From Bacillota bacterium (GTDB taxonomy: Bacteria > Bacillota > UBA5301): 64,000 bases of DNA. This document shows positions 1 through 64,000 of this stretch, in pieces. The notes beneath the pieces were generated by a model, which saw only the letters and a list, made by a program, of their open reading frames with translations, was not told the DNA's origin and searched no databases. Each line of letters starts with the position of its first letter. Positions within the stretch are counted from its first letter, which is position 1. Where the stretch lies: positions 975 to 64,974 of the forward strand of contig JACDOJ010000007.1 in NCBI GenBank assembly GCA_017656135.1, written 5' to 3'. The translations under genes were made by a program, and so were the position numbers.

Positions 1-116
1 CTTCAAGTTAGATGTAATGATGATACTTTGTTGCTCATAGCTATTGAATATCACATTGAGCTCTTGTCAAAGCATTTGAAATGTGCTAAGATAGGTTTTG
101 CAATTGATGACTGAGT

Positions 117-204
117 GCCGAAGTGGTGGAACTGGCAGACGCGCTGCGTTCAGGGCGCAGTGGGCTTTACGCCCGTGTGGGTTCGAATCCCACCTTCGGC
201 ACCA
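117..204 (+). tRNA. tRNA-Leu (anticodon CAG) with long variable arm and encoded CCA
   Basis: Acceptor stem GCCGAAG/CTTCGGC, anticodon loop TTCAGGG (CAG), extended variable arm, T-arm GTGGGTTCGAATCCCAC, 3' ACCA. Confidence 0.85.
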
Positions 205-537
205 TTTTTATGCCTATAATCACCAACAAGCTCTCTAGCTGGGCTGATGGTGATTTTTTTATTCCACTAAGACATCTTGCTGTATTTTCTGTCTCCAACC
301 CCCCAGCTAGTACCTATTATCACTTATCCACTGACAGTACCAATTCTATCCGTTTTTGGCGGTACAATCCGTGAATACATTCAGTAATTCTCTCCTTTCA
401 TGATTATCGCAAAAGGCTGGAGCAACAGGGCATATAACTGTTCCACAGACTAGTTTCTAATACAGCCATTTAGCCTAATTGGAGATTGCCGGACCTGACC
501 CACGAATCGTTGTTACAGACTTTTCCGCTGGTAAAAC

Positions 538-573
538 CTTGACAATCGCACTGGTCATTGGATATCATAGAGC
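538..573 (+). promoter_or_regulatory. sigma-A-like promoter (TTGACA-18-TATCAT) driving the lysine riboswitch leader
   Basis: TTGACA at 538-543 and TATCAT about 18 nt downstream, immediately before the L-box. Confidence 0.5.
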
Positions 574-595
574 TACAATAGAAAGAAATGCCCGC

Positions 596-826
596 AGATA
601 GAGGCGCGGTGATTAAGAGTACTGTCTCTTAGGGTTGGCACCGATGAGGAGGCAGGAAAGGAATTACCGCCGAAGTGCGTGGAAACGGCCTGGTTTCCCG
701 TGCTGGCACCATGCAGAATATGTATGGTGCTGTCATGAATACGGTTTCGTATTCGTGGAGCGCTATCGGACAAGGCAAGGTAACCTTGTGGATGGTAGTA
801 GCCCACAGGGTTTTTTGTTTTTCCGG
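596..826 (+). promoter_or_regulatory. Lysine riboswitch (L-box) with intrinsic terminator (OFF switch)
   Basis: Conserved L-box blocks AGAGGCGCG (5'), GGAAAGGAATTACCGCCGAAG, and TGGAGCGCTATC (3' half of P1). A 10-bp stem AACCTTGTGG/CCACAGGGTT followed by TTTTTTGTTTTT at about 783-826. Lies 50 nt upstream of the NhaC-family gene. Confidence 0.8.
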
Positions 827-877
827 TAGACTCCGTCTGTATGGGCCAAAATCCCACAGAAAAGGAGTCGTGAACAG

Positions 878-2620
878 ATGCAGAGAAGGTTTATCCTTCT
901 ACTCTTGAGTGTACTCGTCCTGTTGACCATGTCTCTTCCGACCCTGGCAGCAGGGGCTGAATCCAACGCCGAGACTTACGGTATCTGGACCCTAGTTCCA
1001 CCAATAGTCGCCATCGCTTTGGCCTTCATCACTAAAAACGTTATTCTCTCCCTCTTTGTTGGCGTACTTTCCGGAACCTATCTCCTCCAGCTGAGCAACA
1101 CCAACTTTGTCAGCAGCCTGATTCTGGGTTTCATGGATGTCATTAGCTACGCCCTGAGTTCTTTGGCTGACTCTTGGAACGCCGGTATCATTCTTCAAGT
1201 TCTGACCATCGGCGGCTTAATTGCCCTCATCTCTAAAATGGGCGGTGCCAAAGCCGTAGCTGAAGCCTTGGCCAAAAGGGCTAAAGGACCCCGGAGCGCC
1301 CAGATTGTGACTTGGCTCATGGGCATCTTAGTCTTCTTCGATGATTACGCCAACTCACTCATCGTCGGCCCAATCATGAGGTCCGTCACCGATAAACTCC
1401 GGATCTCCCGGGAAAAGCTGGCCTTCATCGTTGACGCCACTGCCGCGCCTATCGCCGGTATCGCCCTGATTTCCACCTGGGTCGGCTACGAGATTGGCCT
1501 CATTAATGATGGCTATCTCTCCATCGGCCAACAGGTGAACTCCTACGGCATCTTCGTCCAGACCATCCCGTACCGCTTCTACAACATCCTGATGCTGGCC
1601 TTCGTTTTCTTCACTTCGTACTTCCTCCGGGACTTCGGGCCGATGTACGCTGCTGAACGCCGGGCTCGGGTTCAAGGCCAAGTGCTGTCTCCCGGGGCTA
1701 AACCCATGGTCAGCCAGGAAGCCACCGGTCTGGAGCCTGCTGAAGGCACCGTCTTAAACCCCTGGAACGCCATCATTCCGATCTTGACTCTGATCGTAGC
1801 AGCCTTTGCCGGCTTCTACTACAACGGTTACACCGCCATCATGGGTAGCGGGGACCAGAACCTGATTTCCCTGCTCAAGACCAGCCCCTTCTCCTTTCCG
1901 GCCATCAGAGAGGCTTTCGGGGCCTCTGACGCCAGTGTCGTGCTTTTCCAAGCCGCAGTTGTCGCCAGCATCGTGGCCATCGCTATGGGTATTAAGCAGA
2001 AGATCTTCGACCTTGGTGAAGCCATCGACACCTGGGTCCATGGTATGAAGTCCTTGGTCATCACCGGCGTGATCCTGCTTTTGGCTTGGTCCCTTTCTGG
2101 GGTTATTAAAGAGCTGGGCACCGCTAAGTACCTGGTAAATATGCTCTCTGATTCTGTTCCGGCTTTCCTGTTGCCGTCGCTGATCTTTATCCTGGGTTCA
2201 ATGATCTCCTTCGCCACTGGAACCTCCTACGGGACCATGGGTATCCTGATGCCTCTGGCCATCCCCTTTGCTGCAGCACTTTCGCCTGACCCCAACTTCA
2301 TCGTCATGAACGTGGGTGCTGTTTTAACCGGTGCCATCTTCGGTGACCATTGCTCCCCCATCTCCGATACAACGATCCTCTCGTCCATGGGAGCTGCCTC
2401 TGACCACATCGACCATGTTAAGACCCAGCTCCCCTACGCCATCGGAGTCGGCCTCTTCACCATCTTCTTCGGTTACTTGCCGGTAGGGTTGGGCCTCTCC
2501 ATCTGGGTGGTGCTCCCGGTTTCCATCGTGATCCTAGGCTTGGGAGTCCGGTTCTTCGGTCGTCCGGTGGAGGTCGAAACCGCCCCTGCCGGAGCCGAGG
2601 TCAGCTTGAAATCGGTTTAA
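878..2620 (+). CDS. NhaC-family Na+/H+ antiporter-like transporter (LysW-like putative lysine transporter)
   Basis: 580-aa polytopic membrane protein with signal-like N-terminus. NhaC-family sequence. Preceded by a lysine riboswitch and an AAAAGGAG RBS. Confidence 0.75.
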   Translation: MQRRFILLLLSVLVLLTMSLPTLAAGAESNAETYGIWTLVPPIVAIALAFITKNVILSLFVGVLSGTYLLQLSNTNFVSSLILGFMDVISYALSSLADSWNAGIILQVLTIGGLIALISKMGGAKAVAEALAKRAKGPRSAQIVTWLMGILVFFDDYANSLIVGPIMRSVTDKLRISREKLAFIVDATAAPIAGIALISTWVGYEIGLINDGYLSIGQQVNSYGIFVQTIPYRFYNILMLAFVFFTSYFLRDFGPMYAAERRARVQGQVLSPGAKPMVSQEATGLEPAEGTVLNPWNAIIPILTLIVAAFAGFYYNGYTAIMGSGDQNLISLLKTSPFSFPAIREAFGASDASVVLFQAAVVASIVAIAMGIKQKIFDLGEAIDTWVHGMKSLVITGVILLLAWSLSGVIKELGTAKYLVNMLSDSVPAFLLPSLIFILGSMISFATGTSYGTMGILMPLAIPFAAALSPDPNFIVMNVGAVLTGAIFGDHCSPISDTTILSSMGAASDHIDHVKTQLPYAIGVGLFTIFFGYLPVGLGLSIWVVLPVSIVILGLGVRFFGRPVEVETAPAGAEVSLKSV

Positions 2621-2637
2621 GTAGAGATGTACATGTA

Positions 2638-2670
2638 CCCCCAGGTCTCTGGAAGGCCTGGGGGTTTTTA
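2638..2670 (+). terminator. Rho-independent terminator after the transporter gene
   Basis: CCCCCAGG..CCTGGGGG hairpin followed by TTTTT. Confidence 0.7.
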
Positions 2671-2675
2671 CTTGC

Positions 2676-3590
2676 CTAGAAGTCCTGAGAGAAGACGACC
2701 TCTCCAGGACACTCCACCTCGGGGCTGGCTTTGTCCAACAGTTCGGTCAGGGGCACGATCTCATACCCGGCCGCTTCCAAACCTTCGATTATCTGCGGCA
2801 GAGCCTGAACGGTGTGTTTCCGGTTGTTCTTGGCTCCGTTGATCAGCCCGCCTCCGTCGTGAAAGAGCAGGATGTCGCCGGGCTGCACCCGGTTCAATAT
2901 ACGGTTCACCACCGCTTCCGGGCTTTTTCCCGGCATCCAATCCTCGCTGGAGAGGCTCCAGAGGACGATCCTAAGGCCCAAAAGCTCCGCCAAACGGCGT
3001 AGCTGTGCGTTATATAGTCCCCGAGGTGGGCGAAGAAACCGGGGATACTTCCCCCCGGCGTTTAAAATGGCAACTATGGTCTGGAAGATCTGGCTGGAAA
3101 GGGCGGGAGTGGAGAGAGAGGTCAGGTTGAGGTGATCGTAGGAGTGAATCCCCACCTCGTGCCCTTCGGAAACCATCCGCTCCGGAAGTTCGGGATAGGC
3201 GTCTACCTGAGAGCCTAAGAGGAAAAAGGTGGCGGGCACACCGTAGCGCCGCAAGATCTCCAGAATAGCCGGAGTGTAGGTTGGGTTTGGCCCGTCATCA
3301 AAGGTCAGAGCCACCTTTTTCTCTTCCTCGCTGCCTCGCCGGTAGATATCGGCTTGGCTGCCGAAACCATGGTAAACATAGAAGTTCCCGACTAATAGCA
3401 GCAACACTACAGCTAGTACAGGGGTACCGTAGTAAACCAGTATACTGGAAAGCGGCCCGTCCCCAACGACCCCAGCCAAGAGATAGAGTAACCCATAGGC
3501 AGCCAGAATACAGATGGTGACAATCCAACCATAGAGAAAAACCTTGCTCAAAAGCTCAAAGGCTTGTTGGTGCTGCTTCTTGAAGCTCAT
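2676..3590 (-). CDS. Polysaccharide deacetylase (NodB homology domain), membrane-anchored
   Basis: TFDDGP and HSYDH motifs; N-terminal TM segments. Confidence 0.8.
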   Translation of the reverse strand: MSFKKQHQQAFELLSKVFLYGWIVTICILAAYGLLYLLAGVVGDGPLSSILVYYGTPVLAVVLLLLVGNFYVYHGFGSQADIYRRGSEEEKKVALTFDDGPNPTYTPAILEILRRYGVPATFFLLGSQVDAYPELPERMVSEGHEVGIHSYDHLNLTSLSTPALSSQIFQTIVAILNAGGKYPRFLRPPRGLYNAQLRRLAELLGLRIVLWSLSSEDWMPGKSPEAVVNRILNRVQPGDILLFHDGGGLINGAKNNRKHTVQALPQIIEGLEAAGYEIVPLTELLDKASPEVECPGEVVFSQDF

Positions 3591-3653
3591 GATTCTCCCC
3601 CTAGACCAACCTATATTCTAATTTACGTCTCCTAGCTCGTCACCGTGCCATTT

Positions 3654-3683
3654 TTGGCATTGACACACTTGTCCAGGTATAAT
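3654..3683 (+). promoter_or_regulatory. sigma-A promoter for the leu operon (TTGGCA-18-TATAAT)
   Basis: TTGGCA at 3654-3659 and TATAAT at 3678-3683. Short leader with no T-box. Confidence 0.5.
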
Positions 3684-3770
3684 ATAGTAATTAAAAATTA
3701 CATATTGGTCTTTACCTCTCTGAAGAAGGGTTGTCCGCACAAGAAGACTAGAAGTTAGGAGGGAATTAAC

Positions 3771-5315
3771 GTGCGGAAGATCTTCGTTTTCGATACCACT
3801 CTGCGGGACGGCGAACAGACTCCAGGAGTCAGCCTCAACGCTGCCGAAAAGGTGGAAATCGCCAGGCAGCTGGAAAGGTTGGGAGTAGACTTGGTAGAAG
3901 CCGGTTTCCCTGTAGCCTCCCCCGGAGACTTTGAAGCGGTACAGCAAGTAGCCAAAACGCTGAAAAATACCGCCGTCGTCGCCTTGGCCCGAGCGGTCCC
4001 CAAAGACATCGAGGCCGCCGCCGAGGCTCTTAGGGAATCTGCATCTCCCGTCATCCACACCTTTATCGCCACCTCGGATATTCACATCAAGTACAAACTC
4101 AGAAGCACACCGGAAGAGGTTCTGGAGCGGGCGGTAGCCGCCGTCAAGCTGGCCAGAAATTACTCTGAACTGGTGGAGTTCTCGGCTGAAGACGCCACCC
4201 GCTCAGACCCCGCCTACCTTCGGGATGTCTTTGCTGCGGTGATCAAAGCCGGAGCCGGAATCATCAATATCCCGGACACTGTGGGGTATACCACTCCTGA
4301 TGAATTTGCCCAGCTCATCACCTATCTCAAAGAAAATACCCCAGGTATCGATAAGGTCCGGATTAGCGTCCACTGCCATAACGATTTGGGCCTGGCGGTA
4401 GCCAACACTCTTAAAGCGGTTTCCGTCGGAGCCAGCCAAGTGGAATGCACCATCAACGGCTTAGGCGAGCGGGCAGGTAACGCTGCCTTGGAAGAAGTCG
4501 TCATGGCCCTGCAAACCAGGAGCCAGCTCTACCAGGCCCAGACCGATGTGAACTCCAGGCAAATAGCTTTCACCAGCCGTTTGGTTTCCTCTCTAACCGG
4601 AGTCGGGGTGCAGCCCAACAAAGCCATCGTCGGCAAAAACGCCTTCGCCCACGAGTCCGGCATCCATCAAGACGGCATGTTAAAGAACCGGAACACCTAT
4701 GAGATCATGACCCCGGAATCCGTCGGCCTGACCCAAAGCCAGCTGGTCTTGGGGAAACACTCCGGCCGGCACGCCTTCAGAGCCCACTTGACGGAGTTAG
4801 GCTACTCTTTGAACGAGGAAGAACTGAACAAGGCCTACCAGCGCTTCATCGAGCTGGCAGATAAGAAAAAAGAGGTTACCGACCGAGATATCCAGGCTAT
4901 CGTTGAAGACGAAACCCAGAAGATCGAGGAGCTCTACACCTTGGAATACCTTCATATTTCCAGCGGAAACACCACCGTCCCCACCGCTACAGTGATCATC
5001 AAACATCAGGATGAACTCCTGCAGGAAGCAGCCTGTGGCGACGGCCCGGTGGACGCCGTCTACAAAGCCATTGAAAGGGCGACCGGCATCGATGTCTATC
5101 TAGAATCCTGGTCCATCGAAGCCGCCACCGGTGGAAAAGACGCCCTCGGGGAGGTCACGGCCCGCATCCTGGCCGACGGCAAATCTTACATCGGCAGGGG
5201 CAGCAGTACCGATGTCATCGTAGCCAGCGCCAAGGCCTATCTCAGAGCCCTCAATAGATACCTACAAGACACCGCATCAAACAGACCTCAAAGGAGGAAA
5301 GCAGCATGGGAATGA
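3771..5315 (+). CDS. leuA: 2-isopropylmalate synthase
   Basis: GTG start. N-terminal [10 protein letters not shown]. HxH..D catalytic TIM barrel and C-terminal LeuA regulatory domain. 514 aa. Confidence 0.9.
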
Positions 5316-6592
5316 CCCTGACCGAAAAGATCCTGGCTGCCCACGCCGGTAAAGAGCGAGTGGAACCGGGAGAACTAGTAAACTGCCGGGTGGATCTGGT
5401 CTTAGGCAATGACATCACCGCCCCTGTAGCTATAGAGGAGTTTTCCAAAATCGGCGTCAAGGAGGTCTTTGACCGGGACCGGGTTGTCCTGGTCCCCGAT
5501 CACTTCGTACCGAACAAAGACATCAAATCAGCCGAACAGGCCAAAGTACTCCGGGACTTCGCCCGGGCGCAAAACCTGACCTACCGCTTTGACGTGGGCA
5601 CCATGGGGATTGAGCACTGCCTCCTGCCGGAAGCAGGCCTGGTGGGACCAGGGGATCTGGTGGTAGGAGCCGACTCCCACACCTGTACCTACGGGGCTCT
5701 CGGCGCCTTTTCCACCGGGGTCGGCAGCACTGACCTGGCTGCAGCCATGGCCACCGGCGAAGTCTGGTTCAAAGTTCCCCAGACCAGCAAGTTTACCTAC
5801 CACGGGAAACTGCAACCCTGGGTGAGCGGAAAAGACCTCATCCTCTACACCATTGGCGAGATCGGAGTCGACGGTGCCCTCTACCAGTCCATGGAGTTCT
5901 CCGGAGAGGCCATAGCCCGGCTCTCTATGGATTCCCGGTTTACCATGGCCAATATGGCCATCGAGGCCGGAGCCAAAAACGGAATCTTCCCGGTGGATGA
6001 GATAACCGAGAGCTACATCGCCCACCGGCTGAAACGCTCATATAAAGTGTACCGCCCTGATCCGGATGCCACCTACGCCGCCGAGTACGACTTCAACGTA
6101 GAAGAAATTGAGCCTCAGGTGGCTTTTCCCCACCTACCGGAAAATACCAAGGGCATCAGCGAAGCCGCCGGAGTGGTCATCGACCAGGTAGTCATCGGGT
6201 CCTGTACCAACGGGCGGTTAGAAGACTTGAGGGTAGCTGCCAGCATCCTCAAAGGCCGGAAGGTTCATCCTGAGGTCCGGCTCATTGTCATCCCTGGGAC
6301 CCAGCAGATTTACCTCGATGCCCTTAAAGAGGGGATCATCGAAGTGTTGATCCAGGCCGGTGCCGCCGTTTCCACCCCCACCTGCGGTCCCTGTTTAGGT
6401 GGACACATGGGGATTCTGGCCAAGGGCGAGAGAGCTCTGGCTACCACCAACCGCAACTTCGTCGGCCGGATGGGACATCCGGAATCAGAGGTCTATCTGG
6501 CCGGCCCCGCCATCGCTGCCGCCAGCAGCGTCCTGGGCCGGATCGCAAGCCCCGTCGAGCTGGGTCTGAAGGAGGTATCCACTGTAGCATGA
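5306..6592 (+). CDS. leuC: 3-isopropylmalate dehydratase large subunit (short type)
   Basis: Aconitase-family motifs (GSCTNGR, CGPCLG). 428 aa. Overlaps leuA. Confidence 0.9.
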
Positions 6593-7089
6593 AACTGACT
6601 GGACGAGTTTGGAAATTCGGCGACAACATCGACACCGATGTCATCATCCCTGCGCGCTACTTGAACTCAGCCGATCCGGCCAACCTGGCCGCCCACTGCC
6701 TGGAGGACGCAGATCCGGATTTCCCCAGCAAAGTTCAAGCGGGAGATATCATCGTCGCCGGCAAGAACTTTGGCTGCGGCAGTTCCCGGGAACACGCCCC
6801 GCTGGCCTTGAAGGCAGCAGGAGTAGCCTGTGTCATCGCTCCAACTTTCGCCCGGATTTTCTACCGGAACGCCATCAACATCGGCCTCCCGATTTTGGAG
6901 TGCCCGGAGGCTGCTCGAACCATCCAAGAAGGAGACAAAATAAGCGTGGATTTAGAAACCGGTACTATCACCCACACTGCCACAGGCAGTACCTGGCAGG
7001 CCAAACCTTTCCCATCCTTCATGCAAGAGCTGATTGGCGCCGGCGGCCTCATTGCCTACACCCGAAAGAAGGTGACCGGGCATGCCTAA
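6589..7089 (+). CDS. leuD: 3-isopropylmalate dehydratase small subunit
   Basis: 166 aa aconitase swivel domain; overlaps leuC stop. Confidence 0.9.
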
Positions 7090-8185
7090 GATCGCCCTCC
7101 TACCCGGTGACGGCATTGGAAAAGAAGTGGTGCGCGAAGCGGTCAAGATTCTATTAGCCGTCGGCAAGCGCTATAACCTAGATTTTGTCTTTGAAGAAGG
7201 GCTTATTGGGGGCTCTGCTTATGATGCCACCTCTTCCCCTCTTCCTCCGAAAACCATCGACCTCTGCCTTGGGGCTGATGCCGTACTTTTAGGGGCGGTG
7301 GGAGGCCCCAAGTGGGACGATCTTCCGGGAAACTTGCGGCCTGAAGCAGGCCTTTTGGGAATCCGCAAGGCCCTGGGCCTCTACGCCAATCTCCGGCCGG
7401 CCCGGGTGTTTCCCGGCTTGACTGGGGCTTCTCCCCTGAAAGAAAAGGTGGTTTCCGGAATCGATATCCTGGTGATCAGGGAACTCACCGGAGGAATCTA
7501 CTTCGGCGAGCCCCGGGGACGGGAAAAGCTGGTTTCAGGGGGAACCAAAGCCTATGACACCATGGTCTACACCACCGAGGAGGTCCGACGCATCGCCGAG
7601 CTGGCCTTCGAAATCGCGGCAAAACGCTGCGGCCGGGTGACCTCGGTGGACAAAGCCAATGTCTTGGAATCCTCCAGGCTCTGGCGGGAGGTGGTCCGCC
7701 AGGTGCACCAGAGATATCCTGACGTGGTCCTCACCGAAATGTATGTGGATAATTGCGCCATGCAGCTGGTCAGAGATCCGGGTCAGTTCGACGTTATTTT
7801 AACCACCAACCTCTTCGGGGATATCCTCAGCGATGAGGCGGCCATGCTCACCGGCTCTTTGGGTATGCTGCCTTCAGCCAGCCTAGGCGGCAGTGTCGGG
7901 CTGTATGAGCCTGTACACGGCTCAGCCCCGGATATCGCCGGAGAGAACAAGGCCAATCCTCTGGCCACCATCCTCTCAGCGGCCATGCTGCTCCGCTATT
8001 CCCTAGGACTCCATCAGGAGGCCCAGGCCATCGAAGACGCGGTAGAAGCCGCTCTCCTGGCCGGGTACCGCACTTTAGATATCGCCGCCGGCTCCTGTCA
8101 GGTAGTTAGCACTTCCCAAATGGGGGATCTGGTGGCGGGCTTCATCCGCCAGGGCAGCCAGCCTGGCAAGGCAGGTGCTCTCTGA
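7082..8185 (+). CDS. leuB: 3-isopropylmalate dehydrogenase
   Basis: Isocitrate/isopropylmalate dehydrogenase family motifs ([25 protein letters not shown]). Confidence 0.9.
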
Positions 8186-9780
8186 TGGAGAAAGAAATCA
8201 TACTCTATGATACAACACTCAGAGACGGCACCCAAGGAGAAGGCATCTCCTTCTCCTGTGAAGATAAGCTGCGCATCGCCCGGCGCCTGGACGCCCTAGG
8301 CATCACCTATATAGAAGGCGGGTGGCCCGGCTCAAACCCTAAGGACATTGCCTTTTTCCAGGAGGCAGCCAAGATCCGCTGGCAGAACGCCACCATCACC
8401 GCTTTTGGCAGCACCCGCCGGCCGGGTATTAAACCTAGTGAAGACAAGAACCTCGCCGCCATATTGGATTCAGGGGTTAAGGTAGCAACGATCTTCGGCA
8501 AGAGTTGGGATTTTCACGTCACCAACGCCCTCCGGACGACTTTAGAGGAAAACCTGGCCATGATCACCGAGAGCATTAGCTTCCTCACCTCCCACGGCCT
8601 AGAGGTCTTCTTTGATGCTGAGCACTTCTTCGACGGGTTCAAGGCCAACCCGGACTATGCCCTCCGAACCCTTCAGGCAGCAGTGAAGGGAGGTGCCAAG
8701 TGCCTCATCCTCTGCGACACCAACGGAGGCACCCTTCCGTCGGAGATCGGGCGGATTATCCAACAACTCGGTGACCTCGAGGTGCCCCTGGGGATCCACG
8801 CCCACAACGATTCGGGAGTGGCCGTGGCCAACACCCTGGTAGCGGTGGAGCACGGGGCTCGCCAAGTTCAGGGGACCATCAACGGCATCGGAGAGCGGGC
8901 AGGCAACGCCGACCTCTGCAGCGTCATTCCTAACTTGCAGCTTAAGATGGGTTTCGACTGCCTGAGCCCAGAGCAGCTGGCCACCTTGACCAAAACCTCC
9001 CGCTTTGTCTGGGAGCTGGCCAACACCCACCCGATTCCCGGCCAGCCTTTTGTGGGACGAAGCGTCTTTGCCCACAAAGGCGGTATCCACGTCAGCGCCC
9101 TGCGTCGCCACCCCGAGACCTATGAACACATTCCCCCGGAAAAGGTGGGCAACTCCCGCCGGGTGCTGGTTTCCGAGCTTTCCGGAAGCAGCAATATCCT
9201 CTACAAACTGGATGAGTACGGTCTGGACGCAGAGTCGGCCCCCTTCTCTCCCAACCGGTTGGTAAGCATCATCAAGGAGATGGAAAACCAAGGCTACTAT
9301 TTCGAAGGTGCCGAAGCCTCCTTTGAAATCCTCTTGAAAAAAGCCCTAGGCCTCTATGAGAAACTTTTCGAGCTGATTGGGTTTCGCCTGATCATCGAGA
9401 AACGCTCCGCGGACGAAGAACCGCTGGCTGAGGCGACTATCAAAGTTAAAGTAGGCGAGCAGGTCATTCACACCGTGGCTGAGGGGAACGGCCCGGTCAA
9501 CGCCTTGGACGCTGCCTTACGCAAAGCCCTGGCCAAGGTTTACCCTCAAATCAGTCAGATTCACCTCACCGACTACAAGGTCAGGGTGCTGGACGAAAAA
9601 TCCGGCACCGGGGCCAAGGTGAGAGTCTTGATCGAGTCCAGTGATAACGGCCGGGCCTGGGGAACCGTAGGAGTTTCCACCAACATCATCGAGGCCAGCT
9701 GGCGGGCTCTGGTGGACAGCATCGACTACGGCCTCCGCCTGGTGGAATCCCAGAAACTAGCGACCACTAATTCCGAGTAA
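8185..9780 (+). CDS. cimA: (R)-citramalate synthase (LeuA-family, CimA type)
   Basis: N-terminal YDTTLRDGTQGEGISFS typical of the CimA subfamily. 531 aa with C-terminal LeuA-dimer domain. Co-operonic with leuCDB. Confidence 0.8.
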   Translation: MEKEIILYDTTLRDGTQGEGISFSCEDKLRIARRLDALGITYIEGGWPGSNPKDIAFFQEAAKIRWQNATITAFGSTRRPGIKPSEDKNLAAILDSGVKVATIFGKSWDFHVTNALRTTLEENLAMITESISFLTSHGLEVFFDAEHFFDGFKANPDYALRTLQAAVKGGAKCLILCDTNGGTLPSEIGRIIQQLGDLEVPLGIHAHNDSGVAVANTLVAVEHGARQVQGTINGIGERAGNADLCSVIPNLQLKMGFDCLSPEQLATLTKTSRFVWELANTHPIPGQPFVGRSVFAHKGGIHVSALRRHPETYEHIPPEKVGNSRRVLVSELSGSSNILYKLDEYGLDAESAPFSPNRLVSIIKEMENQGYYFEGAEASFEILLKKALGLYEKLFELIGFRLIIEKRSADEEPLAEATIKVKVGEQVIHTVAEGNGPVNALDAALRKALAKVYPQISQIHLTDYKVRVLDEKSGTGAKVRVLIESSDNGRAWGTVGVSTNIIEASWRALVDSIDYGLRLVESQKLATTNSE

Positions 9781-9828
9781 ACTACTTGACTTTAATTGCA
9801 GATCCTGCTACACTAGGAACATCCAGAG

Positions 9829-9852
9829 AAAAGGCCGAGAGGCCTTTTTCCT
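9829..9852 (+). terminator. Rho-independent terminator after cimA
   Basis: AAGGCCGAGAGGCCTT hairpin followed by TTTTC. Confidence 0.7.
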
Positions 9853-9898
9853 CGGCAAATGATTGAGAACAATTTTCAATTTCAACGGAGGAATTGAG

Positions 9899-11935
9899 AT
9901 GTCCTGTCACAACAGCGGACCTGCTCAGAGAAAACACCGACACAGACATCGCCACGGTCAGCACGAGCCGGTTGCTCAAGCCAGAGGTGGCCACAGACAG
10001 TTGGTTCTAGTGGGTAACCCCAATGTTGGCAAGTCGGTGATTTTTAATGCTTTAACCGGTGCTTATGTCACCGTCTCCAATTACCCTGGAACCACCGTCG
10101 AGGTCTCCCACGGCCACCTGAACTTGGACGGTATGGTCTTCGACGTCGTTGATACCCCTGGAATGTACAGCCTCATCCCCATCACCGAGGAAGAACGGGT
10201 CACCCGGTCCCTGCTTTTAGAGAGCAGGCCTGATGTGGTACTGCATGTGGTTGATGCCAAAAACCTGGACCGGATGCTTCCTTTGACCATCCAGCTCATA
10301 GAGGCGGGCCTCCCGCTGATTCTGGTAGTCAACATGCTGGATGAAGCTGAAGGTATGGGTTTAGAGCTGGACCTGGTCAAACTGGAAGAAAAACTAGGTA
10401 TCCCGGTAGTAGGGACCATTTCCACCCAGAATCAGGGTATAGCCGAGTTAAAGGAAACCATCAAGAATTACCGCCCGCAAAATCCCATGCTTTTAGCTGA
10501 CTACACTTATTACGATAGACAGATTCAAACTGCCGTATCCGATATTAAAAGTCTGTTGACCAAGAAGTACACCGTCAGCAAAGAGACTATTGCCCTCCTT
10601 CTTTTGGCGGAGGACGAGGAAATCACGGAAAAAATCGCCCAATCTGAGCCGTACTTCGCAGATATCGCAGAAATCGTAGCTAAGTGTAGGGAAAACTACG
10701 GACAGCCCCTGAACTTCATACTGACCATGCAACGGCAGGCCGCAGTCAACCGGCAGCTGGAGGGGGTAGTAACCGAAAGGATAGGCGAACACCGGCACTG
10801 GCTGGATTGGCTCAATCTGGCCACCATAAACCCGTGGACAGGCATCCCTCTCCTGCTATTGGTAATATACTTCGGACTCTACAAGTTTGTCGGCGTCTTC
10901 GGTGCCGGTACACTGGTTGATTTTATCGAAGTCTCCGTTTTTGAAAACTTCATCAACCCCTGGGTCAACAACGTGGTGGAGGCCATCATCCCCTGGCCGG
11001 TGCTGCAGGATCTCTTCGCCCACGAGTACGGCATTATCACCCTGGGAGTACGCTATGCTATAGCCATTGTTCTACCAATTGTAGGCACTTTCTTCCTGGC
11101 CTTCTCCATTATTGAAGACTCCGGTTATCTGCCCCGGATAGCCCTTCTTATGGACAGGGTTTTCAAAAAAATTGGGCTCAACGGGCGGGCAGTAATCCCC
11201 ATGACTTTGGGTTTTGGCTGCGGCACCATGGCCACTATGGTTACCAGAACCCTGGAGACCAAACGGGAACGGCTTTTGGCCACTATCCTGCTGGCCCTGG
11301 CCATTCCCTGCTCCGCTCAGCTGGGAGTTATCCTGGCTCTGCTCTCCGGTTCACCTATGGCCCTGGCCGTCTGGGCACTGGTAGTGGCAGGTGTTCTCCT
11401 GCTCGTTGGGTACCTCGCCTCCAAGGTGCTCCCTGGAGAACAGGTCGGTTTCAGCCTGGAGGTCCCACCGCTGCGCCTGCCCAAGCTCAGCAACGTCTTA
11501 ACTAAGACCTACACCCGGATACAGTGGTACTTTCTGGAGGTACTGCCTCTGTTCATCGTAGCCAGTGTCATCATCTGGATTGCCAAATTAACAAACCTAT
11601 TTGATCTGATAATCCAGGCTATAACTCCAATGGTCAATGCCTTGGGGCTACCAAACGAAGCCGCTTTTGCCTTCCTCTTCGGATTTTTCCGGAGGGATTA
11701 CGGGGCTGCTGGACTCTATGACCTCCAGCAATCTGGAGCCCTTACCGGCAACCAGCTCTTGGTGGCCGCAGTAACTCTGACTCTCTTTGTTCCCTGTATT
11801 GCCCAGTTCGCCATGATGTGGAAGGAGCGGGGCTGGAAAACAGCGTTGGCAATTGCCGGGTTCATCATCCCCTTTGCTTTCGGCGTAGGATTCGTGCTTA
11901 ACACTATCTTGAACGCATTAGGAGTGGTAATGTAA
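9899..11935 (+). CDS. feoB: Ferrous iron transporter FeoB with His-rich N-terminal extension
   Basis: G-domain GNPNVGKS and DTPG motifs plus polytopic membrane domain. GGAGG RBS before the ATG at 9899. N-terminus is HRHRHRHGQH. Confidence 0.85.
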   Translation: MSCHNSGPAQRKHRHRHRHGQHEPVAQARGGHRQLVLVGNPNVGKSVIFNALTGAYVTVSNYPGTTVEVSHGHLNLDGMVFDVVDTPGMYSLIPITEEERVTRSLLLESRPDVVLHVVDAKNLDRMLPLTIQLIEAGLPLILVVNMLDEAEGMGLELDLVKLEEKLGIPVVGTISTQNQGIAELKETIKNYRPQNPMLLADYTYYDRQIQTAVSDIKSLLTKKYTVSKETIALLLLAEDEEITEKIAQSEPYFADIAEIVAKCRENYGQPLNFILTMQRQAAVNRQLEGVVTERIGEHRHWLDWLNLATINPWTGIPLLLLVIYFGLYKFVGVFGAGTLVDFIEVSVFENFINPWVNNVVEAIIPWPVLQDLFAHEYGIITLGVRYAIAIVLPIVGTFFLAFSIIEDSGYLPRIALLMDRVFKKIGLNGRAVIPMTLGFGCGTMATMVTRTLETKRERLLATILLALAIPCSAQLGVILALLSGSPMALAVWALVVAGVLLLVGYLASKVLPGEQVGFSLEVPPLRLPKLSNVLTKTYTRIQWYFLEVLPLFIVASVIIWIAKLTNLFDLIIQAITPMVNALGLPNEAAFAFLFGFFRRDYGAAGLYDLQQSGALTGNQLLVAAVTLTLFVPCIAQFAMMWKERGWKTALAIAGFIIPFAFGVGFVLNTILNALGVVM

Positions 11936-12120
11936 TGAAGTGTGGTTTCTGCGGCCGTGAGTTCCCTGAGGAGGCTGGATATCAGTCCTGCGGAACCTGT
12001 CCCCTGGCCAAACTAAAGGGCAATAGCTGCGGCATGGTTAAGTGCCCCTACTGTGGCTATGAAAATCCCAAAGAAACCGGCCTAGTGAAGAAAATCCGCT
12101 CCTTAAGGAGGAAAGCATAA
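11935..12120 (+). CDS. Small Cys-rich zinc-ribbon protein (FeoB-associated)
   Basis: 61 aa with CxxC..CxxC..CxxC pairs. TAATG overlap with feoB and with feoA. Confidence 0.55.
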   Translation: MKCGFCGREFPEEAGYQSCGTCPLAKLKGNSCGMVKCPYCGYENPKETGLVKKIRSLRRKA

Positions 12121-12404
12121 TGGCAGTTAGAGCAGAAAAACTAGCAAAAGCGAACAATAACCGGCAGGCCAGTGTGCCCCAGGGTCATCTCAACCTGGCC
12201 CAACTGCCCAAAGGAAGGAAGGCCAGGGTCTGTTCCCTCTCTGAAACCGGCAAAGACCTGCAAAAACTGTTGATTTTTGGGATAACTCCCGGTCAGAGTG
12301 TACTGGTGATCCAGCAGTACCCAACCATTGTAGTGGAAGTCGGCCATACCGTGGTAGCTTTGGACCGGCAGGTCGCTTCCAAAGTACTGGTAAAACCGTT
12401 ATGA
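12120..12404 (+). CDS. feoA: FeoA-domain protein
   Basis: C-terminal SH3-like FeoA domain. Translationally coupled to the upstream gene. Confidence 0.75.
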   Translation: MAVRAEKLAKANNNRQASVPQGHLNLAQLPKGRKARVCSLSETGKDLQKLLIFGITPGQSVLVIQQYPTIVVEVGHTVVALDRQVASKVLVKPL

Positions 12405-12407
12405 TTA

Positions 12408-12436
12408 TTGACAAGCGCCAATGGTTATGGGATAAT
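12408..12436 (+). promoter_or_regulatory. sigma-A promoter for the pyr operon (TTGACA-17-GATAAT)
   Basis: TTGACA at 12408-12413 and GATAAT at 12431-12436. Confidence 0.5.
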
Positions 12437-12461
12437 GTAAAAAGCATTTGAGCCTTTAAGA

Positions 12462-12589
12462 CAGTCCGAGAGGCTGACAAGGCGGAAGCATTCACGACTC
12501 TAACCAGCTGTAGGCTACTCCTTGTCTCCCTCTGGGACAAGGAGTTTTCTCTTTTAACCAATCCTTTAAGGGCAGTCCAGTGAGGCTGC
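12462..12589 (+). promoter_or_regulatory. PyrR-dependent attenuator: two PyrR binding loops flanking an intrinsic terminator
   Basis: CAGTCCGAGAGGCTG (12462-12476) and CAGTCCAGTGAGGCTG (12574-12589) match the PyrR binding-loop consensus ARUCCNGNGAGGYU. Terminator CTCCTTGTC..GACAAGGAG plus TTTTCTCTTTT at 12519-12554. The second site abuts the RBS. Confidence 0.75.
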
Positions 12590-12604
12590 AAAGGAGGTAT
12601 ACAG

Positions 12605-13501
12605 ATGGCAAATTCCCTTTTAGGTATGGCTGAGCTCACCCGACCGGAGATCATTCACCTCTTAGAGCGCACTGACTACTGGGCAGAACACTGGCCCAGC
12701 CCACCCCAGGTCCTAGCCCATCGAACAGTGGCCAATCTCTTCTTCGAACCCAGCACCCGAACCCGGTTCTCTTTTGAAATGGCCGCCAAACGCATGGGCG
12801 CTCATGTCTTGAACTTCAGCGTATCCTCTTCCAGCACCACAAAAGGCGAATCCCTTTACGACACTGTGAAGACCTTGGAGTCCATGGGCTTTGATGCCGT
12901 GGTCATCAGGCACAAGGAGAACAACATCGTCCACGATCTGGCCTCTCTGGTAGATGTCCCTTTGATCAACGCTGGGACCGGCACCAGTGAGCACCCCACC
13001 CAGTGTCTTTTGGATCTGTACACAATGAAACAACACTTCGGCGAGGTCAAGGGGTTGACCGTAGCCATCATTGGCGATATCACCCACTCCAGAGTCGCCA
13101 ACTCCCACCTAATAGCCTTACCGAAACTGGGAGCCAGGGTCATTGTCAGCGGCCCGCGCCACCTACTGCCGGCAGAATACCGGGGTCCGGTAGAGTTCAT
13201 GCCGGTGGATGAGGCCGTCAGTGAGGCAGATGTGGTCATGCTCCTCAGGTTACAGTTAGAGCGCTACTCTGACCTGGCCCTGAGCATTGACGCCTACCAC
13301 CGGGACTATGGGCTCAGTGAAGAACGGTTCAAGCTGCTGAAACCATCAGCCGTGATTATGCACCCCGGCCCGGTTAACCGGGGAGTGGAAATCGCCGGCT
13401 CCCTAGTGGAGTGCGAACGCTCCTTGATCAACACCCAGGTTCAAAACGGAGTCCTCACCCGCATGGCGATTTTAGAATGGGTTATCCTAGGAGGGCGATA
13501 A
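12605..13501 (+). CDS. pyrB: Aspartate carbamoyltransferase catalytic subunit
   Basis: STRTR, HPTQ and HPGP motifs; 298 aa. Confidence 0.9.
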   Translation: MANSLLGMAELTRPEIIHLLERTDYWAEHWPSPPQVLAHRTVANLFFEPSTRTRFSFEMAAKRMGAHVLNFSVSSSSTTKGESLYDTVKTLESMGFDAVVIRHKENNIVHDLASLVDVPLINAGTGTSEHPTQCLLDLYTMKQHFGEVKGLTVAIIGDITHSRVANSHLIALPKLGARVIVSGPRHLLPAEYRGPVEFMPVDEAVSEADVVMLLRLQLERYSDLALSIDAYHRDYGLSEERFKLLKPSAVIMHPGPVNRGVEIAGSLVECERSLINTQVQNGVLTRMAILEWVILGGR

Positions 13502-13503
13502 CC

Positions 13504-14753
13504 ATGGGGATTATTCTGCAAAACGTCTCCCTCCTACGGACTGATCCCTACCCGTGGAATGTGCTGATTGAAAAGGGAGTTATTAGAGCTGTTTCTCAAG
13601 AACCGTTGGCCGGCGGCGAAGCAGTTGTTGACGGGGCCGGCCGGCTCCTGGTTCCGGGCTTTGTGGACCTGCACACCCACCTTCGGGAGCCAGGTTTTGA
13701 GGATAAAGAAACCATCGCTTCCGGGACCCTGGCCGCGGCCAAGGGCGGCTATATCAAGATCTGTGCCATGCCCAACACCGACCCCGTCCCGGACAGCCCA
13801 AAGCGGGTAAAAGAAATACTGAAACTGCTGCAGGACAGAGCGTCTATACCAGTGGAGGTGGTAGCTGCCGCAACGGTCAGTCGGGCCGGACGGGTAGCAA
13901 GTCCAGCTGGTGCCCTGAGGGCAGCCGGGGCCATTGCCCTCTCTGATGATGGATCCGGCATTCAGGACCTAACGGTTTTGACTGAGGTCCTCAAACAGTG
14001 CAAAGGCGCCTCCCTCCCCTACTTTTCTCACTGCGAAGACAGAGAGCTTGCTGCCGGCGGCATCTTTCAGGACACCTTCCCAGGGGAAGCTGAAGTGAAG
14101 GCTTTAAAGAGGGAACTGGAAGCGGTACGAAAGACCGGGGCCAGGTATCACCTTTGCCACATCAGCACGGCGGAGTCGGTGGAGTTGGTCGCAGCAGCAA
14201 AGGCAGAGGGGCTAAAGGTCACCGCAGAAGTCACCCCCCATCACCTTCTTCTCTCCACTGAGATGGTGTCAGAATGGGGACCACTGTATAAAGTGAACCC
14301 GCCGCTGCGCCCGGAGGCAGACCGCATTGCCCTAATCCAGGGCCTCAAAGAGGGAATCATCGACTGCATCGCCACTGACCATGCTCCCCATACTGCAGCG
14401 GAGAAAGCCCTGCCGATAGAGGAGGCGCCCTTTGGCATCAGCGGCATCGAACTCAGCTTTCCCATGCTCTACTCAGGGCTGGTCCTGACCGGAGAGATCT
14501 CCCTGAGAAGGGTCTTGGATGCTTTAATTACCAAACCCCGAAAAATCCTCGGAAACCCCCAGCCTCGCCTGGAGCTTGCCGAGGGCGACCCTGCCGACCT
14601 GACCTTATTGGACTTAGCGTTGATCCAAGAAGTCAGAGCGGAAACTATGGTCTCCAGAGGCAAAAACACTCCTTTCCTCGGTCAAAAACTCCAGGGGTGG
14701 CCGGTCTTAACGCTGGTTTCCGGCCGCATTGTCTGGCAAGCGGAGGTGCTTTC

Positions 14754-14757
<4 letters not shown>
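13504..14757 (+). CDS. pyrC: Dihydroorotase
   Basis: DLHTHLREPG metal-binding motif. ATG at 13504 immediately after the pyrB stop. The longer six-frame ORF start lies inside pyrB. Confidence 0.85.
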
Positions 14758-16470
<1,713 letters not shown>

Positions 16471-16486
16471 TACGGAGGCGAACAAG

Positions 16487-17203
16487 TTGAAACCGACAGA
16501 GTGCATCATCTTGGCCCTGGATTTCCCAGGCAAGAAAGAGGCTTTTGACTTCCTGCCCCACCTACCGGAGCTCTCCTGGGTCAAAGTGGGGATGGAGCTT
16601 TTTTACCGGGAGGGGCCCGGCATCGTCTACGATCTAAAAAACGCAGGTTACAAGGTCTTTTTGGATCTCAAGCTCCACGATATTCCCAACACCGTCGGCC
16701 GGGCCACTCGGGTCCTCGCCGGGTTAGGAGCTGACATGCTGAACTACCACGCCGCCGGCGGCAGCGCCATGCTGGCTGCGGCAGCCGAAGCCGCTTTGAG
16801 AAGCCCCCGGCCTCCCCTGCTTATCGGGGTGACCCAATTGACCAGCACCACCCAAAAGGTGCTGGAAGAAGAAATAGGAGTATACCAACCCTTGGAGCAG
16901 GTGGTCTTGCACTACGCTCGCCTGGTCAAAGCTGCCGGTTTCCAGGGTGTTGTCTGTTCAGCTCAGGAAACCCCTCTGCTCAAGAGGGAGCTGGGCAGAG
17001 ACTTTTTGACCGTTACCCCCGGCATCCGTCTGGCCGGAGAGGAAACCCAAGACCAGCGGAGAGTAACCACCCCTGCTGAAGCTCTTGCTTTCGGCAGCGA
17101 TTACCTGGTCATCGGCCGAACTCTGACCAGAGCTAAAGATCCCGCCCAAGTTTGGGAGTCCATCAAATCAGAACTGAACAAAACGGGAGGAAACCAGCCA
17201 TGA
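16487..17203 (+). CDS. pyrF: Orotidine-5'-phosphate decarboxylase
   Basis: ALD and [10 protein letters not shown] motifs; TTG start. Confidence 0.85.
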
Positions 17204-17784
17204 CAAAGGAAGAAATTCTAGGTCTGCTCAAAGAAACAGGAGTACACCAGAAAGGACACTTTCTGCTCTCTTCCGGACGCCACTCCGATACCTACCTACA
17301 GTGCGCGAAGCTGCTCCAGTATCCCGAAAAGGCCGCGCTCATCGCCGAGGTACTAAAGGCCAAGCTGACCGGTTTGGAAGTGGATACAGTCATCGGACCG
17401 GCCTTAGGCGGTGTGATCATCGCTTATGAGGTGGCCAGGGCATTGGGAGTGAGGGCGCTCTTTGCCGAACGGGGCAGTGAAAATGTGATGAGTCTACGTC
17501 GGGGCTTTCAGCTTCACCCTGGCGAGAAGGTGCTCATTGTGGAAGATGTGGTCACCACCGGGGGCTCGGTGCAGGAAGTGATAGACTTGATCAGGTCATA
17601 CCAAATCGAGGTTGTAGGGGTCGCCTCCATAATCGACCGCAGCAACGGGAAAGCCGACTTTGGCGTGCCGTTCTATCCCCTCTTGACTCTTCCCGTGGTT
17701 TCTTATACAAAAGAGGACTGCCCACTCTGCCAGGAGGGAATCCCTCTGACAAAGCCGGGCAGCCGCAAACAAGTCAGTCAGTAA
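17200..17784 (+). CDS. pyrE: Orotate phosphoribosyltransferase
   Basis: PRPP-binding motif [16 protein letters not shown] at 17200 with GGGAGG RBS. ATGA overlap with pyrF. Confidence 0.85.
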
Positions 17785-18016
17785 GAGTCTTTTTCATCTC
17801 TTCATATTCAGCCTTGGAGATCTCTCCCCGGGCGTAACGCTCTTTTAGAATCTCCAGGGCGCTGTCACTTCTCCTGGAGTGGGGTGGGCTCCAGGCAGGT
17901 GGGTAGTGACAACCGCCGCGAAAACCTCTGAAAAGGAGCCAAACCACGATAAGCAGAAGTATCCAGCCCCATCCCATGCCGAAGAAGGGGAACATTCCGA
18001 AGCCATATCCGTGCCA
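17774..18016 (-). CDS. SHOCT-domain small membrane protein
   Basis: C-terminal [27 protein letters not shown] motif after a Trp/Gly-rich TM segment. Confidence 0.6.
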
Positions 18017-18089
18017 CATATTTCTTAACCTCCGAGTATACTCTAACATAAAAATCTTAAGATATGGTGAATACCCAAATATTAAAGAG

Positions 18090-18119
18090 TTGACAATAAG
18101 TGACAGCAGATTATATAAT
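18090..18119 (+). promoter_or_regulatory. sigma-A promoter for hsp20 (TTGACA-18-TATAAT)
   Basis: TTGACA at 18090-18095 and TATAAT at 18114-18119. Confidence 0.55.
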
Positions 18120-18162
18120 ATAGTCAGAAAGTCAAACTTTAGTCAAAAAGGAGGGGTTACGA

Positions 18163-18587
18163 TGTATCATCTGATGAGAAGACCTCATCACCACGGACCA
18201 TTCAGGGAGTTTCGCAGACTGCTGGAGTCACCTTTTTTCTCTGACTTTGTCGACTTTTTTGAACGGCCTTTCCCCGCCACCGACGTCAAGGATTTGGGGG
18301 AGAGCATTGAGGTCACCATGGACCTTCCGGGGGTGAACAAAGAGGACATCTCCATCGAGTACAACAATAATGTTCTCACTATCTCCGGCAGGTCTTCAGT
18401 GGAGAACAAGTACGAACAGGACAACTTCTTCAGACAGGAAAGGTACTACGGCTCTTTCAACCGGCAAATCGCTTTGCCCGCCGCCGTAGATTACACCCAG
18501 GCCAAAGCCAGCTTCCAAAACGGGGTGCTGAAGATCACATTGCCCAAAACCAACGCAGGCGGGTCCAATCGGATTCCGATTGAGTAG
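18163..18587 (+). CDS. Hsp20/alpha-crystallin family small heat shock protein
   Basis: Alpha-crystallin domain; C-terminal I-x-I motif (IPIE). Confidence 0.85.
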
Positions 18588-18612
18588 TACCCGTACCTAC
18601 CAACTCTTCTAG

Positions 18613-18637
18613 AAAAGGCCCGCTAAGGGCCTTTTTT
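18613..18637. terminator. Bidirectional rho-independent terminator
   Basis: AAAAGGCCCGCTAAGGGCCTTTTTT: hairpin flanked by A-run and T-run. Confidence 0.75.
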
Positions 18638-18674
18638 GTATTGTCAGTGGTCGACGGATACACTGGCATTTGGA

Positions 18675-20138
18675 TTAGGCCAAGAGCTTTTTAACGTATT
18701 TCTCTACCACCGCCGGCATCTGACCAAGCCCTTTCATGTGAGTCTTTAAGAAAGAATTGGTCAGCATCTCCTTCATCGAGTTGAGGAGGTATTTTTTGTT
18801 GAAATCATCCTCCATTTTATCCCACTTGGGGAGTTTCTGCAGATAAAACTTGCGGTAGCAGGCCAGCATCTCTTTGTGCAGTTCCTGGATGCTGAGGTTT
18901 TTGGGCTCAATCACCGGTTCTATCAGGTTGTACTTGGAGTAATCTTTGGTAACAATATGAGGCTCCAGCTCCTGGTACATGTCGGCATAGGGCCAAGGTG
19001 AGAGCATCAAGAAGTGGGCAAAATCCGGGTCATATTCTATAGCCTGCTGTAAGGTTTTGCTGATGGAGCCCTTGGTCTCATCCGGGGTTCCTAAAATGAA
19101 TGAGGTTTCTGAAATGATTTTGGCCTCTTTGAGTAGCCGGAGGGCTTCCCTGCTCTCTTCAACTTTGATGTTCTTGTTGAACTTATCCAGGCCCTCCTGG
19201 TCGGCGGCCTCCACTCCGACGTAAACATGGATGACCTTGGCCTTTTTGTACTTCCAAAGGATGTCGGCATCCCGAACGATGTCCTCCACACGGGTCTCCA
19301 TGAGAAAATATATCTCACGGTCTAAGGCAATAATCCCGTCTAAGATGGCCTCCCAACGCTTTCGGTCTTTAGTCGGGTACTCATCGGCAAACATGAAGAC
19401 ATTGACGCCGTACTCATCATTGAGGTGGACGATCTCAGAGATGACGCTCTCCGGAGTCCGCCCTCGCCAGGACTGTTCCCAGAACTTCTGTTGGGAACAA
19501 AAGCTGCAGTTCTCCTCACACCCCCGGGAACTGCTGATAACCGCTAAGGTGGAGCCGGGCACCATGAAATATCGGTAATCATCCCAGTTCAGTAGGTCCC
19601 AGGCCGGCTTTAATGAATCCAGCTCAGCCTCAGAAAGTCGCCTTCGTTTAGGCGTCACCACTAAGCCGTCACCGGAGGGATAAGCAAGGCCGGCTATTTC
19701 AGCCAGCGGTTTACCGGTGCCAGATAAGGCCTCGGCAAGCTCAACAATGGTCCTCTCGCCCTCGCCCCTGATTACAAAATCCACCAGCTCAGGGTATTGA
19801 GAGAAAATCTCTTCATACATAAAGGTAGCATGAACGCCCCCTAAGACGGTGGTAATTTCCGGGTTAACTTGTTTGACGGCCATTAACACATCCATCGTAG
19901 CCGGAAAAGAGGCAGTAAAAGCGGTGAGTGCCACAACATCCGGCTGCTCAGCTATGATCCGTTCCACAATCTGATTCAAGTCGTGGTTTAAAGTCATGGC
20001 ATCGTAAATCACCGGATTGTGTCCGGCAGCCCGCAGTTCGCCGGCAAGATAGACGAAACCCAAAGGGGTCCACGTGCCGGCAACCTCCAGAATCCCGCAG
20101 TGATATGGAGGTGTGATTAAGAAAATTTTGAGGCTCAT
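18675..20138 (-). CDS. B12-binding-domain radical SAM protein (class B rSAM)
   Basis: N-terminal cobalamin-binding Rossmann domain. CEENCSFC (CxxxCxxC) radical SAM motif. AAGGAG RBS. 6-nt gap to the upstream gene. Confidence 0.8.
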   Translation of the reverse strand: MSLKIFLITPPYHCGILEVAGTWTPLGFVYLAGELRAAGHNPVIYDAMTLNHDLNQIVERIIAEQPDVVALTAFTASFPATMDVLMAVKQVNPEITTVLGGVHATFMYEEIFSQYPELVDFVIRGEGERTIVELAEALSGTGKPLAEIAGLAYPSGDGLVVTPKRRRLSEAELDSLKPAWDLLNWDDYRYFMVPGSTLAVISSSRGCEENCSFCSQQKFWEQSWRGRTPESVISEIVHLNDEYGVNVFMFADEYPTKDRKRWEAILDGIIALDREIYFLMETRVEDIVRDADILWKYKKAKVIHVYVGVEAADQEGLDKFNKNIKVEESREALRLLKEAKIISETSFILGTPDETKGSISKTLQQAIEYDPDFAHFLMLSPWPYADMYQELEPHIVTKDYSKYNLIEPVIEPKNLSIQELHKEMLACYRKFYLQKLPKWDKMEDDFNKKYLLNSMKEMLTNSFLKTHMKGLGQMPAVVEKYVKKLLA

Positions 20139-20144
20139 GAAGTA

Positions 20145-20510
20145 TCACTCCTTAAGATAGAGCCGGTACAGCCTATACTGGGTAACAGCACCGTAGATGG
20201 CCACTGCCGCCAGGACAATGTGTTTCAGAACCAGCGCCGTTACCTGCCCCCTACCGGCAGCAGGCAACCACTCGTACCGGCGATAGTTGATGGTGCGGAT
20301 GATTCCGCCGATGAGGATCCAGACCCAGGCTCCGAGGGCAGCGTAATGCATACGCTGAACCACTTTTTTCACTAGGGTATTCTGGCCAGGCGAGTACCCC
20401 ATCTCAAGGGCGGAGCGGTGCAGGTACCAAGTCAAAAGCATGGCGCTGAACAGAATCCCTACCGCCAAGTCGTGGAAGTAGTTGCTGAGCATGATCAAGA
20501 TTGCTTTCAT
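20145..20510 (-). CDS. Small integral membrane protein (4 predicted TM), unknown function
   Basis: Hydrophobic 121-aa ORF translationally coupled between the ResB-like gene and the rSAM gene. Confidence 0.5.
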   Translation of the reverse strand: MKAILIMLSNYFHDLAVGILFSAMLLTWYLHRSALEMGYSPGQNTLVKKVVQRMHYAALGAWVWILIGGIIRTINYRRYEWLPAAGRGQVTALVLKHIVLAAVAIYGAVTQYRLYRLYLKE

Positions 20511-21508
20511 TTCGGCACTTCCCTTGTGGACTTGCTGGCAGGCAGGATGGTAAACAAAATGCCTAAGATAATTATAGCTAAGCCTATCGAGAGTAGAGTG
20601 TTTCCGGCTCTGGACTGTACTTCAAATTCTACCCAGTAGCGAAAGACCGGTATTTCCACGCTGTAGCCACCCAAGTCTACAGGTCCTCCCCCTACCGGAA
20701 CCGGTTTGGAGACAGATCCATCTGGGCTGGTGAAGACGAAGACCGGATTTGTCGGAGTAAGGCTGGAATTCACGATCCTCCCCCGAACGTAACGAGCAGC
20801 CGGAGCGAAAGAGACGGTGTATTTGAGGTCTAAGTCAGCCGGTTGAAAGAGATCAGTCTTCTGGCCCTGTTTGTCAAGGACATCAAACTTAGGAGCGCCT
20901 CGCCAGATCAGGTTTCCCTCAGAATCCCGAAGATCCAGCCCCGGAGAGACTCCTAGCTTAGTCGGATGGATCTGCAGCTCACCCACTTCAAGGGGATGAC
21001 CGAAACCGGTGGTTCCGGCGAAGAGTTTATTTTCAGTCTGGTCATATAGGATCAGATCCGCCGCAGTCTCGAGGATATTGCCATCCCAGGAATACCGCAA
21101 GGAGACCTTCTCCAACTGGATGGCCCAGCGGTATTCGGGATTCGGCCTGATGAAACCCTTCCTCAAGCCCTGGTAGCTCTTATCCACATCTAAAATAGAT
21201 TCTCCCTCAGTTAACCGGAAGTGACCTTCAAAGTTATAGACATAGGAATAGGTCGCTCCAATAACCATAATCACTAAGCCAAGTAGGGTGAGTAAGTTAC
21301 CAATGCCGACTACGAGTTTGTCACGGAGAAAATTTTGGATAAGCCTAAACAGCTGGGAGAATAGGTCTAGCAAAAGAAGCACTCCAATTGCGCCAACTAT
21401 CCAGCCCAGCCAATACTTTCCATCTTCTCCCGGGGAGCAGTGCAGGAGAAAGAGATACCCCAGAAAGAACAAAACTATCAAAACAACAGTAGTTTTGCGA
21501 GCCGTCAT
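20507..21508 (-). CDS. ResB/CcsB-like cytochrome c biogenesis protein, half-size paralog 2
   Basis: N-terminal TM region, large extracytoplasmic domain, C-terminal TM after a YxxxxRYW-like segment. ATG at 21508 with GGAG RBS. The longer ORF-track start overlaps ccsA. Confidence 0.65.
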   Translation of the reverse strand: MTARKTTVVLIVLFFLGYLFLLHCSPGEDGKYWLGWIVGAIGVLLLLDLFSQLFRLIQNFLRDKLVVGIGNLLTLLGLVIMVIGATYSYVYNFEGHFRLTEGESILDVDKSYQGLRKGFIRPNPEYRWAIQLEKVSLRYSWDGNILETAADLILYDQTENKLFAGTTGFGHPLEVGELQIHPTKLGVSPGLDLRDSEGNLIWRGAPKFDVLDKQGQKTDLFQPADLDLKYTVSFAPAARYVRGRIVNSSLTPTNPVFVFTSPDGSVSKPVPVGGGPVDLGGYSVEIPVFRYWVEFEVQSRAGNTLLSIGLAIIILGILFTILPASKSTREVPK

Positions 21509-21527
21509 TGGTATCACTCCGGTTAAC

Positions 21528-22349
21528 TTAGAACATCTGTTGGAAGACATGGTAGCTGTCTTGGATGAAGTTAACCCCCCAGAAACTGATGAGGACCGTG
21601 ATAAAGGCCAACACCGCCAGCCAAGCAGCCTTCTTTCCCTGCCACCCCGCCGTCGTCCGGAGGTGGAGATAGAGACCGTAAACAAGCCAACTCAGAAGAG
21701 ACCAGGTTTCCACAGGGTCCCACGACCAGTAACTGCCGTAAAGATCGTTGGCCCAGATGGCTCCGGAGGCAATCATGACAGTGGTCATGGCGAAACCGAA
21801 GGCAACCAGGCGGTAAGCCAAGTCGTCCAATGCCCTTAGGTCCCCCAGCCCAGCCAACCGCTGAGGATTTCTTTCTTTCACAAGGTAAAAAAGGCCTAAG
21901 ACGGCAGCAACCAAGAAGGCTGAATACCCGAACCAAGCGAAAAAGACATGGACCCATAACCAGGGGCTATTATATGCCGGGGTCAGGGGGTCAAGGTCAG
22001 GGGGGCCGGTCTGTGACGCCCAACCCAAAGTCAAAAGCACCACAGGCAGAAGCCCGATGTTGGCCCTCCACAGGCTTGTCCACCGGCGGGATAGGAACAG
22101 CACCAGCACCATCGTGAACCAGGTTCCGGCCAGGGCGTTCTCAAAATCGCCTTTGACCGGAAGGTGACCGGTAGATATGATTCGCACAGCCAGCTCAAGG
22201 GTGTGCAGCAGCACGGCTCCGTAAATAAGCCTCTTAGCAACAGGAAGCCACTTATCTTTTCTAAGAAAGATAACGAAAAACAAGGCCCCGGCGGAAACCG
22301 CATACCCCGCCAGAATAAGATAATAGAGAATTTTTTCCAGCAAGATCAT
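21528..22349 (-). CDS. ccsA: Cytochrome c biogenesis protein CcsA/ResC (system II haem lyase subunit)
   Basis: W-rich WVHVFFAWFGY (WWD-like) motif and conserved His residues in TM helices. Confidence 0.8.
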   Translation of the reverse strand: MILLEKILYYLILAGYAVSAGALFFVIFLRKDKWLPVAKRLIYGAVLLHTLELAVRIISTGHLPVKGDFENALAGTWFTMVLVLFLSRRWTSLWRANIGLLPVVLLTLGWASQTGPPDLDPLTPAYNSPWLWVHVFFAWFGYSAFLVAAVLGLFYLVKERNPQRLAGLGDLRALDDLAYRLVAFGFAMTTVMIASGAIWANDLYGSYWSWDPVETWSLLSWLVYGLYLHLRTTAGWQGKKAAWLAVLAFITVLISFWGVNFIQDSYHVFQQMF

Positions 22350-23314
22350 ACTGCATCTCTTTCCCGAAAGACCAGACTATACCTGAGCAGTATCCCTAAG
22401 ACCAGTACAGCAAATCCGATAAATATCAAATACCGTCCTTTGACGCTGTTTACCGCGAAACCCAGCCAGTACCTGTACTCCGGGATTTCTACAGTGTAAC
22501 CCAGGAAGTCGGTTGGTTCTCCACCAACTGCAATAAGGGTCTCCCCCGCGGCATCACTTCCCAGGCTGAAGGCGGTGACCTTTCCATCGGCCAGCTCCGC
22601 TGTGACCCTGACGAGTTCTCCTGAGAGCGGCCATTTGAAGAGGTCTGTCTTCCCTGCTACCAGGTCCAGGTTGACGAAACCAGTCCACAAGGTCTCAGTG
22701 GGGGAAGATTTGATTACGATCAGCGGTGAAAAACCGAACTTGTATATGGCAGCTTTTCTACTCTGGTAATAAAAAGGCCTGTTAACAGAAGTAGAAACCT
22801 GTTTGGCAGAAGAAGGCATACCCTTAAAAACTGTTACCTCAGCTCCCAGCTCTTCAATAAGGGTAGGACTATAAAAATCGACATGAACCTTATCCAACCT
22901 GATTGCGGCGTCACCGAAATCTGTAGGCTCTAAAGGTCCGCTCGACAAAATATAGTAGTTCTCCCGCACATCCTCGACAGTCTGCCCTTCAGTCAAAATT
23001 AAAATAGCCCTGAACTTATAAAAGGAGGAGTAGAACCCTGCAATGATCAAGAGCAGAATCCCGAAGTGAAATAAAACTGAGCCGGCCAGCCTGATCCTCT
23101 TTTTCGCATCCATGGTCTTGGCCAGAAGGCGAACCCGCATAAACAGGCAATAAACAAGTAGCACGGCTAACAAGATTATTACCAGGCTCAACAGCCACCA
23201 GAACCAGGATGGAGCGTAACCTGAATAAACAGAGGCCCTTACCACCAGCACAATAGCACCGGCAACTAACAGAGCCACTGAAATTTGGTTTACCAATCTA
23301 ATATCTGGCAGCAC
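22346..23314 (-). CDS. ResB/CcsB-like cytochrome c biogenesis protein, half-size paralog 1
   Basis: ResB-like N-terminal TM pair plus extracytoplasmic domain and C-terminal TM. Architecture parallels the paralog at 20507-21508. Confidence 0.65.
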   Translation of the reverse strand: MLPDIRLVNQISVALLVAGAIVLVVRASVYSGYAPSWFWWLLSLVIILLAVLLVYCLFMRVRLLAKTMDAKKRIRLAGSVLFHFGILLLIIAGFYSSFYKFRAILILTEGQTVEDVRENYYILSSGPLEPTDFGDAAIRLDKVHVDFYSPTLIEELGAEVTVFKGMPSSAKQVSTSVNRPFYYQSRKAAIYKFGFSPLIVIKSSPTETLWTGFVNLDLVAGKTDLFKWPLSGELVRVTAELADGKVTAFSLGSDAAGETLIAVGGEPTDFLGYTVEIPEYRYWLGFAVNSVKGRYLIFIGFAVLVLGILLRYSLVFRERDAV

Positions 23315-23360
23315 AATGCAGATATTCTATTTGCAGTGCTAATTTCCTCTGCTGGGACCA

Positions 23361-25241
23361 CTAATAAATCGGACGCGTATATGATGTTGTCGAGTGCTTA
23401 CTACACCCATATCCGGAACTCTCATCATAATAGTCACCACATGAAATAGTCGCTCCCGGTGTTATGAGATCTTGCTCTGAACTGAATATCTCGATCCCGA
23501 AACCATTGAGAAAATGGGTTCCCCTGGTGGTCTCCGGACGGTCAGCTCGGCCGGAATTGGCGCCGTGAAGCCCGCCGGCTGTATACCCGTCTGTCAACTG
23601 GCGGGAAAAGTCCCCGTGGCAGACAAAACAGCCAACCTCCGGAACTCCTGGCGGGTAGTCCGGCTGTTGGTTCCAATGCCCTCCCTTAGTGTGATAAGGA
23701 AAAGCGCTCCTGCTCCCTTCGGTGCCATTTTTCCCGTATACCTCTTCATCATGGCAAAGGTAACAGACTACAGAATTGCCATTATTGTCCACTATCCCCG
23801 ACTCCCGCAACAGCCAGTGGTTTTCAGAACCATGGGGCCCAGTGATCCGGTCCGCAGAAGTATCATCATTACCATGGCAATCACAACAGGCGATGGTAGT
23901 GTTCAGGTCCCAGCCCAACTCCTCCCGGAAACCACTGACCGTATAAGGGTTCCTGTTCTTCCCAGGCAGAATACAACCGTGAGTTGCCAGGTTATTGGGG
24001 TTAAAGTAAACGTCTATCTCCTCTTTATGGTCATTGGAAAGTTGCATGCTTGAGACTGTACCATGACACTTGAGACACAATTCATATTCATAAGTGATTT
24101 CATGTACCGGTCCATAATTCGGCGGAGTCCAAGGTGTGTCTGAATAGGTATAGGGAGCATTTGGCCCGACCTGGGGCGCATAAATCCCCTTCAACATCCC
24201 GCCGGCGGTATCATCACCCAATACCCTGCTGCCAGACTCTCCATAATGGGGGTCATGGCAGTCGGTGCATTCGATATGGGTTTCCTCTGGAGGATTCGGT
24301 TCGGTAGGATAATGCACCCCGTCATAACTGGGGTCTTGAACCGGATGGCTGTAAGTCTTATAAAACTCATCCCTTATATCTGGAGCCGCAGTTCCGTTGT
24401 GGCAACGAAAACAAACTTCCTCCAAAAGGGTCCGGTTGGGATCACCGTCATCCTGGAGGAGTTCCTGTTCGCTGGCCCTGTGCATATCATGACAGCCCAA
24501 ACAGGCCCACTGGGCAACGGTCTTAGTAACATTAGTGTCGGGGTCGGTCCAGCTTACTCCAGTAGCCGCACCGTGAGCACTCTGGTCCCAACCATTCTGG
24601 TGATGGCACTCTTTACAGAGAGTACCGTAATCAGCAGTCAAAACCAGGAAGTTGTCGTTATTACAATGAGGATCATGACATGAGCTGCACTGTACTAAAC
24701 CGTTCTCCAATCGGACCGGGCTGGTAGTGTTAGGGTCAACCTGCTCAGGAGCCCACAACTCAGCAGTCTGAACCACAGGTATAGAAATGGGGTGATCATC
24801 CGCTAAGTCTGTCGTCAGGTTAGTCGGGTTAGTGATAGTACCATCGGGATTTGTACCAACCAGATTATACACTGACCCATTCACCGCACCTACAGCCACT
24901 GTGCCATCATGGCAGCTTAAGCACAATTTAGATGAGCCGGTTGGTACAGGGTAATCCGCCGGATTATAGTTGATGCTGCGGGAATTATACATTGTATACG
25001 GTCCAGTCGCGAGGTCGTGGTTCCATAGTGGTGTTGCCGGATTGGCGTTATGGGGAGTGTGGCAGAAAACACAGACTTCGTCAGTGGTGTCTGAGTAAAT
25101 CGTGTTCTCAGGGGCATAGATCGGTGCACTGCTGGACAAATTGTGCTTTGTAGCTAGTATGTTCGAAGCCTTAACCTGAACGCCAAACAATAAGGTTATA
25201 AGGCTAATACACCCGATATACCTAATACTCCGCCTAATCAT
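23361..25241 (-). CDS. Secreted multihaem c-type cytochrome (about 11 CxxCH motifs)
   Basis: Signal peptide MIRRSIRYIGCISLITLLFGVQVKA. CxxCH motifs: CVFCH, CLSCH, CSSCH, CKECH, CLGCH, CFRCH, CTDCH, CLKCH, CCDCH, CYLCH, CFVCH. AGGTGAGG RBS before the ATG at 25241. Confidence 0.85.
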   Translation of the reverse strand: MIRRSIRYIGCISLITLLFGVQVKASNILATKHNLSSSAPIYAPENTIYSDTTDEVCVFCHTPHNANPATPLWNHDLATGPYTMYNSRSINYNPADYPVPTGSSKLCLSCHDGTVAVGAVNGSVYNLVGTNPDGTITNPTNLTTDLADDHPISIPVVQTAELWAPEQVDPNTTSPVRLENGLVQCSSCHDPHCNNDNFLVLTADYGTLCKECHHQNGWDQSAHGAATGVSWTDPDTNVTKTVAQWACLGCHDMHRASEQELLQDDGDPNRTLLEEVCFRCHNGTAAPDIRDEFYKTYSHPVQDPSYDGVHYPTEPNPPEETHIECTDCHDPHYGESGSRVLGDDTAGGMLKGIYAPQVGPNAPYTYSDTPWTPPNYGPVHEITYEYELCLKCHGTVSSMQLSNDHKEEIDVYFNPNNLATHGCILPGKNRNPYTVSGFREELGWDLNTTIACCDCHGNDDTSADRITGPHGSENHWLLRESGIVDNNGNSVVCYLCHDEEVYGKNGTEGSRSAFPYHTKGGHWNQQPDYPPGVPEVGCFVCHGDFSRQLTDGYTAGGLHGANSGRADRPETTRGTHFLNGFGIEIFSSEQDLITPGATISCGDYYDESSGYGCSKHSTTSYTRPIY

Positions 25242-25370
25242 AATGACCTCACCTTTTTGCTTACAACTTTGCCCCATTCGTTGTTTCGCTACATCTCTTA
25301 CCATATCCTGCCACGAAAAAGGCCCTTCTACAGATTGCGAAGGGCCAAGCGAAGCTTTCTCAGGAGTAGC

Positions 25371-25997
25371 CTAAGGTCGCGCGATAAACTCGCGAACGGG
25401 CACTTTTTGTACGGCTTTGAAGACAACCTTGCCCGTTCCCTGATGGTTAGGGTTGGTGCTAAGCCAAGAAGATCGCCCCCGGCTGCGGGCCCCTTGTACA
25501 TATACAGGCGTCGGCTGCTGCTGCCTGGCCCGGACCGGAGTCCCGCTGATCTGGACAGGAACTTCTCCACCAGGAGCGCCACCGTTTACCGGCACGGGGA
25601 TGCCGCCGTTCACAGGCACCGGGATCGCGCCGTCAAACACAGTTACGGCAACGTCAATGAGGACTTTTTGCCTCAGTTGGTCAGAATTCAAGAGGTTGAA
25701 CTCAATGAAGGCGATCTCAAAAGTCACTTCGCAAGTATTGTTTGGTGCTGCACCGGGTACGTCGACAAAACCACTGAAGGGTATATCCTCGGCCTGGTGG
25801 ACAACGATGTTGTCAGGTTCCCGGACGAAAAAGATCTGCTTGTGCAGGACGCCTTGGAATATTACTTTATTAGAAATAACAGTGCAGGTCGCGTCCCTGA
25901 TCACCGCACGGATCTCGTCGATTTTAACAGCCGGTTGCTCCAATTCAACAATGCTGTCTACCAGGATCTGGTCGGTTGCTGTTCCTACTACGGGCAT
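25371..25997 (-). CDS. DUF3794/SPOCS-domain protein (spore-associated family) with PVPVNGG tandem repeat
   Basis: Sequence pattern typical of DUF3794 proteins. GGAGGG RBS before the ATG at 25997. Confidence 0.55.
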   Translation of the reverse strand: MPVVGTATDQILVDSIVELEQPAVKIDEIRAVIRDATCTVISNKVIFQGVLHKQIFFVREPDNIVVHQAEDIPFSGFVDVPGAAPNNTCEVTFEIAFIEFNLLNSDQLRQKVLIDVAVTVFDGAIPVPVNGGIPVPVNGGAPGGEVPVQISGTPVRARQQQPTPVYVQGARSRGRSSWLSTNPNHQGTGKVVFKAVQKVPVREFIARP

Positions 25998-26068
25998 CTC
26001 TATCCCTCCTTCCCTACTATCATATGAGGGATGAGGGCACAGAGGACAAGGCCATCGGCACAAAATTA

Positions 26069-26479
26069 TCAGTTCAGGTGCTGAGCCTCTGGGTGCTGGT
26101 GGAAGTTCTCACAGATGATAAGGACGCTTTCCAAGTAACGCATGGCAGACCGGTCCGCAACCTTTTGATACTTCGCCAAATCGACGGTTCGGCCCTTGGA
26201 ACGCAAGACGATCCGGTTCTCCTCCAACCGTAACTTACCCTGCAAAGATCTGAAATCATCTTCCGGAATCCTAATCAACAGGCCAAAACAGACAGCCAGG
26301 ACCAGAAAGAGGTCTACTCCTGATTGATTGAGTTTCTTCAAGATCGGTTGAAACTCTCTCTCGGTCAAAAGGTCCAATGCCGTGTAGGTTTCCACCACGT
26401 CATATAAGTTAACATACCCTTTGGTCATGTCCATATTGAGTTGGATAAATTTCAGCGCAAGTTCCATCAAGTCGCTCAT
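26069..26479 (-). CDS. Hypothetical protein
   Basis: 136-aa ORF with AAGGAG RBS; no recognisable motif. Confidence 0.4.
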   Translation of the reverse strand: MSDLMELALKFIQLNMDMTKGYVNLYDVVETYTALDLLTEREFQPILKKLNQSGVDLFLVLAVCFGLLIRIPEDDFRSLQGKLRLEENRIVLRSKGRTVDLAKYQKVADRSAMRYLESVLIICENFHQHPEAQHLN

Positions 26480-26668
26480 ATTAATCTCCTTGACCCTTTA
26501 TTCGTTGACGGAACCTACTTACCTTTAGGACAGACGAACAAAAATTACCAACTTATTAGCGAATTGGCGCCGTTAGTTTGTGCAAACTATTAATGGAAAG
26601 GAGATGATACAATCCAAGGGGAAAGCAACGTTTAGGGGGCCAATAATCAAAGGCCCCCCAAAAAAAAT

Positions 26669-27520
26669 TTAGAATGCCCAGCTTAACGAGATCAGATGGG
26701 AATCGTAGATGTAGCAATAGTCAAAAGAGTAGTCTCCATCACCGGAGTTAAGCCCGAAACCGGCAGTCCAAGTATCGTGATAGAAACCCGCTCTGAGTGC
26801 TCCCTTCCCGAAACGCTCCTCGACTCCGAAAGAAAATCTGGTATCTCCAGTTAAATCGTAAGTCTCGAAGGCGAGAGTGGTATCGTCAGTCAAGTCGTAG
26901 GCGACGCCCGGCCGGACGTTGGTGGCCATGGCAATCGTCCCTACAGCGAAGTTGAGGTCGGAACCGAAGATATCCTGCGTCAACAGGCCGATGCGCAACC
27001 TATCGGTAGCCCGGTAGTGAACGGAGATATCCATCCCGGCTGCCTGGGCCAGATAGCTTTGGTAGGTTTGGTCGGTAAGAAGGGTTAAAGTGGCCTCGTA
27101 AAACTTCAGGTTAGTCCCGAAGGAAAGCCTATCATCCACCGGCACCGCAAAGGAAAGCTGGTACCAGGTGTTATCAAAAAGCGCCGGGATCCCCTCAGCT
27201 CCGTCATTCAGCTTAAGGCCATTCAGACTGTTGATGCCGCTGGCCCCAAAGACCAGATCACCTTGGCGTTCTACATCGGCGAAAAACCACCGGTAGTTTA
27301 TGTTCCCTTCCAGAGTCAGCATGTAGGTGCTCTCATTCTTGTCACCGATCTGCGCTAGGCCGGCGGGATTCCAGTAGACCGCATTGGCATCATCAGCAAC
27401 AGCCACAAACGCCCCGCCCATAGCCAAAGGCCTCGCTCCCACACAGGCCAGCACCGTTCCGGCCACCAAGGTCACCAGAACAAGTAAGGCAAAAATTAGG
27501 ATGTACAATCGCCTCAGCAT
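26669..27520 (-). CDS. Secreted beta-barrel-like protein (FadL/PorV-like N-terminal motif)
   Basis: Signal peptide. Motif GGAFVAVADDANAVYWNPAGLA. Alternating beta-strand pattern with C-terminal WAF. GAGGGAGG RBS. Confidence 0.55.
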   Translation of the reverse strand: MLRRLYILIFALLVLVTLVAGTVLACVGARPLAMGGAFVAVADDANAVYWNPAGLAQIGDKNESTYMLTLEGNINYRWFFADVERQGDLVFGASGINSLNGLKLNDGAEGIPALFDNTWYQLSFAVPVDDRLSFGTNLKFYEATLTLLTDQTYQSYLAQAAGMDISVHYRATDRLRIGLLTQDIFGSDLNFAVGTIAMATNVRPGVAYDLTDDTTLAFETYDLTGDTRFSFGVEERFGKGALRAGFYHDTWTAGFGLNSGDGDYSFDYCYIYDSHLISLSWAF

Positions 27521-27702
27521 TGGTTTCCTCCCTCTCTACTTGCTTCGGCACTTATGGCAAGCCTCCTGCCATCTGCCACCTGTTCCACCACTTACCATCC
27601 ATTGAGCAAACCCCCAGCTAGACCAGGGTTTACATCAAGGGTTATCGCCAGCTTTAGCGAACTTCTTTAGAGTAATCTTTTGTAGAGAGGATGTAGTAGG
27701 CG

Positions 27703-28176
27703 ATGCACCTATCCAGAGAACAGTGGCTGATCAAATTCACCGATCCCTTGGAGTGGCCGCAGAACCAGTATTTTCAGCTGTTGATGGACAAGGCCTGGCA
27801 GCTAAATGTAGAGCTGAGAAGCAGCAAGATTCACGAACTGTGGTATTACCGGCCGGAGTCCAGAACCATCTTCGTTTGGGAACCGGACCTTACCAATGAG
27901 CCCTTGACCTACCTGGTGACCATCTTTGCCCATGAGCTTGGCCACGTAAAAGACTTCGACCGCAACCCAGAATTCATCACTCGGACCAGGGATCTGCACT
28001 ACTCTGATGTGCCTTGGGACATCGAGTTCTCGGCCTTTTTGACCGGATACCAGATCATTCAAGAGGCGGGGATTCCCTTGAAACCCGAAGCCTATGCCTT
28101 CTTCATCTCCCCTCCCATGCAGCAGCAGGTGCTAGAGGCAATTCTGGGCAAAGAGGAAAAAGCGGAAAGCGCTTAA
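27703..28176 (+). CDS. HExxH zinc metallopeptidase-like protein (ImmA/IrrE-like fold)
   Basis: AHELGHVKDFD motif in a 157-aa protein. Confidence 0.45.
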   Translation: MHLSREQWLIKFTDPLEWPQNQYFQLLMDKAWQLNVELRSSKIHELWYYRPESRTIFVWEPDLTNEPLTYLVTIFAHELGHVKDFDRNPEFITRTRDLHYSDVPWDIEFSAFLTGYQIIQEAGIPLKPEAYAFFISPPMQQQVLEAILGKEEKAESA

Positions 28177-28231
28177 GTGAGGGCCGGTTGTCCCCCAGTG
28201 CGTCTTTCTCTATAATTTAAGAGTGAGGCGC

Positions 28232-29413
28232 ATGGAAATGAGGATCATCGGTCATGTAGATATGGATGCCTTCTTCGCCGCCATCGAACAGCGGGACAAC
28301 CCAGCCCTGCGTGGGAAACCGGTAATCATCGGCGGTTTGAAGCACAGTCCCCGAGGTGTCGTTTCCACCTGTTCCTACGAAGCTCGCAAGTACGGCGTCC
28401 ATTCAGCCATGCCCATCTCCAAGGCTGTTGAACTCTGCCCCCACGGGATTTTCCTCCCAGGAAACATGGAGAAGTACCGGCAGGTTTCTGAAGAGTTACA
28501 GAGGATCTTTGCCAGCTTCACTTCCCTGTACGAGCCGGTTTCCATCGATGAAGCCTACCTGGACTTAACCGAAACCTATAAGAAGTATTCCTCCCTGTGG
28601 GAACTGGGCCGGGCCATTAAGGACAAAATCAGAGGCGAGCTGGGCTTGACTGCTTCCGTAGGGATAGCCACCACCAAATCAGCGGCTAAGATCGCTTCTG
28701 ATCTGGAGAAACCCGATGGTTTGACCATCGTGCTCCCCAGTGACTTTGACCGGATAATCGGCTCTCTGCCGGTGGGGAAACTGCACGGAGTCGGCAAAAA
28801 GACGGCTGAGCGCCTGGAGAAGATGGGCATCAAGACCATCATCGATATCCGTAAAGTCGGCCGCAAGGCGATGGTCAGCACCTTTGGGAAGCACGGGGAC
28901 TGGATCTACAACCTGGCTTGGGGGATAGACCCCCGCCTGGTGGAAAAGGAGCACACTAGAAAGTCGATAGGCCGGGAAACCACCTTCCCCCGGGACACTG
29001 CCGATCCTGAAGTGGTGATTAAGGCTCTAGATGAACTCTGCGCTGATGTTGCCAACCGCCTCCAAAAAAGAGGACTCTGGGGGGAAGCTATCACCCTGAA
29101 GCTGAGAACAGCCGACTTTCGGACAACGACCCACACTCTTACCCTTAAGCGCCCGGTGGCGGCCAAAGAAGACCTCAGCGAGGGAGCTTTGCTCCTACTC
29201 AAAAAACACTGGTGCCGAAATGAGTCAGGCCATGCCCCGGCCTTGCGCCTGGTGGGGGTCTCTGTCTCCGACCTTACAGACGTCAAGCAGATGAACCTCT
29301 TCGAATCCCACCCCTTGACCAAAATAGACTTACTCCTGGCCGACCTTAACAAGAAGTTCGGACCAGGAGTAGTTACCACTGGCAATATTGAGAGTTGTGA
29401 GGAGAAAGATTAG
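28232..29413 (+). CDS. dinB: DNA polymerase IV (Y-family translesion polymerase)
   Basis: N-terminal HVDMDAFFAAIEQRDNP; conserved SIDEAYLD; about 393 aa. Confidence 0.9.
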   Translation: MEMRIIGHVDMDAFFAAIEQRDNPALRGKPVIIGGLKHSPRGVVSTCSYEARKYGVHSAMPISKAVELCPHGIFLPGNMEKYRQVSEELQRIFASFTSLYEPVSIDEAYLDLTETYKKYSSLWELGRAIKDKIRGELGLTASVGIATTKSAAKIASDLEKPDGLTIVLPSDFDRIIGSLPVGKLHGVGKKTAERLEKMGIKTIIDIRKVGRKAMVSTFGKHGDWIYNLAWGIDPRLVEKEHTRKSIGRETTFPRDTADPEVVIKALDELCADVANRLQKRGLWGEAITLKLRTADFRTTTHTLTLKRPVAAKEDLSEGALLLLKKHWCRNESGHAPALRLVGVSVSDLTDVKQMNLFESHPLTKIDLLLADLNKKFGPGVVTTGNIESCEEKD

Positions 29414-29637
29414 TCGGGATTCTCGCTCTGCAGGTACGGAAGCATATCCTTGTCGATGGTAGTCACATCTTCTTCGTCTACTTCAATCATTCCCCGGTCT
29501 CGCAGCTGGATGACTACATCATATAAGGATTTTCGCTGCTCCTCCGGGAGGCTCATAACGTACTCATTGATCTCGGATTCAGGAACCTTGGCATAAACTT
29601 TGACGCCGCCGAATTTCAAGTACTTGCCTTTGTCCAT
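29410..29637 (-). CDS. Small hypothetical protein
   Basis: 75-aa ORF from an internal ATG with GGAGGT RBS; acidic C-terminus. Confidence 0.35.
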   Translation of the reverse strand: MDKGKYLKFGGVKVYAKVPESEINEYVMSLPEEQRKSLYDVVIQLRDRGMIEVDEEDVTTIDKDMLPYLQSENPD

Positions 29638-29662
29638 GGGCATACCTCCGGAATTGGGATTA

Positions 29663-30238
29663 TCAACAGGATTCCCGAAAAGATGCCAATGTATGATGCC
29701 CGGCAAGCCTCTGGCCTACAGCCACGAAGAAAATCGACTTCAGGATGTCCCCAGGCAGGAAAATGAGAAACCCGGTTTTGAGCAACGTCAGAAAAGGCAC
29801 CGGAGTCCCGGCGAAAAAGCGGAGCGAAATGTAGAGGTACGGCAGACCGATGGCGTAGATAACCAGATGGGCTAAAATCGCTACCCCCAAGAGTTTCTTC
29901 TTCTCCGCTTTTTGCTGGGGATGGAAACTGCGCCCAATCAACCAGGCCGCCGGGATGAAACCCAAGAGATAGCCGAAGCTGGGTTTAAAAAGATAAGAAA
30001 GGCCTCCCCCAGCTGTGAAAACCGGCAAGCCCATAAGTCCTAAAAGAATGTAGACGATTTGGCTCGCCGCTCCCAGCCAAGGCCCTAAGACGAGCCCAGA
30101 AAGGAGCACCACCAGAGACTGAAGGCTGATGGCCACCGGCGGAATCGGAATCCGGACAAAAGCAGCTACAGACATCAAAGCGGCCATAACTCCTACCAAA
30201 ACTAACTTGCGGGTAACCAGATTACTCTTTAGACTCAA
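29663..30238 (-). CDS. bioY: Biotin transporter BioY (ECF S-component)
   Basis: BioY-family polytopic membrane protein. Overlaps the 3' end of the BirA-domain gene. Start codon uncertain (TTG at 30238 or ATG at 30187). Confidence 0.75.
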   Translation of the reverse strand: MSLKSNLVTRKLVLVGVMAALMSVAAFVRIPIPPVAISLQSLVVLLSGLVLGPWLGAASQIVYILLGLMGLPVFTAGGGLSYLFKPSFGYLLGFIPAAWLIGRSFHPQQKAEKKKLLGVAILAHLVIYAIGLPYLYISLRFFAGTPVPFLTLLKTGFLIFLPGDILKSIFFVAVGQRLAGHHTLASFRESC

Positions 30239-31532
30239 CTATACTCACCTCTTCTGCGAAAACTTCCTTGATTCTTCCATCATCCCTCTGAATCATCAGG
30301 CTGCCTGAAGGGGTGATCTCCACGGCCACTCCGGAGAAACTCTCCGCTCCAAGCACCCGGACCCGCCGGCCTAAGGTGCAGGAAAGCTCCTCATACTCAG
30401 AAACCATCCTGGCTAGACCGTGTTTAAGATAATCCTGATAGAGGGCGGTCAACTCCAAAAGATAGCTCCGGAACAAGGCCTGACGACTTACCCGCTTATC
30501 CCAGGCCAAGTAGAGGGAGGAAATCTCCTTATCCAAATCAGGCAGTTCATCTTGCTGCTGGTGGACGTTGATTCCTGTTCCTAGGACAACATAAGACAGC
30601 TTTTCTCCTTGAATCCCTGATTCAGCCAGACAGCCGGCAACTTTGGCTCCACCGATTAACAGGTCATTTGGCCACTTGATTTTAGCCTTATCGGCCCCCC
30701 GGGGTGCGAAACCGTTGACAGCCTTGGCCAGGGCCAGAGCTCCAAGGATGTTGAGGCTGGGTACAAAGTAGGGCTTGATGCCGGGCCTTAAGAGCACACT
30801 ACACCAAATGCCGGCAAAAGGCCGGGAGACCCAGCTCCGGCCGGATCTACCCTTGCCCTTCCACTGGGTTTCCGCAACCACCGTAGTGCCCTCCGGAGCG
30901 CCCTCCAAAGCCAGTTCGCGGAGTTCATCGTTGGTTGAGCCTACCTCCAGTTTGTAGATCAGGGGATGACCCAACTCCTCCGGATCTAACCCAGCCAGGA
31001 CAACACTGGGATAGAGCCGGTCCAGGTCAGCTTCTCCCTCCGCCGGAGTATAGATTCGCACCCCTTCGGCGGCTGGATCAAACTTAGCAGCCAGCTCCCT
31101 GACCCTTACCCCGCTGGGAGTTGCAAGCTCCGGTGCCAGCTCAGCCAAGGGGATGAGCACAAAAGCCCGCTCCCACATCCGAGGATGAGGGATGGTAAGA
31201 TCTTCGGTCTTGATAGATTCATCATCATAGAGCAATATATCAATATCCACCGCCCGGGGACCCCAGCGAATCCGGCGGTCCCGACCGTAGTAATCTTCGA
31301 TTCTCCTGGTCTGATTCTTGAAGTCAGCAGGAGAGAGGCCGGTTTTCACCTTTACCACCTGGTTCAGGTAGTCCCTCTGCCCAGTGACCCCCATCGGCCG
31401 GGTCTCGTAGTAGCTGGAGGTCGCCTCCACGCTGGTCTCCGGCAGCTCAGCCAAAAAAACCAAGGCTCCTGCCAGGTTTTTGGCCCGGTTTCCGATGTTG
31501 CTGCCGAGAGATAAGAACACCTCATGTTTCAT
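30222..31532 (-). CDS. Fusion of 6-hydroxymethyl-7,8-dihydropterin pyrophosphokinase (HPPK/FolK) and biotin-[acetyl-CoA-carboxylase] ligase BirA (group I, no HTH)
   Basis: N-terminal approx. 160 aa carry HPPK motifs (LSLGSNIGNR, RWGPRAVDIDILLYDD, PHPRMWERAFVL). C-terminal approx. 240 aa are the BPL catalytic domain (GKGRSGRSW, KWPNDLL) plus the C-terminal SH3-like domain. Single uninterrupted ORF. Confidence 0.75.
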   Translation of the reverse strand: MKHEVFLSLGSNIGNRAKNLAGALVFLAELPETSVEATSSYYETRPMGVTGQRDYLNQVVKVKTGLSPADFKNQTRRIEDYYGRDRRIRWGPRAVDIDILLYDDESIKTEDLTIPHPRMWERAFVLIPLAELAPELATPSGVRVRELAAKFDPAAEGVRIYTPAEGEADLDRLYPSVVLAGLDPEELGHPLIYKLEVGSTNDELRELALEGAPEGTTVVAETQWKGKGRSGRSWVSRPFAGIWCSVLLRPGIKPYFVPSLNILGALALAKAVNGFAPRGADKAKIKWPNDLLIGGAKVAGCLAESGIQGEKLSYVVLGTGINVHQQQDELPDLDKEISSLYLAWDKRVSRQALFRSYLLELTALYQDYLKHGLARMVSEYEELSCTLGRRVRVLGAESFSGVAVEITPSGSLMIQRDDGRIKEVFAEEVSIVESKE

Positions 31533-31894
31533 TCTCCCGCCTCCTTGCTGACTTCGATCTCAACATAGTCCAGAGGGGCGCCCAACGGTGCAGCCGGCTT
31601 ACGGACCCGCACGGTAACCCTGCAGAGTGGAAAACTTGCTAGAAGCCCATCTGCTATGGCTCCAGCCAAGGTCTCCATTAAATTATACCTCTTCTCCGTC
31701 ACAATTCCCTTGATGACCTGATAGACCTCGGCGTAGTTCACCGCTTTCGCGATGTCGTCATCGCATCCGGAAGCCTCCTTTTTAGGGAGGTATTCCACAT
31801 CCACCTCAAAACGTTGGCCCAACTCTTTTTCGGCGGGGAAAACACCGTGGTAGGCGTAGAAGACCATGTTCTGTAACCTGACTTTAAGACTCAT
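31529..31894 (-). CDS. folB: Dihydroneopterin aldolase
   Basis: MSLKVRLQNMVFYAYHGVFPAEKELGQRFEVDV typical of FolB. ATGA coupling to the downstream ORF. Confidence 0.8.
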   Translation of the reverse strand: MSLKVRLQNMVFYAYHGVFPAEKELGQRFEVDVEYLPKKEASGCDDDIAKAVNYAEVYQVIKGIVTEKRYNLMETLAGAIADGLLASFPLCRVTVRVRKPAAPLGAPLDYVEIEVSKEAGE

Positions 31895-33116
31895 CCTGCC
31901 CACTCCTTTGGTAGCGGGCAATGGCATCGGAGACCTTGGCCACCCTGGCCATTTCCCGGACATCATGAACCCGGACCACGTCGGCACCGGCGGCGATGCC
32001 CAATGCCACACTGGCCGCCGTTCCTTCCACCCGCTGGTCCACCGGCAAATCCAGCACTTTACCGATAAAGGACTTGCGGGAAGTCCCTAAGAGAAGAGGA
32101 TAACCCAGCGTCCGAAACTCTGCCAAACGGTTTAAAATCTCCAAGTTGTGCTCGCAAGTCTTAGCGAAACCGATTCCGGGATCCAGGATGATCTGCTCCC
32201 TGGAAACACCTCTGGCCAAAGCCTGGTCGACAGCGCTCTGGAGAAAGGATAAAACCTCTGCGACCACATCGGTGTAGACCGGATTTTTCTGCATCTCCCT
32301 GGGAGTTCCCCTGGTGTGCATCAGAACCAACCCGGCCCGGTATTTAGCAGCCAAGTCCGCCAGGCGAGGTTCGAACTGCAAGCCGCTGATATCATTGATG
32401 ATGCTCGCACCAGCCTCCAGGGAAGCCTCCGCTACCCGGTACTTGGTGGTGTCCACGGAAATCGGCACCGCGAGCTCCTTAGCCAATTGGCTGACAACAG
32501 GTATTACCCGGGCCAGCTCGTCCTCCTCAGAAACAAACTCGGCCCCAGGCCGGGTTGACTCTCCCCCTACATCGATGATGTCCGCTCCCTCGTCCACCAT
32601 TTGACGAGCTCTCCTGATGGCTGCTTCCGGCTCCAGGTACCGGCCTCCATCGGAGAAGGAATCGGGAGTGACATTTAAAATACCCATGATGTAGGTCTTC
32701 TGCCCCAGCGGGAGGCTGTACTCTCTGCACTGCCAATGTCCGCTTCGCGGAGCCAGCAGGGGCTCTACAGCCTCCTGCAGCTCCTTAGCAACCTGTTTGA
32801 GGCCAAAAGGTTGACGGGCCAGCTTCTCAGCCAAACCTAAGAGCTGTTTAGCAGTGCCTGAAAGGAGCACATCCACCTGCTCGGCAGCTAGAGCCGCTGC
32901 TTCCCTAGGGAGGGCGGCCTCACCACCTAAGGAGAGCATCTCCTGCTTGATGATGAGAGCCCCCCGCAGGCTGACCCTGGAGAGAGCAAGGACGTACTGA
33001 CAGAACTTAAGCTCCATAGCCTCCACACCCTGAGGATCAGCTCCCAGTTTGGTTAGAAGATCTCTGGCATAAGCCCTATTTTTAACTGTGATGACTCTGA
33101 CATTGTGTCGGGGCAC
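31884..33116 (-). CDS. folP: Dihydropteroate synthase with approx. 140-aa N-terminal extension
   Basis: DHPS motifs GILNVTPDSFSDGG, DVGGESTRPG and LLGTSRKSFIG. Start placed at the GTG at 33116 (GGGGGG RBS); the upstream ORF portion overlaps ftsH. Confidence 0.7.
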   Translation of the reverse strand: MPRHNVRVITVKNRAYARDLLTKLGADPQGVEAMELKFCQYVLALSRVSLRGALIIKQEMLSLGGEAALPREAAALAAEQVDVLLSGTAKQLLGLAEKLARQPFGLKQVAKELQEAVEPLLAPRSGHWQCREYSLPLGQKTYIMGILNVTPDSFSDGGRYLEPEAAIRRARQMVDEGADIIDVGGESTRPGAEFVSEEDELARVIPVVSQLAKELAVPISVDTTKYRVAEASLEAGASIINDISGLQFEPRLADLAAKYRAGLVLMHTRGTPREMQKNPVYTDVVAEVLSFLQSAVDQALARGVSREQIILDPGIGFAKTCEHNLEILNRLAEFRTLGYPLLLGTSRKSFIGKVLDLPVDQRVEGTAASVALGIAAGADVVRVHDVREMARVAKVSDAIARYQRSGQDES

Positions 33117-33180
33117 GGAAATCCCCCCATATATGAAAGAAGCACCCTGGGCGAGTGCTTCCCGTAGGTAGCCGTCTTGG

Positions 33181-35040
33181 TTATTCTTCTTTCTTCTCCT
33201 GCTCTTCTTTCTTTTCCTGTTCTTTTTCGGAAGGCGCCTTCTCAAGGGGCTTCCCCTGGATTACCGCCTCAAATTCGTCTTTCCTCAGTGTTTCTTTTTC
33301 CAGGAGGGCTTGCACCACTCGTTCCAGTTCCTCTCGGTGCTCTTTTAGCAGCTTGGTGGCTTTTTCGTAGGATCTTTCGATGATCGCTCTGGTTTCAGCG
33401 TCGATCTTGGCCGCCACCTCTTCACTGTAGTTGCGATCCCGAGAGATATCCCGGCCCAAAAAGACCTGCTCTTCATGGCCGTGTCCAAAAGTCATCGGGC
33501 CCAGTTCCTCACTCATGCCGTATTCGGTGATCATCTTCCGGGCCAGTTTGGTAGCCCGTTCGATATCATTCTGAGCGCCGGTACTGACCTCATTGAAGAC
33601 CATTTCTTCGGCAGCCCGGCCGCCCAGGGCGTAAGCCAAGTAATCCAAGAGCTCTGACTTGGTAGTCACGTATTTGTCTTCAATAGGCAAAACCATGGTG
33701 TAACCGCCGGCCATTCCTCGGGAAATGATGCTCACCTTGTGGACAGGGTCCATGTGATCCAGGAACCGGGCAACCACAGCATGACCGGCTTCGTGGTAGG
33801 CAAAGACCTTTTTATCCCGCTCGCTAATGACCCGTTTTTTGCGTTCCGGGCCCATGAGCACCCGGTCGATGGCTGCCTCGGCCTCTTCCATGGTAATGCG
33901 CTTTTTGTTCTTACGGGCAGCCAAGATAGCAGCTTCGTTCATCAGGTTCTCCAGATCGGCCCCAGTGAAACCCGGTGTCCGCCTGGCCAGAACTTGCAGG
34001 TCGACATCTTCTGCCAGAGGTTTGTTCCGGGCGTGAATCTTGAGGATCTCCACCCGTCCTTCCACATCCGGCTTATCCACAACCACCTGCCGGTCGAAAC
34101 GCCCCGGTCTCAACAGGGCCGGGTCTAAGACGTCCGGTCGGTTGGTAGCTGCTAAAATGATGATGCCGCTGTTAGGCTCAAAACCGTCCATCTCCACCAA
34201 GAGTTGGTTGAGGGTCTGTTCCCTTTCATCGTGGCCGCCGCCTAAGCCGGCACCACGCTGACGCCCGACAGCATCAATCTCGTCCACAAAGACGATACAG
34301 GGGGCGTTCTTCTTGGCGTTCTCGAACATATCCCGAACTCTGGCGGCACCGACACCGACGAACATCTCCACAAAGTCAGAACCACTGACCGAGAAGAAAG
34401 GGACTCCGGCCTCACCGGCCACAGCCCTGGCCAGCAGGGTCTTACCGGTACCGGGTGGGCCCACAAGCAGGATGCCTTTGGGAATCTTGGCCCCAAGCTC
34501 CACAAAGCGCTTAGGGTGTTTCAAGAACTCTACAATCTCAGCCAGCTCCTGCTTGGCCTCGTCTAAGCCGGCTACATCATCGAAAGTGACCTTGACCTTG
34601 TCCTCTGTGTGCAGCTTAGCTCGAGACCTCCCAAAGGACATGGCCCGGTTGCCGCCGCCCTGCATCTGGTTGAGGATGAAGAGCCAGATGCCGATGAAAA
34701 TGACCAGGGTAATAACGTTGGGAAGAATCGACATCCACCACGGTGGGGTAGGCTGAGGTTTGGCTGCCACCGCCACGCCTCGTTCCTCCAAGAAGGCCAC
34801 TAGATCCGGAGTTTGCGGAGGCACAGTGGTAAAAAAGGTCTCCCCGTCCTGGTACTCTCCTTGAACCTGCTGGCTGCCGATGAAAGTAACTGATTTAACC
34901 TTGCCTGCATTAACCTGTTGGATAAACTCAGAGTAACTGATTTCGTTAACCTCAGGCTTGGTATAAATACTGCTAACCACGGAGATGGCCAGCACTGCCA
35001 GGAGCAAATACAGGCTAATCCCGCGTAGGAATTTATTCAA
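33181..35040 (-). CDS. ftsH: ATP-dependent zinc metalloprotease FtsH
   Basis: Two N-terminal TM segments. AAA motifs GPPGTGKT and DEIDA. HEAGH zinc site. Confidence 0.95.
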
Positions 35041-35068
35041 AAAAATGGCCTCCTCCTTTCAGAATCGA

Positions 35069-36517
35069 CTAAAAAATTATATCATACGGGCTTTCTTGTG
35101 GCAACTCTTCCAGTTTTAGCTGCAAAATTTGTCTAGTTTTGTCCGTTATTCTGCCGCTTTCGCCTTGTCGCAAGCCCGCAACCCAAATTATGCCACTTCT
35201 ATCTAGGACTAACGGTATACTCTCCCTTCTACCTGGGGAAACCTTCTCATCGATAAAGAAATCTTTTAACTTCTTGCTGCCACCGAGACCAAAGGGGTGG
35301 AAAATATCCCCGGGCCGCCTGGTCCTGACCGTCAGAGGAAGGTCGATTTCAGCTAAGTCGAAGAAGGCACAGGTGGAATCAGGACAGTCTTCTTTTGCCC
35401 TGAGGCTCGCCAACTTGTCCAGTCCTCCCTGGTGCACCGTAGCGGTAATGCGGAGGCCCAAAGAGGAGATTGTTAACTCTCCTGGCACCTCTAACTGCCA
35501 GACTTCAGCCGACTTCCTCTCTAGTTGCGAGCTGCGTTTGCCGGCGGTCAATACTGCCTGCCGGTATTCTTTGATTAAAGTAGCCCCAGGTAGATCCACT
35601 TGGAGGTTGCTCTCATCTCTCTCTAAAAGGTCAAGGGCCTCTTCCACATGGCTAAAACTTAAAACCTTTCCGGTTAACTGAAAGTGGGCCGCTCGGATAA
35701 TTCGTCTCTTCAAGGCCAAGGGTTCTGCCTGAAAAAGTTCCAAGGGGAAACGGCAGCTCTTCCGGGAGCAGACGGCGTTTTTCTTTAACCAAAAGTCGAT
35801 GACCTGATTCAGGTACTCTTCCTCCGCCCGCATGATCTCAGCGTGCCGGGCCAAGGCTTCTTCTACCTTGGGGTTAAACTCGGCTTCCAATAAGGGAACG
35901 AGCTGCAGGCGAATTTTGTTCCTTAGGTAAACCGGCTTCTCGTTGGAAGGATCGATTCGATACGGCAGGTTATGGCTGGCGGCGTAGGCCAAAACCTCTC
36001 GTCTAGATACCCAAATTAACGGACGGATGTACTCATCCTCCCGAACCGGGGGAATTCCGGACAGGCCCGAACTGCCCCCTCCGGTCAAAAGGCGCATCAA
36101 AACCGTCTCCGCCTGGTCAGTCTGGGTGTGGGCCAGTGCAATACGCTGGGCGCCCCACCTGGCAGCAGCCTCTTTCAAAAAGGCGTACCTGATCCGCCTG
36201 GCCGCCTCCTGTTTAGACTCACCGGGACACCTCAGGCGGGAGACCTCCCGGGCATCACTGATACAAGGAAGTCCCTTCTCTTTGGCCCAGGCCTCGACGA
36301 AGGCCCGGTCTTCAGCGCTTTCCTCACCCCGAAACATATGGTCCAAATGGGCCAGACATAAAAATAACCGAACCTCCCTGCTGAGGCGCAAAAGAAGGTC
36401 GGCTAAAACCATAGAGTCCGGGCCGCCGGATACGGCTACCAACACCCGGTCCACTCCCTGGGGCAGCATCTTATAAGTGAAGATAGTACGCTTGACTTTA
36501 TCTAACAAATCGGGCAT
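35069..36517 (-). CDS. tilS: tRNA(Ile)-lysidine synthetase
   Basis: PP-loop SGGPDS; approx. 480 aa with C-terminal TilS domain. Confidence 0.9.
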   Translation of the reverse strand: MPDLLDKVKRTIFTYKMLPQGVDRVLVAVSGGPDSMVLADLLLRLSREVRLFLCLAHLDHMFRGEESAEDRAFVEAWAKEKGLPCISDAREVSRLRCPGESKQEAARRIRYAFLKEAAARWGAQRIALAHTQTDQAETVLMRLLTGGGSSGLSGIPPVREDEYIRPLIWVSRREVLAYAASHNLPYRIDPSNEKPVYLRNKIRLQLVPLLEAEFNPKVEEALARHAEIMRAEEEYLNQVIDFWLKKNAVCSRKSCRFPLELFQAEPLALKRRIIRAAHFQLTGKVLSFSHVEEALDLLERDESNLQVDLPGATLIKEYRQAVLTAGKRSSQLERKSAEVWQLEVPGELTISSLGLRITATVHQGGLDKLASLRAKEDCPDSTCAFFDLAEIDLPLTVRTRRPGDIFHPFGLGGSKKLKDFFIDEKVSPGRRESIPLVLDRSGIIWVAGLRQGESGRITDKTRQILQLKLEELPQESPYDIIF

Positions 36518-36562
36518 GTTTATTTAGTTCGTCTTAGAGAAAGAAAATCCTAGCTAACCATC

Positions 36563-36889
36563 TCAACTCAACAGACCTTGGGCCCAGAGGAATGTCAGCA
36601 CAAACAGGCCTACCGAGATCAGAAAGAAGAGATCGACCAGCCACTCTGTCTTCTGATTTTTTTCACCCCGGATTGAACTGACCTTACTCGCCTCCAGGTG
36701 CTCCTGCTGAACCAAAGCGGTTTCTGGGAGGAGGTACTCCCATTTTTCACAGTAGTAACTGCCGGGAGTGTAGGTCACTCTGGTGAAGATGTCGTTAGAT
36801 TTTCGGAGCGAAACGGTCCTGAACCGCGGGAAGAAATCAGGGCGGTTTTCCATGATAGCCACGCCTCCAATTCCAAATTTCTCCTTCAT
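36563..36889 (-). CDS. Small protein with C-terminal TM segment, unknown function
   Basis: ORF from the ATG at 36889 with GGGGAGGAAGG RBS. Sits between spoIIE and tilS, where Bacillus has yabS/yabT. Confidence 0.45.
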   Translation of the reverse strand: MKEKFGIGGVAIMENRPDFFPRFRTVSLRKSNDIFTRVTYTPGSYYCEKWEYLLPETALVQQEHLEASKVSSIRGEKNQKTEWLVDLFFLISVGLFVLTFLWAQGLLS

Positions 36890-36925
36890 TAGTATGCACC
36901 TTCCTCCCCAAATATACTCGTCCAC

Positions 36926-39439
36926 CTAGGCTCTGGAGACTAAACACCTGGTATAGATGGAAATACCGTCGGACATACCTTTACTTCGCACCCTGGCTAC
37001 AGCTATGGTCAAATCATCCTGAGGGACCCCGTCACAAGCCGCCATGCACTGGGCAAAGAGCTGCTCGGCAAAATCGGCAGCTCCCTGCTTTTTGGTATTC
37101 TCCAAGACTTTTTCAAACCAGTCTCCAGGCAAATCGGGGGCGCAGTCCTTAACCCCGTCAGTTATCATTACAATATAGTCATTTGGGTAGAGCCCTTCGG
37201 TGATGATCTGGACATCGACTTGAGAGAGAATCCCGATGGGCAGGGATTTGCCTTCCACCTTCAGGATCTCACTGCCTCTGACGATGTAGGTAGGCTGGCA
37301 GCCAATCTTCACAAACTCGGCCTCACCTGTATGCTCATCGAAGAGAAAGAGGTCGAGGGTGGCAAAACTCTCTTCGGGAGTCCTGAAGAGAAGCAGACTG
37401 TTTATGGCCCTGACTGCGAACTGACGATCCAGCCCCGCTCGGAGCAGGTTTTCCAAAAGGGAGAGCGTAGTACTGCTCTCTAAAGCCGCCTTGCTTCCGG
37501 AGCCCATGCCGTCGCTCAAGGCAATGCCGATCTTGCCTCCGGGCAGGGTTATCAAGAGGTGGTTATCTCCGTTCACCCGGGCGCCGCTCTTAGACTCCTC
37601 CACCACCTTATATTCCAAGTGGTATGCTTTTTCAGGCAGGAGCAGCAGCTCACACCAGGATTCACCGGTGTAGTACCCACAGGAGGGCTTAACCAGGCTA
37701 AACGGAGTTTCCATAACCGTCGAGGCCACCGGAGCCAGTTTCCTACACTCCTCCCTGCCGCCGCAGTTAGAACAGAGGACATGGATTTTGTACTGGCCGT
37801 CAGGTTGCAGGTCGGCTTTCACATCTTGGACCCGGCACTGTTTCTGGAGAAAGGCATCCAGTAAGGCTTTGGAAGGATCCTCCTTCACGCACCGGCGTTC
37901 CTGCATCTCCTGGGCCAAAGAGGCCACCACATCAGCCACCCCTTGCAGCTGGTTGGAGACAATCTCTCTGCTGGCTAAAAGTTTCTTTTCCCAGCTGCTC
38001 TCCACGCTCTCCAGTTCCAAGAGGTAGTTCACGGCCTGAACCAGTTTGTGAACCTGGGTGCAGGACCTTTTAGTTCCCACAGGCAGTTCTTGCACCTGTA
38101 AAGAGCCGTGCTTTTCGGCCTCTACCAGAACCTCTTCGAAGTTCTTGAAGGTACAGTAAAACTGGTCTTGCCAGCACCGGTTATAGCTGACGCACCCAGT
38201 GCAGACCCGGTCCGAGACGGCGTTGATCAGCTTGGAGATATCCGGGTGGTCCGTTGAAACCTGGTCCTGGGGAAACTGGGCAAAGCTCCTGGCCAGTTCG
38301 GTCAAAACATCCCCAAAGGTGGCCAGGCGCCCGGAGACCCAATCTCGTAGTTTTTGTTCTTCTCCGGCCAAAGCCCCCCGCTGCCGGACAGGATTCAAAG
38401 GAAACCAGCCGGCCCACTGCTGGATGAGACGGGAGGGGAAGACACCGATGAACAGGGCCGCCCCTAAAACTGATGAAGCCATTTCCATGAGCTCAACGGG
38501 GGTCAGCAGCTGGTAGGAAAGGAGAGTAGCTCCGGCTACAGAACCGAAGATGACACCTGCCTTGCCCATCTCTCTAAAAAGGCCGGCACAGACCCCAGCC
38601 GCCGCCAACGCCGTCAAGCAGTAAGGTGAGAAATCGCTTAAGAGAGCCACAATCACCCCAGCGGATATGGCGGTTACGGCACCTGCCCCAGGTCCAGCCA
38701 ACCAGGCCGCCGTAATGACCAGGATCCTGAGAACCATATCTTGAACAGAGAGGAGGCCCCAGTGTACCCCGTCCAAACCCGCAATACCGATGCCTGTAAT
38801 CAGGACAGCAAAAGCAGTCTCTTCATACCGCATCCCAGTGACAAAAAGATTGCTGGCTTTGAGTCTCGTTCCGAAATAACTCAGAATGGCCACGAGGAGG
38901 CCTGCCAAAACCGCTTCTAAAATTGCAAAGTACAAAAAAACGGGCTCACAGCCTGACAAAGTAGCCAGAATAATGCGCCCGATTAGCACTGCTCCAGAGG
39001 TGTAAAAGGCCCCAAAGATAATCTGGTAGCTGACCGTTCCTCCCTGCCGCCTGGCCAGGTGTGACCCGATTAAAACCAGGAAGGAAAGAAGCAGATATGG
39101 TGGGAGCTTGTCCACTCCCAGACTGGAGGCCAAGCCTATTATGGTGCCTATCAGGACCGGTAAGAGTCCCCAGGGATGAACCAGAGATATAGAGGCCAGG
39201 GCCGCCAGGGCAAAAGGATGGAACTCGCCAAAAAGTGACGCCCTGGCCCACATTATGGCAGTACCCGTCAGCAGAATGTGGGACCTGTTAAAAAGGAAGA
39301 ACAGGGATCGTGAATTTTTCGCCAAACCTTTGCAGCTATCCAAAAAGTTTTTCTGCCAAGTTACTGATATGGCCAAATTCATCCCCCCATAGCTTGTCCC
39401 ATTATATTGATAGAATAACACTGCCGGGGGTAAAGCCAT
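36926..39439 (-). CDS. spoIIE: Stage II sporulation protein E (PP2C serine phosphatase)
   Basis: About 10 N-terminal TM helices and C-terminal PP2C domain (GDGMGSG, ITDGV). Start uncertain (39439 or 39382). Confidence 0.85.
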   Translation of the reverse strand: MALPPAVLFYQYNGTSYGGMNLAISVTWQKNFLDSCKGLAKNSRSLFFLFNRSHILLTGTAIMWARASLFGEFHPFALAALASISLVHPWGLLPVLIGTIIGLASSLGVDKLPPYLLLSFLVLIGSHLARRQGGTVSYQIIFGAFYTSGAVLIGRIILATLSGCEPVFLYFAILEAVLAGLLVAILSYFGTRLKASNLFVTGMRYEETAFAVLITGIGIAGLDGVHWGLLSVQDMVLRILVITAAWLAGPGAGAVTAISAGVIVALLSDFSPYCLTALAAAGVCAGLFREMGKAGVIFGSVAGATLLSYQLLTPVELMEMASSVLGAALFIGVFPSRLIQQWAGWFPLNPVRQRGALAGEEQKLRDWVSGRLATFGDVLTELARSFAQFPQDQVSTDHPDISKLINAVSDRVCTGCVSYNRCWQDQFYCTFKNFEEVLVEAEKHGSLQVQELPVGTKRSCTQVHKLVQAVNYLLELESVESSWEKKLLASREIVSNQLQGVADVVASLAQEMQERRCVKEDPSKALLDAFLQKQCRVQDVKADLQPDGQYKIHVLCSNCGGREECRKLAPVASTVMETPFSLVKPSCGYYTGESWCELLLLPEKAYHLEYKVVEESKSGARVNGDNHLLITLPGGKIGIALSDGMGSGSKAALESSTTLSLLENLLRAGLDRQFAVRAINSLLLFRTPEESFATLDLFLFDEHTGEAEFVKIGCQPTYIVRGSEILKVEGKSLPIGILSQVDVQIITEGLYPNDYIVMITDGVKDCAPDLPGDWFEKVLENTKKQGAADFAEQLFAQCMAACDGVPQDDLTIAVARVRSKGMSDGISIYTRCLVSRA

Positions 39440-39533
39440 GTCGAACGGTTTCGAAGCCTGTCCTAAAGTTTTCCTTATTTTTTATTATTTTCCGAAAAAA
39501 CCCAAATAACTTTATATTATCCTACATATACCG

Positions 39534-39572
39534 AGGTAAAAAGAAACCGCCAGCCCCTTCGGCCAGCGGTTA
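39534..39572 (-). terminator. Rho-independent terminator (minus strand) after the zinc-finger gene
   Basis: AACCGCTGGCCGAAGGGGCTGGCGGTT hairpin followed by TTTCTTTTT on the minus strand. Confidence 0.65.
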
Positions 39573-39594
39573 AGAAGGAATTTACTGATAATTA

Positions 39595-39852
39595 CTAGGC
39601 ATTCATACCGTATTTAGTATAAGCCCACCCTGATCCACCGCATGCTTCACAATTGCTGTTGCTCACCATGCTCAGTCCGGAACCTTTGCAGATCGGACAC
39701 TTGTAGCCAGGTTTGGCCACGAACACCTTTCCGGCTCCGTTACAAACAGGGCAGAGGCCCCAACCGACATCAGCGGTCCCAGTACCTTTGCACTTCCGGC
39801 AGGTCTTCAAAACATAGTCGCCTGAAGTTTTCCGAGATCTCCTGCCAAACAT
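39595..39852 (-). CDS. Small DnaJ-type zinc-finger protein (4x CxxCxGxG)
   Basis: CRKCKGTG, CPVCNGAG, CPICKGSG and CEACGGSG repeats in 85 aa. GAAGGAGG RBS. Confidence 0.7.
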   Translation of the reverse strand: MFGRRSRKTSGDYVLKTCRKCKGTGTADVGWGLCPVCNGAGKVFVAKPGYKCPICKGSGLSMVSNSNCEACGGSGWAYTKYGMNA

Positions 39853-40096
39853 CCAATCTCCTCCTTCGCTGTGATTTTTTAAAACGTTACGGCCCCCACA
39901 ATTTACATATTAGTTCCCAGCTTAGCATTTCCTGCATTTTATGTAAATATATGTAATACTTTTCATATATGCGAACAGGCCCGGTTAATGCCGAGCCTGA
40001 AACCAATATGAAATTAAACATAATTCCTGCCGCATGTAGGCTCCCTGTGCTTCTGCCAATCTTGGGCTTCGCTTAGCGTAAAACAAATTACAATTT

Positions 40097-40477
40097 TTAG
40101 CCTGCGTTCCTGGCGAAACTCCGAATATTTCCGGACCGTTCAGGTTTGACGTTATCAAAATGCCTGGCGATTTCCGCATGAATCCGCTCTTCCAGTTCGT
40201 TGAGGCGAGTAGCCAAACTCATGTCAATAATGGTATCGCCCATCTGAACGATCATGCCACCGAGGATCGATGGGTCGATCACATTGTTCAGCTCCACGTC
40301 TTTGCCGGTTAACTCCTTGAGGACCCGCCCCAGCTTCTCCCTAGCCTCGTCGTCCAAAGGGACTACCGTCTTGACCTTGGCTTTGGCCTTGGACTGGTCA
40401 AATTGAACCGTGATCCCGCGCCTGGTCTTGACCAGCTGGCCATATTCCCGAGCAATCTTCCTACGCCACCGCTCCAT
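40097..40477 (-). CDS. Truncated F-ATPase delta/OSCP C-terminal-domain-like protein, paralog 1
   Basis: C-terminal LTGKDVELNNVIDPSILGGMIVQMGDTIIDMSLATRLNELEE aligns closely with the delta-subunit C-terminal segment (LTGKKVEL..VDPSLIGG..GDRVIDGS..RL.QL). No delta N-terminal domain. GGAGGG RBS at the ATG at 40477. Confidence 0.7.
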   Translation of the reverse strand: MERWRRKIAREYGQLVKTRRGITVQFDQSKAKAKVKTVVPLDDEAREKLGRVLKELTGKDVELNNVIDPSILGGMIVQMGDTIIDMSLATRLNELEERIHAEIARHFDNVKPERSGNIRSFARNAG

Positions 40478-40701
40478 CTCTTTCCCTCCTTTCGGTATGT
40501 AGGCAGCCCCCCCTGTAGGGGGGGTGCCCCTTATGCTGCTTCGGGGAGCCAGAATAAGCTCCCCGAATCTTGCAATCACACAATAAGTAAATTGTCGCTA
40601 ATTTCAGTATTTTTGAAATGTTTTAACTCCGGGCTCCATTAGAATAATTAGCCATTATCTGGTAAAAATCCTTTTTTTACCGCCTCTTTTTACTATATAA
40701 T

Positions 40702-41085
40702 TTATGCAGTAGTGTCAAAAAATACCCCGCTGTTGGCCTCTTTGCCTTCGGAAAATTCCTCGTGAATCCTTTGGTGAATGGATTCGGAAAGCTTTTCCAA
40801 CCGAGACTTCATGCTGAGATCGATGACCAGATCGGCAGTGGTGATAATCATACCGGCGATCAGGGAAGGATCCAGTTTGTTAACGATCCGTACTCTCCTC
40901 CCGATCAAGTCTTCCAGCGCCCGGGCCAGGTCTTTCTTATTTTGCTCAGAGAGCTCCACCACCGTAAAGACCTTGGCCACCACACTGTCATTAACCCGAA
41001 ACCCTCCTAACGGCCCATCGCTCATCCGTTGGTACTCCTGGGCTATTCGACTCCGCCATCTTTCCACAGAAACACCCCCTTCCAT
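40702..41085 (-). CDS. Truncated F-ATPase delta/OSCP C-terminal-domain-like protein, paralog 2
   Basis: RVRIVNKLDPSLIAGMIITTADLVIDLSMKSRLEKLSE matches the delta C-terminal consensus. Start placed at the ATG at 41085. Confidence 0.7.
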   Translation of the reverse strand: MEGGVSVERWRSRIAQEYQRMSDGPLGGFRVNDSVVAKVFTVVELSEQNKKDLARALEDLIGRRVRIVNKLDPSLIAGMIITTADLVIDLSMKSRLEKLSESIHQRIHEEFSEGKEANSGVFFDTTA

Positions 41086-41107
41086 ATCAATATCCCCACC
41101 CCCGGCA

Positions 41108-41150
41108 TCAGGGGGGAAAAACAAAAGCCAGAGCTTTTGCGCTCTGGCTT
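41108..41150 (-). terminator. Terminator-like hairpin plus T-run inside the leader of paralog 2
   Basis: AAGCCAGAGC-ttttgc-GCTCTGGCTT perfect hairpin followed on the minus strand by TTTTGTTTTT. A TTTGCA-17-TATAAT promoter lies upstream at approx. 41195-41230. Confidence 0.5.
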
Positions 41151-41275
41151 AAAACACTGCTTTTTTTAAGAACCCCGGGTCCGGTTACGAAAGGCGCACC
41201 CTATCCTATACAGTTTTTTCTATCTATACTATAATTATACATATTTTGACATAAAATGCAAACAATTCCACTAAT

Positions 41276-42907
41276 TCAGTTGGCTTTTTCCTGGCGGGCG
41301 ATGGTGATCAGGGCCTCCTGGTCCAGGTCATCCACCATATACAATCTGCCCTTGCCTCTTTTAGCCAAGTCCCGAAGGAACCTCTCATCGGGTTTCAACC
41401 CAATTACCACTAGTCGTGCTTTGACCTGCGGGATAAGCTCAACCGCCTCCAAGGCATCGGCCACCGGGTCGGAGGTGCAGAGAGGAACTGTGGGCAGGCC
41501 GTCAGTAATCAAAATCAGCAGCGGGTTCTTGGCCCGGGCCTTCTTGAGAAGCTTGACCCCTTCCACCAGACCACTGGCCAAAGGAGTGAGTCCCTCTGCC
41601 TCCACTCTGTGCAGACCACGCCGGAGCAATTCGTAGTTGCGGGTGAATTCGCTGGCCACCGTCGCTTCTTTGTTTTGAAAAATCACCACCCCTACCCGGT
41701 CTTTGGTAGTCAAAATGAGGTGCTCAGCCAGGTTTACGGCGGCCCGCAAGCGTTTACCCCGCATACTGGTGCTGGCATCGATTAGAAGCAGGATATCCCG
41801 GGGTTTTTTTGGGTTCTTCCTGTATACCCGCAGATCGGCTCGGGTAATTCCGGTCTCACCGCCGCCCCGGAGGAAGTTGTTTTTCTTGGCTGCTATCACT
41901 GTCTCGGAAACAGCGATGTTCCCAGCCCACTCCGCGTCTTCTAGGGGAACGATCTTGCCCCGCTCCGAATCCACTCTCCTCTGCCTGGGATTATCTTCGA
42001 AACTCACCGGCTGTAACTCGGTAACCGAAACCGGCACCTTGCGAATGATCTTCTTAAACTCAGCTTCCAGTTCCTTACTCCGGCTATTCGCCAGCTTGCG
42101 CAGCTCGACCCCTTCATCAGTAAGCCTGTAGCCACCCCAGAGGGTTCGCTTGGCGTACCCGGCTTGAATCAACTGGTTCAAAACTGGGGTGAGGCCGGCG
42201 TGACGCTCAGAGAGCTGGGCTATGGAAGGCGCAACCTTGACAGTCGGGTCCAAGGCCTCCAAGACCTCAACCGCCGCCTGCGTTGAGCCCACTGCCTTGG
42301 CTAAGAACAAAAGCTGCTGCTTTTGGGACAGCCAGGCGAAAGGATTGACTCCCCGAAAGCCGGTGACCGCTGCGGCGGTCTCCGTGATCTGAGAGCTACT
42401 TTGAAAGTCCGGTCCTAAATACTCCTGATGTACCAGCTTCTCCACCTTACGGATTTGCACGCCCTGAGAAGCCAGAAACTCTTCCACTTTATTTACCAAA
42501 ACAGGAATGTAGATGTACTGGCTCTGGGCCAGAGGGACTAAAATGTGCAGGTGGTTGGCTTCCTTGCCGGTCTCCACCGCCAATTCCGGCAGGTCCTCCC
42601 CAGGAAAGCGGATGGCCATTTCGTCCTTTAGGCCCTTCACTACATCTTCAGGATTAGCCACCAGGCCCGGGGCATGAAAAACATCCAGGTGCACGTATCT
42701 CTCAGGAGCCGCCCCCAGATAAAACTGGCCCGCATCGAGGTTAGAGAGAATCACAATCTGGCCGGGATTAGTTCTGTCCACTTGGTGCAGGCGCTTACTG
42801 ACCACCGAGCTTTCCCCAACCCTGAGGCCCTGAGAGTGATCGATGTATTCGCTGAAAAAGGTATTTAACTCCGAGCGATGCTCAGCCAGAATTGCTAACA
42901 GGTTCAT
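41276..42907 (-). CDS. ChlD-like von Willebrand factor A (VWA/MIDAS) domain protein
   Basis: C-terminal VWA domain with MIDAS DASTSM (DxSxS). 543 aa. Start is 3 nt downstream of the AAA+ gene stop. Confidence 0.75.
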   Translation of the reverse strand: MNLLAILAEHRSELNTFFSEYIDHSQGLRVGESSVVSKRLHQVDRTNPGQIVILSNLDAGQFYLGAAPERYVHLDVFHAPGLVANPEDVVKGLKDEMAIRFPGEDLPELAVETGKEANHLHILVPLAQSQYIYIPVLVNKVEEFLASQGVQIRKVEKLVHQEYLGPDFQSSSQITETAAAVTGFRGVNPFAWLSQKQQLLFLAKAVGSTQAAVEVLEALDPTVKVAPSIAQLSERHAGLTPVLNQLIQAGYAKRTLWGGYRLTDEGVELRKLANSRSKELEAEFKKIIRKVPVSVTELQPVSFEDNPRQRRVDSERGKIVPLEDAEWAGNIAVSETVIAAKKNNFLRGGGETGITRADLRVYRKNPKKPRDILLLIDASTSMRGKRLRAAVNLAEHLILTTKDRVGVVIFQNKEATVASEFTRNYELLRRGLHRVEAEGLTPLASGLVEGVKLLKKARAKNPLLILITDGLPTVPLCTSDPVADALEAVELIPQVKARLVVIGLKPDERFLRDLAKRGKGRLYMVDDLDQEALITIARQEKAN

Positions 42908-42909
42908 GC

Positions 42910-44151
42910 TTAAAGGTCACCCTCGGTGGCGACCGCCTCATCCACTGCCAGTTCAGAGATAGGGCGGGCCGGTTTCGGAGGTGCCGGCTGCGTTTCTTTT
43001 GGACCGGACTTAACCCTGCCGGAGCCGAAGATCCTGGCCAGGCTACCAGTCGTTTTTTGGCTTTCCCTGTCTCTGGAAGAACCCTGAGGTTTCTCGGTGG
43101 TGAAACGCCTCTCCTTCAGATAAGTAAGGATCTCCTCCAGCCGTTCCGGGAAAACTCGATGGTTCAGTGCCCAGGGTAAGACGGCGACCACATCATAGAC
43201 CTCTACGTGGTGCCGTTTGTGCAGGGCGGCTCTGATTTGGGCCCCTAGCTGAGCTGCTTCCACGGCCCGAAGGCTCTCAATCCCAAACTTCACGTACACC
43301 TCCGCCAACAGGTCTTCCACGTAATCCGGGACCCAGAGGTCGTCCAGCATCTCGGCAGCGGCCAGCAGGCGTTTGCGGACCTGCTCGTTCCCACGGTGGG
43401 ATAGACCGGCCCGAGTGGAGGATTTTGTCCGTCTCTGCCGGTTCTGGCGGAGGATGCCGGCAACAGCCTCCACTTTATCCGGCCGGCCCATATCAATCAC
43501 AAGGTCAAACCGGTCAGAAAGCTGTTTGCGGACGTCGCTCAGAGGGCCCGGATCTTCGTCGGGGTTAGATGCCGCCCAGACCGAAACCTGAACCGGGACT
43601 TCCACAGCTGCCAAACCCGTTTCTTCGATTTGCACCCGGCCAGGCTTGGTTCCCATGACGTCCAGAAGGATGTCGGTGATTTCCGGCGAGGTATCAGCTA
43701 AGCGGTTGATTTCATCGATGAAGATGATCCCCCGGTGAGCCTGGGGAATAATGCCAGGGAGCAGCGCGGCCTCTGGGTGGGTTTTATCAGTAATCTTGGC
43801 CAAATCAATGCTGCCGGCCACCGTGCCGATCTTGGCCGAGTGAGAGATCTCCAAGAAAGGCATGAGGATCTCTTCTGTCCCGATCCGGTCAATCTCTTCC
43901 GGAGAGAGGTTTCGGTGCTCCGGGCAGTGGGGCTCCGCCGGATCACAGTTGTAGAGACAGCCTTTGATCCGGGTTATCGTCGGCATCACCCCGGCCGCCG
44001 ACCGAAAAATGGTGGTCTTGCCGGTTCCCCGCAGGCCTTCGGCGTGGACGTGCAAAGGCAATCCGGCGAGGGTCGAGACAATAGACATTTCTACGGCTTC
44101 GAAAAGTGCTTCGTTTCCCTGGTACCTGGCTAGGTCCGAATAGAGCTTCAT
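42910..44151 (-). CDS. ChlI/BchI-type AAA+ ATPase (Mg-chelatase I-subunit family)
   Basis: Walker A GLRGTGKTT. Walker B IIFIDEINRL. ChlI-like arrangement. 413 aa. Confidence 0.75.
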   Translation of the reverse strand: MKLYSDLARYQGNEALFEAVEMSIVSTLAGLPLHVHAEGLRGTGKTTIFRSAAGVMPTITRIKGCLYNCDPAEPHCPEHRNLSPEEIDRIGTEEILMPFLEISHSAKIGTVAGSIDLAKITDKTHPEAALLPGIIPQAHRGIIFIDEINRLADTSPEITDILLDVMGTKPGRVQIEETGLAAVEVPVQVSVWAASNPDEDPGPLSDVRKQLSDRFDLVIDMGRPDKVEAVAGILRQNRQRRTKSSTRAGLSHRGNEQVRKRLLAAAEMLDDLWVPDYVEDLLAEVYVKFGIESLRAVEAAQLGAQIRAALHKRHHVEVYDVVAVLPWALNHRVFPERLEEILTYLKERRFTTEKPQGSSRDRESQKTTGSLARIFGSGRVKSGPKETQPAPPKPARPISELAVDEAVATEGDL

Positions 44152-44207
44152 GTTAACCCCCCGTTGTCCATATACTAGTAGTCTTCTCCATTGTAGTCAC
44201 ATGAACA

Positions 44208-44245
44208 GTGGGAAAGCAAGGTACAAAAAGCAAAAGAACCCGGGA
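44208..44245 (-). terminator. Rho-independent terminator (minus strand) after the small zinc-ribbon gene
   Basis: GAATCCGGTTTCCCGGGTTC hairpin followed by TTTTGCTTTTTG on the minus strand. Confidence 0.55.
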
Positions 44246-44300
44246 AACCGGATTCTTTTCACAAACTGCCAACTTTTTGCTTTGTAATCAGACGGTACAA

Positions 44301-44459
44301 TCACATGGGCTTCTGAACTTTTTGTTGCTCTTTAGCCTCGTACTGGACCTTGGCCTTGCAAATCTCACAGACGTAATACTTCTGAGCCGAGTGGGTAAGC
44401 CGCTTGTAGCCCTCGACCTTCTCGACTTTGCCGCAGATGATGCATCTCCTCTCCACCAT
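44301..44459 (-). CDS. 52-aa C4 zinc-ribbon protein (not in ORF track)
   Basis: MVERRCIICGKVEKVEGYKRLTHSAQKYYVCEICKAKVQYEAKEQQKVQKPM. AAGGGGG RBS 9 nt upstream of the ATG at 44459. Confidence 0.5.
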   Translation of the reverse strand: MVERRCIICGKVEKVEGYKRLTHSAQKYYVCEICKAKVQYEAKEQQKVQKPM

Positions 44460-44537
44460 ACTCTTGGCCCCCTTTACTTCTTACTAATATCTTCTACTTT
44501 TACGTAATTATATCCTCTTTGCATAAATATTTCCAGT

Positions 44538-44837
44538 TTAAAACTCTTGATGAATTTTTTCGTGAATGGATTCTGAGAGTTTCTCCAGCCTGGAAGCCAT
44601 GCTCATGTCAATCACTAGGTCGGAAGTTCGGATGACCATACCGGCAATAATCGACGGATCCAGCTTGTTTTTAATCCGGCACTTCTTCCCGGTCAGTTCT
44701 TCCAGGGCTTCCTGCAGTTCTAGTATTTCCTCATCCTTCAGTTTTACCACGGTAATAACTTCTGCCACGGTTTCGAAAGGGGACAAGTGGGAGGTGGCCA
44801 AGTAGTCTCGCTGCAAGCGTTCACGCCATTTGTTCAT
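44538..44837 (-). CDS. Truncated F-ATPase delta/OSCP C-terminal-domain-like protein, paralog 3
   Basis: LTGKKCRIKNKLDPSIIAGMVIRTSDLVIDMSMASRLEKLSE. 99 aa from the ATG at 44837 with GGAGGAGGGG RBS. Confidence 0.7.
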   Translation of the reverse strand: MNKWRERLQRDYLATSHLSPFETVAEVITVVKLKDEEILELQEALEELTGKKCRIKNKLDPSIIAGMVIRTSDLVIDMSMASRLEKLSESIHEKIHQEF

Positions 44838-44920
44838 CGCCTTCCCCTCCTCCAAAAACCTCTCCACTATCATGATATTCAGCAGGCGGCAAAAGTGAAC
44901 GAATTCACTGAAAAGGGCGT

Positions 44921-44950
44921 GAAAAAACCCCCTAACCCTAAGGCAGGGGG
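44921..44950 (-). terminator. Rho-independent terminator after the FAD-oxidase/Fe-S gene
   Basis: CCCCCTGCCTTAGGGTTAGGGGG hairpin followed by TTTTTTC on the minus strand. Confidence 0.65.
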
Positions 44951-44984
44951 CCTAAATGGTCCGTATCGTTCTATCCACGCCGAA

Positions 44985-47900
44985 TTAAGCGGATTTTTGG
45001 GCTTTGAGCCTTTCGGCCATGGCTTCCATCATCTCCGGTTTGATCCTGGCCAGGACCTTAGGCAGCATCGCCGGCATCAACTGATTCATAACCGAAGGAA
45101 GGATCTGTGGCATCAGCTCCTCCATGGACTCCGGCATATCCGGGATGTTCTTCTTCATCAGCTTCAAGACTTCCGGCAGCATCTTGGGCATCATCTGGTC
45201 CATCATCCTGGGCATCATTGCCGGCATGATCTTCTCCATCAGGTTCAGCATGATCTTCTTGGTGGAGTTGGGCATCTTCTCCATCTTGTCCATGGCTGAC
45301 TGCATGATCTCCGGCATCATATCGAACATCTGGGGCATCAGTTCCAGCATCATGTCGGCCATGCCTTCATCGGTCATCTGGTTCAGCGCCTTCTCAAAGA
45401 CGGACCACATATACCGGATCACCGGAGTCGGATCTTTGACTTCATAACCCAAACCTTCAGCGATGATGCTGGCGAAGTCCCTGATGGTCACCTCGGTCCC
45501 TTCGGCGTCAGCTGCCGCCCTAAGTTGGAACTCACAGCAGGGGCAGGTGGTGACCAGAGCGTCGGCACCGACCTCATTGGCTTCCCTTACCCGCATGTCG
45601 CCGAGTTTGTCAGAAGCGGCGGTGGCCCCGATCCGGGTCAAAACGCTGCCGCAGCAAAGAGCGTTTTCCCGGTTGTGCTTCATCTCTACCAGCTTGACGC
45701 CGGGAACAGAGGCGATGGATTCCCTGGGTTCTTCGTAGATCTTACCGTGCCGCCCAATGTGACAGGGATCGTGCCAGGTGAGGATCTTCTCCACCGGTTT
45801 CTTAAACTTCAGCTTGCCTTCCTTGATTTTCTCGATAGTGTACTGGGAAAGGTGGACGACCTCAACATCCCAGTCTATGCCGAGCTTTTCTGCCCACTCC
45901 TTGTAGTGGTGGGCCAGAGTCACCCAACAGCCGGGACAAGATGCGATCAACTTTTTGATGCCGCGTTTTTTAATCTGCTCAATGTTGTAGCGCATGACCC
46001 GCTCCCAGCGCTCCCACTGCCCTGACATCAGGAAGGGTACACCACAGCAGGACTCATCCTTGCCTAAGTAGGTGAATTTTTCACCGGCCTCTTTGAGGAT
46101 GTGGACCGCGTTTTCAGCCACATCGGTGGTAACATAGGAAGCGGTACAACCGGCCCAGTAGCCGATCTCGCCTTCCGGTTGGATCTCAACATCTTCCGGC
46201 ACCCAGGCATCCCGCTCAGCCATGCGACCGGCCCAGATGTTCCTGGCGTTATCCCAGGCTGCACCCATCATCTCGAAACCGGGGAAGGTCTGGAAATTCA
46301 GCTCTTCCACGAATTTGCCTCTGAGCTTGCCCCAGAGCTTTTCGATGGGCAGGTTCACCTGGCAGACGTCATCACAGCGTTTGCAGGTCGTGCAGAGCAA
46401 AAAGTTATCCACGACCTCCTGAGTAAGCTCGGCCTTACCCTCCATGTACTTGCGGAGGAAGAACCACTTACCCCGCGGGGAAGAGCCTTCGGTGCGTTTA
46501 CCGGCGTAGAGTGTGCAGACGTTGTTGCAGTACCCACACTGGGCACAGGCGTAAGCAGCGTAGGCTACTTCTTTAGGCAATTTCTTGCTGTCTTTGCCCT
46601 CTTTCGGCAGAACTTTTTCGGCAATATCAGTGATCGGGCGTCCCCACTTAGCCATCTGCATGGCAATCGGCAGGAACTTACCTTTGCCCATGATGACCTT
46701 ATCTGGATTCAGCAGGGTCTTAGGATCAGTTTCAGCCTTGAAGGCCTTAACCTTGGCCAAAAGGTCTTTGCCTAAAACCCGTTCGGCCTCGTGGGCGAAG
46801 AAGAGACCCATGGCATAGGGCCGGCCGCCGTTTTTCTCGGCCAACTCCTTGACCAGCAAGGATTTGGTGTATCCCAGCATGTAGGCAAGGGTCCGTTCGT
46901 CAGAAGTCAGGAAGGCAAGGATGGTGGCTTCTCCATGGGAGGTCAAGGTCCCTTCCACGGCAATACCTTTGACCTCCTCGCTGACTTGTTTCAGGAATTT
47001 ATCCATGTTGTCCACAGGAACCAGGGCCTCACTGGGGATCAAGGAAGGACCTAGTTTCTTGAGGCGCATGGGGTAAAAACGCTCGCCCCACTCTTCTTCA
47101 GCCAGCTCGGTAGAGAGAATCTGAGCCCCGAACTCCTCTGCCAGTTTCTCCAGTTCGCCTTGGAGGTATTCCCTGCTCTCAGGGTAGGCAAACAGGACCA
47201 CCGGCCGGTCTTTAGGCATAACATGATGCTCTTTGGCCTCCTCCCGGCGCTTCACAAATTCAGGAGTACCAAAGTTGATGTGCCAGAAGGGGAGTTTCCG
47301 CTCATAGACAGTGTTCAAAGCGGCAGTCATGTGTTCTTCGTCGGGGAAAGCCAGAGCGGCGACAACGTCTTTTTCGGCGGGACGGAGTTTCAGAGTGACT
47401 TTAGTGATCAGTCCGGTGATACCCTCTGTGCCAACAAAGAGAGGAAGGTCTGTGCCGGAAGCCTCTTTGACTTCGCCGGTGAAAGTGACGATCTCCACGG
47501 CAGCTACGTTTTCCTGGATGTGCCCGTACTCAAAGCTTCCGATACCGGCACCACCTGCCGCAACCCAACCGGCGCAAGTAGCACCGGGAGCGCTGGTGGG
47601 ATAGAGACGCAGTGCTACCCCCTGCCGGCGCAGCTCATCTTCGAGGTTACTCCAAATGACACCGGCCTCAACCACAGCCTCCATTTTTTCCGGGTCAACC
47701 TTGATGATTTTGTCCATCCGAGTGAAATCGATGGTGATACCACCGCGGGTAGGCATGGAGCCGCCGTAACCACTGGTACCGGCGCCTCGAGGAGTTAAAG
47801 GCAGGTCGTAACGGTCTGCTAAAGCAATGATCTTCTGAAGTTCTTCCACTGTTACCGGCTGAGCCACAGCATCCGGAACCACTTTGAAGGGGGCAAGCAT

Positions 47901-48008
47901 GGAATCAGGCATGCTACCCACATCGTGGCTGTAAAGGAGCCGCTCGTTGTATTCGAAGTGGACTCGGTCGCCGAGGACCTCAGCCAGCTCCCGTTGCCAA
48001 TCTTTCAC
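44985..48008 (-). CDS. Fused FAD-linked oxidase (GlcD-like) / Fe-S CCG-domain oxidoreductase (GlcF/HdrD-like) with Met-rich C-terminal tail
   Basis: FAD_binding_4 motif RGAGTSGYGGS. Two CxxCxxCxxxC ferredoxin motifs. Two CCG (CxnCCG) domains. About 140 aa Met-rich tail at the C-terminus (MxxMP/LMP repeats). GTG start with GGAGGTG RBS. Confidence 0.8.
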   Translation of the reverse strand: MKDWQRELAEVLGDRVHFEYNERLLYSHDVGSMPDSMLAPFKVVPDAVAQPVTVEELQKIIALADRYDLPLTPRGAGTSGYGGSMPTRGGITIDFTRMDKIIKVDPEKMEAVVEAGVIWSNLEDELRRQGVALRLYPTSAPGATCAGWVAAGGAGIGSFEYGHIQENVAAVEIVTFTGEVKEASGTDLPLFVGTEGITGLITKVTLKLRPAEKDVVAALAFPDEEHMTAALNTVYERKLPFWHINFGTPEFVKRREEAKEHHVMPKDRPVVLFAYPESREYLQGELEKLAEEFGAQILSTELAEEEWGERFYPMRLKKLGPSLIPSEALVPVDNMDKFLKQVSEEVKGIAVEGTLTSHGEATILAFLTSDERTLAYMLGYTKSLLVKELAEKNGGRPYAMGLFFAHEAERVLGKDLLAKVKAFKAETDPKTLLNPDKVIMGKGKFLPIAMQMAKWGRPITDIAEKVLPKEGKDSKKLPKEVAYAAYACAQCGYCNNVCTLYAGKRTEGSSPRGKWFFLRKYMEGKAELTQEVVDNFLLCTTCKRCDDVCQVNLPIEKLWGKLRGKFVEELNFQTFPGFEMMGAAWDNARNIWAGRMAERDAWVPEDVEIQPEGEIGYWAGCTASYVTTDVAENAVHILKEAGEKFTYLGKDESCCGVPFLMSGQWERWERVMRYNIEQIKKRGIKKLIASCPGCWVTLAHHYKEWAEKLGIDWDVEVVHLSQYTIEKIKEGKLKFKKPVEKILTWHDPCHIGRHGKIYEEPRESIASVPGVKLVEMKHNRENALCCGSVLTRIGATAASDKLGDMRVREANEVGADALVTTCPCCEFQLRAAADAEGTEVTIRDFASIIAEGLGYEVKDPTPVIRYMWSVFEKALNQMTDEGMADMMLELMPQMFDMMPEIMQSAMDKMEKMPNSTKKIMLNLMEKIMPAMMPRMMDQMMPKMLPEVLKLMKKNIPDMPESMEELMPQILPSVMNQLMPAMLPKVLARIKPEMMEAMAERLKAQKSA

Positions 48009-48092
48009 GTTAGCACCTCCGCTAAATTCGCTAATTTTATAATTATTATATACCCTGTTTTATAAATAATGCAATAGGAGGTGCTTGTATCT

Positions 48093-48896
48093 TTAGTCGT
48101 TTTGCAGCCAGTTTTCCCTAAATAGCTTAATGAAATTTAGAATAAAGCGAAATTCCTTTTCATCCAGGTCGCAGACCATCTGAAGGAGGGCCTGGACCCT
48201 AGGTTCTGCCAGAAGCTTCTTGCATTCAGGCTTTAGGTTGGTTAAAAGATCTTCGGTCACCTGATCGGTTTCCAGAATTAAAGAACAGGGAGTTACGCCC
48301 AGGGCCGTGGCCAGCCGCTCCAGAGTTTCTAGAGAAGCACCGGATTTACCCTGTTCGATCTGGGCAACCAGGCTTGCAGAAACACCGGCTTTCCCAGCCA
48401 GCTCCTTCCGGGACATGCCTAAAGAGGTGCGGACGGTCTTGAGCCGTTCTCCCAGTTCACGAGGGTTCGTCCGGTTCATCACCACAGGGAGGGAGATGCC
48501 TAAGACGTCGGCGAGACGTTTAAGCACATCAATACTGGGGTTGACCTGGCCTCTTTCGATTTGGCTGAGGTAAGCAGGGGAAATGCCCGCCAGTTTACTG
48601 GTTTTAGTGAGGTTCCAGCCCTTGCGCACCCGGGCCACCTTGAGCTTGCCCCCTAAGTAGATCTCCTCCTCAGGGCCGTTTTGGCTGAGTTCAGGAGGCA
48701 AGAGGGCATTGGCGTCGATGCCCAGGGCTTCGGCGATCCGCATCACCGTTTTAATGGAAGGCCGTTTTTTGTTCTGTTCGATCTCGCTTAGATAAGAAGG
48801 AGAGACGCCCACCTTCTCCGCCAGCTGCACCAGAGTGTAATTACGGCTTTTGCGATGGCGTCGCAGTTCAGATCCGAGGTTCATAACTTCACCCAC
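48093..48896 (-). CDS. XRE-family transcriptional regulator with three tandem HTH domains
   Basis: Three repeats of the Cro/C1 HTH pattern (..LAEKVGVSPSYLSEIEQ.., ..SKLAGISPAYLSQIERG.., ..LAGKAGVSASLVAQIEQG..). Confidence 0.75.
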   Translation of the reverse strand: MGEVMNLGSELRRHRKSRNYTLVQLAEKVGVSPSYLSEIEQNKKRPSIKTVMRIAEALGIDANALLPPELSQNGPEEEIYLGGKLKVARVRKGWNLTKTSKLAGISPAYLSQIERGQVNPSIDVLKRLADVLGISLPVVMNRTNPRELGERLKTVRTSLGMSRKELAGKAGVSASLVAQIEQGKSGASLETLERLATALGVTPCSLILETDQVTEDLLTNLKPECKKLLAEPRVQALLQMVCDLDEKEFRFILNFIKLFRENWLQND

Positions 48897-48939
48897 TTCG
48901 CTAATTTCAAGAATACTATATCCAAAAACTAGCGATATT

Positions 48940-49650
48940 TCAAGGCGCAGGTGGGAATGTGCGTTTGTGCTGGCTTTTCTCCTCTAAACGGCGGATCCGG
49001 AGCAGGGTTTCTTCGGGCAGCTCCCGGCCGCTCAGGTAGGCGTCGATCTCAGCGTAGGTGACGCCAAGCTCAGCCTCGTCAGTCTGCCCCGGCCACAGAC
49101 CGGCGGAGGGGGGCTTGGCGATGATTTTCTCCGGTACCCCCAGAAATCTGGCCAACTCCCGCACTTGGGTTTTGGTCAATTCGGCCAGGGGTCTGAGGTC
49201 ACAGGCGCTGTCCCCCCACTTGGTGAAGTAACCGACAGCGATCTCACTCTTGTTGGAGGTTCCGACAACCAAGTAATTGCGTTCGTTGGCAACCAGGTAA
49301 AGAGCGCTCATCCTCAGGCGGGCCTTGAGATTGGCTAGGGCCAGTTTAGAGGGGGATAGATCGGCGAAGATTTCCCTGAACTTTTGATAAGCAGGGGTGA
49401 GGTCGTATTTTTGCACCACAATGCCCATAGCCTCGGCGATCAAACGGGCATCGGCCTCATCCTGCTCCTGACTTTCGCAGGGTAAAATCAGCCCCAGCGC
49501 ATTGGAACCGAAGGCACTTTTGGCCAAGGCCCCGACCACAGCCGAGTCAACTCCCCCGCTGAGCCCGAAGACCACGCCTTTGCCGCCGGCCGCTTCTACT
49601 TTTTCCTTCAACCAATCTGTGATCTTAACCGCTTCCTGATGGATTGCCAA
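48940..49650 (-). CDS. nadE: NH3-dependent NAD+ synthetase
   Basis: PP-loop GLSGGVDS; approx. 236 aa. Confidence 0.85.
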   Translation of the reverse strand: MAIHQEAVKITDWLKEKVEAAGGKGVVFGLSGGVDSAVVGALAKSAFGSNALGLILPCESQEQDEADARLIAEAMGIVVQKYDLTPAYQKFREIFADLSPSKLALANLKARLRMSALYLVANERNYLVVGTSNKSEIAVGYFTKWGDSACDLRPLAELTKTQVRELARFLGVPEKIIAKPPSAGLWPGQTDEAELGVTYAEIDAYLSGRELPEETLLRIRRLEEKSQHKRTFPPAP

Positions 49651-49785
49651 GGATTTCCCTTCTCTCTTGCAGTGATACCGGTTTTCGGAAGAAACCTTTC
49701 TTTTCCAAAGCCTCTAACTCCTGCTTAGCTCTGATCGCTTTACTATGGGCCAGCTTATAGGTATAATAAGCGCGAGGTGGAACCG

Positions 49786-50253
49786 ATGTACAAGATCGTC
49801 TTGGTTGAGCCGGAGATAGCCCCCAACACCGGCAATGTGGCCCGGCTCTGTGCAGCAACCCGCACCGAGCTGCATCTGGTGCACCCTTTGGGTTTCGTAC
49901 TAAATGATCGGAAGGTAAAAAGGGCGGGGTTGGATTACTGGTCCCTGGTGACGATCAGAGAGCACAACTCCCTGGACCACTTCTGGCAGCACCTTGAAGC
50001 GGAAGGGGCAGGGTTTCACCTGCTGAGCACGAAAGGAAACCGCAGCTACACAGAGGTCAGCTACCGGCCTGGCGATTATCTGATTTTTGGTCCGGAAACC
50101 CGAGGACTCCCGGAAGAACTACTGAAACGCTACTGGGAGCACACCTTACGGATTCCCATGTACTCCGAGGCCAGATCCCTCAACCTCTCCAATTCCGTGG
50201 CCATCGTCACCTATGAGGCTCTGAGGCAGCAGGGCTTTCCAGGTTTGATTTAG
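49786..50253 (+). CDS. trmL: tRNA (cytidine/uridine-2'-O)-methyltransferase (SpoU/TrmL family)
   Basis: MYKIVLVEPEIAPNTGNVARLC SPOUT motif. ATG at 49786 with GAGGTGG RBS. Confidence 0.8.
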   Translation: MYKIVLVEPEIAPNTGNVARLCAATRTELHLVHPLGFVLNDRKVKRAGLDYWSLVTIREHNSLDHFWQHLEAEGAGFHLLSTKGNRSYTEVSYRPGDYLIFGPETRGLPEELLKRYWEHTLRIPMYSEARSLNLSNSVAIVTYEALRQQGFPGLI

Positions 50254-50266
50254 ACGGATCAGCCTG

Positions 50267-51652
50267 CTAGCTGAGACCTAGCTTACCGCCCACCACTGAC
50301 AGAGCCAGTTTTCCGAAACCTTTGTTCTTAGCCAATAGGTGATCCAGGGAATTCAGGACCTGATCCACCTCGGCTTTGGTCACCACCAAAGGGGGCTCCA
50401 TCCTGATGACATTGGGATTGTTCAAGGTGTAGGCGGTGAGGATGGCGTGCTTATTTAATAGCTCCCCAGCAACGAGGCCGCCGACATATTCCTCGCTGAG
50501 CCTGCTTAAAAGACTTGACCCCATCCGAGAGAAAAGCGACTTTTTTCCGGAGCCGTTAAACTCCAAACCTATCAAAAGGCCCCGACCCCGAACTTCTTTA
50601 ATAATAGGATACTTTTCAGCAAGCTCAGTTAATTGGTTTAAGAAATACGTGCCCAGCTCGTCGGCTTTGCCCGCCAGGTCTTCCTCCACCAGCACTTCTA
50701 AAGCGGCGAGCCCTGCCGCCATGGCAGCTGTATTTCCGCCAAAGGTGGAGGTGTGCAGTAGCGCCTTCTCCAGTCCGCCGTAGGCAGCCTCCCAGACCTC
50801 GTCGGTGCAGCCGAAGGCACCTAAGGGCAGGTAACCTGCGCCTATGGATTTGGCCAGGCAGATGATATCCGGTTCCACCTCTTCCCACTGGGCGGCGAAG
50901 AACTTGCCGGTTCGGCCGAAACCGGTCTGGATCTCATCCAGAATCAACAGGGCCCCATACCGCTGGCAGAGTTTCTTGGCAGCCTTGAGGTACCCGGCCG
51001 GAGGCACCAAGACGCCCCCTTCTCCTTGAATCGGCTCCAGGATGACCGCCGCCACCTCGGTGCTTTCAAGCAGAGCCTCCAGGGCATCGGCATCTCCGTA
51101 GGGAACCTTCAAGGTGTTCGGGAGCAGGGAACCGAAGGCTTTACGGTATTTATCCCGCCCGGTCACTGAGAGGGCCCCGAAAGTCTTCCCGTGAAAAGCC
51201 CCCTCGGCGTAGATGATGGCATCCCGGCCGGTGGCGGCCCGGGCAGTTTTAAGGGCGCCCTCTACCGCCTCAGCCCCGCTGTTGCCGAAGAAAAAGCGGT
51301 TAATCTTCCCGGGAGTCAACCGGCTCAGATTATGGGCCAAAGCTGCTGCCAAGGGGTTCAAAGCCGCCGGCACGATCTTAGGCCGCTCAGCCACTTCTTC
51401 CAGGGCTGCGATGACTCTAGGGTGGTTGTGGCCGATGTTCACGGCCCCATAGCCGCCTAAAAAGTCCAAGTAGGCCCGGCCGTCCCGGTCATAGAGGTAA
51501 ACCCCTTCCGCCCGGACGAAAGCCTTATTGAAGTTAAGCAGGTTCAGCATCTTGGCCATCCCTGGGTTGACGTGGTCCTTGTATTCGGCGTAAGTCCGCT
51601 CTCTGTCCCAGGTCAGGGCATCTTCTAAAGTAACCAGTCCATCCATGAACAA
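50267..51652 (-). CDS. Class III (PLP-dependent) aminotransferase
   Basis: GNSGAEAVE and DEIQTGFGRTG motifs. Confidence 0.8.
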   Translation of the reverse strand: MFMDGLVTLEDALTWDRERTYAEYKDHVNPGMAKMLNLLNFNKAFVRAEGVYLYDRDGRAYLDFLGGYGAVNIGHNHPRVIAALEEVAERPKIVPAALNPLAAALAHNLSRLTPGKINRFFFGNSGAEAVEGALKTARAATGRDAIIYAEGAFHGKTFGALSVTGRDKYRKAFGSLLPNTLKVPYGDADALEALLESTEVAAVILEPIQGEGGVLVPPAGYLKAAKKLCQRYGALLILDEIQTGFGRTGKFFAAQWEEVEPDIICLAKSIGAGYLPLGAFGCTDEVWEAAYGGLEKALLHTSTFGGNTAAMAAGLAALEVLVEEDLAGKADELGTYFLNQLTELAEKYPIIKEVRGRGLLIGLEFNGSGKKSLFSRMGSSLLSRLSEEYVGGLVAGELLNKHAILTAYTLNNPNVIRMEPPLVVTKAEVDQVLNSLDHLLAKNKGFGKLALSVVGGKLGLS

Positions 51653-51719
51653 AGCCTCCTAGACAAGCGATTTCTATAATATACTAGAATTCGCCTTTTT
51701 GGAGGCCTTATTCCTCTAT

Positions 51720-52850
51720 TTACAGGGCGTATTTGTTCACCGCAACCCCAGCTTGTACCAGCCCAACCCCTTGGTGCTGGGGTGAGAAGTTAGGCAAGAG
51801 GTGGGCACTGCGCTTTAAGATGGACTTGATGTCAGCAAGGGTGTAGTTGCGGTGCAAGGCTTTGAGCAGGGCTATCGTTCCGGTCACATGCGGAGTGGCC
51901 ATGGAGGTCCCGCTCAAGATGGTGTACTTGCTGCCTAGGTAAGTGGAATTGATGTCAACTCCGGGGGCAGATATATCCACCTCCGGACCGCGGCTGCTGA
52001 AGTCGGCTATCCGGTCATTCTGATCGCTGGCGGCCACAGCTATAGTTTCTGGGTACTTAGCGGGATAATCGATGGAGGTGTTGTCCGGACCGCTGTTTCC
52101 GGCTGCGGCCACGATGATGATCCCTTTGGAAGCAGCGATTCTTACCGCTTCAGCAAAGGTTTCACTGGAGTCAGAAGCACCCAGACTCATATTGATGATA
52201 TCCACGCCCTGTTCAATACACCACTGGATTCCGGCAACCACGTCTGAGAGGGAACCGCTCCCGTTGCTGTCTAAGACCTTGACCGGATACAGTACTACCT
52301 CAGGCGATACGCCCACCACCCCAAAATCATTATCTGAAGCGGCAATGATGCCTGCAACATGGGTGCCGTGGCCGTTGTCATCATTGGCGTTTTTCGTCAG
52401 TGTAATGGTGTTGAAACCTTTGTCTATCCTATCCTTAAGATCAGGGTGGCCCAATTGGATGCCGGTATCGATCACCGCCACTTTGACCTGGGCTCCTTTG
52501 GAAACAGGCCAGGCCTCAGGGGCACCTATTCGTTTGACTCCCCAGTCCATTTCCTGTGGTTTAGCGGATGGGCGGCTCTTTTTACTGAGAAAAAAATCCA
52601 GACACGAGGTATGGAAGCGGATATCATCCTCGACCCGTTTAATTTTAGCACTGGCCTCTAGCTTTGCAGTCAAAGTGACGTCTGGCAAAATGCAGACCAA
52701 CCCGTGCACTAACGGAAGCTCTTTGACCACCTCGCCTCCTAAATCCCGTATCTTTTGCCGGCATTCTGCTAGATCCTGGTCGTTGCGGCAGATCAGGATC
52801 TTCCTGGCTCCCTCTGTCACCTCTTTTTGTCGCCATATTTTTTTAAACAT
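51720..52850 (-). CDS. Subtilisin-like serine protease (S8) with N-terminal I9 propeptide, no signal peptide
   Basis: Catalytic D (VIDTGI), H (HGTHVAGIIAA) and S (GTSMATPHVTG). Confidence 0.8.
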   Translation of the reverse strand: MFKKIWRQKEVTEGARKILICRNDQDLAECRQKIRDLGGEVVKELPLVHGLVCILPDVTLTAKLEASAKIKRVEDDIRFHTSCLDFFLSKKSRPSAKPQEMDWGVKRIGAPEAWPVSKGAQVKVAVIDTGIQLGHPDLKDRIDKGFNTITLTKNANDDNGHGTHVAGIIAASDNDFGVVGVSPEVVLYPVKVLDSNGSGSLSDVVAGIQWCIEQGVDIINMSLGASDSSETFAEAVRIAASKGIIIVAAAGNSGPDNTSIDYPAKYPETIAVAASDQNDRIADFSSRGPEVDISAPGVDINSTYLGSKYTILSGTSMATPHVTGTIALLKALHRNYTLADIKSILKRSAHLLPNFSPQHQGVGLVQAGVAVNKYAL

Positions 52851-52960
52851 ACACGTTTCCTCCGTAGTAGAACGTTGTCCTACTACAGACTACGTAGTAA
52901 AGAGGCGATGTGCGAACAAAACCCGGAAATTTTTAGTAAAACCTGGGTACACTGAAGTAG

Positions 52961-52994
52961 AAAAGGCCGAAGGGTAATATCCCCTCGGCCTTTT
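52961..52994. terminator. Bidirectional terminator between the subtilase and AOR genes
   Basis: AAAAGGCCGAAGGG..CCCCTCGGCCTTTT. Confidence 0.65.
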
Positions 52995-53016
52995 CCGCTA
53001 GGACAGGACAGTGTCT

Positions 53017-55116
53017 CTAGCCCAACAAGTTTGCTTTTTCCAGCCTATCGGCAACGTCCTTGAGCCCTAACCTCTCCAGGGTCTCCCGGGTGGGAAGACC
53101 TTCTTTGTTCCAACCGCAGACCTCATAGAAGAGATCTTTGGCCTTTTCAATGTCCTCCCTGGGGAAACGCTGGCTCCCTGGGGTGAAGGGCTCCGGCCCC
53201 TCTTCATAGAGCCAGTCTGGTGCCGTATCGTGTTCATTACGCATATCTCTGGTGTTCATCTGCATGATGGTCAAGGCGCGGTGCAGGTTGAAGATCCGCT
53301 CGGCGTACAGGTCCAACTCCTCTTCCGTAACCTCAATGCCCGTGGCCAAGCTAAAGTATTTGGCTTCCAGGCTGGTATCACCCCTGTAACCTCTCTCTTT
53401 CAGCGGAGAAGCAACCCACGGGTACATCCAGTTGCAGAGGGAGAGGCTGTCGTGAAGTTCCTTCTTAATAGAAGCCCACTTGGCAGCCAAGGCTTTGTAT
53501 TTGTTCATCGGGGTATAGTTTTTCGGTGCATCGATGGCATCCGGTGAACCCCAGACCTCTGCGGCCAGTTTCTTCTGCACGTCGATAGGTAGACCGTTCT
53601 GGATGAAGTTCTGGAAAGAGTGGTTTTGGGAATCCCTGTTGTACTGCATGTTGATCAGGGCACCAACCTGACCGCTGCTTTCCACGGAGTGGTGGTAGGG
53701 GTGGCCCATCTTCCAGTACTTCCACTTGAATTTCTTGTAGAAGTCATCCGGAATTCCCCATTTTTTCATGGTCTTCAGGGTACTGTCTCCTAAGTCTTTA
53801 CCTAAGACACCCTCTTTGTAGGCGATTCGCCGGTAGAAGTCCAGCAAGAACTCAGGGTCACCGTTTTCCCACAGCTCCCAAGGAATGCTCTTGTATTCGT
53901 CCTCCGGTAGGATCTTCTCCAGCATACCGTGGGTGGCAGCATAGTTGAAGACCTTCTGCATCAAGGCATAGTTGTCCCAAACACCCAGGTCGTTTACGAT
54001 GTGGCTGCCCAGGACCATAGCCTCACTGGCCTTCAGGTCGCCATCGGGCCCGGGGAACTCATGAAAGACCTGGCGCGGCGAATACCAACCCATGCAGGTG
54101 TTGGCGGCATATTTGCTGTATCCGTACTTTTCCTCTACCGGAGCGTACTCGATCTGAGCGTGGCACCTGATGGGGCAGGCGTGGCAACCGCCCATCCGAA
54201 CGGTGTGTTTCTCGCCAAAGTCGTTGCCGAAATCTTTGGCTCCCTTGTGGCAGCGCAGACCAATGCTGTGCATGTCGTGAGGATCACAGGTACCGGTTTC
54301 TACCGGCGGGTTGGCTGCACCCCAGAACACGCCTTTGCTGGCGGTCCAGCGGCTTCCCGGCCAGTGGTATTCCGCCCAGGGCTGGGGGGTGCTGGGAACA
54401 ACGTGCTGGTTGTTGGAACCGATTAAGGTCAGGGAGTACTGGATAAGCTTCTTCCATTCCTTCTTATCGGCAGCGATTTTCACAGAACCGGTTCCGCGGA
54501 CACCGATGGCTTTCAGGTTCTTGGAACCCATGACACCACCAACACCGCCTGCAGAGTGGGAGTAACCAGTGATAACGACGGCATTGGGTACCATGTTTTC
54601 ACCAGCCGGACCGATAGCAGCTACCTGAGCCTCAGGTCCCATCTCGGCGTTGATTTCAGCAGTGGTTCGATAAACACCGCTACCCCAAAGCCTACGGGCA
54701 TCTTTCAGTTCAACTTTGTCATCTTCGATACACAGCCAGACCGGGTGGGGTGCTTTACCCTCGATGATGATGGAATCCCAACCGGCAAATTTCAGCTCGG
54801 CCGCAAAGTGACCGCCCATGTGTCCGGAAGCCACATAAGTATCAGGGTAACAAACCGGCCAGATTGTAGTAATTGCGGTTCGACTGTTGCAAGGAGCTCC
54901 GGTGCCGGCCAACGGACCTACACCAAAGACAATCTTGTTGGCTTCATCGAAGGCACGAGTACCGATGGGTACTTCATCCCAGAGAACTTTATAACCGATA
55001 CCGGTACCGCCTAAGAAGTCGCCGTATTTCGCTAATGTATCTTCAGCAGTGATTTTCCCGGTCGTCAAGTTAACCCTGAGGGTCTTACCGGTAAATCCAC
55101 CTTTGGCTTTTACCAT
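53017..55116 (-). CDS. Aldehyde:ferredoxin oxidoreductase family (tungsten/molybdopterin) enzyme, long form
   Basis: AOR N-terminal domain (MVKAKGGFTGKTLRVNLTTGKI..). Conserved AOR core. 699 aa. Confidence 0.8.
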   Translation of the reverse strand: MVKAKGGFTGKTLRVNLTTGKITAEDTLAKYGDFLGGTGIGYKVLWDEVPIGTRAFDEANKIVFGVGPLAGTGAPCNSRTAITTIWPVCYPDTYVASGHMGGHFAAELKFAGWDSIIIEGKAPHPVWLCIEDDKVELKDARRLWGSGVYRTTAEINAEMGPEAQVAAIGPAGENMVPNAVVITGYSHSAGGVGGVMGSKNLKAIGVRGTGSVKIAADKKEWKKLIQYSLTLIGSNNQHVVPSTPQPWAEYHWPGSRWTASKGVFWGAANPPVETGTCDPHDMHSIGLRCHKGAKDFGNDFGEKHTVRMGGCHACPIRCHAQIEYAPVEEKYGYSKYAANTCMGWYSPRQVFHEFPGPDGDLKASEAMVLGSHIVNDLGVWDNYALMQKVFNYAATHGMLEKILPEDEYKSIPWELWENGDPEFLLDFYRRIAYKEGVLGKDLGDSTLKTMKKWGIPDDFYKKFKWKYWKMGHPYHHSVESSGQVGALINMQYNRDSQNHSFQNFIQNGLPIDVQKKLAAEVWGSPDAIDAPKNYTPMNKYKALAAKWASIKKELHDSLSLCNWMYPWVASPLKERGYRGDTSLEAKYFSLATGIEVTEEELDLYAERIFNLHRALTIMQMNTRDMRNEHDTAPDWLYEEGPEPFTPGSQRFPREDIEKAKDLFYEVCGWNKEGLPTRETLERLGLKDVADRLEKANLLG

Positions 55117-55137
55117 CTCTCTTTACCTCCCCTAATT

Positions 55138-55866
55138 TTAGTGACAAGTTTTGCAGTCATCAGTTACAGCCATCATGCCGGCCTGACGCGGACGATAATT
55201 CTTAGTCAGGTCGCGCCAGGGTACATACCTCAGGCTGCCGGTGGGGCAAGCTTCCACACACTGGGGTTTGCCGTCGCACAAAGTACACTTGGTGGCTTTG
55301 CCAATTTCCTCGTCGAAGCTCATCATATCCCAAGGGCAAGCCCGCTGACAGATCTTGCAGCCAACGCATTTCTCGGTGTTGACCACCCGAGCGTTGACCG
55401 GACCTTTGACCTCAATGGCATCATTGGGGCAAGCGGTTGCGCAGGGTACTGGATGGGGGCACTGTTTGCACATATCCTGAATAATCAGAAAGTCGCCGTA
55501 TTTACCATGACCTCTCTTGAACCCGAACTGGGTACCTTGAGGACCATAGTTCAAGTTGCGGGCGACTTTGATCCTGGAGATAGTGGGGCAGGATTTGCCG
55601 TCATTATACTCGGTACAGGCAAGTTCGCAGCGGCGGCAGCCTACGCACCGACTGGGGTCGGAAACCAACACACCCTTAGCATCTTCAAGAATGAATACGC
55701 TTTTAGCCTCGACTTTGTCATTGCCGTCAGCTAAAATGTTGGCACCATAAATAGCAACAGCAGTAGCCGCGGATAACTTCAGAAATCCACGACGGGATGT
55801 CGGCTTATTCACGTTGAAAAACTCAACAATGCTTTCAACGGCGCCGGTTTTTTTCTCGTCTTTCAT
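55138..55866 (-). CDS. Tat-signal 4x[4Fe-4S] ferredoxin-type electron-transfer subunit (DmsB/HybA-like)
   Basis: Twin-arginine SRRGFLKLSAATAVA. Four Cys clusters (CVGCRRCELAC, CKQCPHPVPCATACP, CVGCKICQRACP, CTLCDGKPQCVEACP). Confidence 0.8.
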   Translation of the reverse strand: MKDEKKTGAVESIVEFFNVNKPTSRRGFLKLSAATAVAIYGANILADGNDKVEAKSVFILEDAKGVLVSDPSRCVGCRRCELACTEYNDGKSCPTISRIKVARNLNYGPQGTQFGFKRGHGKYGDFLIIQDMCKQCPHPVPCATACPNDAIEVKGPVNARVVNTEKCVGCKICQRACPWDMMSFDEEIGKATKCTLCDGKPQCVEACPTGSLRYVPWRDLTKNYRPRQAGMMAVTDDCKTCH

Positions 55867-56059
55867 CGTCTATTACCTCCCTTAAATTTTTTACTTTCAC
55901 AGAGACGACCCCCATCTCCGACATCAATATGGTGGAAGATTTCACAATCTTCTTTGCGCGGTAAATTTTCTAGCTCCAAACTGTGACGCCTGCTAGGGGA
56001 GCACCAATGGGATGGCTCCGGTTATCAATTGGTATTACTGTTGCATAAGAGGGAAAAAG

Positions 56060-56109
56060 AGAGCGAAAAGAAAGAAGAAAAGATAACCGGGGGCATAACC
56101 CCCCCGGTT
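56060..56109 (-). terminator. Rho-independent terminator after the acidic protein gene
   Basis: AACCGGGGGGGTTATGCCCCCGGTT hairpin plus T-rich run on the minus strand. Confidence 0.65.
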
Positions 56110-56147
56110 GGTGATAATTGGCAATTGCTTACAGTATAAGTTAATAT

Positions 56148-56789
56148 TTATTGACTTTCATACTGCCCAACCTCGTACCATTCGGTCAGGGAATCGGCAT
56201 GCTGTTTCTGCATATAGCGGGTGGAGTAGAGATAGCGGGCATCATTGGAGGCCACCGAAAGCTGAATGTCGGCGTACTCATCCTCATCTGCCACGAGCTC
56301 TTCAACAATGGTTTCCAGGATTTCCGGTGGAATCCGGAACGGCGGCAGAGTAAAGATTTTTATGGCAGTAGGACGGGGATAGAGTTTTGATTCCTCCCGG
56401 ACAGTGTCGGCCACCAGCTGCTTGGGATCGTTCTCCTCCCGGGCCATGACGGTCCTGGCGTACCTCTCCACCATCTGGGCTTCGGAGTAGAGATAGACTG
56501 TGCCGCTGCCCCCAGTCAAAGACTTGATTTCTTCGACTTCCAATAGACGTTTTTTCAGCTCTTCTTGTTCTTCCTCTTCCAAGTCTTCTCCCAGATCAAC
56601 CTCGGAGAGTTTGGTCAATTCTCCTTGCTGCGACTTCCGGCGGATCTCGTCAACCAGCCGGTCTAGATGTTCCGCCAAGAGGGCCTCTCTGGCCTCAGCT
56701 TCTTTGTCAGCTTCCGGCTCTTGTGCCTCCTCCTGGATATCGCTGTGAGGAATATCGGCATCAGAATGGCGATGTCCTTCTGCAGTCAT
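56148..56789 (-). CDS. Highly acidic hypothetical protein
   Basis: 213-aa ORF rich in E/D with predicted coiled-coil N-half; no recognisable motif. Confidence 0.4.
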   Translation of the reverse strand: MTAEGHRHSDADIPHSDIQEEAQEPEADKEAEAREALLAEHLDRLVDEIRRKSQQGELTKLSEVDLGEDLEEEEQEELKKRLLEVEEIKSLTGGSGTVYLYSEAQMVERYARTVMAREENDPKQLVADTVREESKLYPRPTAIKIFTLPPFRIPPEILETIVEELVADEDEYADIQLSVASNDARYLYSTRYMQKQHADSLTEWYEVGQYESQ

Positions 56790-56958
56790 AACATCAACCC
56801 CTTTCTACCCGGGAGTATACCAAAATCGTGCCAAGCTGAACAGCATCTGAACTTTTTTTATTATTTTTACACTCTTTTTGAAATATTTTTATTTTGCAAC
56901 AGGATACCCCACCTCTGCCATCGAAGTGTTATTATACTACAACGTCAGGGGCGCTGAC

Positions 56959-57813
56959 ATGATTACCGTCAACACTCCTTTGTACTTATTAAATAGAATC
57001 AAGGCCATCCGCCCTTCCCTACCCCGGGCCCAGGCTAAACTGGCAGAATTCATCATCGAGAATTTCAGCGAGATCAGTGATCTTTCTGTCACTGAGCTAG
57101 CCTCTCTGGCAGGTGTTAGCGAAGGAACAATTGTCAAATTCTGTCAAAGCCTGGGCTGCCAGGGGTATTCTGATTTCCGGCTGCGGGCTGCCGAAGAGGC
57201 CGCCATCACCGTGCCGGACCTTTTTTATCAGGTGACGGAAGAAGATTCCCTGGAGGGAATTGCCGCTAAAGTCTTCCGCTCCAACATCACCAGCCTGGAG
57301 GAAACCCTCCGGTCTCTGGATTTCAACGAGCTCTCCCGTTGTGTAGAGGCCATCAAGACGGCAAGGCGGATCGAGTTCTACGCAGTAGGCAGCTCGGCCT
57401 TTGTCGCCGGGGAAGCCGCCCTGAAACTCTCCAAACTTGGTTACACCTGCATTTTCCGGAATGATCCGCACAATCAGGCGATGTTCGCAGCTCATTTAGG
57501 AACAAATGACCTGGCAGTGGGGGTTTCCCGCTCCGGACGCACCTTGGACACTATTAATTCGCTGCGCATCGCCAGGGAGGCCGGAGCCGTCACCGCCTGC
57601 TTGACCAATTACTCGGCGGCGCCGATTCTCGCAGTCAGTGATATTAAACTCATTACTTCTTCCTATGACAAGAGTTTCCACGCCGAGCCGATGGCCTCAA
57701 TGTTAAGCCATTTCTCCATCATCCAGTGTCTCTTCCTGGCTCTGGCCATGGAGGACAAAGCCCTGGAATACCTGAAGAAAACCCAGTTAGCAACAGAAGA
57801 CAAACACTGTTAG
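56959..57813 (+). CDS. RpiR-family transcriptional regulator (HTH + SIS domain)
   Basis: N-terminal HTH_6 (LAKLAEFIIENFSEISDLSVTELASLAGVSEGTIVKFCQSLG). C-terminal SIS domain. ATG at 56959. Confidence 0.8.
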   Translation: MITVNTPLYLLNRIKAIRPSLPRAQAKLAEFIIENFSEISDLSVTELASLAGVSEGTIVKFCQSLGCQGYSDFRLRAAEEAAITVPDLFYQVTEEDSLEGIAAKVFRSNITSLEETLRSLDFNELSRCVEAIKTARRIEFYAVGSSAFVAGEAALKLSKLGYTCIFRNDPHNQAMFAAHLGTNDLAVGVSRSGRTLDTINSLRIAREAGAVTACLTNYSAAPILAVSDIKLITSSYDKSFHAEPMASMLSHFSIIQCLFLALAMEDKALEYLKKTQLATEDKHC

Positions 57814-57828
57814 AAAGGAAGGAGCGCG

Positions 57829-58875
57829 ATGTCACAATTTCTGCAAGATATCAAAAACCAACCCAGGGTGCTCTCAGAGTGTTTCCGGCAGTACATCGGG
57901 GAATACCGTGAGCGCCTGCAAATACTCTCCAGCTGGCGGGAGAAGGCTCCCAAAGCGCCGGTGGTCTTTGTCGGCATGGGCAGCTCCCTGTACGCTCCCC
58001 TGGCGGTTACCCCCTTTCTCAACCGGCAGGGCATACCCACCTACATCAAAGAGGCGGGAGAACTCTTTCACTACGGTCTGGATGGGATACCCCAGGATGC
58101 ACTGGTGATAGCGGTCTCCCAGTCCGGTGAGAGCATCGAAACCAAAAACGTGGTCGAAGCTTTGCAGGGCCGGCACAAGCTGGTCGCTATCACCAACCAC
58201 ACCGAAAGCTCCATCGCCAAAGAGGCGGACCTGGTCCTGCCGATGTTTGCCGGTGAGGAGGCGGCCGCTTCCACCAAGACTTTTGTCGCCAGCATTCTCG
58301 TTCTCTACCTAGCAAGCAAGGCTCTGTTCAACCAGCCTATCGAAACCGAGGCTGAGAAAATCCAGGCAGCCATCTCCGGCCTAGAGAAACTCACCGGGGA
58401 GCTGATCGAAGAAATCGGTACCTACCTAGAATTCCTCGGCGGAATTGAGAGCTTAAACGTCATCGGCAGGGGACCGACCCTGGCCAGCGTTTACCATGGA
58501 GCATTGATTATGAAGGAAACCGCCGGGGCCCATGCCGAGGGCTTAGCCGGAGGTACCTTCCGGCACGGTCCCTTGGAACTGGCTGGACCGGGACACCGAG
58601 CAATTATTATGGCCCCCACCGGAAAAACCAGTGAACTCGGAATTAATCTCTCTAGAGAGCTGGCGGAATACGGCTCAAAAGTACTTCTCCTCAGCGACCA
58701 GAAAGTTCCCGGTCATAAGAATATGGAACAAATAGTCATGCCGGCAGTAGAGGAAGATCTGGCTTCCATCTTATACATTTTGCCGTTGGAGCTCCTGGCT
58801 TGGGATAACGCCCGGCGGATGGGCTGGAACCCTGGCATCCCCCGCCTGATTACCAAAGTCACAATAAGGGAGTAA
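57829..58875 (+). CDS. Double-SIS-domain sugar-phosphate isomerase/deglycase (GlmS C-term/AgaS/FrlB-like)
   Basis: Two SIS domains (VVFVGMGSS.., ..SQSGESIET..). 348 aa. Confidence 0.75.
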   Translation: MSQFLQDIKNQPRVLSECFRQYIGEYRERLQILSSWREKAPKAPVVFVGMGSSLYAPLAVTPFLNRQGIPTYIKEAGELFHYGLDGIPQDALVIAVSQSGESIETKNVVEALQGRHKLVAITNHTESSIAKEADLVLPMFAGEEAAASTKTFVASILVLYLASKALFNQPIETEAEKIQAAISGLEKLTGELIEEIGTYLEFLGGIESLNVIGRGPTLASVYHGALIMKETAGAHAEGLAGGTFRHGPLELAGPGHRAIIMAPTGKTSELGINLSRELAEYGSKVLLLSDQKVPGHKNMEQIVMPAVEEDLASILYILPLELLAWDNARRMGWNPGIPRLITKVTIRE

Positions 58876-58880
58876 GCGCC

Positions 58881-59810
58881 TTGACCCAAAAAGTAGCTCT
58901 CGTCGGAAACTACAACATTGATTTGATCATGGGAACTGTCCCCGAAATGCCGGCTTGGGGCACTGAAACCCTGATTGAAACAGTGCTTCCCAGGGTGGCC
59001 GGGGGAGCCGGAAACACCGCTCAGGCCTTGGGTTCTTTAGGAGTTTCTGCCCTGGCTGTAGGAGCGGTAGGCGATGACGCCTACGGCCAGGAAATCATCA
59101 AGACCCTAACCGGCCTGAACCTGGATGTTTCCCTCCTGAAGCAGGTCAAAGGATCTCAGACCGGCATTGGTTTCACCATTTTGAAAGAGGATGGGGAAAG
59201 GTCTTTCCTGACTTATCTGGGTGTACTTGCGGATTATCAGGATAGTGACCTCCTAGCCGCTCTGCCTAAAGTACAGGAAGCGGATATCGTCCTCTTTGCC
59301 GGGTACAATCTCCTGCCGGCCCTGACCACCTTCGGCCTTGAGAAGTTTTTCGCCGGGGTCAAAAAAGCCGGCGCCACCCTGCTCTTTGATACCGGGTGGG
59401 ATGTGAACGACTGGCGGGGTGATGCCATCGCCAAAGTCGAGAGGCTCCTACCCTACGTAGACATTTTCCTCCCCAACCTCGCTGAAGCTCGCGCCATCAG
59501 TCAAGTGGCTGGGGATTTGCCTGCCATTGGGCGCCGCCTGGTGGATCTGGGCACCAAATCTGTCGTTATCAAGCTGGGGCCTGAAGGGGCCGCCTACTAC
59601 GACAGGGAGAACGAAATCCTGGCAAAGGGGGTGAAGGTTAAAGCAGTAGATACTACAGGGGCTGGAGACTCCTTCAATGCAGGGGTAATCTACGGCCTGC
59701 TCAAGGAGTGGTCTCCAGATAAGTACCTGGATTTTGCCAACCGTTTGGCTGCCCACGTGATCCAAAGGCTGGAAGAGCGCTATCCCAGTTTGAGTCAACT
59801 CTTAGACTAA
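58881..59810 (+). CDS. PfkB-family carbohydrate/ketosamine kinase
   Basis: Ribokinase-like fold with the C-terminal DTTGAGDSF motif; TTG start. Confidence 0.75.
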   Translation: MTQKVALVGNYNIDLIMGTVPEMPAWGTETLIETVLPRVAGGAGNTAQALGSLGVSALAVGAVGDDAYGQEIIKTLTGLNLDVSLLKQVKGSQTGIGFTILKEDGERSFLTYLGVLADYQDSDLLAALPKVQEADIVLFAGYNLLPALTTFGLEKFFAGVKKAGATLLFDTGWDVNDWRGDAIAKVERLLPYVDIFLPNLAEARAISQVAGDLPAIGRRLVDLGTKSVVIKLGPEGAAYYDRENEILAKGVKVKAVDTTGAGDSFNAGVIYGLLKEWSPDKYLDFANRLAAHVIQRLEERYPSLSQLLD

Positions 59811-59823
59811 TCAGAGAAGAGGA

Positions 59824-61095
59824 GTGAACATGATGAAGACGAAGACTTTTCAGGTTCTGGTGGTCCTGGCCTTAGTTCTCAGCCTATCAATGGGAATGGC
59901 CTTAAGCGCTTCCGCTAAGACCATCCGGTTCCTGACCATGCAGCAGGCCGGAATGACCCCGGAAGAGTTTGACGCAGCCATCGCCGAATTCGAGAAGACA
60001 CACCCCGATATCGAAGTGGAAGCCAACTACGTCAGCTATGACTCCCTCCACAGCAAGCTGGTTACCTCCATCTCCGGTTTTAACCCGGCTTACGACGTGG
60101 TTCTGGTGGATGATATCTGGTTCCCGCAGTTTGCGAAAGCCGGCTGGCTCCTGGATGTCACCGACAGGATCACCCCGGAAATGAAGGAAGACATCTACGA
60201 GGCCGCCTGGCCCATCGTCACTTACAAAGGCCGTCAGTACGGACTACCTTACCTATTGGATCAGATGTATTTCTACTACAACGAAGAGATGCTGAAAAAG
60301 GCCGGCTTCGATGCTCCCCCGACTACCTGGGAGGAACTGGTTGAACAAGCCAAAGTGCTGAAAGAAAAGGGCATCGTCGAGTACCCAATTGTCTGGAGTT
60401 GGGGCCAGATCGAGGCTCTGATCTGCACTTGGGTACCTCTTCTCTACGGCAACGGCGGTGAATTCTTCACCGAGGACGGCAAACCGGTCTTCAACAGCCC
60501 TGAAGGTGTTGAAGCCCTAACCTGGATGGTTGACACCTTGAAATCCGGCATCTCCAACCCTGCCTCCATCACCTACGGCGAGGAAGATGTCCGGAGCACT
60601 TTCTCTCAGGGTAAAGCCGCCTTCGCCGTCAACTGGATCTACATGTATAACATGACCAATGATCCCGCCGAGTCCAATGTGGTCGGCAAAACCAGGATCA
60701 GTCTGATGCCGGCCTTCGAAGGCTCCGGTGTGAAGAGCGCCACCATCAACGGTTCCATGGGCTTTGCCGTAACCGCCCGGAGCAAATATAAAGAGGAGGC
60801 CTGGGAGCTGGTCAAGTTCCTGGTCAGCAAACAGATTCAGAAGAAGTACTCTGACCATATCACCCCCATCTGGAAGTCCCTGGCCCAGGATGAAACCCTC
60901 CGAGCCAAACAGCCTGTGACTCTGCCGGCTTTCGATGCGCAGTTCCCTTACGCTCACGTCCGGCCGAAAGTACCTGAGTACTTGGAGGTCTCCAAGATCG
61001 TCCAGCTGGCTATCCACAAGGCTCTGGCCGGTGAGAAGACCCCGCAGCAGGCTTTGGATGATGCAGTCGCTGAAATCAACAAGATCCTGAAGTAA
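59824..61095 (+). CDS. ABC transporter extracellular solute-binding protein (family 1, sugar)
   Basis: Signal peptide with a possible lipobox (LSLSMG..); SBP_bac_1 pattern. Confidence 0.8.
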   Translation: MNMMKTKTFQVLVVLALVLSLSMGMALSASAKTIRFLTMQQAGMTPEEFDAAIAEFEKTHPDIEVEANYVSYDSLHSKLVTSISGFNPAYDVVLVDDIWFPQFAKAGWLLDVTDRITPEMKEDIYEAAWPIVTYKGRQYGLPYLLDQMYFYYNEEMLKKAGFDAPPTTWEELVEQAKVLKEKGIVEYPIVWSWGQIEALICTWVPLLYGNGGEFFTEDGKPVFNSPEGVEALTWMVDTLKSGISNPASITYGEEDVRSTFSQGKAAFAVNWIYMYNMTNDPAESNVVGKTRISLMPAFEGSGVKSATINGSMGFAVTARSKYKEEAWELVKFLVSKQIQKKYSDHITPIWKSLAQDETLRAKQPVTLPAFDAQFPYAHVRPKVPEYLEVSKIVQLAIHKALAGEKTPQQALDDAVAEINKILK

Positions 61096-61153
61096 TTGCG
61101 GGCAGGCTGAATTCTCCCTCACCCGCAAAAACGGCTGAAGGTAGGTATGTAAC

Positions 61154-62062
61154 ATGAGTTACTTGACTCGCGTCTATCAAAAAATCGAAGCCAAGGAGAA
61201 TTTGGTAGCCTGGGTCCTGATTCTGCCGGCTGCGCTGATCATGGTAGCCGTCGTCGGCTATCCCATCGTCAGCAACATCTGGCTGAGCCTGCATGATGTC
61301 TCGTTGATGAATCCCTTTGAGCGCCCGTTCGTGGGGTTGGCAAACTACTTAGACTTCTTTGCCGACCCCACCTTTTGGGCGTCAGTTGGCCGCACCGCCT
61401 ACTTCACCGTGGTTTCAGTAAGCCTTGAGCTTATCCTGGGCATAGCCATTGCCATGCTCATCAACATGAAACTCAAGGGTTGGAAGTTCCTCAGAGCGGT
61501 GATCATCATCCCCTGGGCGGTGCCGACTGTGGTCAACGGCATCATGTGGAAGTGGATCTACAACGCCGACTACGGCGCGTTGAACGGCCTTTTGCAATCT
61601 CTGGGGCTCATCGACAAGTACCAGGCCTGGTTGGCCGATCCCTGGACAGCGATGAACCTGGTGATTTTGGCTGACATCTGGCACGTGACCCCGCTGGTGG
61701 TTCTGATCATCAGCGCCGCCTTGGCCGCACTTCCGGACAGCCTGTATGAAGCCGCGGTGATCGACGGAGCCACTAGCTGGCAGAGTTTCTGGCGGATAAC
61801 TTTGCCGCTGCTCCGCCCGGCCATCCTGGTCACTCTGGTTCTCAGGACCGTGGAAGCCTTCCGGGTCTTTGACATCATCTACGTCATCACAGGTGGAGGG
61901 CCTGCCAACGGCACTCAGGTCATCTCCTACCTGGCCTACCTGGAGTCTTTCAGCTACCTGAACCTGGGACGGGGCGCTGCACTTTCCTTTATTGTCTCTG
62001 CCTTTATCTTGGTACTCGCCATCGTCTACTACAAAGTTCTGTATACAGAGGATGTGGCCTAG
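61154..62062 (+). CDS. ABC sugar transporter permease (MalF/UgpA-like)
   Basis: Six TM; EAA-like loop motif region. Confidence 0.8.
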   Translation: MSYLTRVYQKIEAKENLVAWVLILPAALIMVAVVGYPIVSNIWLSLHDVSLMNPFERPFVGLANYLDFFADPTFWASVGRTAYFTVVSVSLELILGIAIAMLINMKLKGWKFLRAVIIIPWAVPTVVNGIMWKWIYNADYGALNGLLQSLGLIDKYQAWLADPWTAMNLVILADIWHVTPLVVLIISAALAALPDSLYEAAVIDGATSWQSFWRITLPLLRPAILVTLVLRTVEAFRVFDIIYVITGGGPANGTQVISYLAYLESFSYLNLGRGAALSFIVSAFILVLAIVYYKVLYTEDVA

Positions 62063-62920
62063 ATGAAGAAACACTCCCCCGCGATGAAAGTGTTCGGTTA
62101 TACCATGATGGTCTTGCTTTTGATCGCCATCTTCGCCCCCATCTATTGGCTGGTGGTTTCCAGTATCTCCACCCGGGCAGAGCTACTCAGTGTACCGATC
62201 AACTGGTTCCCGAAGGAACCCACCTTCCGGCACTACATTGATATCCTCTTCGCCGGAGAGGAAGCCTCCCGGACCGCCCGGATGTTCAAGTCCACTTTGG
62301 CCAACAGTTTCATTGTGGCCAGTACTGTAACCGTCTTAGGCCTTTTATTCGGCTCCTTGGCGGGCTACGGCTTCGGGCGGATGCGGTTCAAAGGGCGGAA
62401 AACCGGGCTGATGGTGATCATGGCTACCAGGATGCTTCCGGCCATCTCCATCATCATCCCCCTGTATTTGGTCTTTGGTAGCCTGCAGATGGTGGATACC
62501 AAGAGCGTGCTGATCCTCTTGTATCTCAGCTTCACCTTGCCCTTTACCATCTGGCTGATGGCCAGCTTCTTCCAATCCATCCCCAAGGAACTGGAGGAAG
62601 CGGCCAGGATCGACGGGTGCACCAGGATCGGCGCCCTCTTCAGGGTGATCTTCCCCCTGTCGCTGCCGGGCTTTGTGGCTACCGGGATCTTCACCTTCAT
62701 GATGGCCTGGGACGAGTTCTTCTTTGCTTTGATCTTTACCAGCACCTACAACGCCAAAACCGTGCCGGTGGCCATCGCCGAGTTCACCGGCAGACACGCC
62801 ATTGATTACACTGCCATGACCACCGGAGGTGTGCTGGCAGCGATTCCTCCGGTTGTCCTGGCCCTGATCTTCCAGAGGTTCATCGTCAAAGGCCTGACCT
62901 CAGGGGCCGTCAAAGGGTAA
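62063..62920 (+). CDS. ABC sugar transporter permease (MalG/UgpE-like)
   Basis: EAA motif EEAARIDGCTRIGALFRVIFPL. Confidence 0.8.
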   Translation: MKKHSPAMKVFGYTMMVLLLIAIFAPIYWLVVSSISTRAELLSVPINWFPKEPTFRHYIDILFAGEEASRTARMFKSTLANSFIVASTVTVLGLLFGSLAGYGFGRMRFKGRKTGLMVIMATRMLPAISIIIPLYLVFGSLQMVDTKSVLILLYLSFTLPFTIWLMASFFQSIPKELEEAARIDGCTRIGALFRVIFPLSLPGFVATGIFTFMMAWDEFFFALIFTSTYNAKTVPVAIAEFTGRHAIDYTAMTTGGVLAAIPPVVLALIFQRFIVKGLTSGAVKG

Positions 62921-62946
62921 ACCGGCTTTACAACAGTAAACGAACC

Positions 62947-62981
62947 AGGGAGGGGCAGAGAGCCTCTCCCTTTACTTTTTG
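62947..62981 (+). terminator. Rho-independent terminator after the ABC permease genes
   Basis: GGGAGGGGCAGAGAGCCTCTCCC hairpin followed by TTTACTTTTT. Confidence 0.6.
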
Positions 62982-63005
62982 TTCCAAGTCCGGCCGATTA
63001 TTCCC

Positions 63006-63602
63006 TTAACCTAGCTGGATAATTAAAGGCACAACGATGGGGACAAGCAGAGAAAGGACCACCCCGCTGACGAAAGCCAAAACCGCGGTCTCCGGGTCTG
63101 TGGCCCGGGTAATCAAAGGCAGGGTTACATCCATGGCAGCGGCCCCGCTGGGGGCTATGGCAGCCCAGTGCCCCAATTTCTTGGCCACCAAAGGGATTAT
63201 CACGATGGAAATGAGTTCTCGAAAGGTATTGGCCAAAAAGCCCACCGCTCCAAGCTTCGCACTGTGCAGTTGGGAGAGTAAGGGGCCGGTAAGGCTGTAC
63301 CAACCAAAACCGGCACCTACCGCCACCGCCTCAGTACTGGAGAAGGTGGAAAAAAAGGAGTAGAGATAGGTACCTGCCAAGCTCCCCACTGCTACTAACA
63401 GAGGTATGACCAGAGCGGTCACACCTTCTTTCCGCAGGCACGAGAGAACCTGTCTCTCCCGTCCCAGATCAATCCCTATACCGAAAATTAAGAGGCAGAG
63501 GGCGAAGGTGGTGATTCCGTCCAAACTGGAAACCAAGGATTCCGGCAGGAAAGGACCTGAAAAGATGCCCACCACCAGGGTAATCAGAATCAACCAAGTC
63601 AT
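63006..63602 (-). CDS. DUF340/LysO-family membrane protein (large component)
   Basis: Polytopic membrane protein resembling the YbjE/LysO lysine exporter family. Confidence 0.6.
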   Translation of the reverse strand: MTWLILITLVVGIFSGPFLPESLVSSLDGITTFALCLLIFGIGIDLGRERQVLSCLRKEGVTALVIPLLVAVGSLAGTYLYSFFSTFSSTEAVAVGAGFGWYSLTGPLLSQLHSAKLGAVGFLANTFRELISIVIIPLVAKKLGHWAAIAPSGAAAMDVTLPLITRATDPETAVLAFVSGVVLSLLVPIVVPLIIQLG

Positions 63603-63928
63603 GCCTCTTGTACCTCCTTGGTACTCTTCTGTGCTCTCCTCCGCCGTGCCTTACGCTGCTTTTCATAGACAAAAACCAAGAGGAGGCTTCCGGCAACCCC
63701 TGAAAGGGCCAGACCAATGGATTCCAAACCCAGACGGCTGATATCGGCCATGAGTTTCCGGTCACTACCTAATTTGGCACCTAAAGTGTAAATCAGCAGG
63801 ATAAGGGCACCTGTAGAAAGGTAGTGCAGCCGGTCCTGTACTAGCTTGGGAACCAAACCAAAAAGGCCGACTAGAAAGCCGGCCCCAAGTGCCAGAAAGA
63901 TTGTGGACAATGGGCTCTCCTCCGTCAA
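63599..63928 (-). CDS. DUF340-family membrane protein (small component)
   Basis: 109-aa, 3-TM protein overlapping the start of the larger DUF340 gene. Typical two-gene arrangement. Confidence 0.55.
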   Translation of the reverse strand: MTEESPLSTIFLALGAGFLVGLFGLVPKLVQDRLHYLSTGALILLIYTLGAKLGSDRKLMADISRLGLESIGLALSGVAGSLLLVFVYEKQRKARRRRAQKSTKEVQEA

Positions 63929-64000
63929 GTCAACAGTCTCTGCAGCATTCCCAGATAGACTTGGGCAGCAGCGATAACCTGGCTTTTCAGCCCGTATTCG

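Follow-up and report, generated by a model that had tools for sequence, protein, structure and literature searches.

Six co-directional, near-contiguous ORFs occupy the minus strand of the window, by which we mean the whole 64,000-nt stretch of DNA that was analysed (Table 1). They encode, in order, a cytochrome with 11 CxxCH motifs, ResB1, CcsA, ResB2, a small membrane protein (tm4) and a cobalamin-type radical SAM enzyme (rSAM). The cytochrome and ResB1 genes are separated by 46 nt, those of ResB1 and CcsA overlap by 4 nt, 19 nt lie between CcsA and ResB2, ResB2 and tm4 again overlap by 4 nt, and the rSAM gene follows tm4 after 6 nt. An earlier description made from the sequence alone (the sequence-only reading) had reported tightly packed minus-strand genes with a 6-nt gap before rSAM, and both coordinates and spacing agree; its count of seven genes has to be lowered to six. 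No ResA/CcdA thiol-reduction genes were found within the operon. The G+C content of the cluster (0.505) is below that of its flanks (0.556 and 0.536). Membership of a co-directional upstream trio is uncertain. The two closest relatives (L008 and L009) are the sole cases in which these genes were syntenic, and we therefore left the trio out of the core parts; it was missing from the cassettes of other phyla.

Table 1. Features of the cluster and of the adjoining upstream genes (window positions)
Feature	Position	Strand	Evidence
11-haem c-type cytochrome	23361..25241	-	11 CxxCH; Pfam Paired_CXXCH_1, E 4.5e-23
Cytochrome N-terminal tetrahaem domain, residues 27-214	24600..25163	-	phmmer vs PDB
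Cytochrome C-terminal Cys-loop tail, residues 601-616	23394..23441	-	CGDYYDESSGYGCSKH
ResB1, short ResB/CcsB, 322 aa	22346..23314	-	Pfam ResB, 51.4 bits (cut-off 24.6)
ResB1 His83 codon	23066-23068	-	within VLFHFG
CcsA/ResC-type haem-handling subunit, System II, 273 aa	21528..22349	-	PF01578, E 3.8e-43; TIGR03144, 193.3 bits (cut-off 187.6)
ResB2, His-less ResB1 paralogue, 333 aa	20507..21508	-	Pfam ResB, 30.8 bits
tm4, CopD-like membrane protein, 121 aa	20145..20510	-	31-sequence family alignment, AF2
BchE-like class B radical SAM enzyme, cobalamin-dependent, 487 aa	18675..20138	-	B12-binding (PF02310) and radical SAM (PF04055) domains; CX3CX2C at residue 207
Upstream co-directional trio, membership uncertain	25371..27520	-	Pfam and NCBIfam
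SipL/SPOCS-domain protein (trio)	25371-26063	-	Pfam/NCBIfam
136-aa protein without hits (trio)	26069-26479	-	Pfam/NCBIfam
PorV/FadL-like beta-barrel (trio)	26669-27520	-	Pfam/NCBIfam

Counted from an ATG with a AAAGGTGAGG ribosome-binding site, the cytochrome is 626 aa long and begins with a Sec-type signal peptide (approximately residues 1-26). It contains exactly 11 CxxCH motifs, CCDCH among them, as had been claimed; CxxCK, Cx3CH and Cx4CH motifs are absent from its sequence. This density is far beyond chance, and only one other ORF of at least 80 aa in the window has even a single CxxCH. All 11 motifs were kept in a 10-sequence alignment covering four or five phyla. The extra Cys of CCDCH varies among the orthologues, so this motif loses the special status that it had been given. 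A phmmer search of the PDB with the N-terminal domain matched 7TFS (E 2.3e-24), which we take to be Geobacter OmcE. The same search matched 9YUQ (E 4.3e-18), the OmcE filament of Desulfuromonas soudanensis. Four CxxCH motifs and a TKH(D/N)LSS motif were matched in both alignments, by which residues 27-214 are judged homologous to the OmcE nanowire subunit. The tetrahaem OmcE differs from this 11-haem protein, which has a seven-haem C-terminal extension. OmcE homologues have been reported from five phyla, of which Bacillota is not one. The clusters that encode OmcE in Desulfuromonadia likewise adjoin resB and ccsB, and hold beta-propeller and beta-barrel proteins besides; NHL propellers recur in the cassettes described below.

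The C-terminal region of the cytochrome points to other relatives. Of the 22 cytochromes encoded directly upstream of a cassette ResB, 19 had a C-X(4-17)-C element within their final 50 residues, compared with 5 of 36 other multihaem ORFs at the same loci (Fisher p = 5e-8); the element takes the form of a conserved C-terminal Cys...Cys-x2-His. Several giant multihaem cytochromes of the CFE_2239 type, from Fe(III)-reducing Gram-positives (Carboxydocella, Thermincola), share this C-terminal domain and tail, and loci of Thermincola, Calderihabitans and Carboxydocellales run giant cytochrome, ResB, CcsA, tm4/rSAM. They differ from the window cytochrome in their 16-32 haems and in having no OmcE-like N-terminus. 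The literature that we found on these organisms does not mention the rSAM.

The next two genes encode what is, judged by its motifs, a complete System II synthetase, as known from ResB-ResC of Bacillus, CcsB-CcsA and the fused CcsBA of Helicobacter hepaticus (PDB 7S9Y). CcsA has the tryptophan-rich (WWD) motif, here WSWDP at residue 208, and His134, His229 and His267. ResB1 combines four hydrophobic segments with a large outer domain, and its gene overlaps ccsA. The sequence-only reading had proposed alignment of the ResB His residues as a check. ResB1 His83 aligns with the His of LLLHASF in the H. hepaticus CcsBA 7S9Y, which we take to be TM-His1, a transmembrane haem ligand, and in the alignment of the two ResBs Leu76 of ResB2 (in NLLTLLG) stands opposite His83. 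Among 38 ResB genes that immediately precede a ccsA, 37 retained the His83 equivalent, and the exception was truncated at a contig end. ResB2 has lost this transmembrane haem-ligand His. Compared with known System II synthetases, the window cassette adds this second, His-less ResB, a B12-dependent rSAM and a CopD-like protein and is without ResA/CcdA, and its ResBs are shorter than the 420-500 aa of most other cassettes.

The claim that a secreted multihaem cytochrome is served by its own System II synthetase is supported by these findings, but the description of this synthetase as split into two half-size ResBs is misleading. That ResB1 and ResB2 are halves of one canonical protein, or the remains of a frameshift, could be suspected from their length, each being approximately 60% of B. 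subtilis ResB. They align with each other end to end (28% identity over 279 positions, E 8e-25), cover the same part of the Pfam ResB profile (positions 146-265 and 152-315), and are encoded on either side of ccsA. Within the CcsB part of CcsBA, ResB1 matches the N-terminal helix region as well as the helix near residue 300. In each protein a loop domain lies between three N-terminal hydrophobic segments and a single C-terminal one, as is normal for ResB, and not in the TM-periplasmic-TM topology proposed before. We therefore rejected a split or frameshifted ResB, an explanation that is hardly credible, and regard both proteins as complete short ResBs; that they are paralogues was correctly recognised. 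A crude NJ tree pairs ResB2, as sister, with the ResB1 of its own lineage, which suggests a lineage-specific duplicate. Only three other relatives of ResB2 were detectable in 5.8 billion proteins, all His-less. Its AF2 model, of medium confidence (pLDDT 71.6), has three TM helices, a beta-rich domain and one TM helix, and its sole significant matches in the PDB were CcsBA structures 7S9Y and 7S9Z (E 1e-6).

The comparative genomics of the operon, likewise proposed earlier, was based on a locus survey seeded on rSAM that covered the best 80 of 440 relatives, mostly on MAG contigs. Within this set, ccsA or ResB lay within 10 kb of 50 of 63 rSAM genes without a domain fusion, or 43 of the 49 that had at least 3 kb of upstream sequence, and an ORF with at least four CxxCH was present at 31 of the 63. 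rSAM and tm4 are linked to ResB/CcsA genes in at least seven phyla: Bacillota, Actinomycetota, Chloroflexota, Nitrospirota, Thermodesulfobacteriota, Ignavibacteriota/Bacteroidota and Lentisphaerota. When a crude NJ tree is rooted with BchE, the linked state is spread throughout the family. Nested inside it are relatives fused to C-terminal SRPBCC/COQ10-like lipid-binding domains (PF10604, PF03364); these are close to the window enzyme (51-55% identical), stand apart from ccsA and had ccsA/ResB nearby in only 2 of 21 cases (Fisher p = 1e-8 vs the non-fused loci).

rSAM and tm4 could in principle be passengers that ride with cytochrome islands and have no part in cytochrome biogenesis. The low G+C of the cluster is as expected for a mobile island, and neither ccsA nor ResB was present at 13 of the 63 non-fused loci among these best 80 relatives, the majority of them on short contigs. 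Even so, the genes keep their order, their overlaps and their 4-19 nt gaps across phyla at no more than 50-56% protein identity, and the fused clade, which lacks the neighbourhood, serves as an internal control. We consider the passenger explanation highly improbable. The same neighbourhood across phyla and the 6-nt gap bear out the earlier proposal of a functional link between the B12-rSAM and the module.

Linkage of rSAM to System II is thus observed directly; its chemistry is what we infer from its relatives. No hydrophobic segment was found in the enzyme, which is predicted to be cytoplasmic. Its best NCBIfam match was BchE (TIGR02026, 415.7 bits, below the cut-off of 481), followed by HpnR (161 bits), and it was 37-39% identical to annotated bchE genes over approximately 95% of its length. 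By sequence, BchE is the closest characterised relative and has the same two-domain build. On the tree the rSAM family is nonetheless a clade of its own, joined to BchE by a long branch, and its neighbours are haem exporters; no bacteriochlorophyll genes were found near rSAM. BchE, which takes part in making chlorophyll, oxidises and cyclises the propionate side chain of a porphyrin without methylation, so the expectation that such enzymes typically methylate was too narrow. BchQ and BchR, relatives of BchE, methylate chlorin side chains. Because no other characterised family is anywhere near as close as BchE, and these relatives also act on tetrapyrrole side chains, a tetrapyrrole-type substrate is suggested for rSAM. 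That close relatives are fused to SRPBCC ligand-binding domains favours a hydrophobic small molecule over a protein.

The same fusions can be taken to mean that rSAM modifies a membrane lipid or quinone, e.g. methylates menaquinone feeding the cytochrome chain, with the pathway requiring that carrier. Consistent with this, the hopanoid enzymes HpnR and HpnJ were the second and third NCBIfam matches, and the constant neighbour of rSAM is a small membrane protein. The large difference in score between BchE and HpnR and the full-length identity to BchE count against it, as do the recurrent neighbours, which are haem handlers and not quinol dehydrogenases or isoprenoid genes; we regard a lipid or quinone substrate as unlikely. 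Still less probable is modification of the unfolded cytochrome before Sec export, for instance at its Cys...Cys-x2-His tail, akin to what peptide-modifying B12 radical SAM enzymes do. The association of this tail with cassette ResBs would fit, and weaker NCBIfam matches include the MCR glutamine C-methyltransferase and RiPP methyltransferases. However, six loci (L047, L069, L072, L075, L076 and L081) have rSAM with ResB-CcsA and no cytochrome within reach, Pfam detected no SPASM or peptide-recognition domain in rSAM, the nearest family acts on a tetrapyrrole, and the SRPBCC fusions point to a small ligand.

A role without chemistry was also considered, in which rSAM would pass haem to the private ResB/CcsA channel as a trafficking factor like HemW. 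HemW is HemN-derived, akin to a radical SAM enzyme that processes porphyrins, and has become a membrane-directed chaperone by which haem reaches membrane proteins; BchE is reported to be membrane-associated, and the linkage of rSAM is to the haem exporter and not to a particular cytochrome motif. HemW differs in having no cobalamin domain and is related to rSAM only at the superfamily level. The three Cys of CX3CX2C are invariant in 26 rSAM family members and the B12-binding domain is also well conserved, which suggests that catalysis is retained, although HemW likewise keeps its cluster. Such a trafficking role seems to us improbable.

tm4, previously described as a 4-TM protein, is modelled as three long helices and one short (AF2, pLDDT 90.6; residues 2-37, 41-74, 76-87 and 90-120). 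The CopD profile matched 14 of 31 family members; the window protein scored below the cut-off. His13, His97 and the loop E80-W81...R87-Q89 are invariant in the 31-sequence alignment, and natural fusions indicate that the N-terminus is outside and the C-terminus inside. tm4 is a rare CopD-like protein whose two invariant His face outwards. It was present at 38 of the 63 non-fused loci from the best 80 of 440 relatives, usually abutting rSAM, and the L088 operon that contains it also encodes two periplasmic maturation factors, a PPIase and a redoxin. Since its conserved face points to the periplasm, a hand-over between tm4 and the cytoplasmic rSAM is not obvious.

We infer that the six genes are one co-inherited cassette that makes and matures the OmcE-related 11-haem cytochrome. 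That this cassette is self-contained, with rSAM acting on haem or its precursor before export, is in our judgement just on the probable side. The cytoplasmic substrate of rSAM would be haem or its immediate precursor, with side-chain oxidation or methylation, or conversion of propionate to a vinyl group, as candidate reactions. Haem export and attachment to this one cytochrome would fall to ResB1 and CcsA. ResB2, presumably unable to supply the haem ligand, may be a non-catalytic partner, either a scaffold or a holder of unfolded cytochrome, and tm4 may use its two His to handle a tetrapyrrole (or metal) on the outer side of the membrane. Dedication to one cytochrome is suggested by the presence of two cassettes in single MAGs (L008 with L055, L031 with L049) and of two ResB-CcsA pairs in single operons (L035, L088). 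Private synthetase genes adjoining that of their cytochrome, in several copies per genome, are also known from the dedicated lyases NrfI and CcsA1 of Wolinella succinogenes. Those serve CxxCK and CX15CH, whereas all 11 motifs here are canonical, so the sequence demands no special haem or lyase; the only oddity of the cytochrome is its tail. To our knowledge neither the NrfI nor the CcsA1 system includes a radical SAM enzyme. Because SRPBCC-fused close relatives stand apart from ccsA, the rSAM product is perhaps of general use.

No published description of this gene combination was found, and its recurrence in at least seven phyla therefore points to an unrecognised step in the making of electron-transfer proteins. 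The finished cytochrome would serve electron transfer outside the cytoplasm. That it is a surface cytochrome of a spore-forming Firmicute, as the sequence-only reading held, is unproven: SpoIIE is encoded within the 64-kb window, but so is a PorV/FadL-like outer-membrane-type barrel, two genes upstream, and for this reason the host cell may have two membranes.

The cassette consists of six tightly packed open reading frames (ORFs) on the minus strand, coding in order for a multihaem cytochrome (626 aa), ResB1 (322 aa), CcsA (273 aa), ResB2 (333 aa), the small membrane protein tm4 (121 aa) and a B12-type radical SAM enzyme, rSAM (487 aa). The sequence-only reading had counted seven genes; the ORFs it described were found on the strand claimed, but they number six. 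The cytochrome starts at an ATG at 25241 with a good ribosome-binding site, and ResB2 at an ATG at 21508. From the cytochrome onwards, gaps of 46, 19 and 6 nt alternate with two overlaps of 4 nt. A scan for promoters and terminators gave counts no higher than in shuffled sequence, and the ends of the operon are therefore left undefined. An Rfam search of 17-29 kb detected no cobalamin riboswitch or other element. The 64-kb window holds no multihaem ORF besides the cassette cytochrome.

CcsA exceeded the curated cut-offs of PF01578 (148 bits against 29.9) and TIGR03144 (193.3 bits against 187.6). It carries the tryptophan-rich WSWDP (WWD motif) at residue 208, together with His134, His229 and His267, which from their spacing we take to be P-His1, TM-His2 and P-His2. 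Both ResB proteins pass the Pfam ResB model (PF05140, cut-off 24.6), ResB1 with 51.4 bits and ResB2 with 30.8 bits. The NCBIfam scan returned no model at all for ResB1 and no ResB-family model for ResB2, the matches of the latter being weak, unrelated and far under their cut-offs. In an alignment with Helicobacter hepaticus CcsBA (7S9Y), His83 of ResB1 (VLFHFG) fell on the His of LLLHASF, the transmembrane haem ligand TM-His1. The C-terminal helix of ResB1 was matched to CcsBA residues near 300 in the same alignment, so that a ResB of 320 aa represents a complete minimal CcsB and not half of one.

ResB1 and ResB2 share 28% identity across 279 aligned positions (E 8e-25). They cover one common region of the Pfam profile, and hydropathy gives each of them three N-terminal and one C-terminal hydrophobic segments. 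They are thus paralogues along their whole length, with ccsA in between, which refutes both a ResB split into half-size genes and a single gene broken by a frameshift. The alignment proposed for locating conserved histidines had a divided outcome: ResB1 keeps His83, while Leu76 of ResB2 stands opposite it in the pairwise comparison. ResB2 has three homologues among 5.8 billion proteins (56-58% identity), all of which also lack a His in the corresponding stretch. We have therefore filed ResB2 as a ResB-like paralogue and not as a functional ResB. Its AF2 model (pLDDT 71.6) has the helices, beta-rich domain and final helix expected of a CcsB, and 7S9Y and 7S9Z were the only significant Foldseek matches in the PDB (E 1e-6), with low TM-scores of 0.26-0.29.

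Among 65 ResB-like ORFs of at least 250 aa in the related loci, 37 of the 38 directly upstream of ccsA keep the His, the sole exception being cut off by a contig end, and 9 of the 10 directly upstream of tm4 or rSAM are without it. In a neighbour-joining (NJ) tree, ResB2 and its counterparts in two related loci (L008 and L009) are sister to the ResB1 proteins of the same genomes, and a separate His-less ResB clade is found in Geotalea and Nitrospirota. Crude as the NJ tree is, it indicates that ResB2 probably arose by lineage-specific duplication, and its His appears to have been lost independently of the Geotalea and Nitrospirota clade. Orthology of ResB2 with the His-less proteins that follow FtrD-like genes in those organisms was considered and rejected on the same tree, where ResB2 is sister to its own ResB1. 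Our inference is that ResB2 serves as a partner without catalytic activity.

The cytochrome has exactly 11 CxxCH motifs, as had been counted from the sequence, and no CxxCK, Cx3CH, Cx4CH or CX15CH. Residues 10-214 match the PDB chains 7TFS (E 2.3e-24), Geobacter OmcE, and 9YUQ (E 4.3e-18), the OmcE filament of Desulfuromonas soudanensis, with all four haem motifs aligned in OmcE order. OmcE is a stand-alone tetrahaem subunit of about 220-230 aa, whereas the OmcE-like part of the window protein is one domain of a 626-aa protein with 11 haems. In the OmcE polymer, the next subunit supplies the His ligand of one haem. The 9YUQ preprint places OmcE homologues in five phyla, Bacillota not among them, and describes resB/ccsB, beta-propeller and beta-barrel genes around omcE. 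Proteins with the OmcE-like N-terminal domain (580-727 aa, 10 or 11 haems) occur in cassettes of Bacillota, Lentisphaerota, Ignavibacteriota/Bacteroidota and Nitrospirota. These findings extend OmcE-like domains to Bacillota and define a conserved 11-haem family. All 11 motifs are conserved in it, but the extra Cys of CCDCH, once singled out as a special haem site, is missing from the orthologues.

Stand-alone OmcE-like tetrahaem ORFs (200-249 aa, 4 CxxCH) were also seen in rSAM clusters (loci L056, L065, L066 and L064). They come from MAGs of Ignavibacteriota/Bacteroidota, Lentisphaerota and Planctomycetota, phyla that the OmcE preprint does not list. Locus L009 has two paralogous 11-haem cytochromes in one cassette (2804-4846 and 6047-7867), and L008 and L055 are two separate cassettes of the same MAG; the 11-haem family is thus expanding by duplication.

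Giant cytochromes of Thermincola, Carboxydocellales and Actinomycetota share their C-terminal part with the window cytochrome. Of 22 cytochromes directly upstream of a cassette ResB, 19 end in a C-X(4-17)-C tail, in many cases with a His one to three residues further on (C-X(n)-C-X(1-3)-H); for the remaining multihaem ORFs of these loci the figure is 5 of 36. This tail provides one rival to a tetrapyrrole as the substrate of rSAM, which might modify the cytochrome polypeptide there.

rSAM itself combines PF02310 (E 3e-28) and PF04055 (E 5e-21) domains with an intact CX3CX2C motif (CEENCSFC at residue 207) and has no hydrophobic segment. By its domains it is a class B radical SAM enzyme, predicted to be cobalamin-dependent. 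It passed no NCBIfam model. Its top match was BchE (TIGR02026, 415.7 bits, under the cut-off of 481.35), followed by HpnR (161 bits). Annotated bchE genes on plasmids of phototrophs encode proteins 37-39% identical to rSAM over about 95% of the length, while other plasmid radical SAM genes reach only 25-33%. In an NJ tree rooted on two annotated BchE proteins, the rSAM family forms one clade on a long branch apart from BchE. BchE belongs to a bacteriochlorophyll-gene setting in a phototroph, whereas the neighbours of rSAM are ResB, CcsA and the cytochrome, and no bch or photosynthesis genes were found among the window ORFs examined. BchE carries out an oxidative cyclisation of the C13 propionate methyl ester of a Mg-porphyrin, and association with the membrane has been reported for it. 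The side chains of chlorins are methylated by BchQ and BchR.

The sequence-only reading had called for comparative genomics of the operon. Six homologues were looked up and a species-representative genome scan was run, and the loci of the best 80 of 440 relatives were fetched; ORFs were called in these loci and searched with profiles of the window proteins. rSAM served as the seed of the survey, most of whose contigs come from MAGs and whose trees are NJ trees. In this seeded set, ccsA or ResB lay within 10 kb of a non-fused rSAM in 50 of 63 loci, and in 43 of the 49 with at least 3 kb upstream. The non-fused loci also contained tm4 (38 of 63) and an ORF with at least four CxxCH (31 of 63). 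Linked loci were found in Bacillota, Actinomycetota, Chloroflexota, Nitrospirota, Thermodesulfobacteriota (including Geotalea), Ignavibacteriota/Bacteroidota and Lentisphaerota, and rSAM and tm4 are thereby tied to ResB/CcsA in at least seven phyla. A Chloroflexota contig has the window gene order with a single ResB; the double-ResB layout is common to the two closest relatives (70% identity). Some MAGs have two cassettes and some operons two ResB-CcsA pairs. Private rather than housekeeping synthetases would fit this pattern.

When rSAM is fused to an SRPBCC domain, ccsA or ResB accompanied it in only 2 of 21 loci (Fisher p = 1e-8 versus non-fused). Linkage to ResB/CcsA is spread throughout the NJ tree of the rSAM family, in which the fused forms branch from within as derived members. 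The nearest family of rSAM is BchE, its partners are constantly haem handlers, and the SRPBCC fusions hint at a small hydrophobic ligand; together these points lead us to favour a tetrapyrrole substrate. Rivals to a tetrapyrrole substrate are that rSAM acts on a quinone or lipid, or that it serves as a chaperone in the manner of HemW.

The fused clade (L006, L012, L016, L018, L023-L025, L028 and other loci) belongs to Nitrospirota, Thermodesulfovibrionia. Its proteins, of 640-680 aa with a C-terminal SRPBCC/COQ10-like domain, are often encoded near sigma-54 response regulators and usually apart from ccsA/ResB. Another group of Geotalea and Nitrospirota loci (L045, L057, L077, L087, L019, L050, L067 and L079) shares a recurrent module, in the order FtsX/MacB-type permeases, an ORF of about 223 aa that clusters with the permeases, an FtrD-like gene (PF10080), a His-less ResB-like gene, rSAM and tm4. 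In some of these loci a tm4 adjoins a second rSAM paralogue, which is more divergent and about 450 aa long.

tm4 belongs to a small family, with 293 representatives among 1.84 billion. Fourteen residues (N10, Y11, H13, D14, G69, R72, E80, W81, A84, G86, R87, Q89, K96 and H97) are invariant in 31 homologues. The AF2 model (pLDDT 90.6) has three long helices and one short, and fold searches returned nothing specific. NCBIfam gave no model at all. The window protein scored 17.3 bits against Pfam CopD (PF05425, cut-off 32.1; E 0.006), and 14 of the 31 members match, the best with E 3e-7. A HemJ-like identity was unsupported by Pfam scans of the 31 members. Three fusions consist of tm4, an extra hydrophobic segment and a periplasmic-type domain (PrsA/PpiD-like PPIase, PsbP/DcrB-like, or unassigned), and a fourth has a signal peptide and a soluble domain ahead of tm4 (see table). 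Our first view of these fusions, with the tm4 C-terminus outside, was abandoned on reading the sequences, each of which has an extra TM segment. The layouts instead place the N-terminus outside and the C-terminus inside, and therefore put both invariant His and the E-W...R-Q loop at the outer face. tm4 is thus a candidate for binding haem or a metal at this face. One fusion lies in an operon for a giant cytochrome, an NHL protein, ResB, CcsA, two small ORFs, ResB, CcsA, tm4-PPIase, a redoxin and rSAM. NHL proteins recur in the clusters (16 loci), and the fusions tie tm4 both to periplasmic folding factors and to these NHL proteins.

System II is regarded as minimal, consisting of ResB/CcsA and thiol reductants. 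It would gain further components in rSAM and a new two-His membrane protein, which accompany ResB/CcsA in at least seven phyla. We propose tentatively, and with more doubt than conviction, that the cassette represents a new branch of c-type cytochrome biogenesis. On the cytoplasmic side, the BchE-related rSAM would alter haem or complete its synthesis; a private ResB/CcsA, helped by the two-His CopD-like protein, would carry the tetrapyrrole out and couple it to giant multihaem cytochromes and to those related to OmcE. The reading that we favour, on balance somewhat more likely than not, is narrower: ResB1-CcsA would mature the cassette cytochrome with ResB2 as a scaffold, the cytoplasmic rSAM would act on haem or a precursor ahead of export, and tm4 would work at the outer face of the membrane. 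Should haem be the substrate of rSAM, the reaction would amount to a haem modification not known before, or to another anaerobic way of finishing haem. Were the modified-haem branch real, many extracellular-electron-transfer cytochromes across phyla would carry a modified haem c. Expression of such cytochromes and 'nanowires' in foreign hosts is a known bottleneck, and a haem-acting rSAM would bear on their heterologous production and on redox tuning.

Private System II lyases are already known in NrfI and CcsA1. These serve a non-canonical haem motif of their client. The motifs of the window cytochrome are canonical, and it has a family-specific Cys tail. In the literature on Carboxydocella, 'cytochrome c maturation proteins' adjoining a giant cytochrome are noted. 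Full-text literature searches turned up neither a radical SAM enzyme nor tm4 in connection with ResB/CcsA.

The G+C content is 0.505 for the cassette and 0.505-0.511 for 18675-27520, which adds the three upstream genes, compared with 0.556 for the pyrimidine-operon flank and 0.536 for the window as a whole and for the other flank. An acquired island would fit these values. Translations of the left flank read as a pyrimidine operon and a small heat-shock gene. On the right, the three upstream genes are followed by a DinB-like polymerase gene. The SipL-domain and 136-aa genes hold the same position in L008 and L009 (341 and 92 bits) and are absent from the cassettes of other phyla. With synteny limited to close relatives, these two and the PorV-like gene were left out of the cassette. 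SpoIIE, FtsH and TilS are encoded farther along the window, which identifies the source as a sporulating member of the Bacillota.

Features flanking the cassette, and fusions of tm4 homologues (P-numbers) in related loci (L-numbers)
Feature	Position	Strand	Remarks
SipL/SPOCS-domain protein, 230 aa	25371-26063	-	directly upstream of the cytochrome, with the 136-aa gene
136-aa protein, no family match	26069-26479	-	directly upstream of the cytochrome, with the SipL-domain gene
283-aa barrel-type protein, signal peptide, PorV/PorQ/FadL-type N-terminal motif	26669-27520	-	NF033709 E 6e-19 (below cut-off); Toluene_X E 3.5e-6
SpoIIE	36926-39439
tm4 fusions	P0173 (L088 8001-9305), P0177, P0184 (L089), P0256		partners: PrsA/PpiD-like PPIase, PsbP/DcrB-like, PKD/NHL propeller protein, N-terminal periplasmic domain

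Besides SpoIIE, the genome encodes an outer-membrane-type barrel, two genes upstream of the cytochrome. The combination points to a spore-former with two membranes, or to a partnership of barrel and cytochrome. Farther to the right, a single minus-strand ORF of 436 aa (30222-31532) joins an HPPK domain of folate synthesis to a biotin/lipoate protein ligase domain, and adjoins a BioY-like gene and a pterin-binding (DHPS) gene. It could reflect an unusual fusion, or an ORF that was called too long.

Follow-up and report, generated by a model that had tools for sequence, protein, structure and literature searches.

The question raised by this locus is whether an enzyme of folate synthesis, HPPK (FolK), and a biotin protein ligase (BPL, BirA) are truly joined in one bacterial protein, or whether two neighboring genes have come to look like one. 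An earlier note, made from the DNA of the whole 64,000-nucleotide stretch analyzed here (the window), had described one continuous ORF in which HPPK runs into BirA between folB and bioY, and had offered both a genuine fusion and the loss of a stop codon between adjacent genes as explanations. The ORF is present as claimed, with 436 amino acids, an ATG start and no internal stop (Table 1), and the motifs listed for it (LSLGSNIGNR, DIDILLYDD, PHPRMWERAFVL and GKGRSGRSW) are all found in its translation. The order of the parts, HPPK followed by complete catalytic and C-terminal domains of a BPL, was confirmed by Pfam and NCBIfam matches above the cut-offs, and the neighboring ORFs with their family matches place the gene between folB and bioY, at the junction of the fol cluster and the birA-bioY pair. 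Here we ask what the two halves are, whether their union is conserved, and how it may have come about. The data show the ORF with its two domains, the conservation of residues, the recurrence of the fusion, its gene contexts, selection on the linker and the group II ancestry of the ligase half; that both halves are active, that they are translated as one product and transcribed with their neighbors, and in what order the gene evolved, we infer.

Table 1. Positions of the fusion gene, its parts and neighboring features in the window
Feature	Position	Strand	Extent and basis
folK–birA fusion ORF	30222..31532	minus	436 codons, no internal stop; ATG start 31530-31532, TAA stop 30222-30224; ORF list and translation, Pfam, NCBIfam
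HPPK (FolK) domain	31062..31532	minus	residues 1-157; PF01288, TIGR01498, 1dy3 alignment
Inter-domain linker (VRIYTPAEGEADLD region)	31017..31061	minus	residues about 158-172; matched by neither family model
Post-HTH connector (DRLYPSVVLAGL) and BPL catalytic domain	30417..31016	minus	residues about 173-372; TIGR00121, alignment, Foldseek
BPL C-terminal (SH3-like) domain	30225..30416	minus	residues about 373-436; PF02237; alignment with the terminal part of P. horikoshii BPL
bioY (biotin ECF transporter S component)	29663..30238	minus	PF02632, E 2.7e-40
folB (dihydroneopterin aldolase)	31529..31894	minus	PF02152, TIGR00525 above cut-offs
folP (dihydropteroate synthase), maximal ORF	31884..33245	minus	PF00809 residues 187-427; TIGR01496 350 bits
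ftsH	33181..35040	minus	Pfam FtsH_ext, AAA, Peptidase_M41
Promoter-like site upstream of ftsH	35076..35104	minus	TTGCCA-17-TATAAT, 11/12 matches, TG extension; consensus match only

Domain content of the fusion protein

The N-terminal half matches the whole of the Pfam HPPK profile (PF01288, positions 1-116 of 116) with residues 6-134 (E = 4.9e-38; 130.5 bits, cut-off 25.7) and the whole of the NCBIfam folK model (TIGR01498, positions 1-128 of 128) with residues 5-134 (139.9 bits against 54.1). When residues 6-147 are aligned to residues 4-146 of E. coli HPPK (1dy3), N57, R84, R93, D96, D98, H116, R122 and F124 of the fusion correspond to E. coli N55, R82, R92, D95, D97, H115, R121 and F123, which we take to be the Mg2+-binding Asp pair together with the ATP- and pterin-binding residues. 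Each of these positions is invariant in 58 of 58 fusions. The full-length model match, the active-site residues and the location in the fol cluster thus predict an HPPK/FolK (EC 2.7.6.3) in the N-terminal half.

The C-terminal half is matched by PF03099 (BPL_LplA_LipB) at residues 199-322 (E = 3.5e-15; 56.5 bits against 21), by PF02237 (BPL_C) at residues 386-424 (E = 3.4e-5; 24.1 bits, cut-off 21), and by the birA_ligase model TIGR00121 at residues 193-430 (154.6 bits against 83.1; profile positions 4-233 of 235). The ligase motifs GKGRSGRSW and KWPND lie at residues 226-234 and 286-290, and R229, R232, D290 and K297 align with R48, R51, D104 and K111 of Pyrococcus horikoshii BPL. Among the 58 fusions, G226, G228, R229, D290 and K297 are invariant, and R232 and the other KWPND positions are shared by at least 90%. 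The full-length fusion was modeled by AF2 with a pLDDT of 89 and a pTM of 0.79, and a Foldseek comparison of the ligase half with P. horikoshii BPL (1wnl) gave a target-normalized TM of 0.91 at 2.2 Å rmsd. With the family models, the biotin/ATP loop, KWPND and the catalytic Lys, and the BPL fold of the predicted structure, the C-terminal half qualifies as a predicted BPL. No second HPPK or BPL was found elsewhere within the 64-kb window.

The assignment of the ligase to group I in the earlier note did not hold, since its sequence points to descent from group II BirAs and a 157-aa HPPK and a linker precede it; the resemblance to group I is due solely to the lack of an HTH. Among unfused proteins, the ligase half is closest to HTH_11-containing group II BirAs, at 39-45% identity, a similarity that speaks of ancestry, not of membership. 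In these BirAs, homology to the ligase half begins at residue ~58, and their post-HTH connector, PDRLYPxxxxAGL, aligns with the DRLYPSVVLAGL connector of the fusion. By sequence, the ligase half is derived from a group II BirA in which the connector was kept and the DNA-binding domain was replaced by HPPK. Consistently, no HTH family was matched in the window protein at E <= 0.01 (Pfam), and the NCBIfam models of bifunctional BirA (PRK11886) reach 69-118 bits against cut-offs of 293-489. With the winged-HTH absent, repressor function is not expected.

The reading we consider probable is that a single chain of ~48 kDa is made from the ORF and carries two enzymes, each competent for catalysis and independent of the other, a gene formed when folK and a group II birA were joined in a shared neighborhood.

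Recurrence of the fusion and alternative readings

HPPK and BPL are joined in frame in at least 58 proteins (30-67% identity), which come from many independent assemblies, and in the alignment of these fusions both domains were found by Pfam in all 58 proteins, at a mean column identity of 26%. The earlier note had proposed that the same fusion be sought in related genomes, and there it was found: every close relative, at 64-67% identity, has the fused form, with uninterrupted ORFs of 433-436 aa and an identical linker length in independent assemblies that include Logan SRR31940690, Logan SRR11356281, UBA5301 and AS09scLD_310, and dozens of further fusions were recovered at 30-43% identity. 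A protein search with the window protein returned ~30 clusters with the fusion architecture, and at the 50% clustering level ~37 representatives among 1.84 billion match the fusion profile end to end. Every genome that carries the fusion is a MAG or has “Candidatus” status. The architecture is rare and confined to uncultured spore-forming Firmicutes; the genome-collection scan, made with a single protein, relied on exact peptides, is far from exhaustive and covers mostly standalone folK of Bacillaceae. One candidate from a cultured species, Thermoanaerobacter thermocopriae, was rejected: the tblastn match extends to query residue 221, but the locus holds a standalone folK of 166 aa followed by queD.

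In the literature searched, no description of a natural HPPK–BPL fusion was found, the matches being to BirA as a tagging tool. NCBIfam has no model for the architecture, and the source records carry single-function names (“biotin--[acetyl-CoA-carboxylase] ligase”, “BirA family repressor/ligase” or “putative HPPK”), which bears out the earlier note's impression that such a fusion is seldom annotated. The HPPK–BPL fusion is thus apparently undescribed so far.

Two variant forms were observed. HTH_11 is retained between HPPK and BPL in 7 of the 58 fusions (HPPK–HTH–BPL). In two species (L012 and L013), the gene is split by a single in-frame TAG, and the linker carries a Shine-Dalgarno sequence (GGAGGAGG) as well as an ATG, while their close relatives P0018 and P0021 are both fused, which indicates that the covalent linkage is dispensable.

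The linker is shorter than the ~40 aa first proposed, because HPPK homology and predicted structure extend to residue ~157-161 and BirA homology begins at residue ~172. Its length differs among fusion clades, and low-complexity inserts are tolerated. For the pair L009/L010, dN/dS is ~0.04 in the linker, compared with 0.09 in HPPK and 0.03 in BPL, and in more distant pairs the pN of the linker is not above that of the domains. The linker is under purifying selection in the fusion frame. Such constraint at the protein level, like that on the domains, would be unnecessary were the region merely intercistronic.

These observations bear on the reading that, although the ORF is genuine, translation also or mainly begins within the linker and yields a free ligase, the long product being minor. 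The split genes of L012 and L013, with their stop, Shine-Dalgarno sequence and ATG, show how such a start could be arranged, and purine-rich GGAGG-like strings are present in the window's linker as well. However, no well-spaced Shine-Dalgarno sequence and start codon were found in the window's linker, which has no in-frame ATG; its only in-frame GTG and TTG codons lie 0-2 nt past the GGAGG-like strings, too close for a functional Shine-Dalgarno sequence, and the protein sequence of the linker is under no less constraint than that of the domains. We therefore regard a separately initiated ligase as unlikely. Universally separate homologs with an internal birA start, the combination that in the earlier note would have spoken against the fusion, were looked for and not found.

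HPPK might also serve the ligase structurally or in regulation, by replacing the wing domain or by coupling biotinylation to pterin/ATP status, so that the fusion would be a functional folate–biotin link and not just a result of gene proximity. The N-terminal domain of E. coli BirA is required for full ligase function and organizes the active site, a dependence that lends this idea some weight. Furthermore, HPPK stands exactly in the former place of the winged HTH, upstream of the retained connector, the pTM of the AF2 model is fairly high for a multi-domain chain with linker pLDDT values of 71-78, and the fusion persists across deep divergence. On the other hand, the length of the linker varies widely between clades with low-complexity inserts tolerated, and the halves are split in the close relatives L012 and L013. 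Henke and Cronan (2014; PMC4016012) report full ligase activity without the HTH for a Firmicute group II BirA, that of B. subtilis, which on this account needs no N-terminal domain, and note the contrast with E. coli BirA in this respect. Because the catalytic residues of HPPK are invariant and the gene sits in the folK slot, catalysis alone accounts for the conservation. A structural or regulatory role of HPPK is accordingly given as low a chance as the internal start. Its most specific version, in which HPPK replaced the BirA wing domain and the occupancy of HPPK by its ligands (ATP/pterin) tunes the synthesis of biotinoyl-AMP, and in the tri-domain proteins operator binding too, is a shade less probable again.

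There is scarcely any chance that one half is a decayed passenger (an inactive scaffold) with the true enzyme encoded elsewhere in the genome: the Pfam BPL_C match is barely above its cut-off, but 58 sequences as divergent as these have kept every catalytic residue mapped in either half, dN/dS is 0.03-0.09 for both halves, the full-length equivalog-domain models score at 2-3 times their cut-offs, and no other copy lies within the window. Equally improbable is an artefact of assembly or sequencing, in which a missed stop or frameshift joined separate folK and birA genes. The exact window protein (P0001) is known from a single NCBI contig, the source is a metagenome-assembled genome, and in-frame split versions exist, but this reading is in effect overturned because the fusion recurs, both in the independent assemblies at 64-67% identity and in the dozens of more distant ones, and the selected linker with its lack of a well-spaced start argues against it as well. 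The fusion gene is real and conserved, and no assembly artefact. The genuine fusion proposed at the outset is thus supported by at least 58 in-frame proteins, by the conservation of both catalytic sites and by a linker that evolves as coding sequence. A lost stop between adjacent genes fails as an artefact but probably survives as evolutionary history, in view of the shared tilS-ftsH neighborhood and the split genes of L012 and L013.

Gene neighborhood, origin and proposed function

The order tilS-ftsH-folP-folB-fusion is conserved in relatives. The fusion directly follows folB, in the slot of folK, in all nine relatives examined, and folP precedes folB in eight of them; on the contig of the ninth (P0013) no folP was called. 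In the window, the TGA of folB overlaps the ATG of the fusion as ATGA, with GGAGG 7 nt upstream of that ATG, and the maximal ORF of bioY overlaps the 3' end of the fusion by 17 nt; bioY and the fusion overlap in the relatives L001 and L002 too. The true folP start is probably downstream of the maximal-ORF start. The protein carries an N-terminal extension of ~140-180 aa free of family matches, and the N-terminal 187 aa of the maximal ORF have no Pfam match. The probable first gene of the transcription unit containing the fusion is ftsH, which has a promoter-like site upstream (Table 1). No promoter or terminator signals above chance were detected inside the fusion gene. The Rfam scan of the window detected no RNA element close to the operon, its only matches being a lysine riboswitch and a tRNA at the far end of the window.

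Under the favored reading of one polypeptide with two independent enzymes, the N-terminal HPPK/FolK would convert 6-hydroxymethyl-7,8-dihydropterin and ATP to the pterin diphosphate and AMP, the step of the folate pathway between FolB and FolP. The C-terminal BPL would form biotinoyl-5'-AMP from biotin and ATP, after which the biotin would be moved to a lysine of BCCP. The folK and birA functions and bioY would be co-expressed with ftsH-folP-folB, and the translation of the fusion gene would be coupled to that of its neighbor on either side. Metabolic channeling is not implied.

The proposed origin is a spore-forming Bacillota lineage in which fol genes and birA-bioY lay in the same neighborhood downstream of tilS-ftsH, and in which a deletion or read-through may have fused folK with a group II birA. 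In the lineage of the window, the winged-HTH DNA-binding domain would then have been lost and the post-HTH connector retained, leaving a ligase presumably no longer able to serve as biotin repressor. Unfused loci preserve parts of such an arrangement: folK-(3 pan genes)-birA-bioY-...-coaX in Moorella, and tilS-ftsH-folB-(htrA)-birA-bioY in a Firmicutes MAG. Since fol genes and birA–bioY occur in one tilS–ftsH neighborhood of unfused relatives, a merger of neighbors is the likeliest origin. Direct adjacency of folK and birA as a widespread ancestral state was considered and rejected in favor of a shared neighborhood, as a BPL was found within 6 kb of standalone folK in 0 of 73 loci, a sample biased to Bacillaceae.

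The history of fusion within the group may be complex. In trees of the BPL half (NJ with 200 bootstraps, Fitch counting), 10-19 changes between the fused and unfused states were counted, against ~44 with shuffled labels, and in these weakly resolved trees the fused proteins group together without forming a single clade. A single origin followed by vertical descent is therefore not established by these counts, which could be explained by repeated fusion, by repeated fission or by trees of low resolution.

Single-activity names will lead metabolic reconstructions of uncultured Bacillota to report folK or birA wrongly as missing, and for the HTH-less forms the annotation would also wrongly imply a biotin repressor. 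The fusion adds an architecture to the classification of BPLs (group I, group II, eukaryotic and BirA-CoaX), and the natural series that leads from HPPK-HTH-BPL through HPPK-BPL to the gene divided by one stop could serve to probe the role of the N-terminal domain in a group II ligase. It is also a caution for “Rosetta-stone” inference, being best explained by gene proximity and not by pathway coupling. Were HPPK to tune the ligase after all, it would be a direct link between the supply of folate (C1) and biotin (carboxylation) cofactors in anaerobic Bacillota. We see no long-standing question that the fusion opens.

Comparison with known systems

HPPK is often fused to its fol-operon neighbors, as in FolB-FolK (S. 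pneumoniae SulD, 2cg8), HPPK-DHPS (Francisella 3mcm/4pzv; 7mpy) and FolB-HPPK-DHPS (yeast FOL1, 2bmb), and the HPPK half of the window protein aligns to the HPPK modules of those chains. Whereas the known HPPK fusions join consecutive steps of the folate pathway, the partner here belongs to the unrelated biotin system, and unlike in the multifunctional folate enzymes, folB and folP of the window are separate ORFs with their own stops. The PDB folate-fusion chains match only residues 2-190 of the window protein, and sequence and Foldseek comparison found no solved PDB chain with both HPPK and BPL.

Among biotin ligases, the fusion shares the lack of a DNA-binding domain with the group I BPLs of P. 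horikoshii, M. tuberculosis and Aquifex; those, however, are stand-alone proteins of ~235-270 aa, whereas the ligase of the window has a 157-aa enzyme at its N terminus and a group II descent. The likeness to the group II BirAs of B. subtilis, Moorella and Thermincola, at the identity given above, runs from their residue ~58 to the end and includes GxGRxGRxW, KWPND, the catalytic Lys, the C-terminal domain, the connector PDRLYP..AGL and a downstream bioY. Unlike these, the window protein has a complete HPPK instead of the winged-HTH, and reaches 118 bits with the bifunctional models against the 293 required.

A precedent for the joining of a BPL to an unrelated ATP-using kinase of a cofactor pathway is BirA/CoaX of the Bordetella type (NF009862, PRK13325), and in Moorella coaX lies in the same neighborhood as birA. 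The window protein scores 67.6 bits against 761 with NF009862, through the ligase part only (model positions 83-322 of 592). The partner in BirA/CoaX is a type III pantothenate kinase placed C-terminal to the ligase, whereas the HPPK described here is N-terminal.

The reading frame and its operon

The fusion is encoded by one uninterrupted frame, as the earlier note had claimed; the motifs quoted there were all found in the translation, and the gene lies between folB and bioY as described, with folP and folB upstream and bioY downstream on the same strand. The folB TGA and the fusion ATG share an ATGA overlap, GGAGG is located 7 nt upstream of this ATG, and the last 17 nt of the fusion are overlapped by the maximal bioY ORF. 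The surrounding gene order is spoIIE-tilS-ftsH-folP-folB-[fusion]-bioY-small ORF, with dinB convergent. A strong promoter-like site (consensus match) was observed upstream of ftsH, and no promoter-like signals above chance were detected inside the fusion. Within the 64-kb window, tblastn detected no second HPPK or BPL.

Coordinates of the fusion, its domains and associated features (nucleotide positions are in the window unless a locus is named)
Feature	Position	Strand	Score	Remark
Fusion ORF	31532 (ATG) to 30222 (TAA)	-		single open frame, 436 codons
Pfam HPPK	residues 6-134		E 4.9e-38	above cut-off
Pfam BPL_LplA_LipB	residues 199-322		E 3.5e-15	above cut-off
Pfam BPL_C	residues 386-424		E 3.4e-5	above cut-off
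NCBIfam folK (TIGR01498)	residues 5-134		139.9 bits	cut-off 54.1
NCBIfam birA_ligase (TIGR00121)	residues 193-430		154.6 bits	cut-off 83.1
folP	31884..33245	-		upstream of fusion
folB	31529..31894	-		upstream of fusion
bioY	29663..30238	-		downstream of fusion
FolP N-terminal extension	32685-33245	-		also L001:4422-5648, L005:4375-5586, L006:4285-5640
Lys/Arg-rich beginning of maximal folP ORF	33181-33245			
Small acidic ORF	29410-29706	-		also L001:7888-8121, L005:7339-7596, L089:9319-9576, L090:10105-10356
Split folK-birA gene	L012:5998-7560, L013:5998-7803			in-frame TAG in linker
HPPK with low-complexity insert	L012:6001-6560, L013:6001-6800			
Lysine riboswitch	591-773	+	131 bits	window start; unrelated to fusion
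tRNA gene	117-201	+		window start; unrelated to fusion

The domain anatomy suggests a bifunctional FolK/BirA on one polypeptide, in which the HPPK half would make the pterin diphosphate for FolP and the ligase half would biotinylate BCCP-type acceptors with biotin taken up through a co-expressed BioY. The HTH being lost, BirA could not act as a repressor of bioY or bio genes in the window lineage; bioY would instead be embedded in the ftsH-fol operon, probably with translational coupling. The fusion is probably functionally additive.

Two neighboring reading frames show features of their own. An N-terminal extension of ~140-180 aa with no Pfam match precedes the Pterin_bind domain of FolP in the window and in several fusion-bearing relatives, whose FolP has 403-451 aa; FolP of loci L007 and L008 (279-292 aa) is without it. 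The Lys/Arg-rich beginning of the maximal folP ORF overlaps the ftsH 3′ end by 65 nt in another frame, and the true start is probably downstream; in L001, ~60 nt lie between ftsH and folP. In the window, where its likely start is an internal Met (MPMDKGKY), and in four relatives, the small acidic ORF (~75-85 aa, no Pfam match) lies 3′ of the fusion or bioY. The closest relative has it at 84 % identity and the next clade at 21-24 %, and in L090 a minus-strand TPR gene separates it from the fusion.

Ligase ancestry, neighborhoods and split forms

The ligase half had been taken for a complete group I BPL. The catalytic and C-terminal domains are matched, but an N-terminal domain is present and descent is from group II. 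The best unfused matches are HTH_11-containing group II BirAs (39-45 % identity) from Moorella, Thermincola, Symbiobacterium and Anaerotignum, with homology from about residue 58 in these proteins, and from about residue 170 in the profile, onward. When aligned with unfused BirAs and BPLs, the window protein (DLDRLYPSVVLAGL...LG..IY..VGSTN) matches the group II post-HTH connector (e.g., PDRLYPGEITAGL in Thermincola BirA), thus HPPK replaces the wHTH precisely; true group I proteins begin at this connector position. Among 58 assembled fusion proteins, seven (506-526 aa; P0012, P0013, P0123-P0126 and one more) have HTH_11 between HPPK and BPL and are plausible intermediates. B. subtilis BirA without its DNA-binding domain is reported to have full ligase activity, unlike E. 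coli BirA (Henke and Cronan, PMC4016012), which suggests that HTH loss is tolerable in a Firmicute lineage.

In the relatives examined, folB directly precedes the fusion in 9/9 and folP precedes folB in 8/9, therefore the fusion fills the folK slot of the operon. The order tilS-ftsH-folP-folB-fusion-bioY-x-dinB of P0005 is that of the window; P0007, P0009 and P0011 have spoIIE-tilS-ftsH-(isochorismatase)-folP-folB-fusion-...-x-dinB without bioY. Hut/FTCD genes precede folP-folB-fusion for P0026 and P0019, folE does so for P0028, and P0013 has tilS-ftsH-pepP-folB-fusion; the genes 3′ of the fusion differ. Carriers are without exception uncultured, either MAGs or ‘Candidatus’ genomes, and are labeled mostly Bacillota, Firmicutes or Clostridia. 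Two MAGs labeled Betaproteobacteria (L089, GCA_050260635.1) and Chitinophagales (L090, GCA_050260095.1) have spoIIE-tilS-ftsH-folP-folB-fusion-...-dinB, the synteny of the window and typical for sporulating Firmicutes; their NCBI taxon labels look wrong.

The fol genes and birA share one neighborhood in unfused relatives, e.g., tilS-ftsH-folB-(htrA)-birA(II)-bioY in a Firmicutes MAG and folK-(three pantothenate genes)-birA(II)-bioY-DUF1284-coaX-dus in Moorella glycerini (L091, PVXL01000004.1). The latter forms an island of cofactor genes (folK, a DUF2520/ketopantoate-reductase-like gene, panC, panD, birA, bioY, DUF1284, coaX, dus), and this neighborhood has apparently been compacted in fusion-bearing lineages. 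Direct folK-birA adjacency is uncommon in the unfused state; a BPL was found within 6 kb in 0/73 standalone-folK loci, a biased sample.

In L012 (Bacillota AS02xzSISU_21) and L013 (Bacillota MAG-64), both GTDB species representatives, a single TAG interrupts the gene and a restart ATG follows two codons later, with the junction GGAGGAGGC[A/G]TGTAGCGCGGCATG common to both. P0018 and P0021, which are closely related to them, are fused; interconversion of the fused and split states thus happens at shallow depth, an argument that either activity can do without covalent linkage. The split probably arose by secondary fission or represents the state immediately before fusion. NJ trees built with bootstrapping from the ligase half require 10-19 fused/unfused changes vs. 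~44 for shuffled labels, and the nearest neighbor is also fused for 45 of 52 fused proteins. The fusions cluster without being demonstrably monophyletic, and event counts would demand stronger trees than these.

These observations bear on two rival explanations. HPPK sits exactly at the former wing-domain position and the AF2 model (27-sequence alignment; mean pLDDT 89, linker pLDDT 71-78) has a fairly high pTM of 0.79, as might be expected if HPPK had a structural or regulatory role or if folate and biotin were genuinely coupled. This is made improbable by the variable linkers with low-complexity inserts, by the B. subtilis BirA precedent reported in PMC4016012 and by split relatives that are presumably functional. 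The split relatives exemplify a route by which a separate ligase could be made by internal initiation, but this too is unlikely, as a start codon with a well-spaced SD is missing from the linker in the window. The earlier note had named universally separate homologs with an internal birA start as grounds against the fusion; the close relatives are instead fused. The additive, single-polypeptide reading is preferred. The modeled ligase half superposes on solved BPLs with TM 0.91, and no solved chain spans both halves (best query-normalized TM 0.55).

Long low-complexity inserts were observed within the HPPK domain of one fusion clade (P0014, P0018, P0021, P0026, L012 and L013). They are Gly/Ala/Asp/Arg-rich, reach ~140 aa in L013 and separate the DIDILLY strand from the PHPRMW motif, between which canonical HPPK has only ~10 residues.

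Recurrence, linker constraint and catalytic residues

A word-indexed protein search found the identical protein on one NCBI MAG contig and ~30 more clusters with PF01288 and PF03099 (34-67 % identity, 75-99 % query coverage). A profile searched exhaustively against 1.84 billion representatives (50 % clustering) gave >45,000 matches at E <= 1e-30, and ~37 representatives match it end to end; among the best 150 matches, all those not end-to-end cover the ligase half only. By Pfam, HPPK and BPL_LplA_LipB are present in 58/58 assembled fusions and BPL_C in 46/58. Linker length equals that of the window in the five relatives nearest to it (64-67 % identity; 433-436 aa), which were assembled independently (two Logan SRA runs, UBA5301, AS09scLD_310).

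Segment-wise dN/dS (Nei-Gojobori) for the informative pair L009/L010 (93 % amino-acid identity, dS 0.4-0.8) is 0.09 for HPPK, 0.04 for the linker and 0.03 for the ligase, and among more distant pairs the nonsynonymous divergence of the linker is not above that of the domains; thus the junction is translated and constrained. L009 and L010 are two contigs of one MAG (Firmicutes bacterium UBA5301), each with a fusion copy; a mixture of two populations in this bin, or a duplication of the fusion locus, may account for this.

The fusion is real and conserved, the reading favored in the earlier note; an assembly or sequencing artefact, as which the lost stop weighed there could be read, is refuted by the recurrence and by selection on the linker and is hardly credible.

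By alignment with E. coli HPPK (1dy3), R84, R93, D96, D98, H116, R122, F124 and N57 correspond to R82, R92, D95, D97, H115, R121, F123 and N55, and all eight are invariant in 58/58 fusions. R229, R232, D290 and K297 of the ligase half correspond to R48, R51, D104 and K111 of P. horikoshii BPL, positions mutated in its solved-structure series; R229, D290 and K297 are invariant in 58/58 and R232 is conserved in at least 90 %, with a mean column identity of only 26 % for the alignment. Judged from these residues, both halves look catalytically competent, and a decayed passenger domain in either half, contradicted by residue conservation and dN/dS, is extremely improbable.

Annotation and known systems

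The fusion is rare and apparently undescribed: a full-text search, with incomplete literature coverage, found no description of an HPPK-BPL fusion, and the architecture may well be listed in domain databases without comment. The suspicion that it is not commonly annotated was borne out, as NCBIfam has no bifunctional HPPK-BPL model and the sources name members BirA, BirA repressor/ligase or putative HPPK. One-function-only names are carried by P0268 and P0132 (JGI), P0001, P0007, P0009 and P0011 (NCBI) and P0291 (UniRef); some HTH-less forms are named ‘BirA family biotin operon repressor’, which their domain content does not support. The fusion is relevant to annotation and offers a neat experiment of nature on BPL domain function, but its kind is no surprise.

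The fusion is most aptly regarded as a BPL and HPPK variant with a new architecture. Firmicute group II BirAs are closest by descent, but the fusion is without their defining HTH, and it differs from group I BPLs by having an N-terminal domain. BirA-CoaX bifunctional enzymes (NCBIfam NF009862) are close in concept, with a match in the ligase part only, as are FolB-FolK and HPPK-DHPS fusions (PDB 2cg8, 3mcm, 7mpy, 2bmb), with a match in the HPPK part only.

Follow-up and report, generated by a model that had tools for sequence, protein, structure and literature searches.

The window, the whole stretch of Bacillota DNA analysed here (64,000 nt), carries a block of seven genes upstream of spoIIE, in the order c3, Zn52, AAA+, VWA, c2, c1 and DnaJ-type mini-protein (Table 1). 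A sequence-only reading had placed seven genes here, and all of them exist, on the minus strand and at or near where it put them. Three, which we call headless deltas (c1-c3), encode little more than the C-terminal domain of the F-ATPase delta subunit. The setting appears to be a syntenic nadE-spoIIE stretch of an uncultured spore-forming Bacillota lineage, in which spoIIE is a flanking synteny anchor outside the module. The limits first drawn for c1 stood, and c3 starts at ATG 44837. For c2, the earlier start (ATG 41085) is less likely; GTG 41067, which gives 121 aa, is the most likely start because it preserves the conserved N-terminus of the family and has a Shine-Dalgarno site (ATG 41025 is another possible start). 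Zn52, said to be missing from the list of open reading frames, seems to have a public annotation, to judge by the consecutive accessions MBO8126342-347.

Table 1. Genes and signal-like elements of the block and its flank, in the direction of reading (positions in the window)
Feature	Position	Strand	Basis or remark
sigma-A-type promoter-like site upstream of c3, TTCACT-16-TATCAT	44872..44899	-	consensus
OSCPc3 (c3), headless delta paralog, 99 aa	44538..44837	-	PF00213, TIGR01145
promoter-like site upstream of Zn52, TGGAAA-17-TATAAT	44507..44535	-	TGGAAA-17-TATACT at the same place in L170
Zn52, 52-aa C4 zinc ribbon, DUF2197 family	44301..44459	-	PF09963
terminator-like hairpin after Zn52	44232..44259	-	12-bp stem and T-run
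ChlI/BchI-like AAA+ ATPase, 413 aa	42910..44151	-	AAA_lid_2, Mg_chelatase, BchI 1g8p
VWA/MIDAS protein, 543 aa	41276..42907	-	VWA_2, AF2 model, Foldseek
sigma-A-type promoter-like site upstream of c2, TTTGCA-17-TATAAT	41234..41262	-	consensus
terminator-like hairpin and T-run within the c2 leader	41125..41150	-	
OSCPc2 (c2), headless delta paralog, from GTG 41067	40702..41067	-	PF00213
OSCPc1 (c1), headless delta paralog, 126 aa	40097..40477	-	PF00213
DnaJ-type zinc-finger mini-protein, 85 aa, 4x CxxCxGxG	39595..39852	-	PF00684
terminator-like hairpin after the DnaJ-type gene	39545..39571	-	11-bp stem and T-run
spoIIE	36926..39439	-	SpoIIE_N and SpoIIE Pfam domains on identical contig

The identity of the headless deltas as delta/OSCP C-terminal domains and nothing more, first suggested from the sequence alone, is confirmed by profile searches. 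In a Pfam search the three proteins (99-126 aa) match PF00213 (OSCP) with E-values of the order of 1e-17 to 1e-21 (c1, 1.4e-21; c2, 3.9e-17; c3, 1.7e-18), and they cover only positions 100-171 of the 172 in the profile (102-171 in c3). c3, publicly named 'ATP synthase F1 subunit delta', also passes TIGR01145 (58.8 bits, cut-off 57.5); it consists of an N-terminal MNKWRERLQRDY helix and the domain. A family profile matches solved delta/OSCP chains over their C-terminal 70-80 residues, with E down to 5e-13. For c1, AF2 gave a low-quality model (pLDDT 52) with four strands and two helices; the top 46 PDB matches that Foldseek returns for this model, a check that the sequence-only reading had proposed, are all delta, OSCP or b-delta chains. 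c1 also matches the N-ATPase b model TIGR03321 (E 4e-6) and a b/delta fusion model. The alpha-binding N-terminal domain is missing, as had been claimed: its HMM, run over every frame of the 64-kb window, gives an E-value of 1.5 at best.

The headless deltas make up a distinct family within Bacillota. It is rare, with roughly 30 clusters at 90% identity, and public records label its members as delta subunits. Searched against 1.84 billion representatives, the family profile gave 16,402 matches, and among the best-scoring 150 only 4 had alignments that took in the start of the profile and with it the N-terminal helix. The motif of that helix, MEKWRxKIAxEY or more loosely ME(K/R/N)WRxK/R..A.EY, is common to c1-c3 and to relatives of the P0030 and P0211 types, and the C-terminal helix is longer than that of delta. 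Contrasted with 115 true deltas, the family is marked by N65 (88% against 10%), M75, M/L86 (100%; mostly G/A/S in true deltas) and I99 (97%; L in 69% of true deltas). The basic residues of true deltas at positions 78 (R/K 81%), 89 (67%) and 96 (74%) are neutral or acidic in the family. The docking surface has changed. Its partner may be something other than subunit b, and a simple role as a decoy for subunit b is disfavoured by the loss of these conserved basic residues. Orthologues are 60-67% identical for c1, 46-58% for c2 (lineages L005, L170 and L001) and 66-73% for c3 (L005 and L170). c1 is the paralog nearest to the solitary P0030-type members (31-37% identity), whose genes lie downstream of a helicase/RNase-H-like pair; a P0211-type gene pair is located after nuoH-N. 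An atp operon was found in none of the genomic contexts of the family.

The VWA gene starts 2 nt past the stop of the AAA+ gene. The ChlI-type assignment of the AAA+ protein holds: its translation shows a Walker A (GLRGTGKTT) and a Walker B motif (IIFIDEIN), its best solved relatives are BchI (1g8p) and ChlI (E 8e-20), and Pfam finds AAA_lid_2 (E 9e-10) and Mg_chelatase (21.8 bits against 20.3). It also has a conserved Cys insert, C65-x3-C69-x6-C76-x2-H79 (43915-43959). In species-representative genomes it has 137 relatives, which are 50-64% identical. The VWA/MIDAS protein, likewise correctly recognized at the outset, consists of an N-terminal His/Asp-rich domain (about 42413-42907), a winged helix (about 42038-42340, with weak winged-helix matches) and a VWA domain (about 41318-41797; VWA_2, E 4e-13). 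The MIDAS residues D377, S379, S381, T441 and D469 are invariant across 28 homologues, and so are H41, D58, H73, D75, H78 and E142. Its AF2 model has a pLDDT of 85.8. The pair is widespread in Syntrophomonadaceae, Thermincola and relatives and occupies at least four unrelated neighbourhoods; among the neighbourhoods compared, no client gene consistently adjoins it.

The two mini zinc-finger proteins were also rightly called. Zn52 matches DUF2197 at 22.6 bits (cut-off 22.2). No other protein of the block is as well conserved: it has near-identical orthologues in L001, L005 and L170 and a more distant family member in L172. The 85-aa protein scores 35.3 bits against DnaJ_CXXCXGXG (cut-off 32.7); its gene lies directly upstream of spoIIE and is found at the matching position in six lineages.

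Between the genes lie promoter-like sites and terminator-like hairpins, which appear to mark the limits of transcription units. The c2 site is conserved as TTTACA-17-TATA(A/C)T in L005, L001 and L170. In L005 and L170 the TTCACT of the c3 site is kept together with a downstream CTGAATAT block; a 16-bp palindrome, AGTGAATTCGTTCACT (44894-44909), overlaps the -35 element of this site. The sequence-only reading had speculated about a role during sporulation; by consensus only, the conserved promoters resemble those of sigma-A and not of a sporulation sigma. The hairpin that separates Zn52 from the AAA+/VWA operon has equivalents after Zn52 in L170 and L001. The hairpin in the c2 leader may serve as an attenuator, or it may terminate the AAA+/VWA operon; hairpins with different stem sequences lie at this position in L005 and L001, none is present there in L170, and the leader has no Rfam match. 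Each delta-like gene had been credited with its own promoter-like element and a structured leader, and this finds only partial support. Seven promoter-like sites compare with 4.2 +/- 2.1 in shuffles, relatives conserve the c2 and c3 sites, and folding gives z = -4.4 for the c1 upstream region and z = -2.1 for the c2 leader. On these signals the three headless delta genes would be transcribed separately.

That the delta modules and the AAA+/VWA pair make one functional system, as the sequence-only reading had supposed, is not borne out by gene neighbourhoods. At 80 loci of AAA+ homologues in other genomes, the VWA gene usually lies directly downstream (detected at 66, many of the remaining loci stopping at a contig edge), and a headless delta was found within +/-8 kb at none; the single OSCP match belongs to a genuine atpH within an atp operon. 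L001 and L178 have Zn52-c2-c1-DnaJZn-spoIIE without the pair, and L172 has AAA+/VWA-DnaJZn-spoIIE without any delta-like gene. Absence of co-occurrence, named beforehand as grounds for giving up the idea, is thus largely what was found. We regard the modules as separate, not as one new machine, because the delta-like proteins and AAA+/VWA occur without each other. Their independence is probable; the whole explanation, in which independent modules are juxtaposed between nadE and spoIIE, we hold with a confidence a little better than even. A lineage-specific functional link may still exist, since the full order c3-Zn52-AAA-VWA-c2-c1 is common to three diverged lineages (VWA proteins 46-55% identical) and c3 is found only with the pair among delta-carrying lineages (3/3).

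What might the separate modules do? Partners and functions we infer for every protein of the block. The C-terminus of subunit b binds the four-strand, two-helix C-terminal domain of delta (PMC6131620). In every other setting observed, this domain is attached to F-ATPase stator parts: in delta, OSCP, the b-delta fusion, N-ATPase subunit b and deltas with two or three tandem domains (delta subunits P0007-9 and P0018 have extra C-terminal domains fused). For this reason the headless deltas, which keep the alpha/beta domain without the alpha-binding bundle, probably bind a partner by its helical end. They could be an extra cap, a regulator or an assembly factor of the peripheral stalk, unable to hold F1. 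We would guess that they are docking modules that receive helical termini of proteins, perhaps at the stator; action at the ATP-synthase stator itself is conceivable, if somewhat doubtful. The AAA+ and VWA genes form a self-contained, translationally coupled operon of two genes. From the analogy with BchI/BchD and NorQ/NorD, their products may work as an ATP-driven, MIDAS-mediated chaperone that remodels a client or inserts metal into it; the conserved His/Asp domain of the VWA protein may take part. The DUF2197 and DnaJ-type proteins are products of separate small genes, the latter tied by position to spoIIE.

Alternatively, the headless deltas may have switched partner to the DUF2197 mini-proteins, forming small regulatory complexes unrelated to ATP synthase. 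The basic C-terminal tail of those proteins, CKAKVQYEAKEQQKxxKPM, would then bind at the site that receives the acidic b tail in delta, and the complexes might act on spoIIE-linked events. This is unlikely, although in three lineages c3 is the gene immediately upstream of Zn52, a second DUF2197 paralog follows c1 in L005 (stop/start overlap) and L001 (gap of 20 nt), and both the strong conservation of Zn52 and the altered charges at positions 78, 89 and 96 would suit such a partner. Against it, c1 is kept without a second zinc-ribbon gene in the window, L170 and L178, gene tables show none adjoining P0030- or P0211-type members, L172 has its DUF2197 gene without a headless delta, Zn52 has its own promoter-like site, and the charge argument is itself inferential.

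Less probable still is one system in which the delta-like proteins are adaptors or regulators docking on the ChlI-like ring or the VWA protein, or in a variant pass stator parts to them. The shared gene order in three lineages and the absence of c3 from two lineages that lack the pair would be accounted for. In related FliH proteins, delta-like globular domains bind ATPases; the FliH Pfam match here is weak (E 0.067). Against one system, besides the 80 loci and L172, where the pair adjoins spoIIE, c1 and c2 persist where the pair is missing, and distant family members never adjoin it. Each gene has its own promoter-like site, a hairpin parts Zn52 from AAA+, and the unrelated nadE, tilS and ftsH are equally syntenic in the stretch where the full order is shared. 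Finally, that the three genes are decaying, functionless fragments of a duplicated atpH is hardly credible: they are short and annotated as delta subunits, but their frames are intact with Shine-Dalgarno sites, identity to the orthologues in four to five lineages is 46-73% and the core residues are invariant, distant relatives share the family-specific N-terminal motif and signature residues, promoters are conserved in relatives, and the 64-kb window holds no remnant of the N-terminal domain.

The sequence-only reading knew of no described system that combines these parts, and none combining headless delta, AAA+/VWA and zinc mini-proteins was found in the literature or by PADLOC. The components can be compared singly. 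The headless deltas have the homologous alpha/beta domain of F-type delta/OSCP (PF00213, TIGR01145) and its core motif DPS(I/L)xGG...D.S...L..L. They differ in lacking the N-terminal helical bundle and the conserved basic residues, in the N-terminal WR helix, the longer C-terminal helix and the signature residues, and in having three gene copies outside the atp operon. The delta C-terminal domain is a movable module, since it is duplicated or attached to stator parts in the mycobacterial b-delta fusion, N-ATPase b and tandem-domain deltas. There the extra domains belong to the same polypeptide as a stator subunit, whereas the headless deltas are free-standing small proteins encoded apart from atp genes.

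The AAA+/VWA pair resembles BchI/ChlI with BchD/ChlD, and the putative cobaltochelatase model TIGR02442, in its adjacent, coupled genes, its AAA+ nearest BchI/ChlI and a partner with a C-terminal VWA domain and intact MIDAS. Unlike Mg-chelatase, the AAA+ protein scores far under the equivalog cut-offs (TIGR02030, 116 bits, cut-off 467; TIGR02442, 148, cut-off 779), no ChlH/CobN-sized open reading frame occurs in the 64 kb, and the VWA partner has its His/Asp-rich domain and winged helix in place of the AAA-like N-terminal half of ChlD. With MoxR-class NorQ/NorD it shares the two-gene AAA+ and VWA/MIDAS layout, the top Foldseek match of the VWA model being the NorD VWA domain complexed with NorQ (E 5e-10), but its AAA+ is of the ChlI and not the MoxR branch (AAA_3, E 0.05). 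The 85-aa protein, with its four CxxCxGxG motifs, is like the DnaJ zinc-finger domain and anti-TRAP (RtpA), but has no J domain and scores under the anti-TRAP cut-off (30.8 against 32); the 52-aa C4 ribbon is a match to the DUF2197 family.

All genes of the block lie on the minus strand of the window, and the gene content proposed in the sequence-only reading was recovered with small start-codon corrections for c2 and c3. The proteins c1, c2 and c3 are three small delta-like proteins that have only the C-terminal domain of the ATP-synthase delta subunit (delta/OSCP); they are called headless deltas here. The identical sequence has been deposited in an uncultured "Firmicutes/Bacillota bacterium" MAG (protein accessions MBO8126342-347), where both c1 and c3 go by the name of ATP-synthase delta subunit. 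The oxidoreductase at the head of the block is of the GlcD/CCG type, fused at its C-terminus (about 44988-45370) to a Met-rich tail of ~125 aa with MPxMM and MxxM repeats. The plus strand of the window carries a tRNA gene (117-201) and a lysine riboswitch (591-773; 131 bits) upstream of an ORF (878-2620). A search for anti-phage defense genes with PADLOC gave no matches except a weak zinc-finger one.

Genes of the block in order of transcription
Gene	Position	Strand	Remarks
FAD/CCG oxidoreductase	44985-48008	minus	1007 aa; first in transcription order
c3	44538-44837	minus	99 aa; second in transcription order
Zn52	44301-44459	minus	52-aa zinc ribbon; after c3
ChlI-like AAA+ ATPase	42910-44151	minus	413 aa; after Zn52
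VWA protein	41276-42907	minus	543 aa; start 2 nt past the AAA+ stop
c2	40702-41067	minus	121 aa counted from GTG; after the VWA gene
c1	40097-40477	minus	126 aa; after c2
DnaJZn	39595-39852	minus	85 aa, four CxxCxGxG motifs; after c1
spoIIE, tilS, ftsH		minus	downstream of DnaJZn; last in listed order

The similarity of c1-c3 to delta is restricted to one end of the subunit. The Pfam OSCP profile (PF00213) matches all three (E 1.4e-21 for c1, 3.9e-17 for c2 and 1.7e-18 for c3), in each case only within profile positions 100-171 of 172, and the NCBIfam delta models align only over their C-terminal 70 residues. Scores for TIGR01145 fall on both sides of its cut-off of 57.5 bits (c3 58.8, c2 56.3, c1 54.6), and those for the remaining delta equivalog models are far under the cut-offs. 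A profile of the headless family, run against the PDB, matches solved chains of delta, OSCP and the b-delta fusion in their C-terminal domains (E down to 5e-13). An AF2 model of c1, which at low confidence (pLDDT 52, six-sequence alignment) lends weak support only, has a strand-helix-three strands-helix layout, and each of its 46 best PDB matches in Foldseek is a chain of one of these three kinds. For the C-terminal domain of delta, the same layout is given in PMC6131620. The conserved DP..GG...D.S...L motif of this alpha/beta domain is also present in c1-c3. The original claim of a C-terminal delta domain only thus holds on profile positions as well as on PDB profile and Foldseek matches.

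A delta N-terminal-domain HMM, made from 115 true deltas, found no such domain in the six frames of the 64-kb window (best E 1.5), and c1-c3 are therefore not frameshifted full-length atpH genes. Their genes are outside an atp operon, with the FAD/CCG oxidoreductase, zinc ribbon, AAA+, VWA and spoIIE genes as neighbors; for comparison, a true delta gene is found in the atpH-A-G-D-C operon of locus L049. Because the part that holds F1 is absent, c1-c3 cannot be delta and ought not to be recorded under that name. Automatic pipelines label such proteins "F0F1 ATP synthase subunit delta", an annotation that a family definition corrects. The hallmarks for re-annotation are an N-terminal WR helix, signature residues of the family's own and non-atp contexts.

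Searched against 1.84 billion representative proteins, the family profile had 16,402 matches, almost all of them ordinary deltas aligned via the C-terminal domain alone; among the best 150, just 4 representatives align from the first positions of the profile, including the N-terminal helix. A word-indexed search with the family alignment as query gave ~30 clusters at 90% identity. Three groups can be distinguished: the spoIIE-linked c1/c2/c3 types, a 130-aa type (P0030), to which c1 is the nearest paralog, and a 168-aa type (P0211). All start with ME(K/R/N)WRxK/R. Compared with the 115 true deltas, the fold core is kept (V35, T37, L53, D68-P69, G74, D85, S87, L92), while N65 is found in 88% of the headless family vs 10% of true deltas, and position 86 is always M or L (100%), where true deltas mostly have G, A or S. 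M75 and I99 are further signature residues. The basic residues conserved in delta at positions 78, 89 and 96 are lost, and the C-terminal helix runs past the end point of true deltas. Between lineages, orthologues are 60-68% (c1), 46-58% (c2) and 66-73% (c3) identical. From these distinct and conserved features, the headless deltas appear to be an old branch with a new role, not debris. A metagenome scan for more such loci added two close relatives; the other matches were weaker (28-48% identity) and are most probably ordinary atpH genes. Public data also hold full-length deltas in which the C-terminal domain occurs two or three times in tandem (P0007, P0008, P0009, P0018) and headless proteins in which it occurs twice (P0010, P0023 and P0027 are listed with the tandem-domain proteins).

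Upstream of spoIIE, the gene order took six forms in the window and related genomes; the latter are all MAGs, and the taxonomic labels of several are doubtful.

Gene order upstream of spoIIE in the window and related genomes
Locus	Order	Remarks
window, L089	c3-Zn52-AAA-VWA-c2-c1-DnaJZn-spoIIE	
L005	as in the window, with a second DUF2197 gene	start of second gene overlaps c1 stop
L170, L171 (GCA_002408345.1)	as in the window	
L001-4 (GCA_964483175.1)	nadE-Zn52-c2-c1-Zn50-DnaJZn-spoIIE	no AAA+/VWA, no c3; Zn50 is a second DUF2197 paralog
L178-180 (GCA_012735535.1, GCA_036678605.1)	nadE-Zn52-c2-c1-DnaJZn-spoIIE	no AAA+/VWA, no c3; most often sampled type
L172 (GCA_029961005.1)	DUF2197-upp-AAA-VWA-DnaJZn-93 aa-spoIIE	no delta-like gene

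The full block is found in three lineages only, and there it lies in a stretch where nadE, tilS and ftsH are syntenic too; conservation of the block alone thus counts only weakly toward a functional link. When species-representative genomes were scanned, 137 AAA+ relatives at 50-64% identity came up; they are from Syntrophomonadaceae, Thermincola, Syntrophaceticus, Thermacetogenium and others, and several copies in one genome are frequent. Among the 80 loci kept, the VWA gene is directly downstream of the AAA+ gene in 66, many others stopping at a contig edge, and some have two or three VWA paralogs. None of the 80 has a headless delta within +/-8 kb of the AAA+ homologue; the sole OSCP match belongs to a genuine atpH, within an atp operon 7.8 kb off in one Syntrophomonas. 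The pair occurs in at least four unrelated neighborhoods. In the other direction, P0030-type genes stand alone, behind a DEAD-helicase/RNase-H-like pair and adjoining pst/phoU. In another Bacillota MAG (L177, 6685-8510), two headless deltas (118 and 169 aa; the P0211 type and a second copy) and a TPR gene directly follow nuoH-I-J-K-L-M-N, the sole bioenergetic context seen for the family. One MAG carries the P0030 and P0211 types in separate places. Each module thus occurs without the other, in both directions. The proposal that delta-like modules and AAA+/VWA pair form a single system fails on these counts (0/80 AAA+ loci; L001 and L178 with deltas alone; L172 the converse): the block is not a categorically new system, and the combined-system reading is unsupported. 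Recognition of the pair as an independent, widespread two-gene module prevents a false call of this kind.

What the headless deltas do can be argued mainly from the domain they keep. The delta C-terminal domain is the docking surface for the C-terminus of b (PMC6131620). In the occurrences seen elsewhere, the domain is always a stator part: in delta, OSCP, b-delta fusions, N-ATPase b (model TIGR03321, E 4e-6) and tandem-domain deltas. That some species fuse extra C-terminal domains in cis provides a Rosetta-stone-type argument that the free domains act at the stalk too. We tentatively favor such a role, in which a domain devoid of the F1-binding head would cap b2 or compete for it and leave F1 untethered. 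The changed charge pattern at positions 78, 89 and 96 speaks against it, as does the fact that the headless family is never seen in an atp-operon context. Alternatively, the proteins might have switched partner and now bind the neighboring DUF2197 mini-proteins, by the basic tail at the C-terminus of the latter. c3 adjoins Zn52, and c1 adjoins a second zinc-ribbon gene, with stop/start overlap in L005; however, three lineages do without this second zinc ribbon, the distant family members have no zinc-ribbon gene listed beside them, and we consider the switch unlikely. That the headless deltas are adaptors for the AAA+ protein, as first supposed, seems improbable with the modules separable. Among lineages with delta-like genes, c3 is present exactly where AAA+/VWA is, and this is the only residual hint of a functional link between the modules. 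An equally long shot combines the stalk role with this hint: the headless deltas would be a new class of trans-acting peripheral-stalk factors, which could cap b2, compete with delta or supply in trans the extra C-terminal domains that some species have in cis, and on which, in the window's clade, the AAA+/VWA pair would work to remodel or assemble the stator, for example on entry to or exit from dormancy. That c1-c3 are pseudogenes can practically be dismissed for a family that does not look like debris. Action at the stalk is the reading we tentatively prefer. The headless deltas are rare, mis-annotated and testable, and they are candidates for new stator-binding or helix-docking regulators in anaerobic spore-formers.

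The genes of the block are separated by predicted signals, namely separate promoter-like sites and terminator-like hairpins, called by consensus. Promoter-like sites are not significantly enriched (7 vs 4.2 +/- 2.1 in shuffles), but those before c2 (TTTACA-17-TATAAT) and c3 (TTCACT-16/17-TAT(C/T)AT) recur at the same place in related lineages. Terminator-like hairpins lie downstream of Zn52 and of DnaJZn. The region upstream of c1 (40478-40700, minus) folds strongly vs shuffles (z = -4.4), the c2 leader modestly so (z = -2.1). Hence the suggestion that each delta-like gene has its own promoter and structured leader survives in part: recurrence and folding favor it and the shuffles do not. The c1 upstream region has three hairpins, including CCCCCCC-TACA-GGGGGGG beside the ribosome-binding site. 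The c2 promoter-like site is followed by a terminator-like hairpin and T-run in the window (41125-41262, minus), L005 (about 7175-7360) and L001 (about 6900-7105); the stem sequences are unlike among the three lineages and look compensatory, and the hairpin could be an attenuator. A second C-run/G-run hairpin is right before the c2 ribosome-binding site; the short c2 leader of L170 has neither. Rfam gave no match to the leaders at gathering thresholds, and none at E <= 1 over 39400-45100. A perfect palindrome, AGTGAA-TTCG-TTCACT (44894-44909, minus), overlaps the -35 of the promoter-like site before c3, where it may serve as an operator; L005 has a near-identical one, with spacer TTTG, in the equivalent position. 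Upstream (48093-48896) lies the gene of a regulator that has three HTH domains of the XRE type. By-eye inspection for sporulation-sigma promoter motifs found none convincing.

Our literature searches (OSCP/VWA/AAA+ combinations, delta paralogs and sporulation, DUF2197, Mg-chelatase/VWA/sporulation) found nothing relevant, nor a published description of the headless-delta family or of this AAA+/VWA family. The zinc mini-proteins were rightly called: Zn52 passes the Pfam gathering score of DUF2197 (22.6 bits vs 22.2) and DnaJZn that of DnaJ_CXXCXGXG, PF00684 (35.3 bits vs 32.7). DnaJZn is upstream of spoIIE in all six lineages (window, L005, L170, L001, L178, L172) and is its most constant neighbor. 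The second DUF2197 paralog after c1 (L005 8381-8533; L001 8080-8232) has no detectable remnant between c1 and DnaJZn in the window, and is absent from L170 and L178 too.

The ChlI-type AAA+ and VWA/MIDAS assignments also stand. The AAA+ protein (Walker A GLRGTGKTT, Walker B IIFIDEIN) is closest to BchI and ChlI (1g8p, E 8e-20; PF01078, 21.8 bits vs 20.3) and by sequence belongs to this branch, with equivalog scores far under the cut-offs (TIGR02030, 116 vs 467 bits; TIGR02442, 148 vs 779). Its residues 65-79 (43915-43959) form a C-x3-C-x6-C-x2-H insert conserved in its relatives and not known from BchI. The VWA protein (AF2 model pLDDT 85.8) has three parts. The N-terminal alpha/beta domain of ~165 aa (about 42413-42907), for which residues 1-165 gave no Pfam or PDB sequence match, has H41, D58, H73, D75, H78, H119, H121 and E142 invariant or nearly so and may be a metal site. 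The middle part is a winged helix via weak matches only. In the C-terminal VWA domain the MIDAS residues D377, S379, S381, T441 and D469 are invariant, and Foldseek places the domain closest to NorD in its complex with NorQ (E 5e-10); ChlD and cobaltochelatase models align to residues 307-523 only. The window has no ORF of ChlH/CobN size (>= 1100 aa), and the 80 related loci no conserved ChlH/CobN-type neighbor. Neighborhoods vary by lineage: clustering of neighbors at the 80 loci found no conserved client or third gene, only lineage-specific synteny with a response regulator, a GerM-like lipoprotein with murI and rph, or lrgAB; a client may be encoded farther away. In Syntrophomonadaceae (L010-L088, e.g., L012, L069) the pair lies between a response regulator and the GerM-like lipoprotein, followed by murI, rph and rdgB. 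Thermincola-type loci have two or three VWA paralogs behind one AAA+ gene, and several genomes have multiple copies of the pair.

In comparison with known systems, c1-c3 share with F-ATPase delta/OSCP the homologous C-terminal alpha/beta domain, but lack the helical bundle that binds the alpha N-terminus, and their genes are not placed between atpF and atpA as delta is. DnaJZn has the CxxCxGxG repeats of DnaJ and anti-TRAP, whereas the J domain is absent, DnaJ equivalog models score far under their cut-offs, and those for anti-TRAP (30.8 bits, cut-off 32) and RtpA (29.9, cut-off 65) are not reached. The AAA+ protein shares with Mg-chelatase ChlI/BchI the AAA+ fold, Walker motifs and nearest similarity; the chelatase partner ChlD, however, has an AAA-like N-terminal half and linker before its VWA domain, in place of which the window's VWA protein has the His/Asp-rich domain and winged helix. 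In NorQ/NorD, as here (2-nt gap), AAA+ and VWA genes with intact MIDAS are adjacent, but the AAA+ protein is of the MoxR subfamily, and that of the window does not reach the AAA_3 cut-off (PF07726; E 0.052, 13.9 bits vs 27). At the equivalog level, the pair is a member of neither BchI/BchD nor NorQ/NorD. It can be studied in syntrophic Firmicutes as an uncharacterized chaperone or metal-handling pair, and, by analogy to those two systems, we infer that it would be an ATP-driven, MIDAS-dependent remodeling or metal-handling chaperone.
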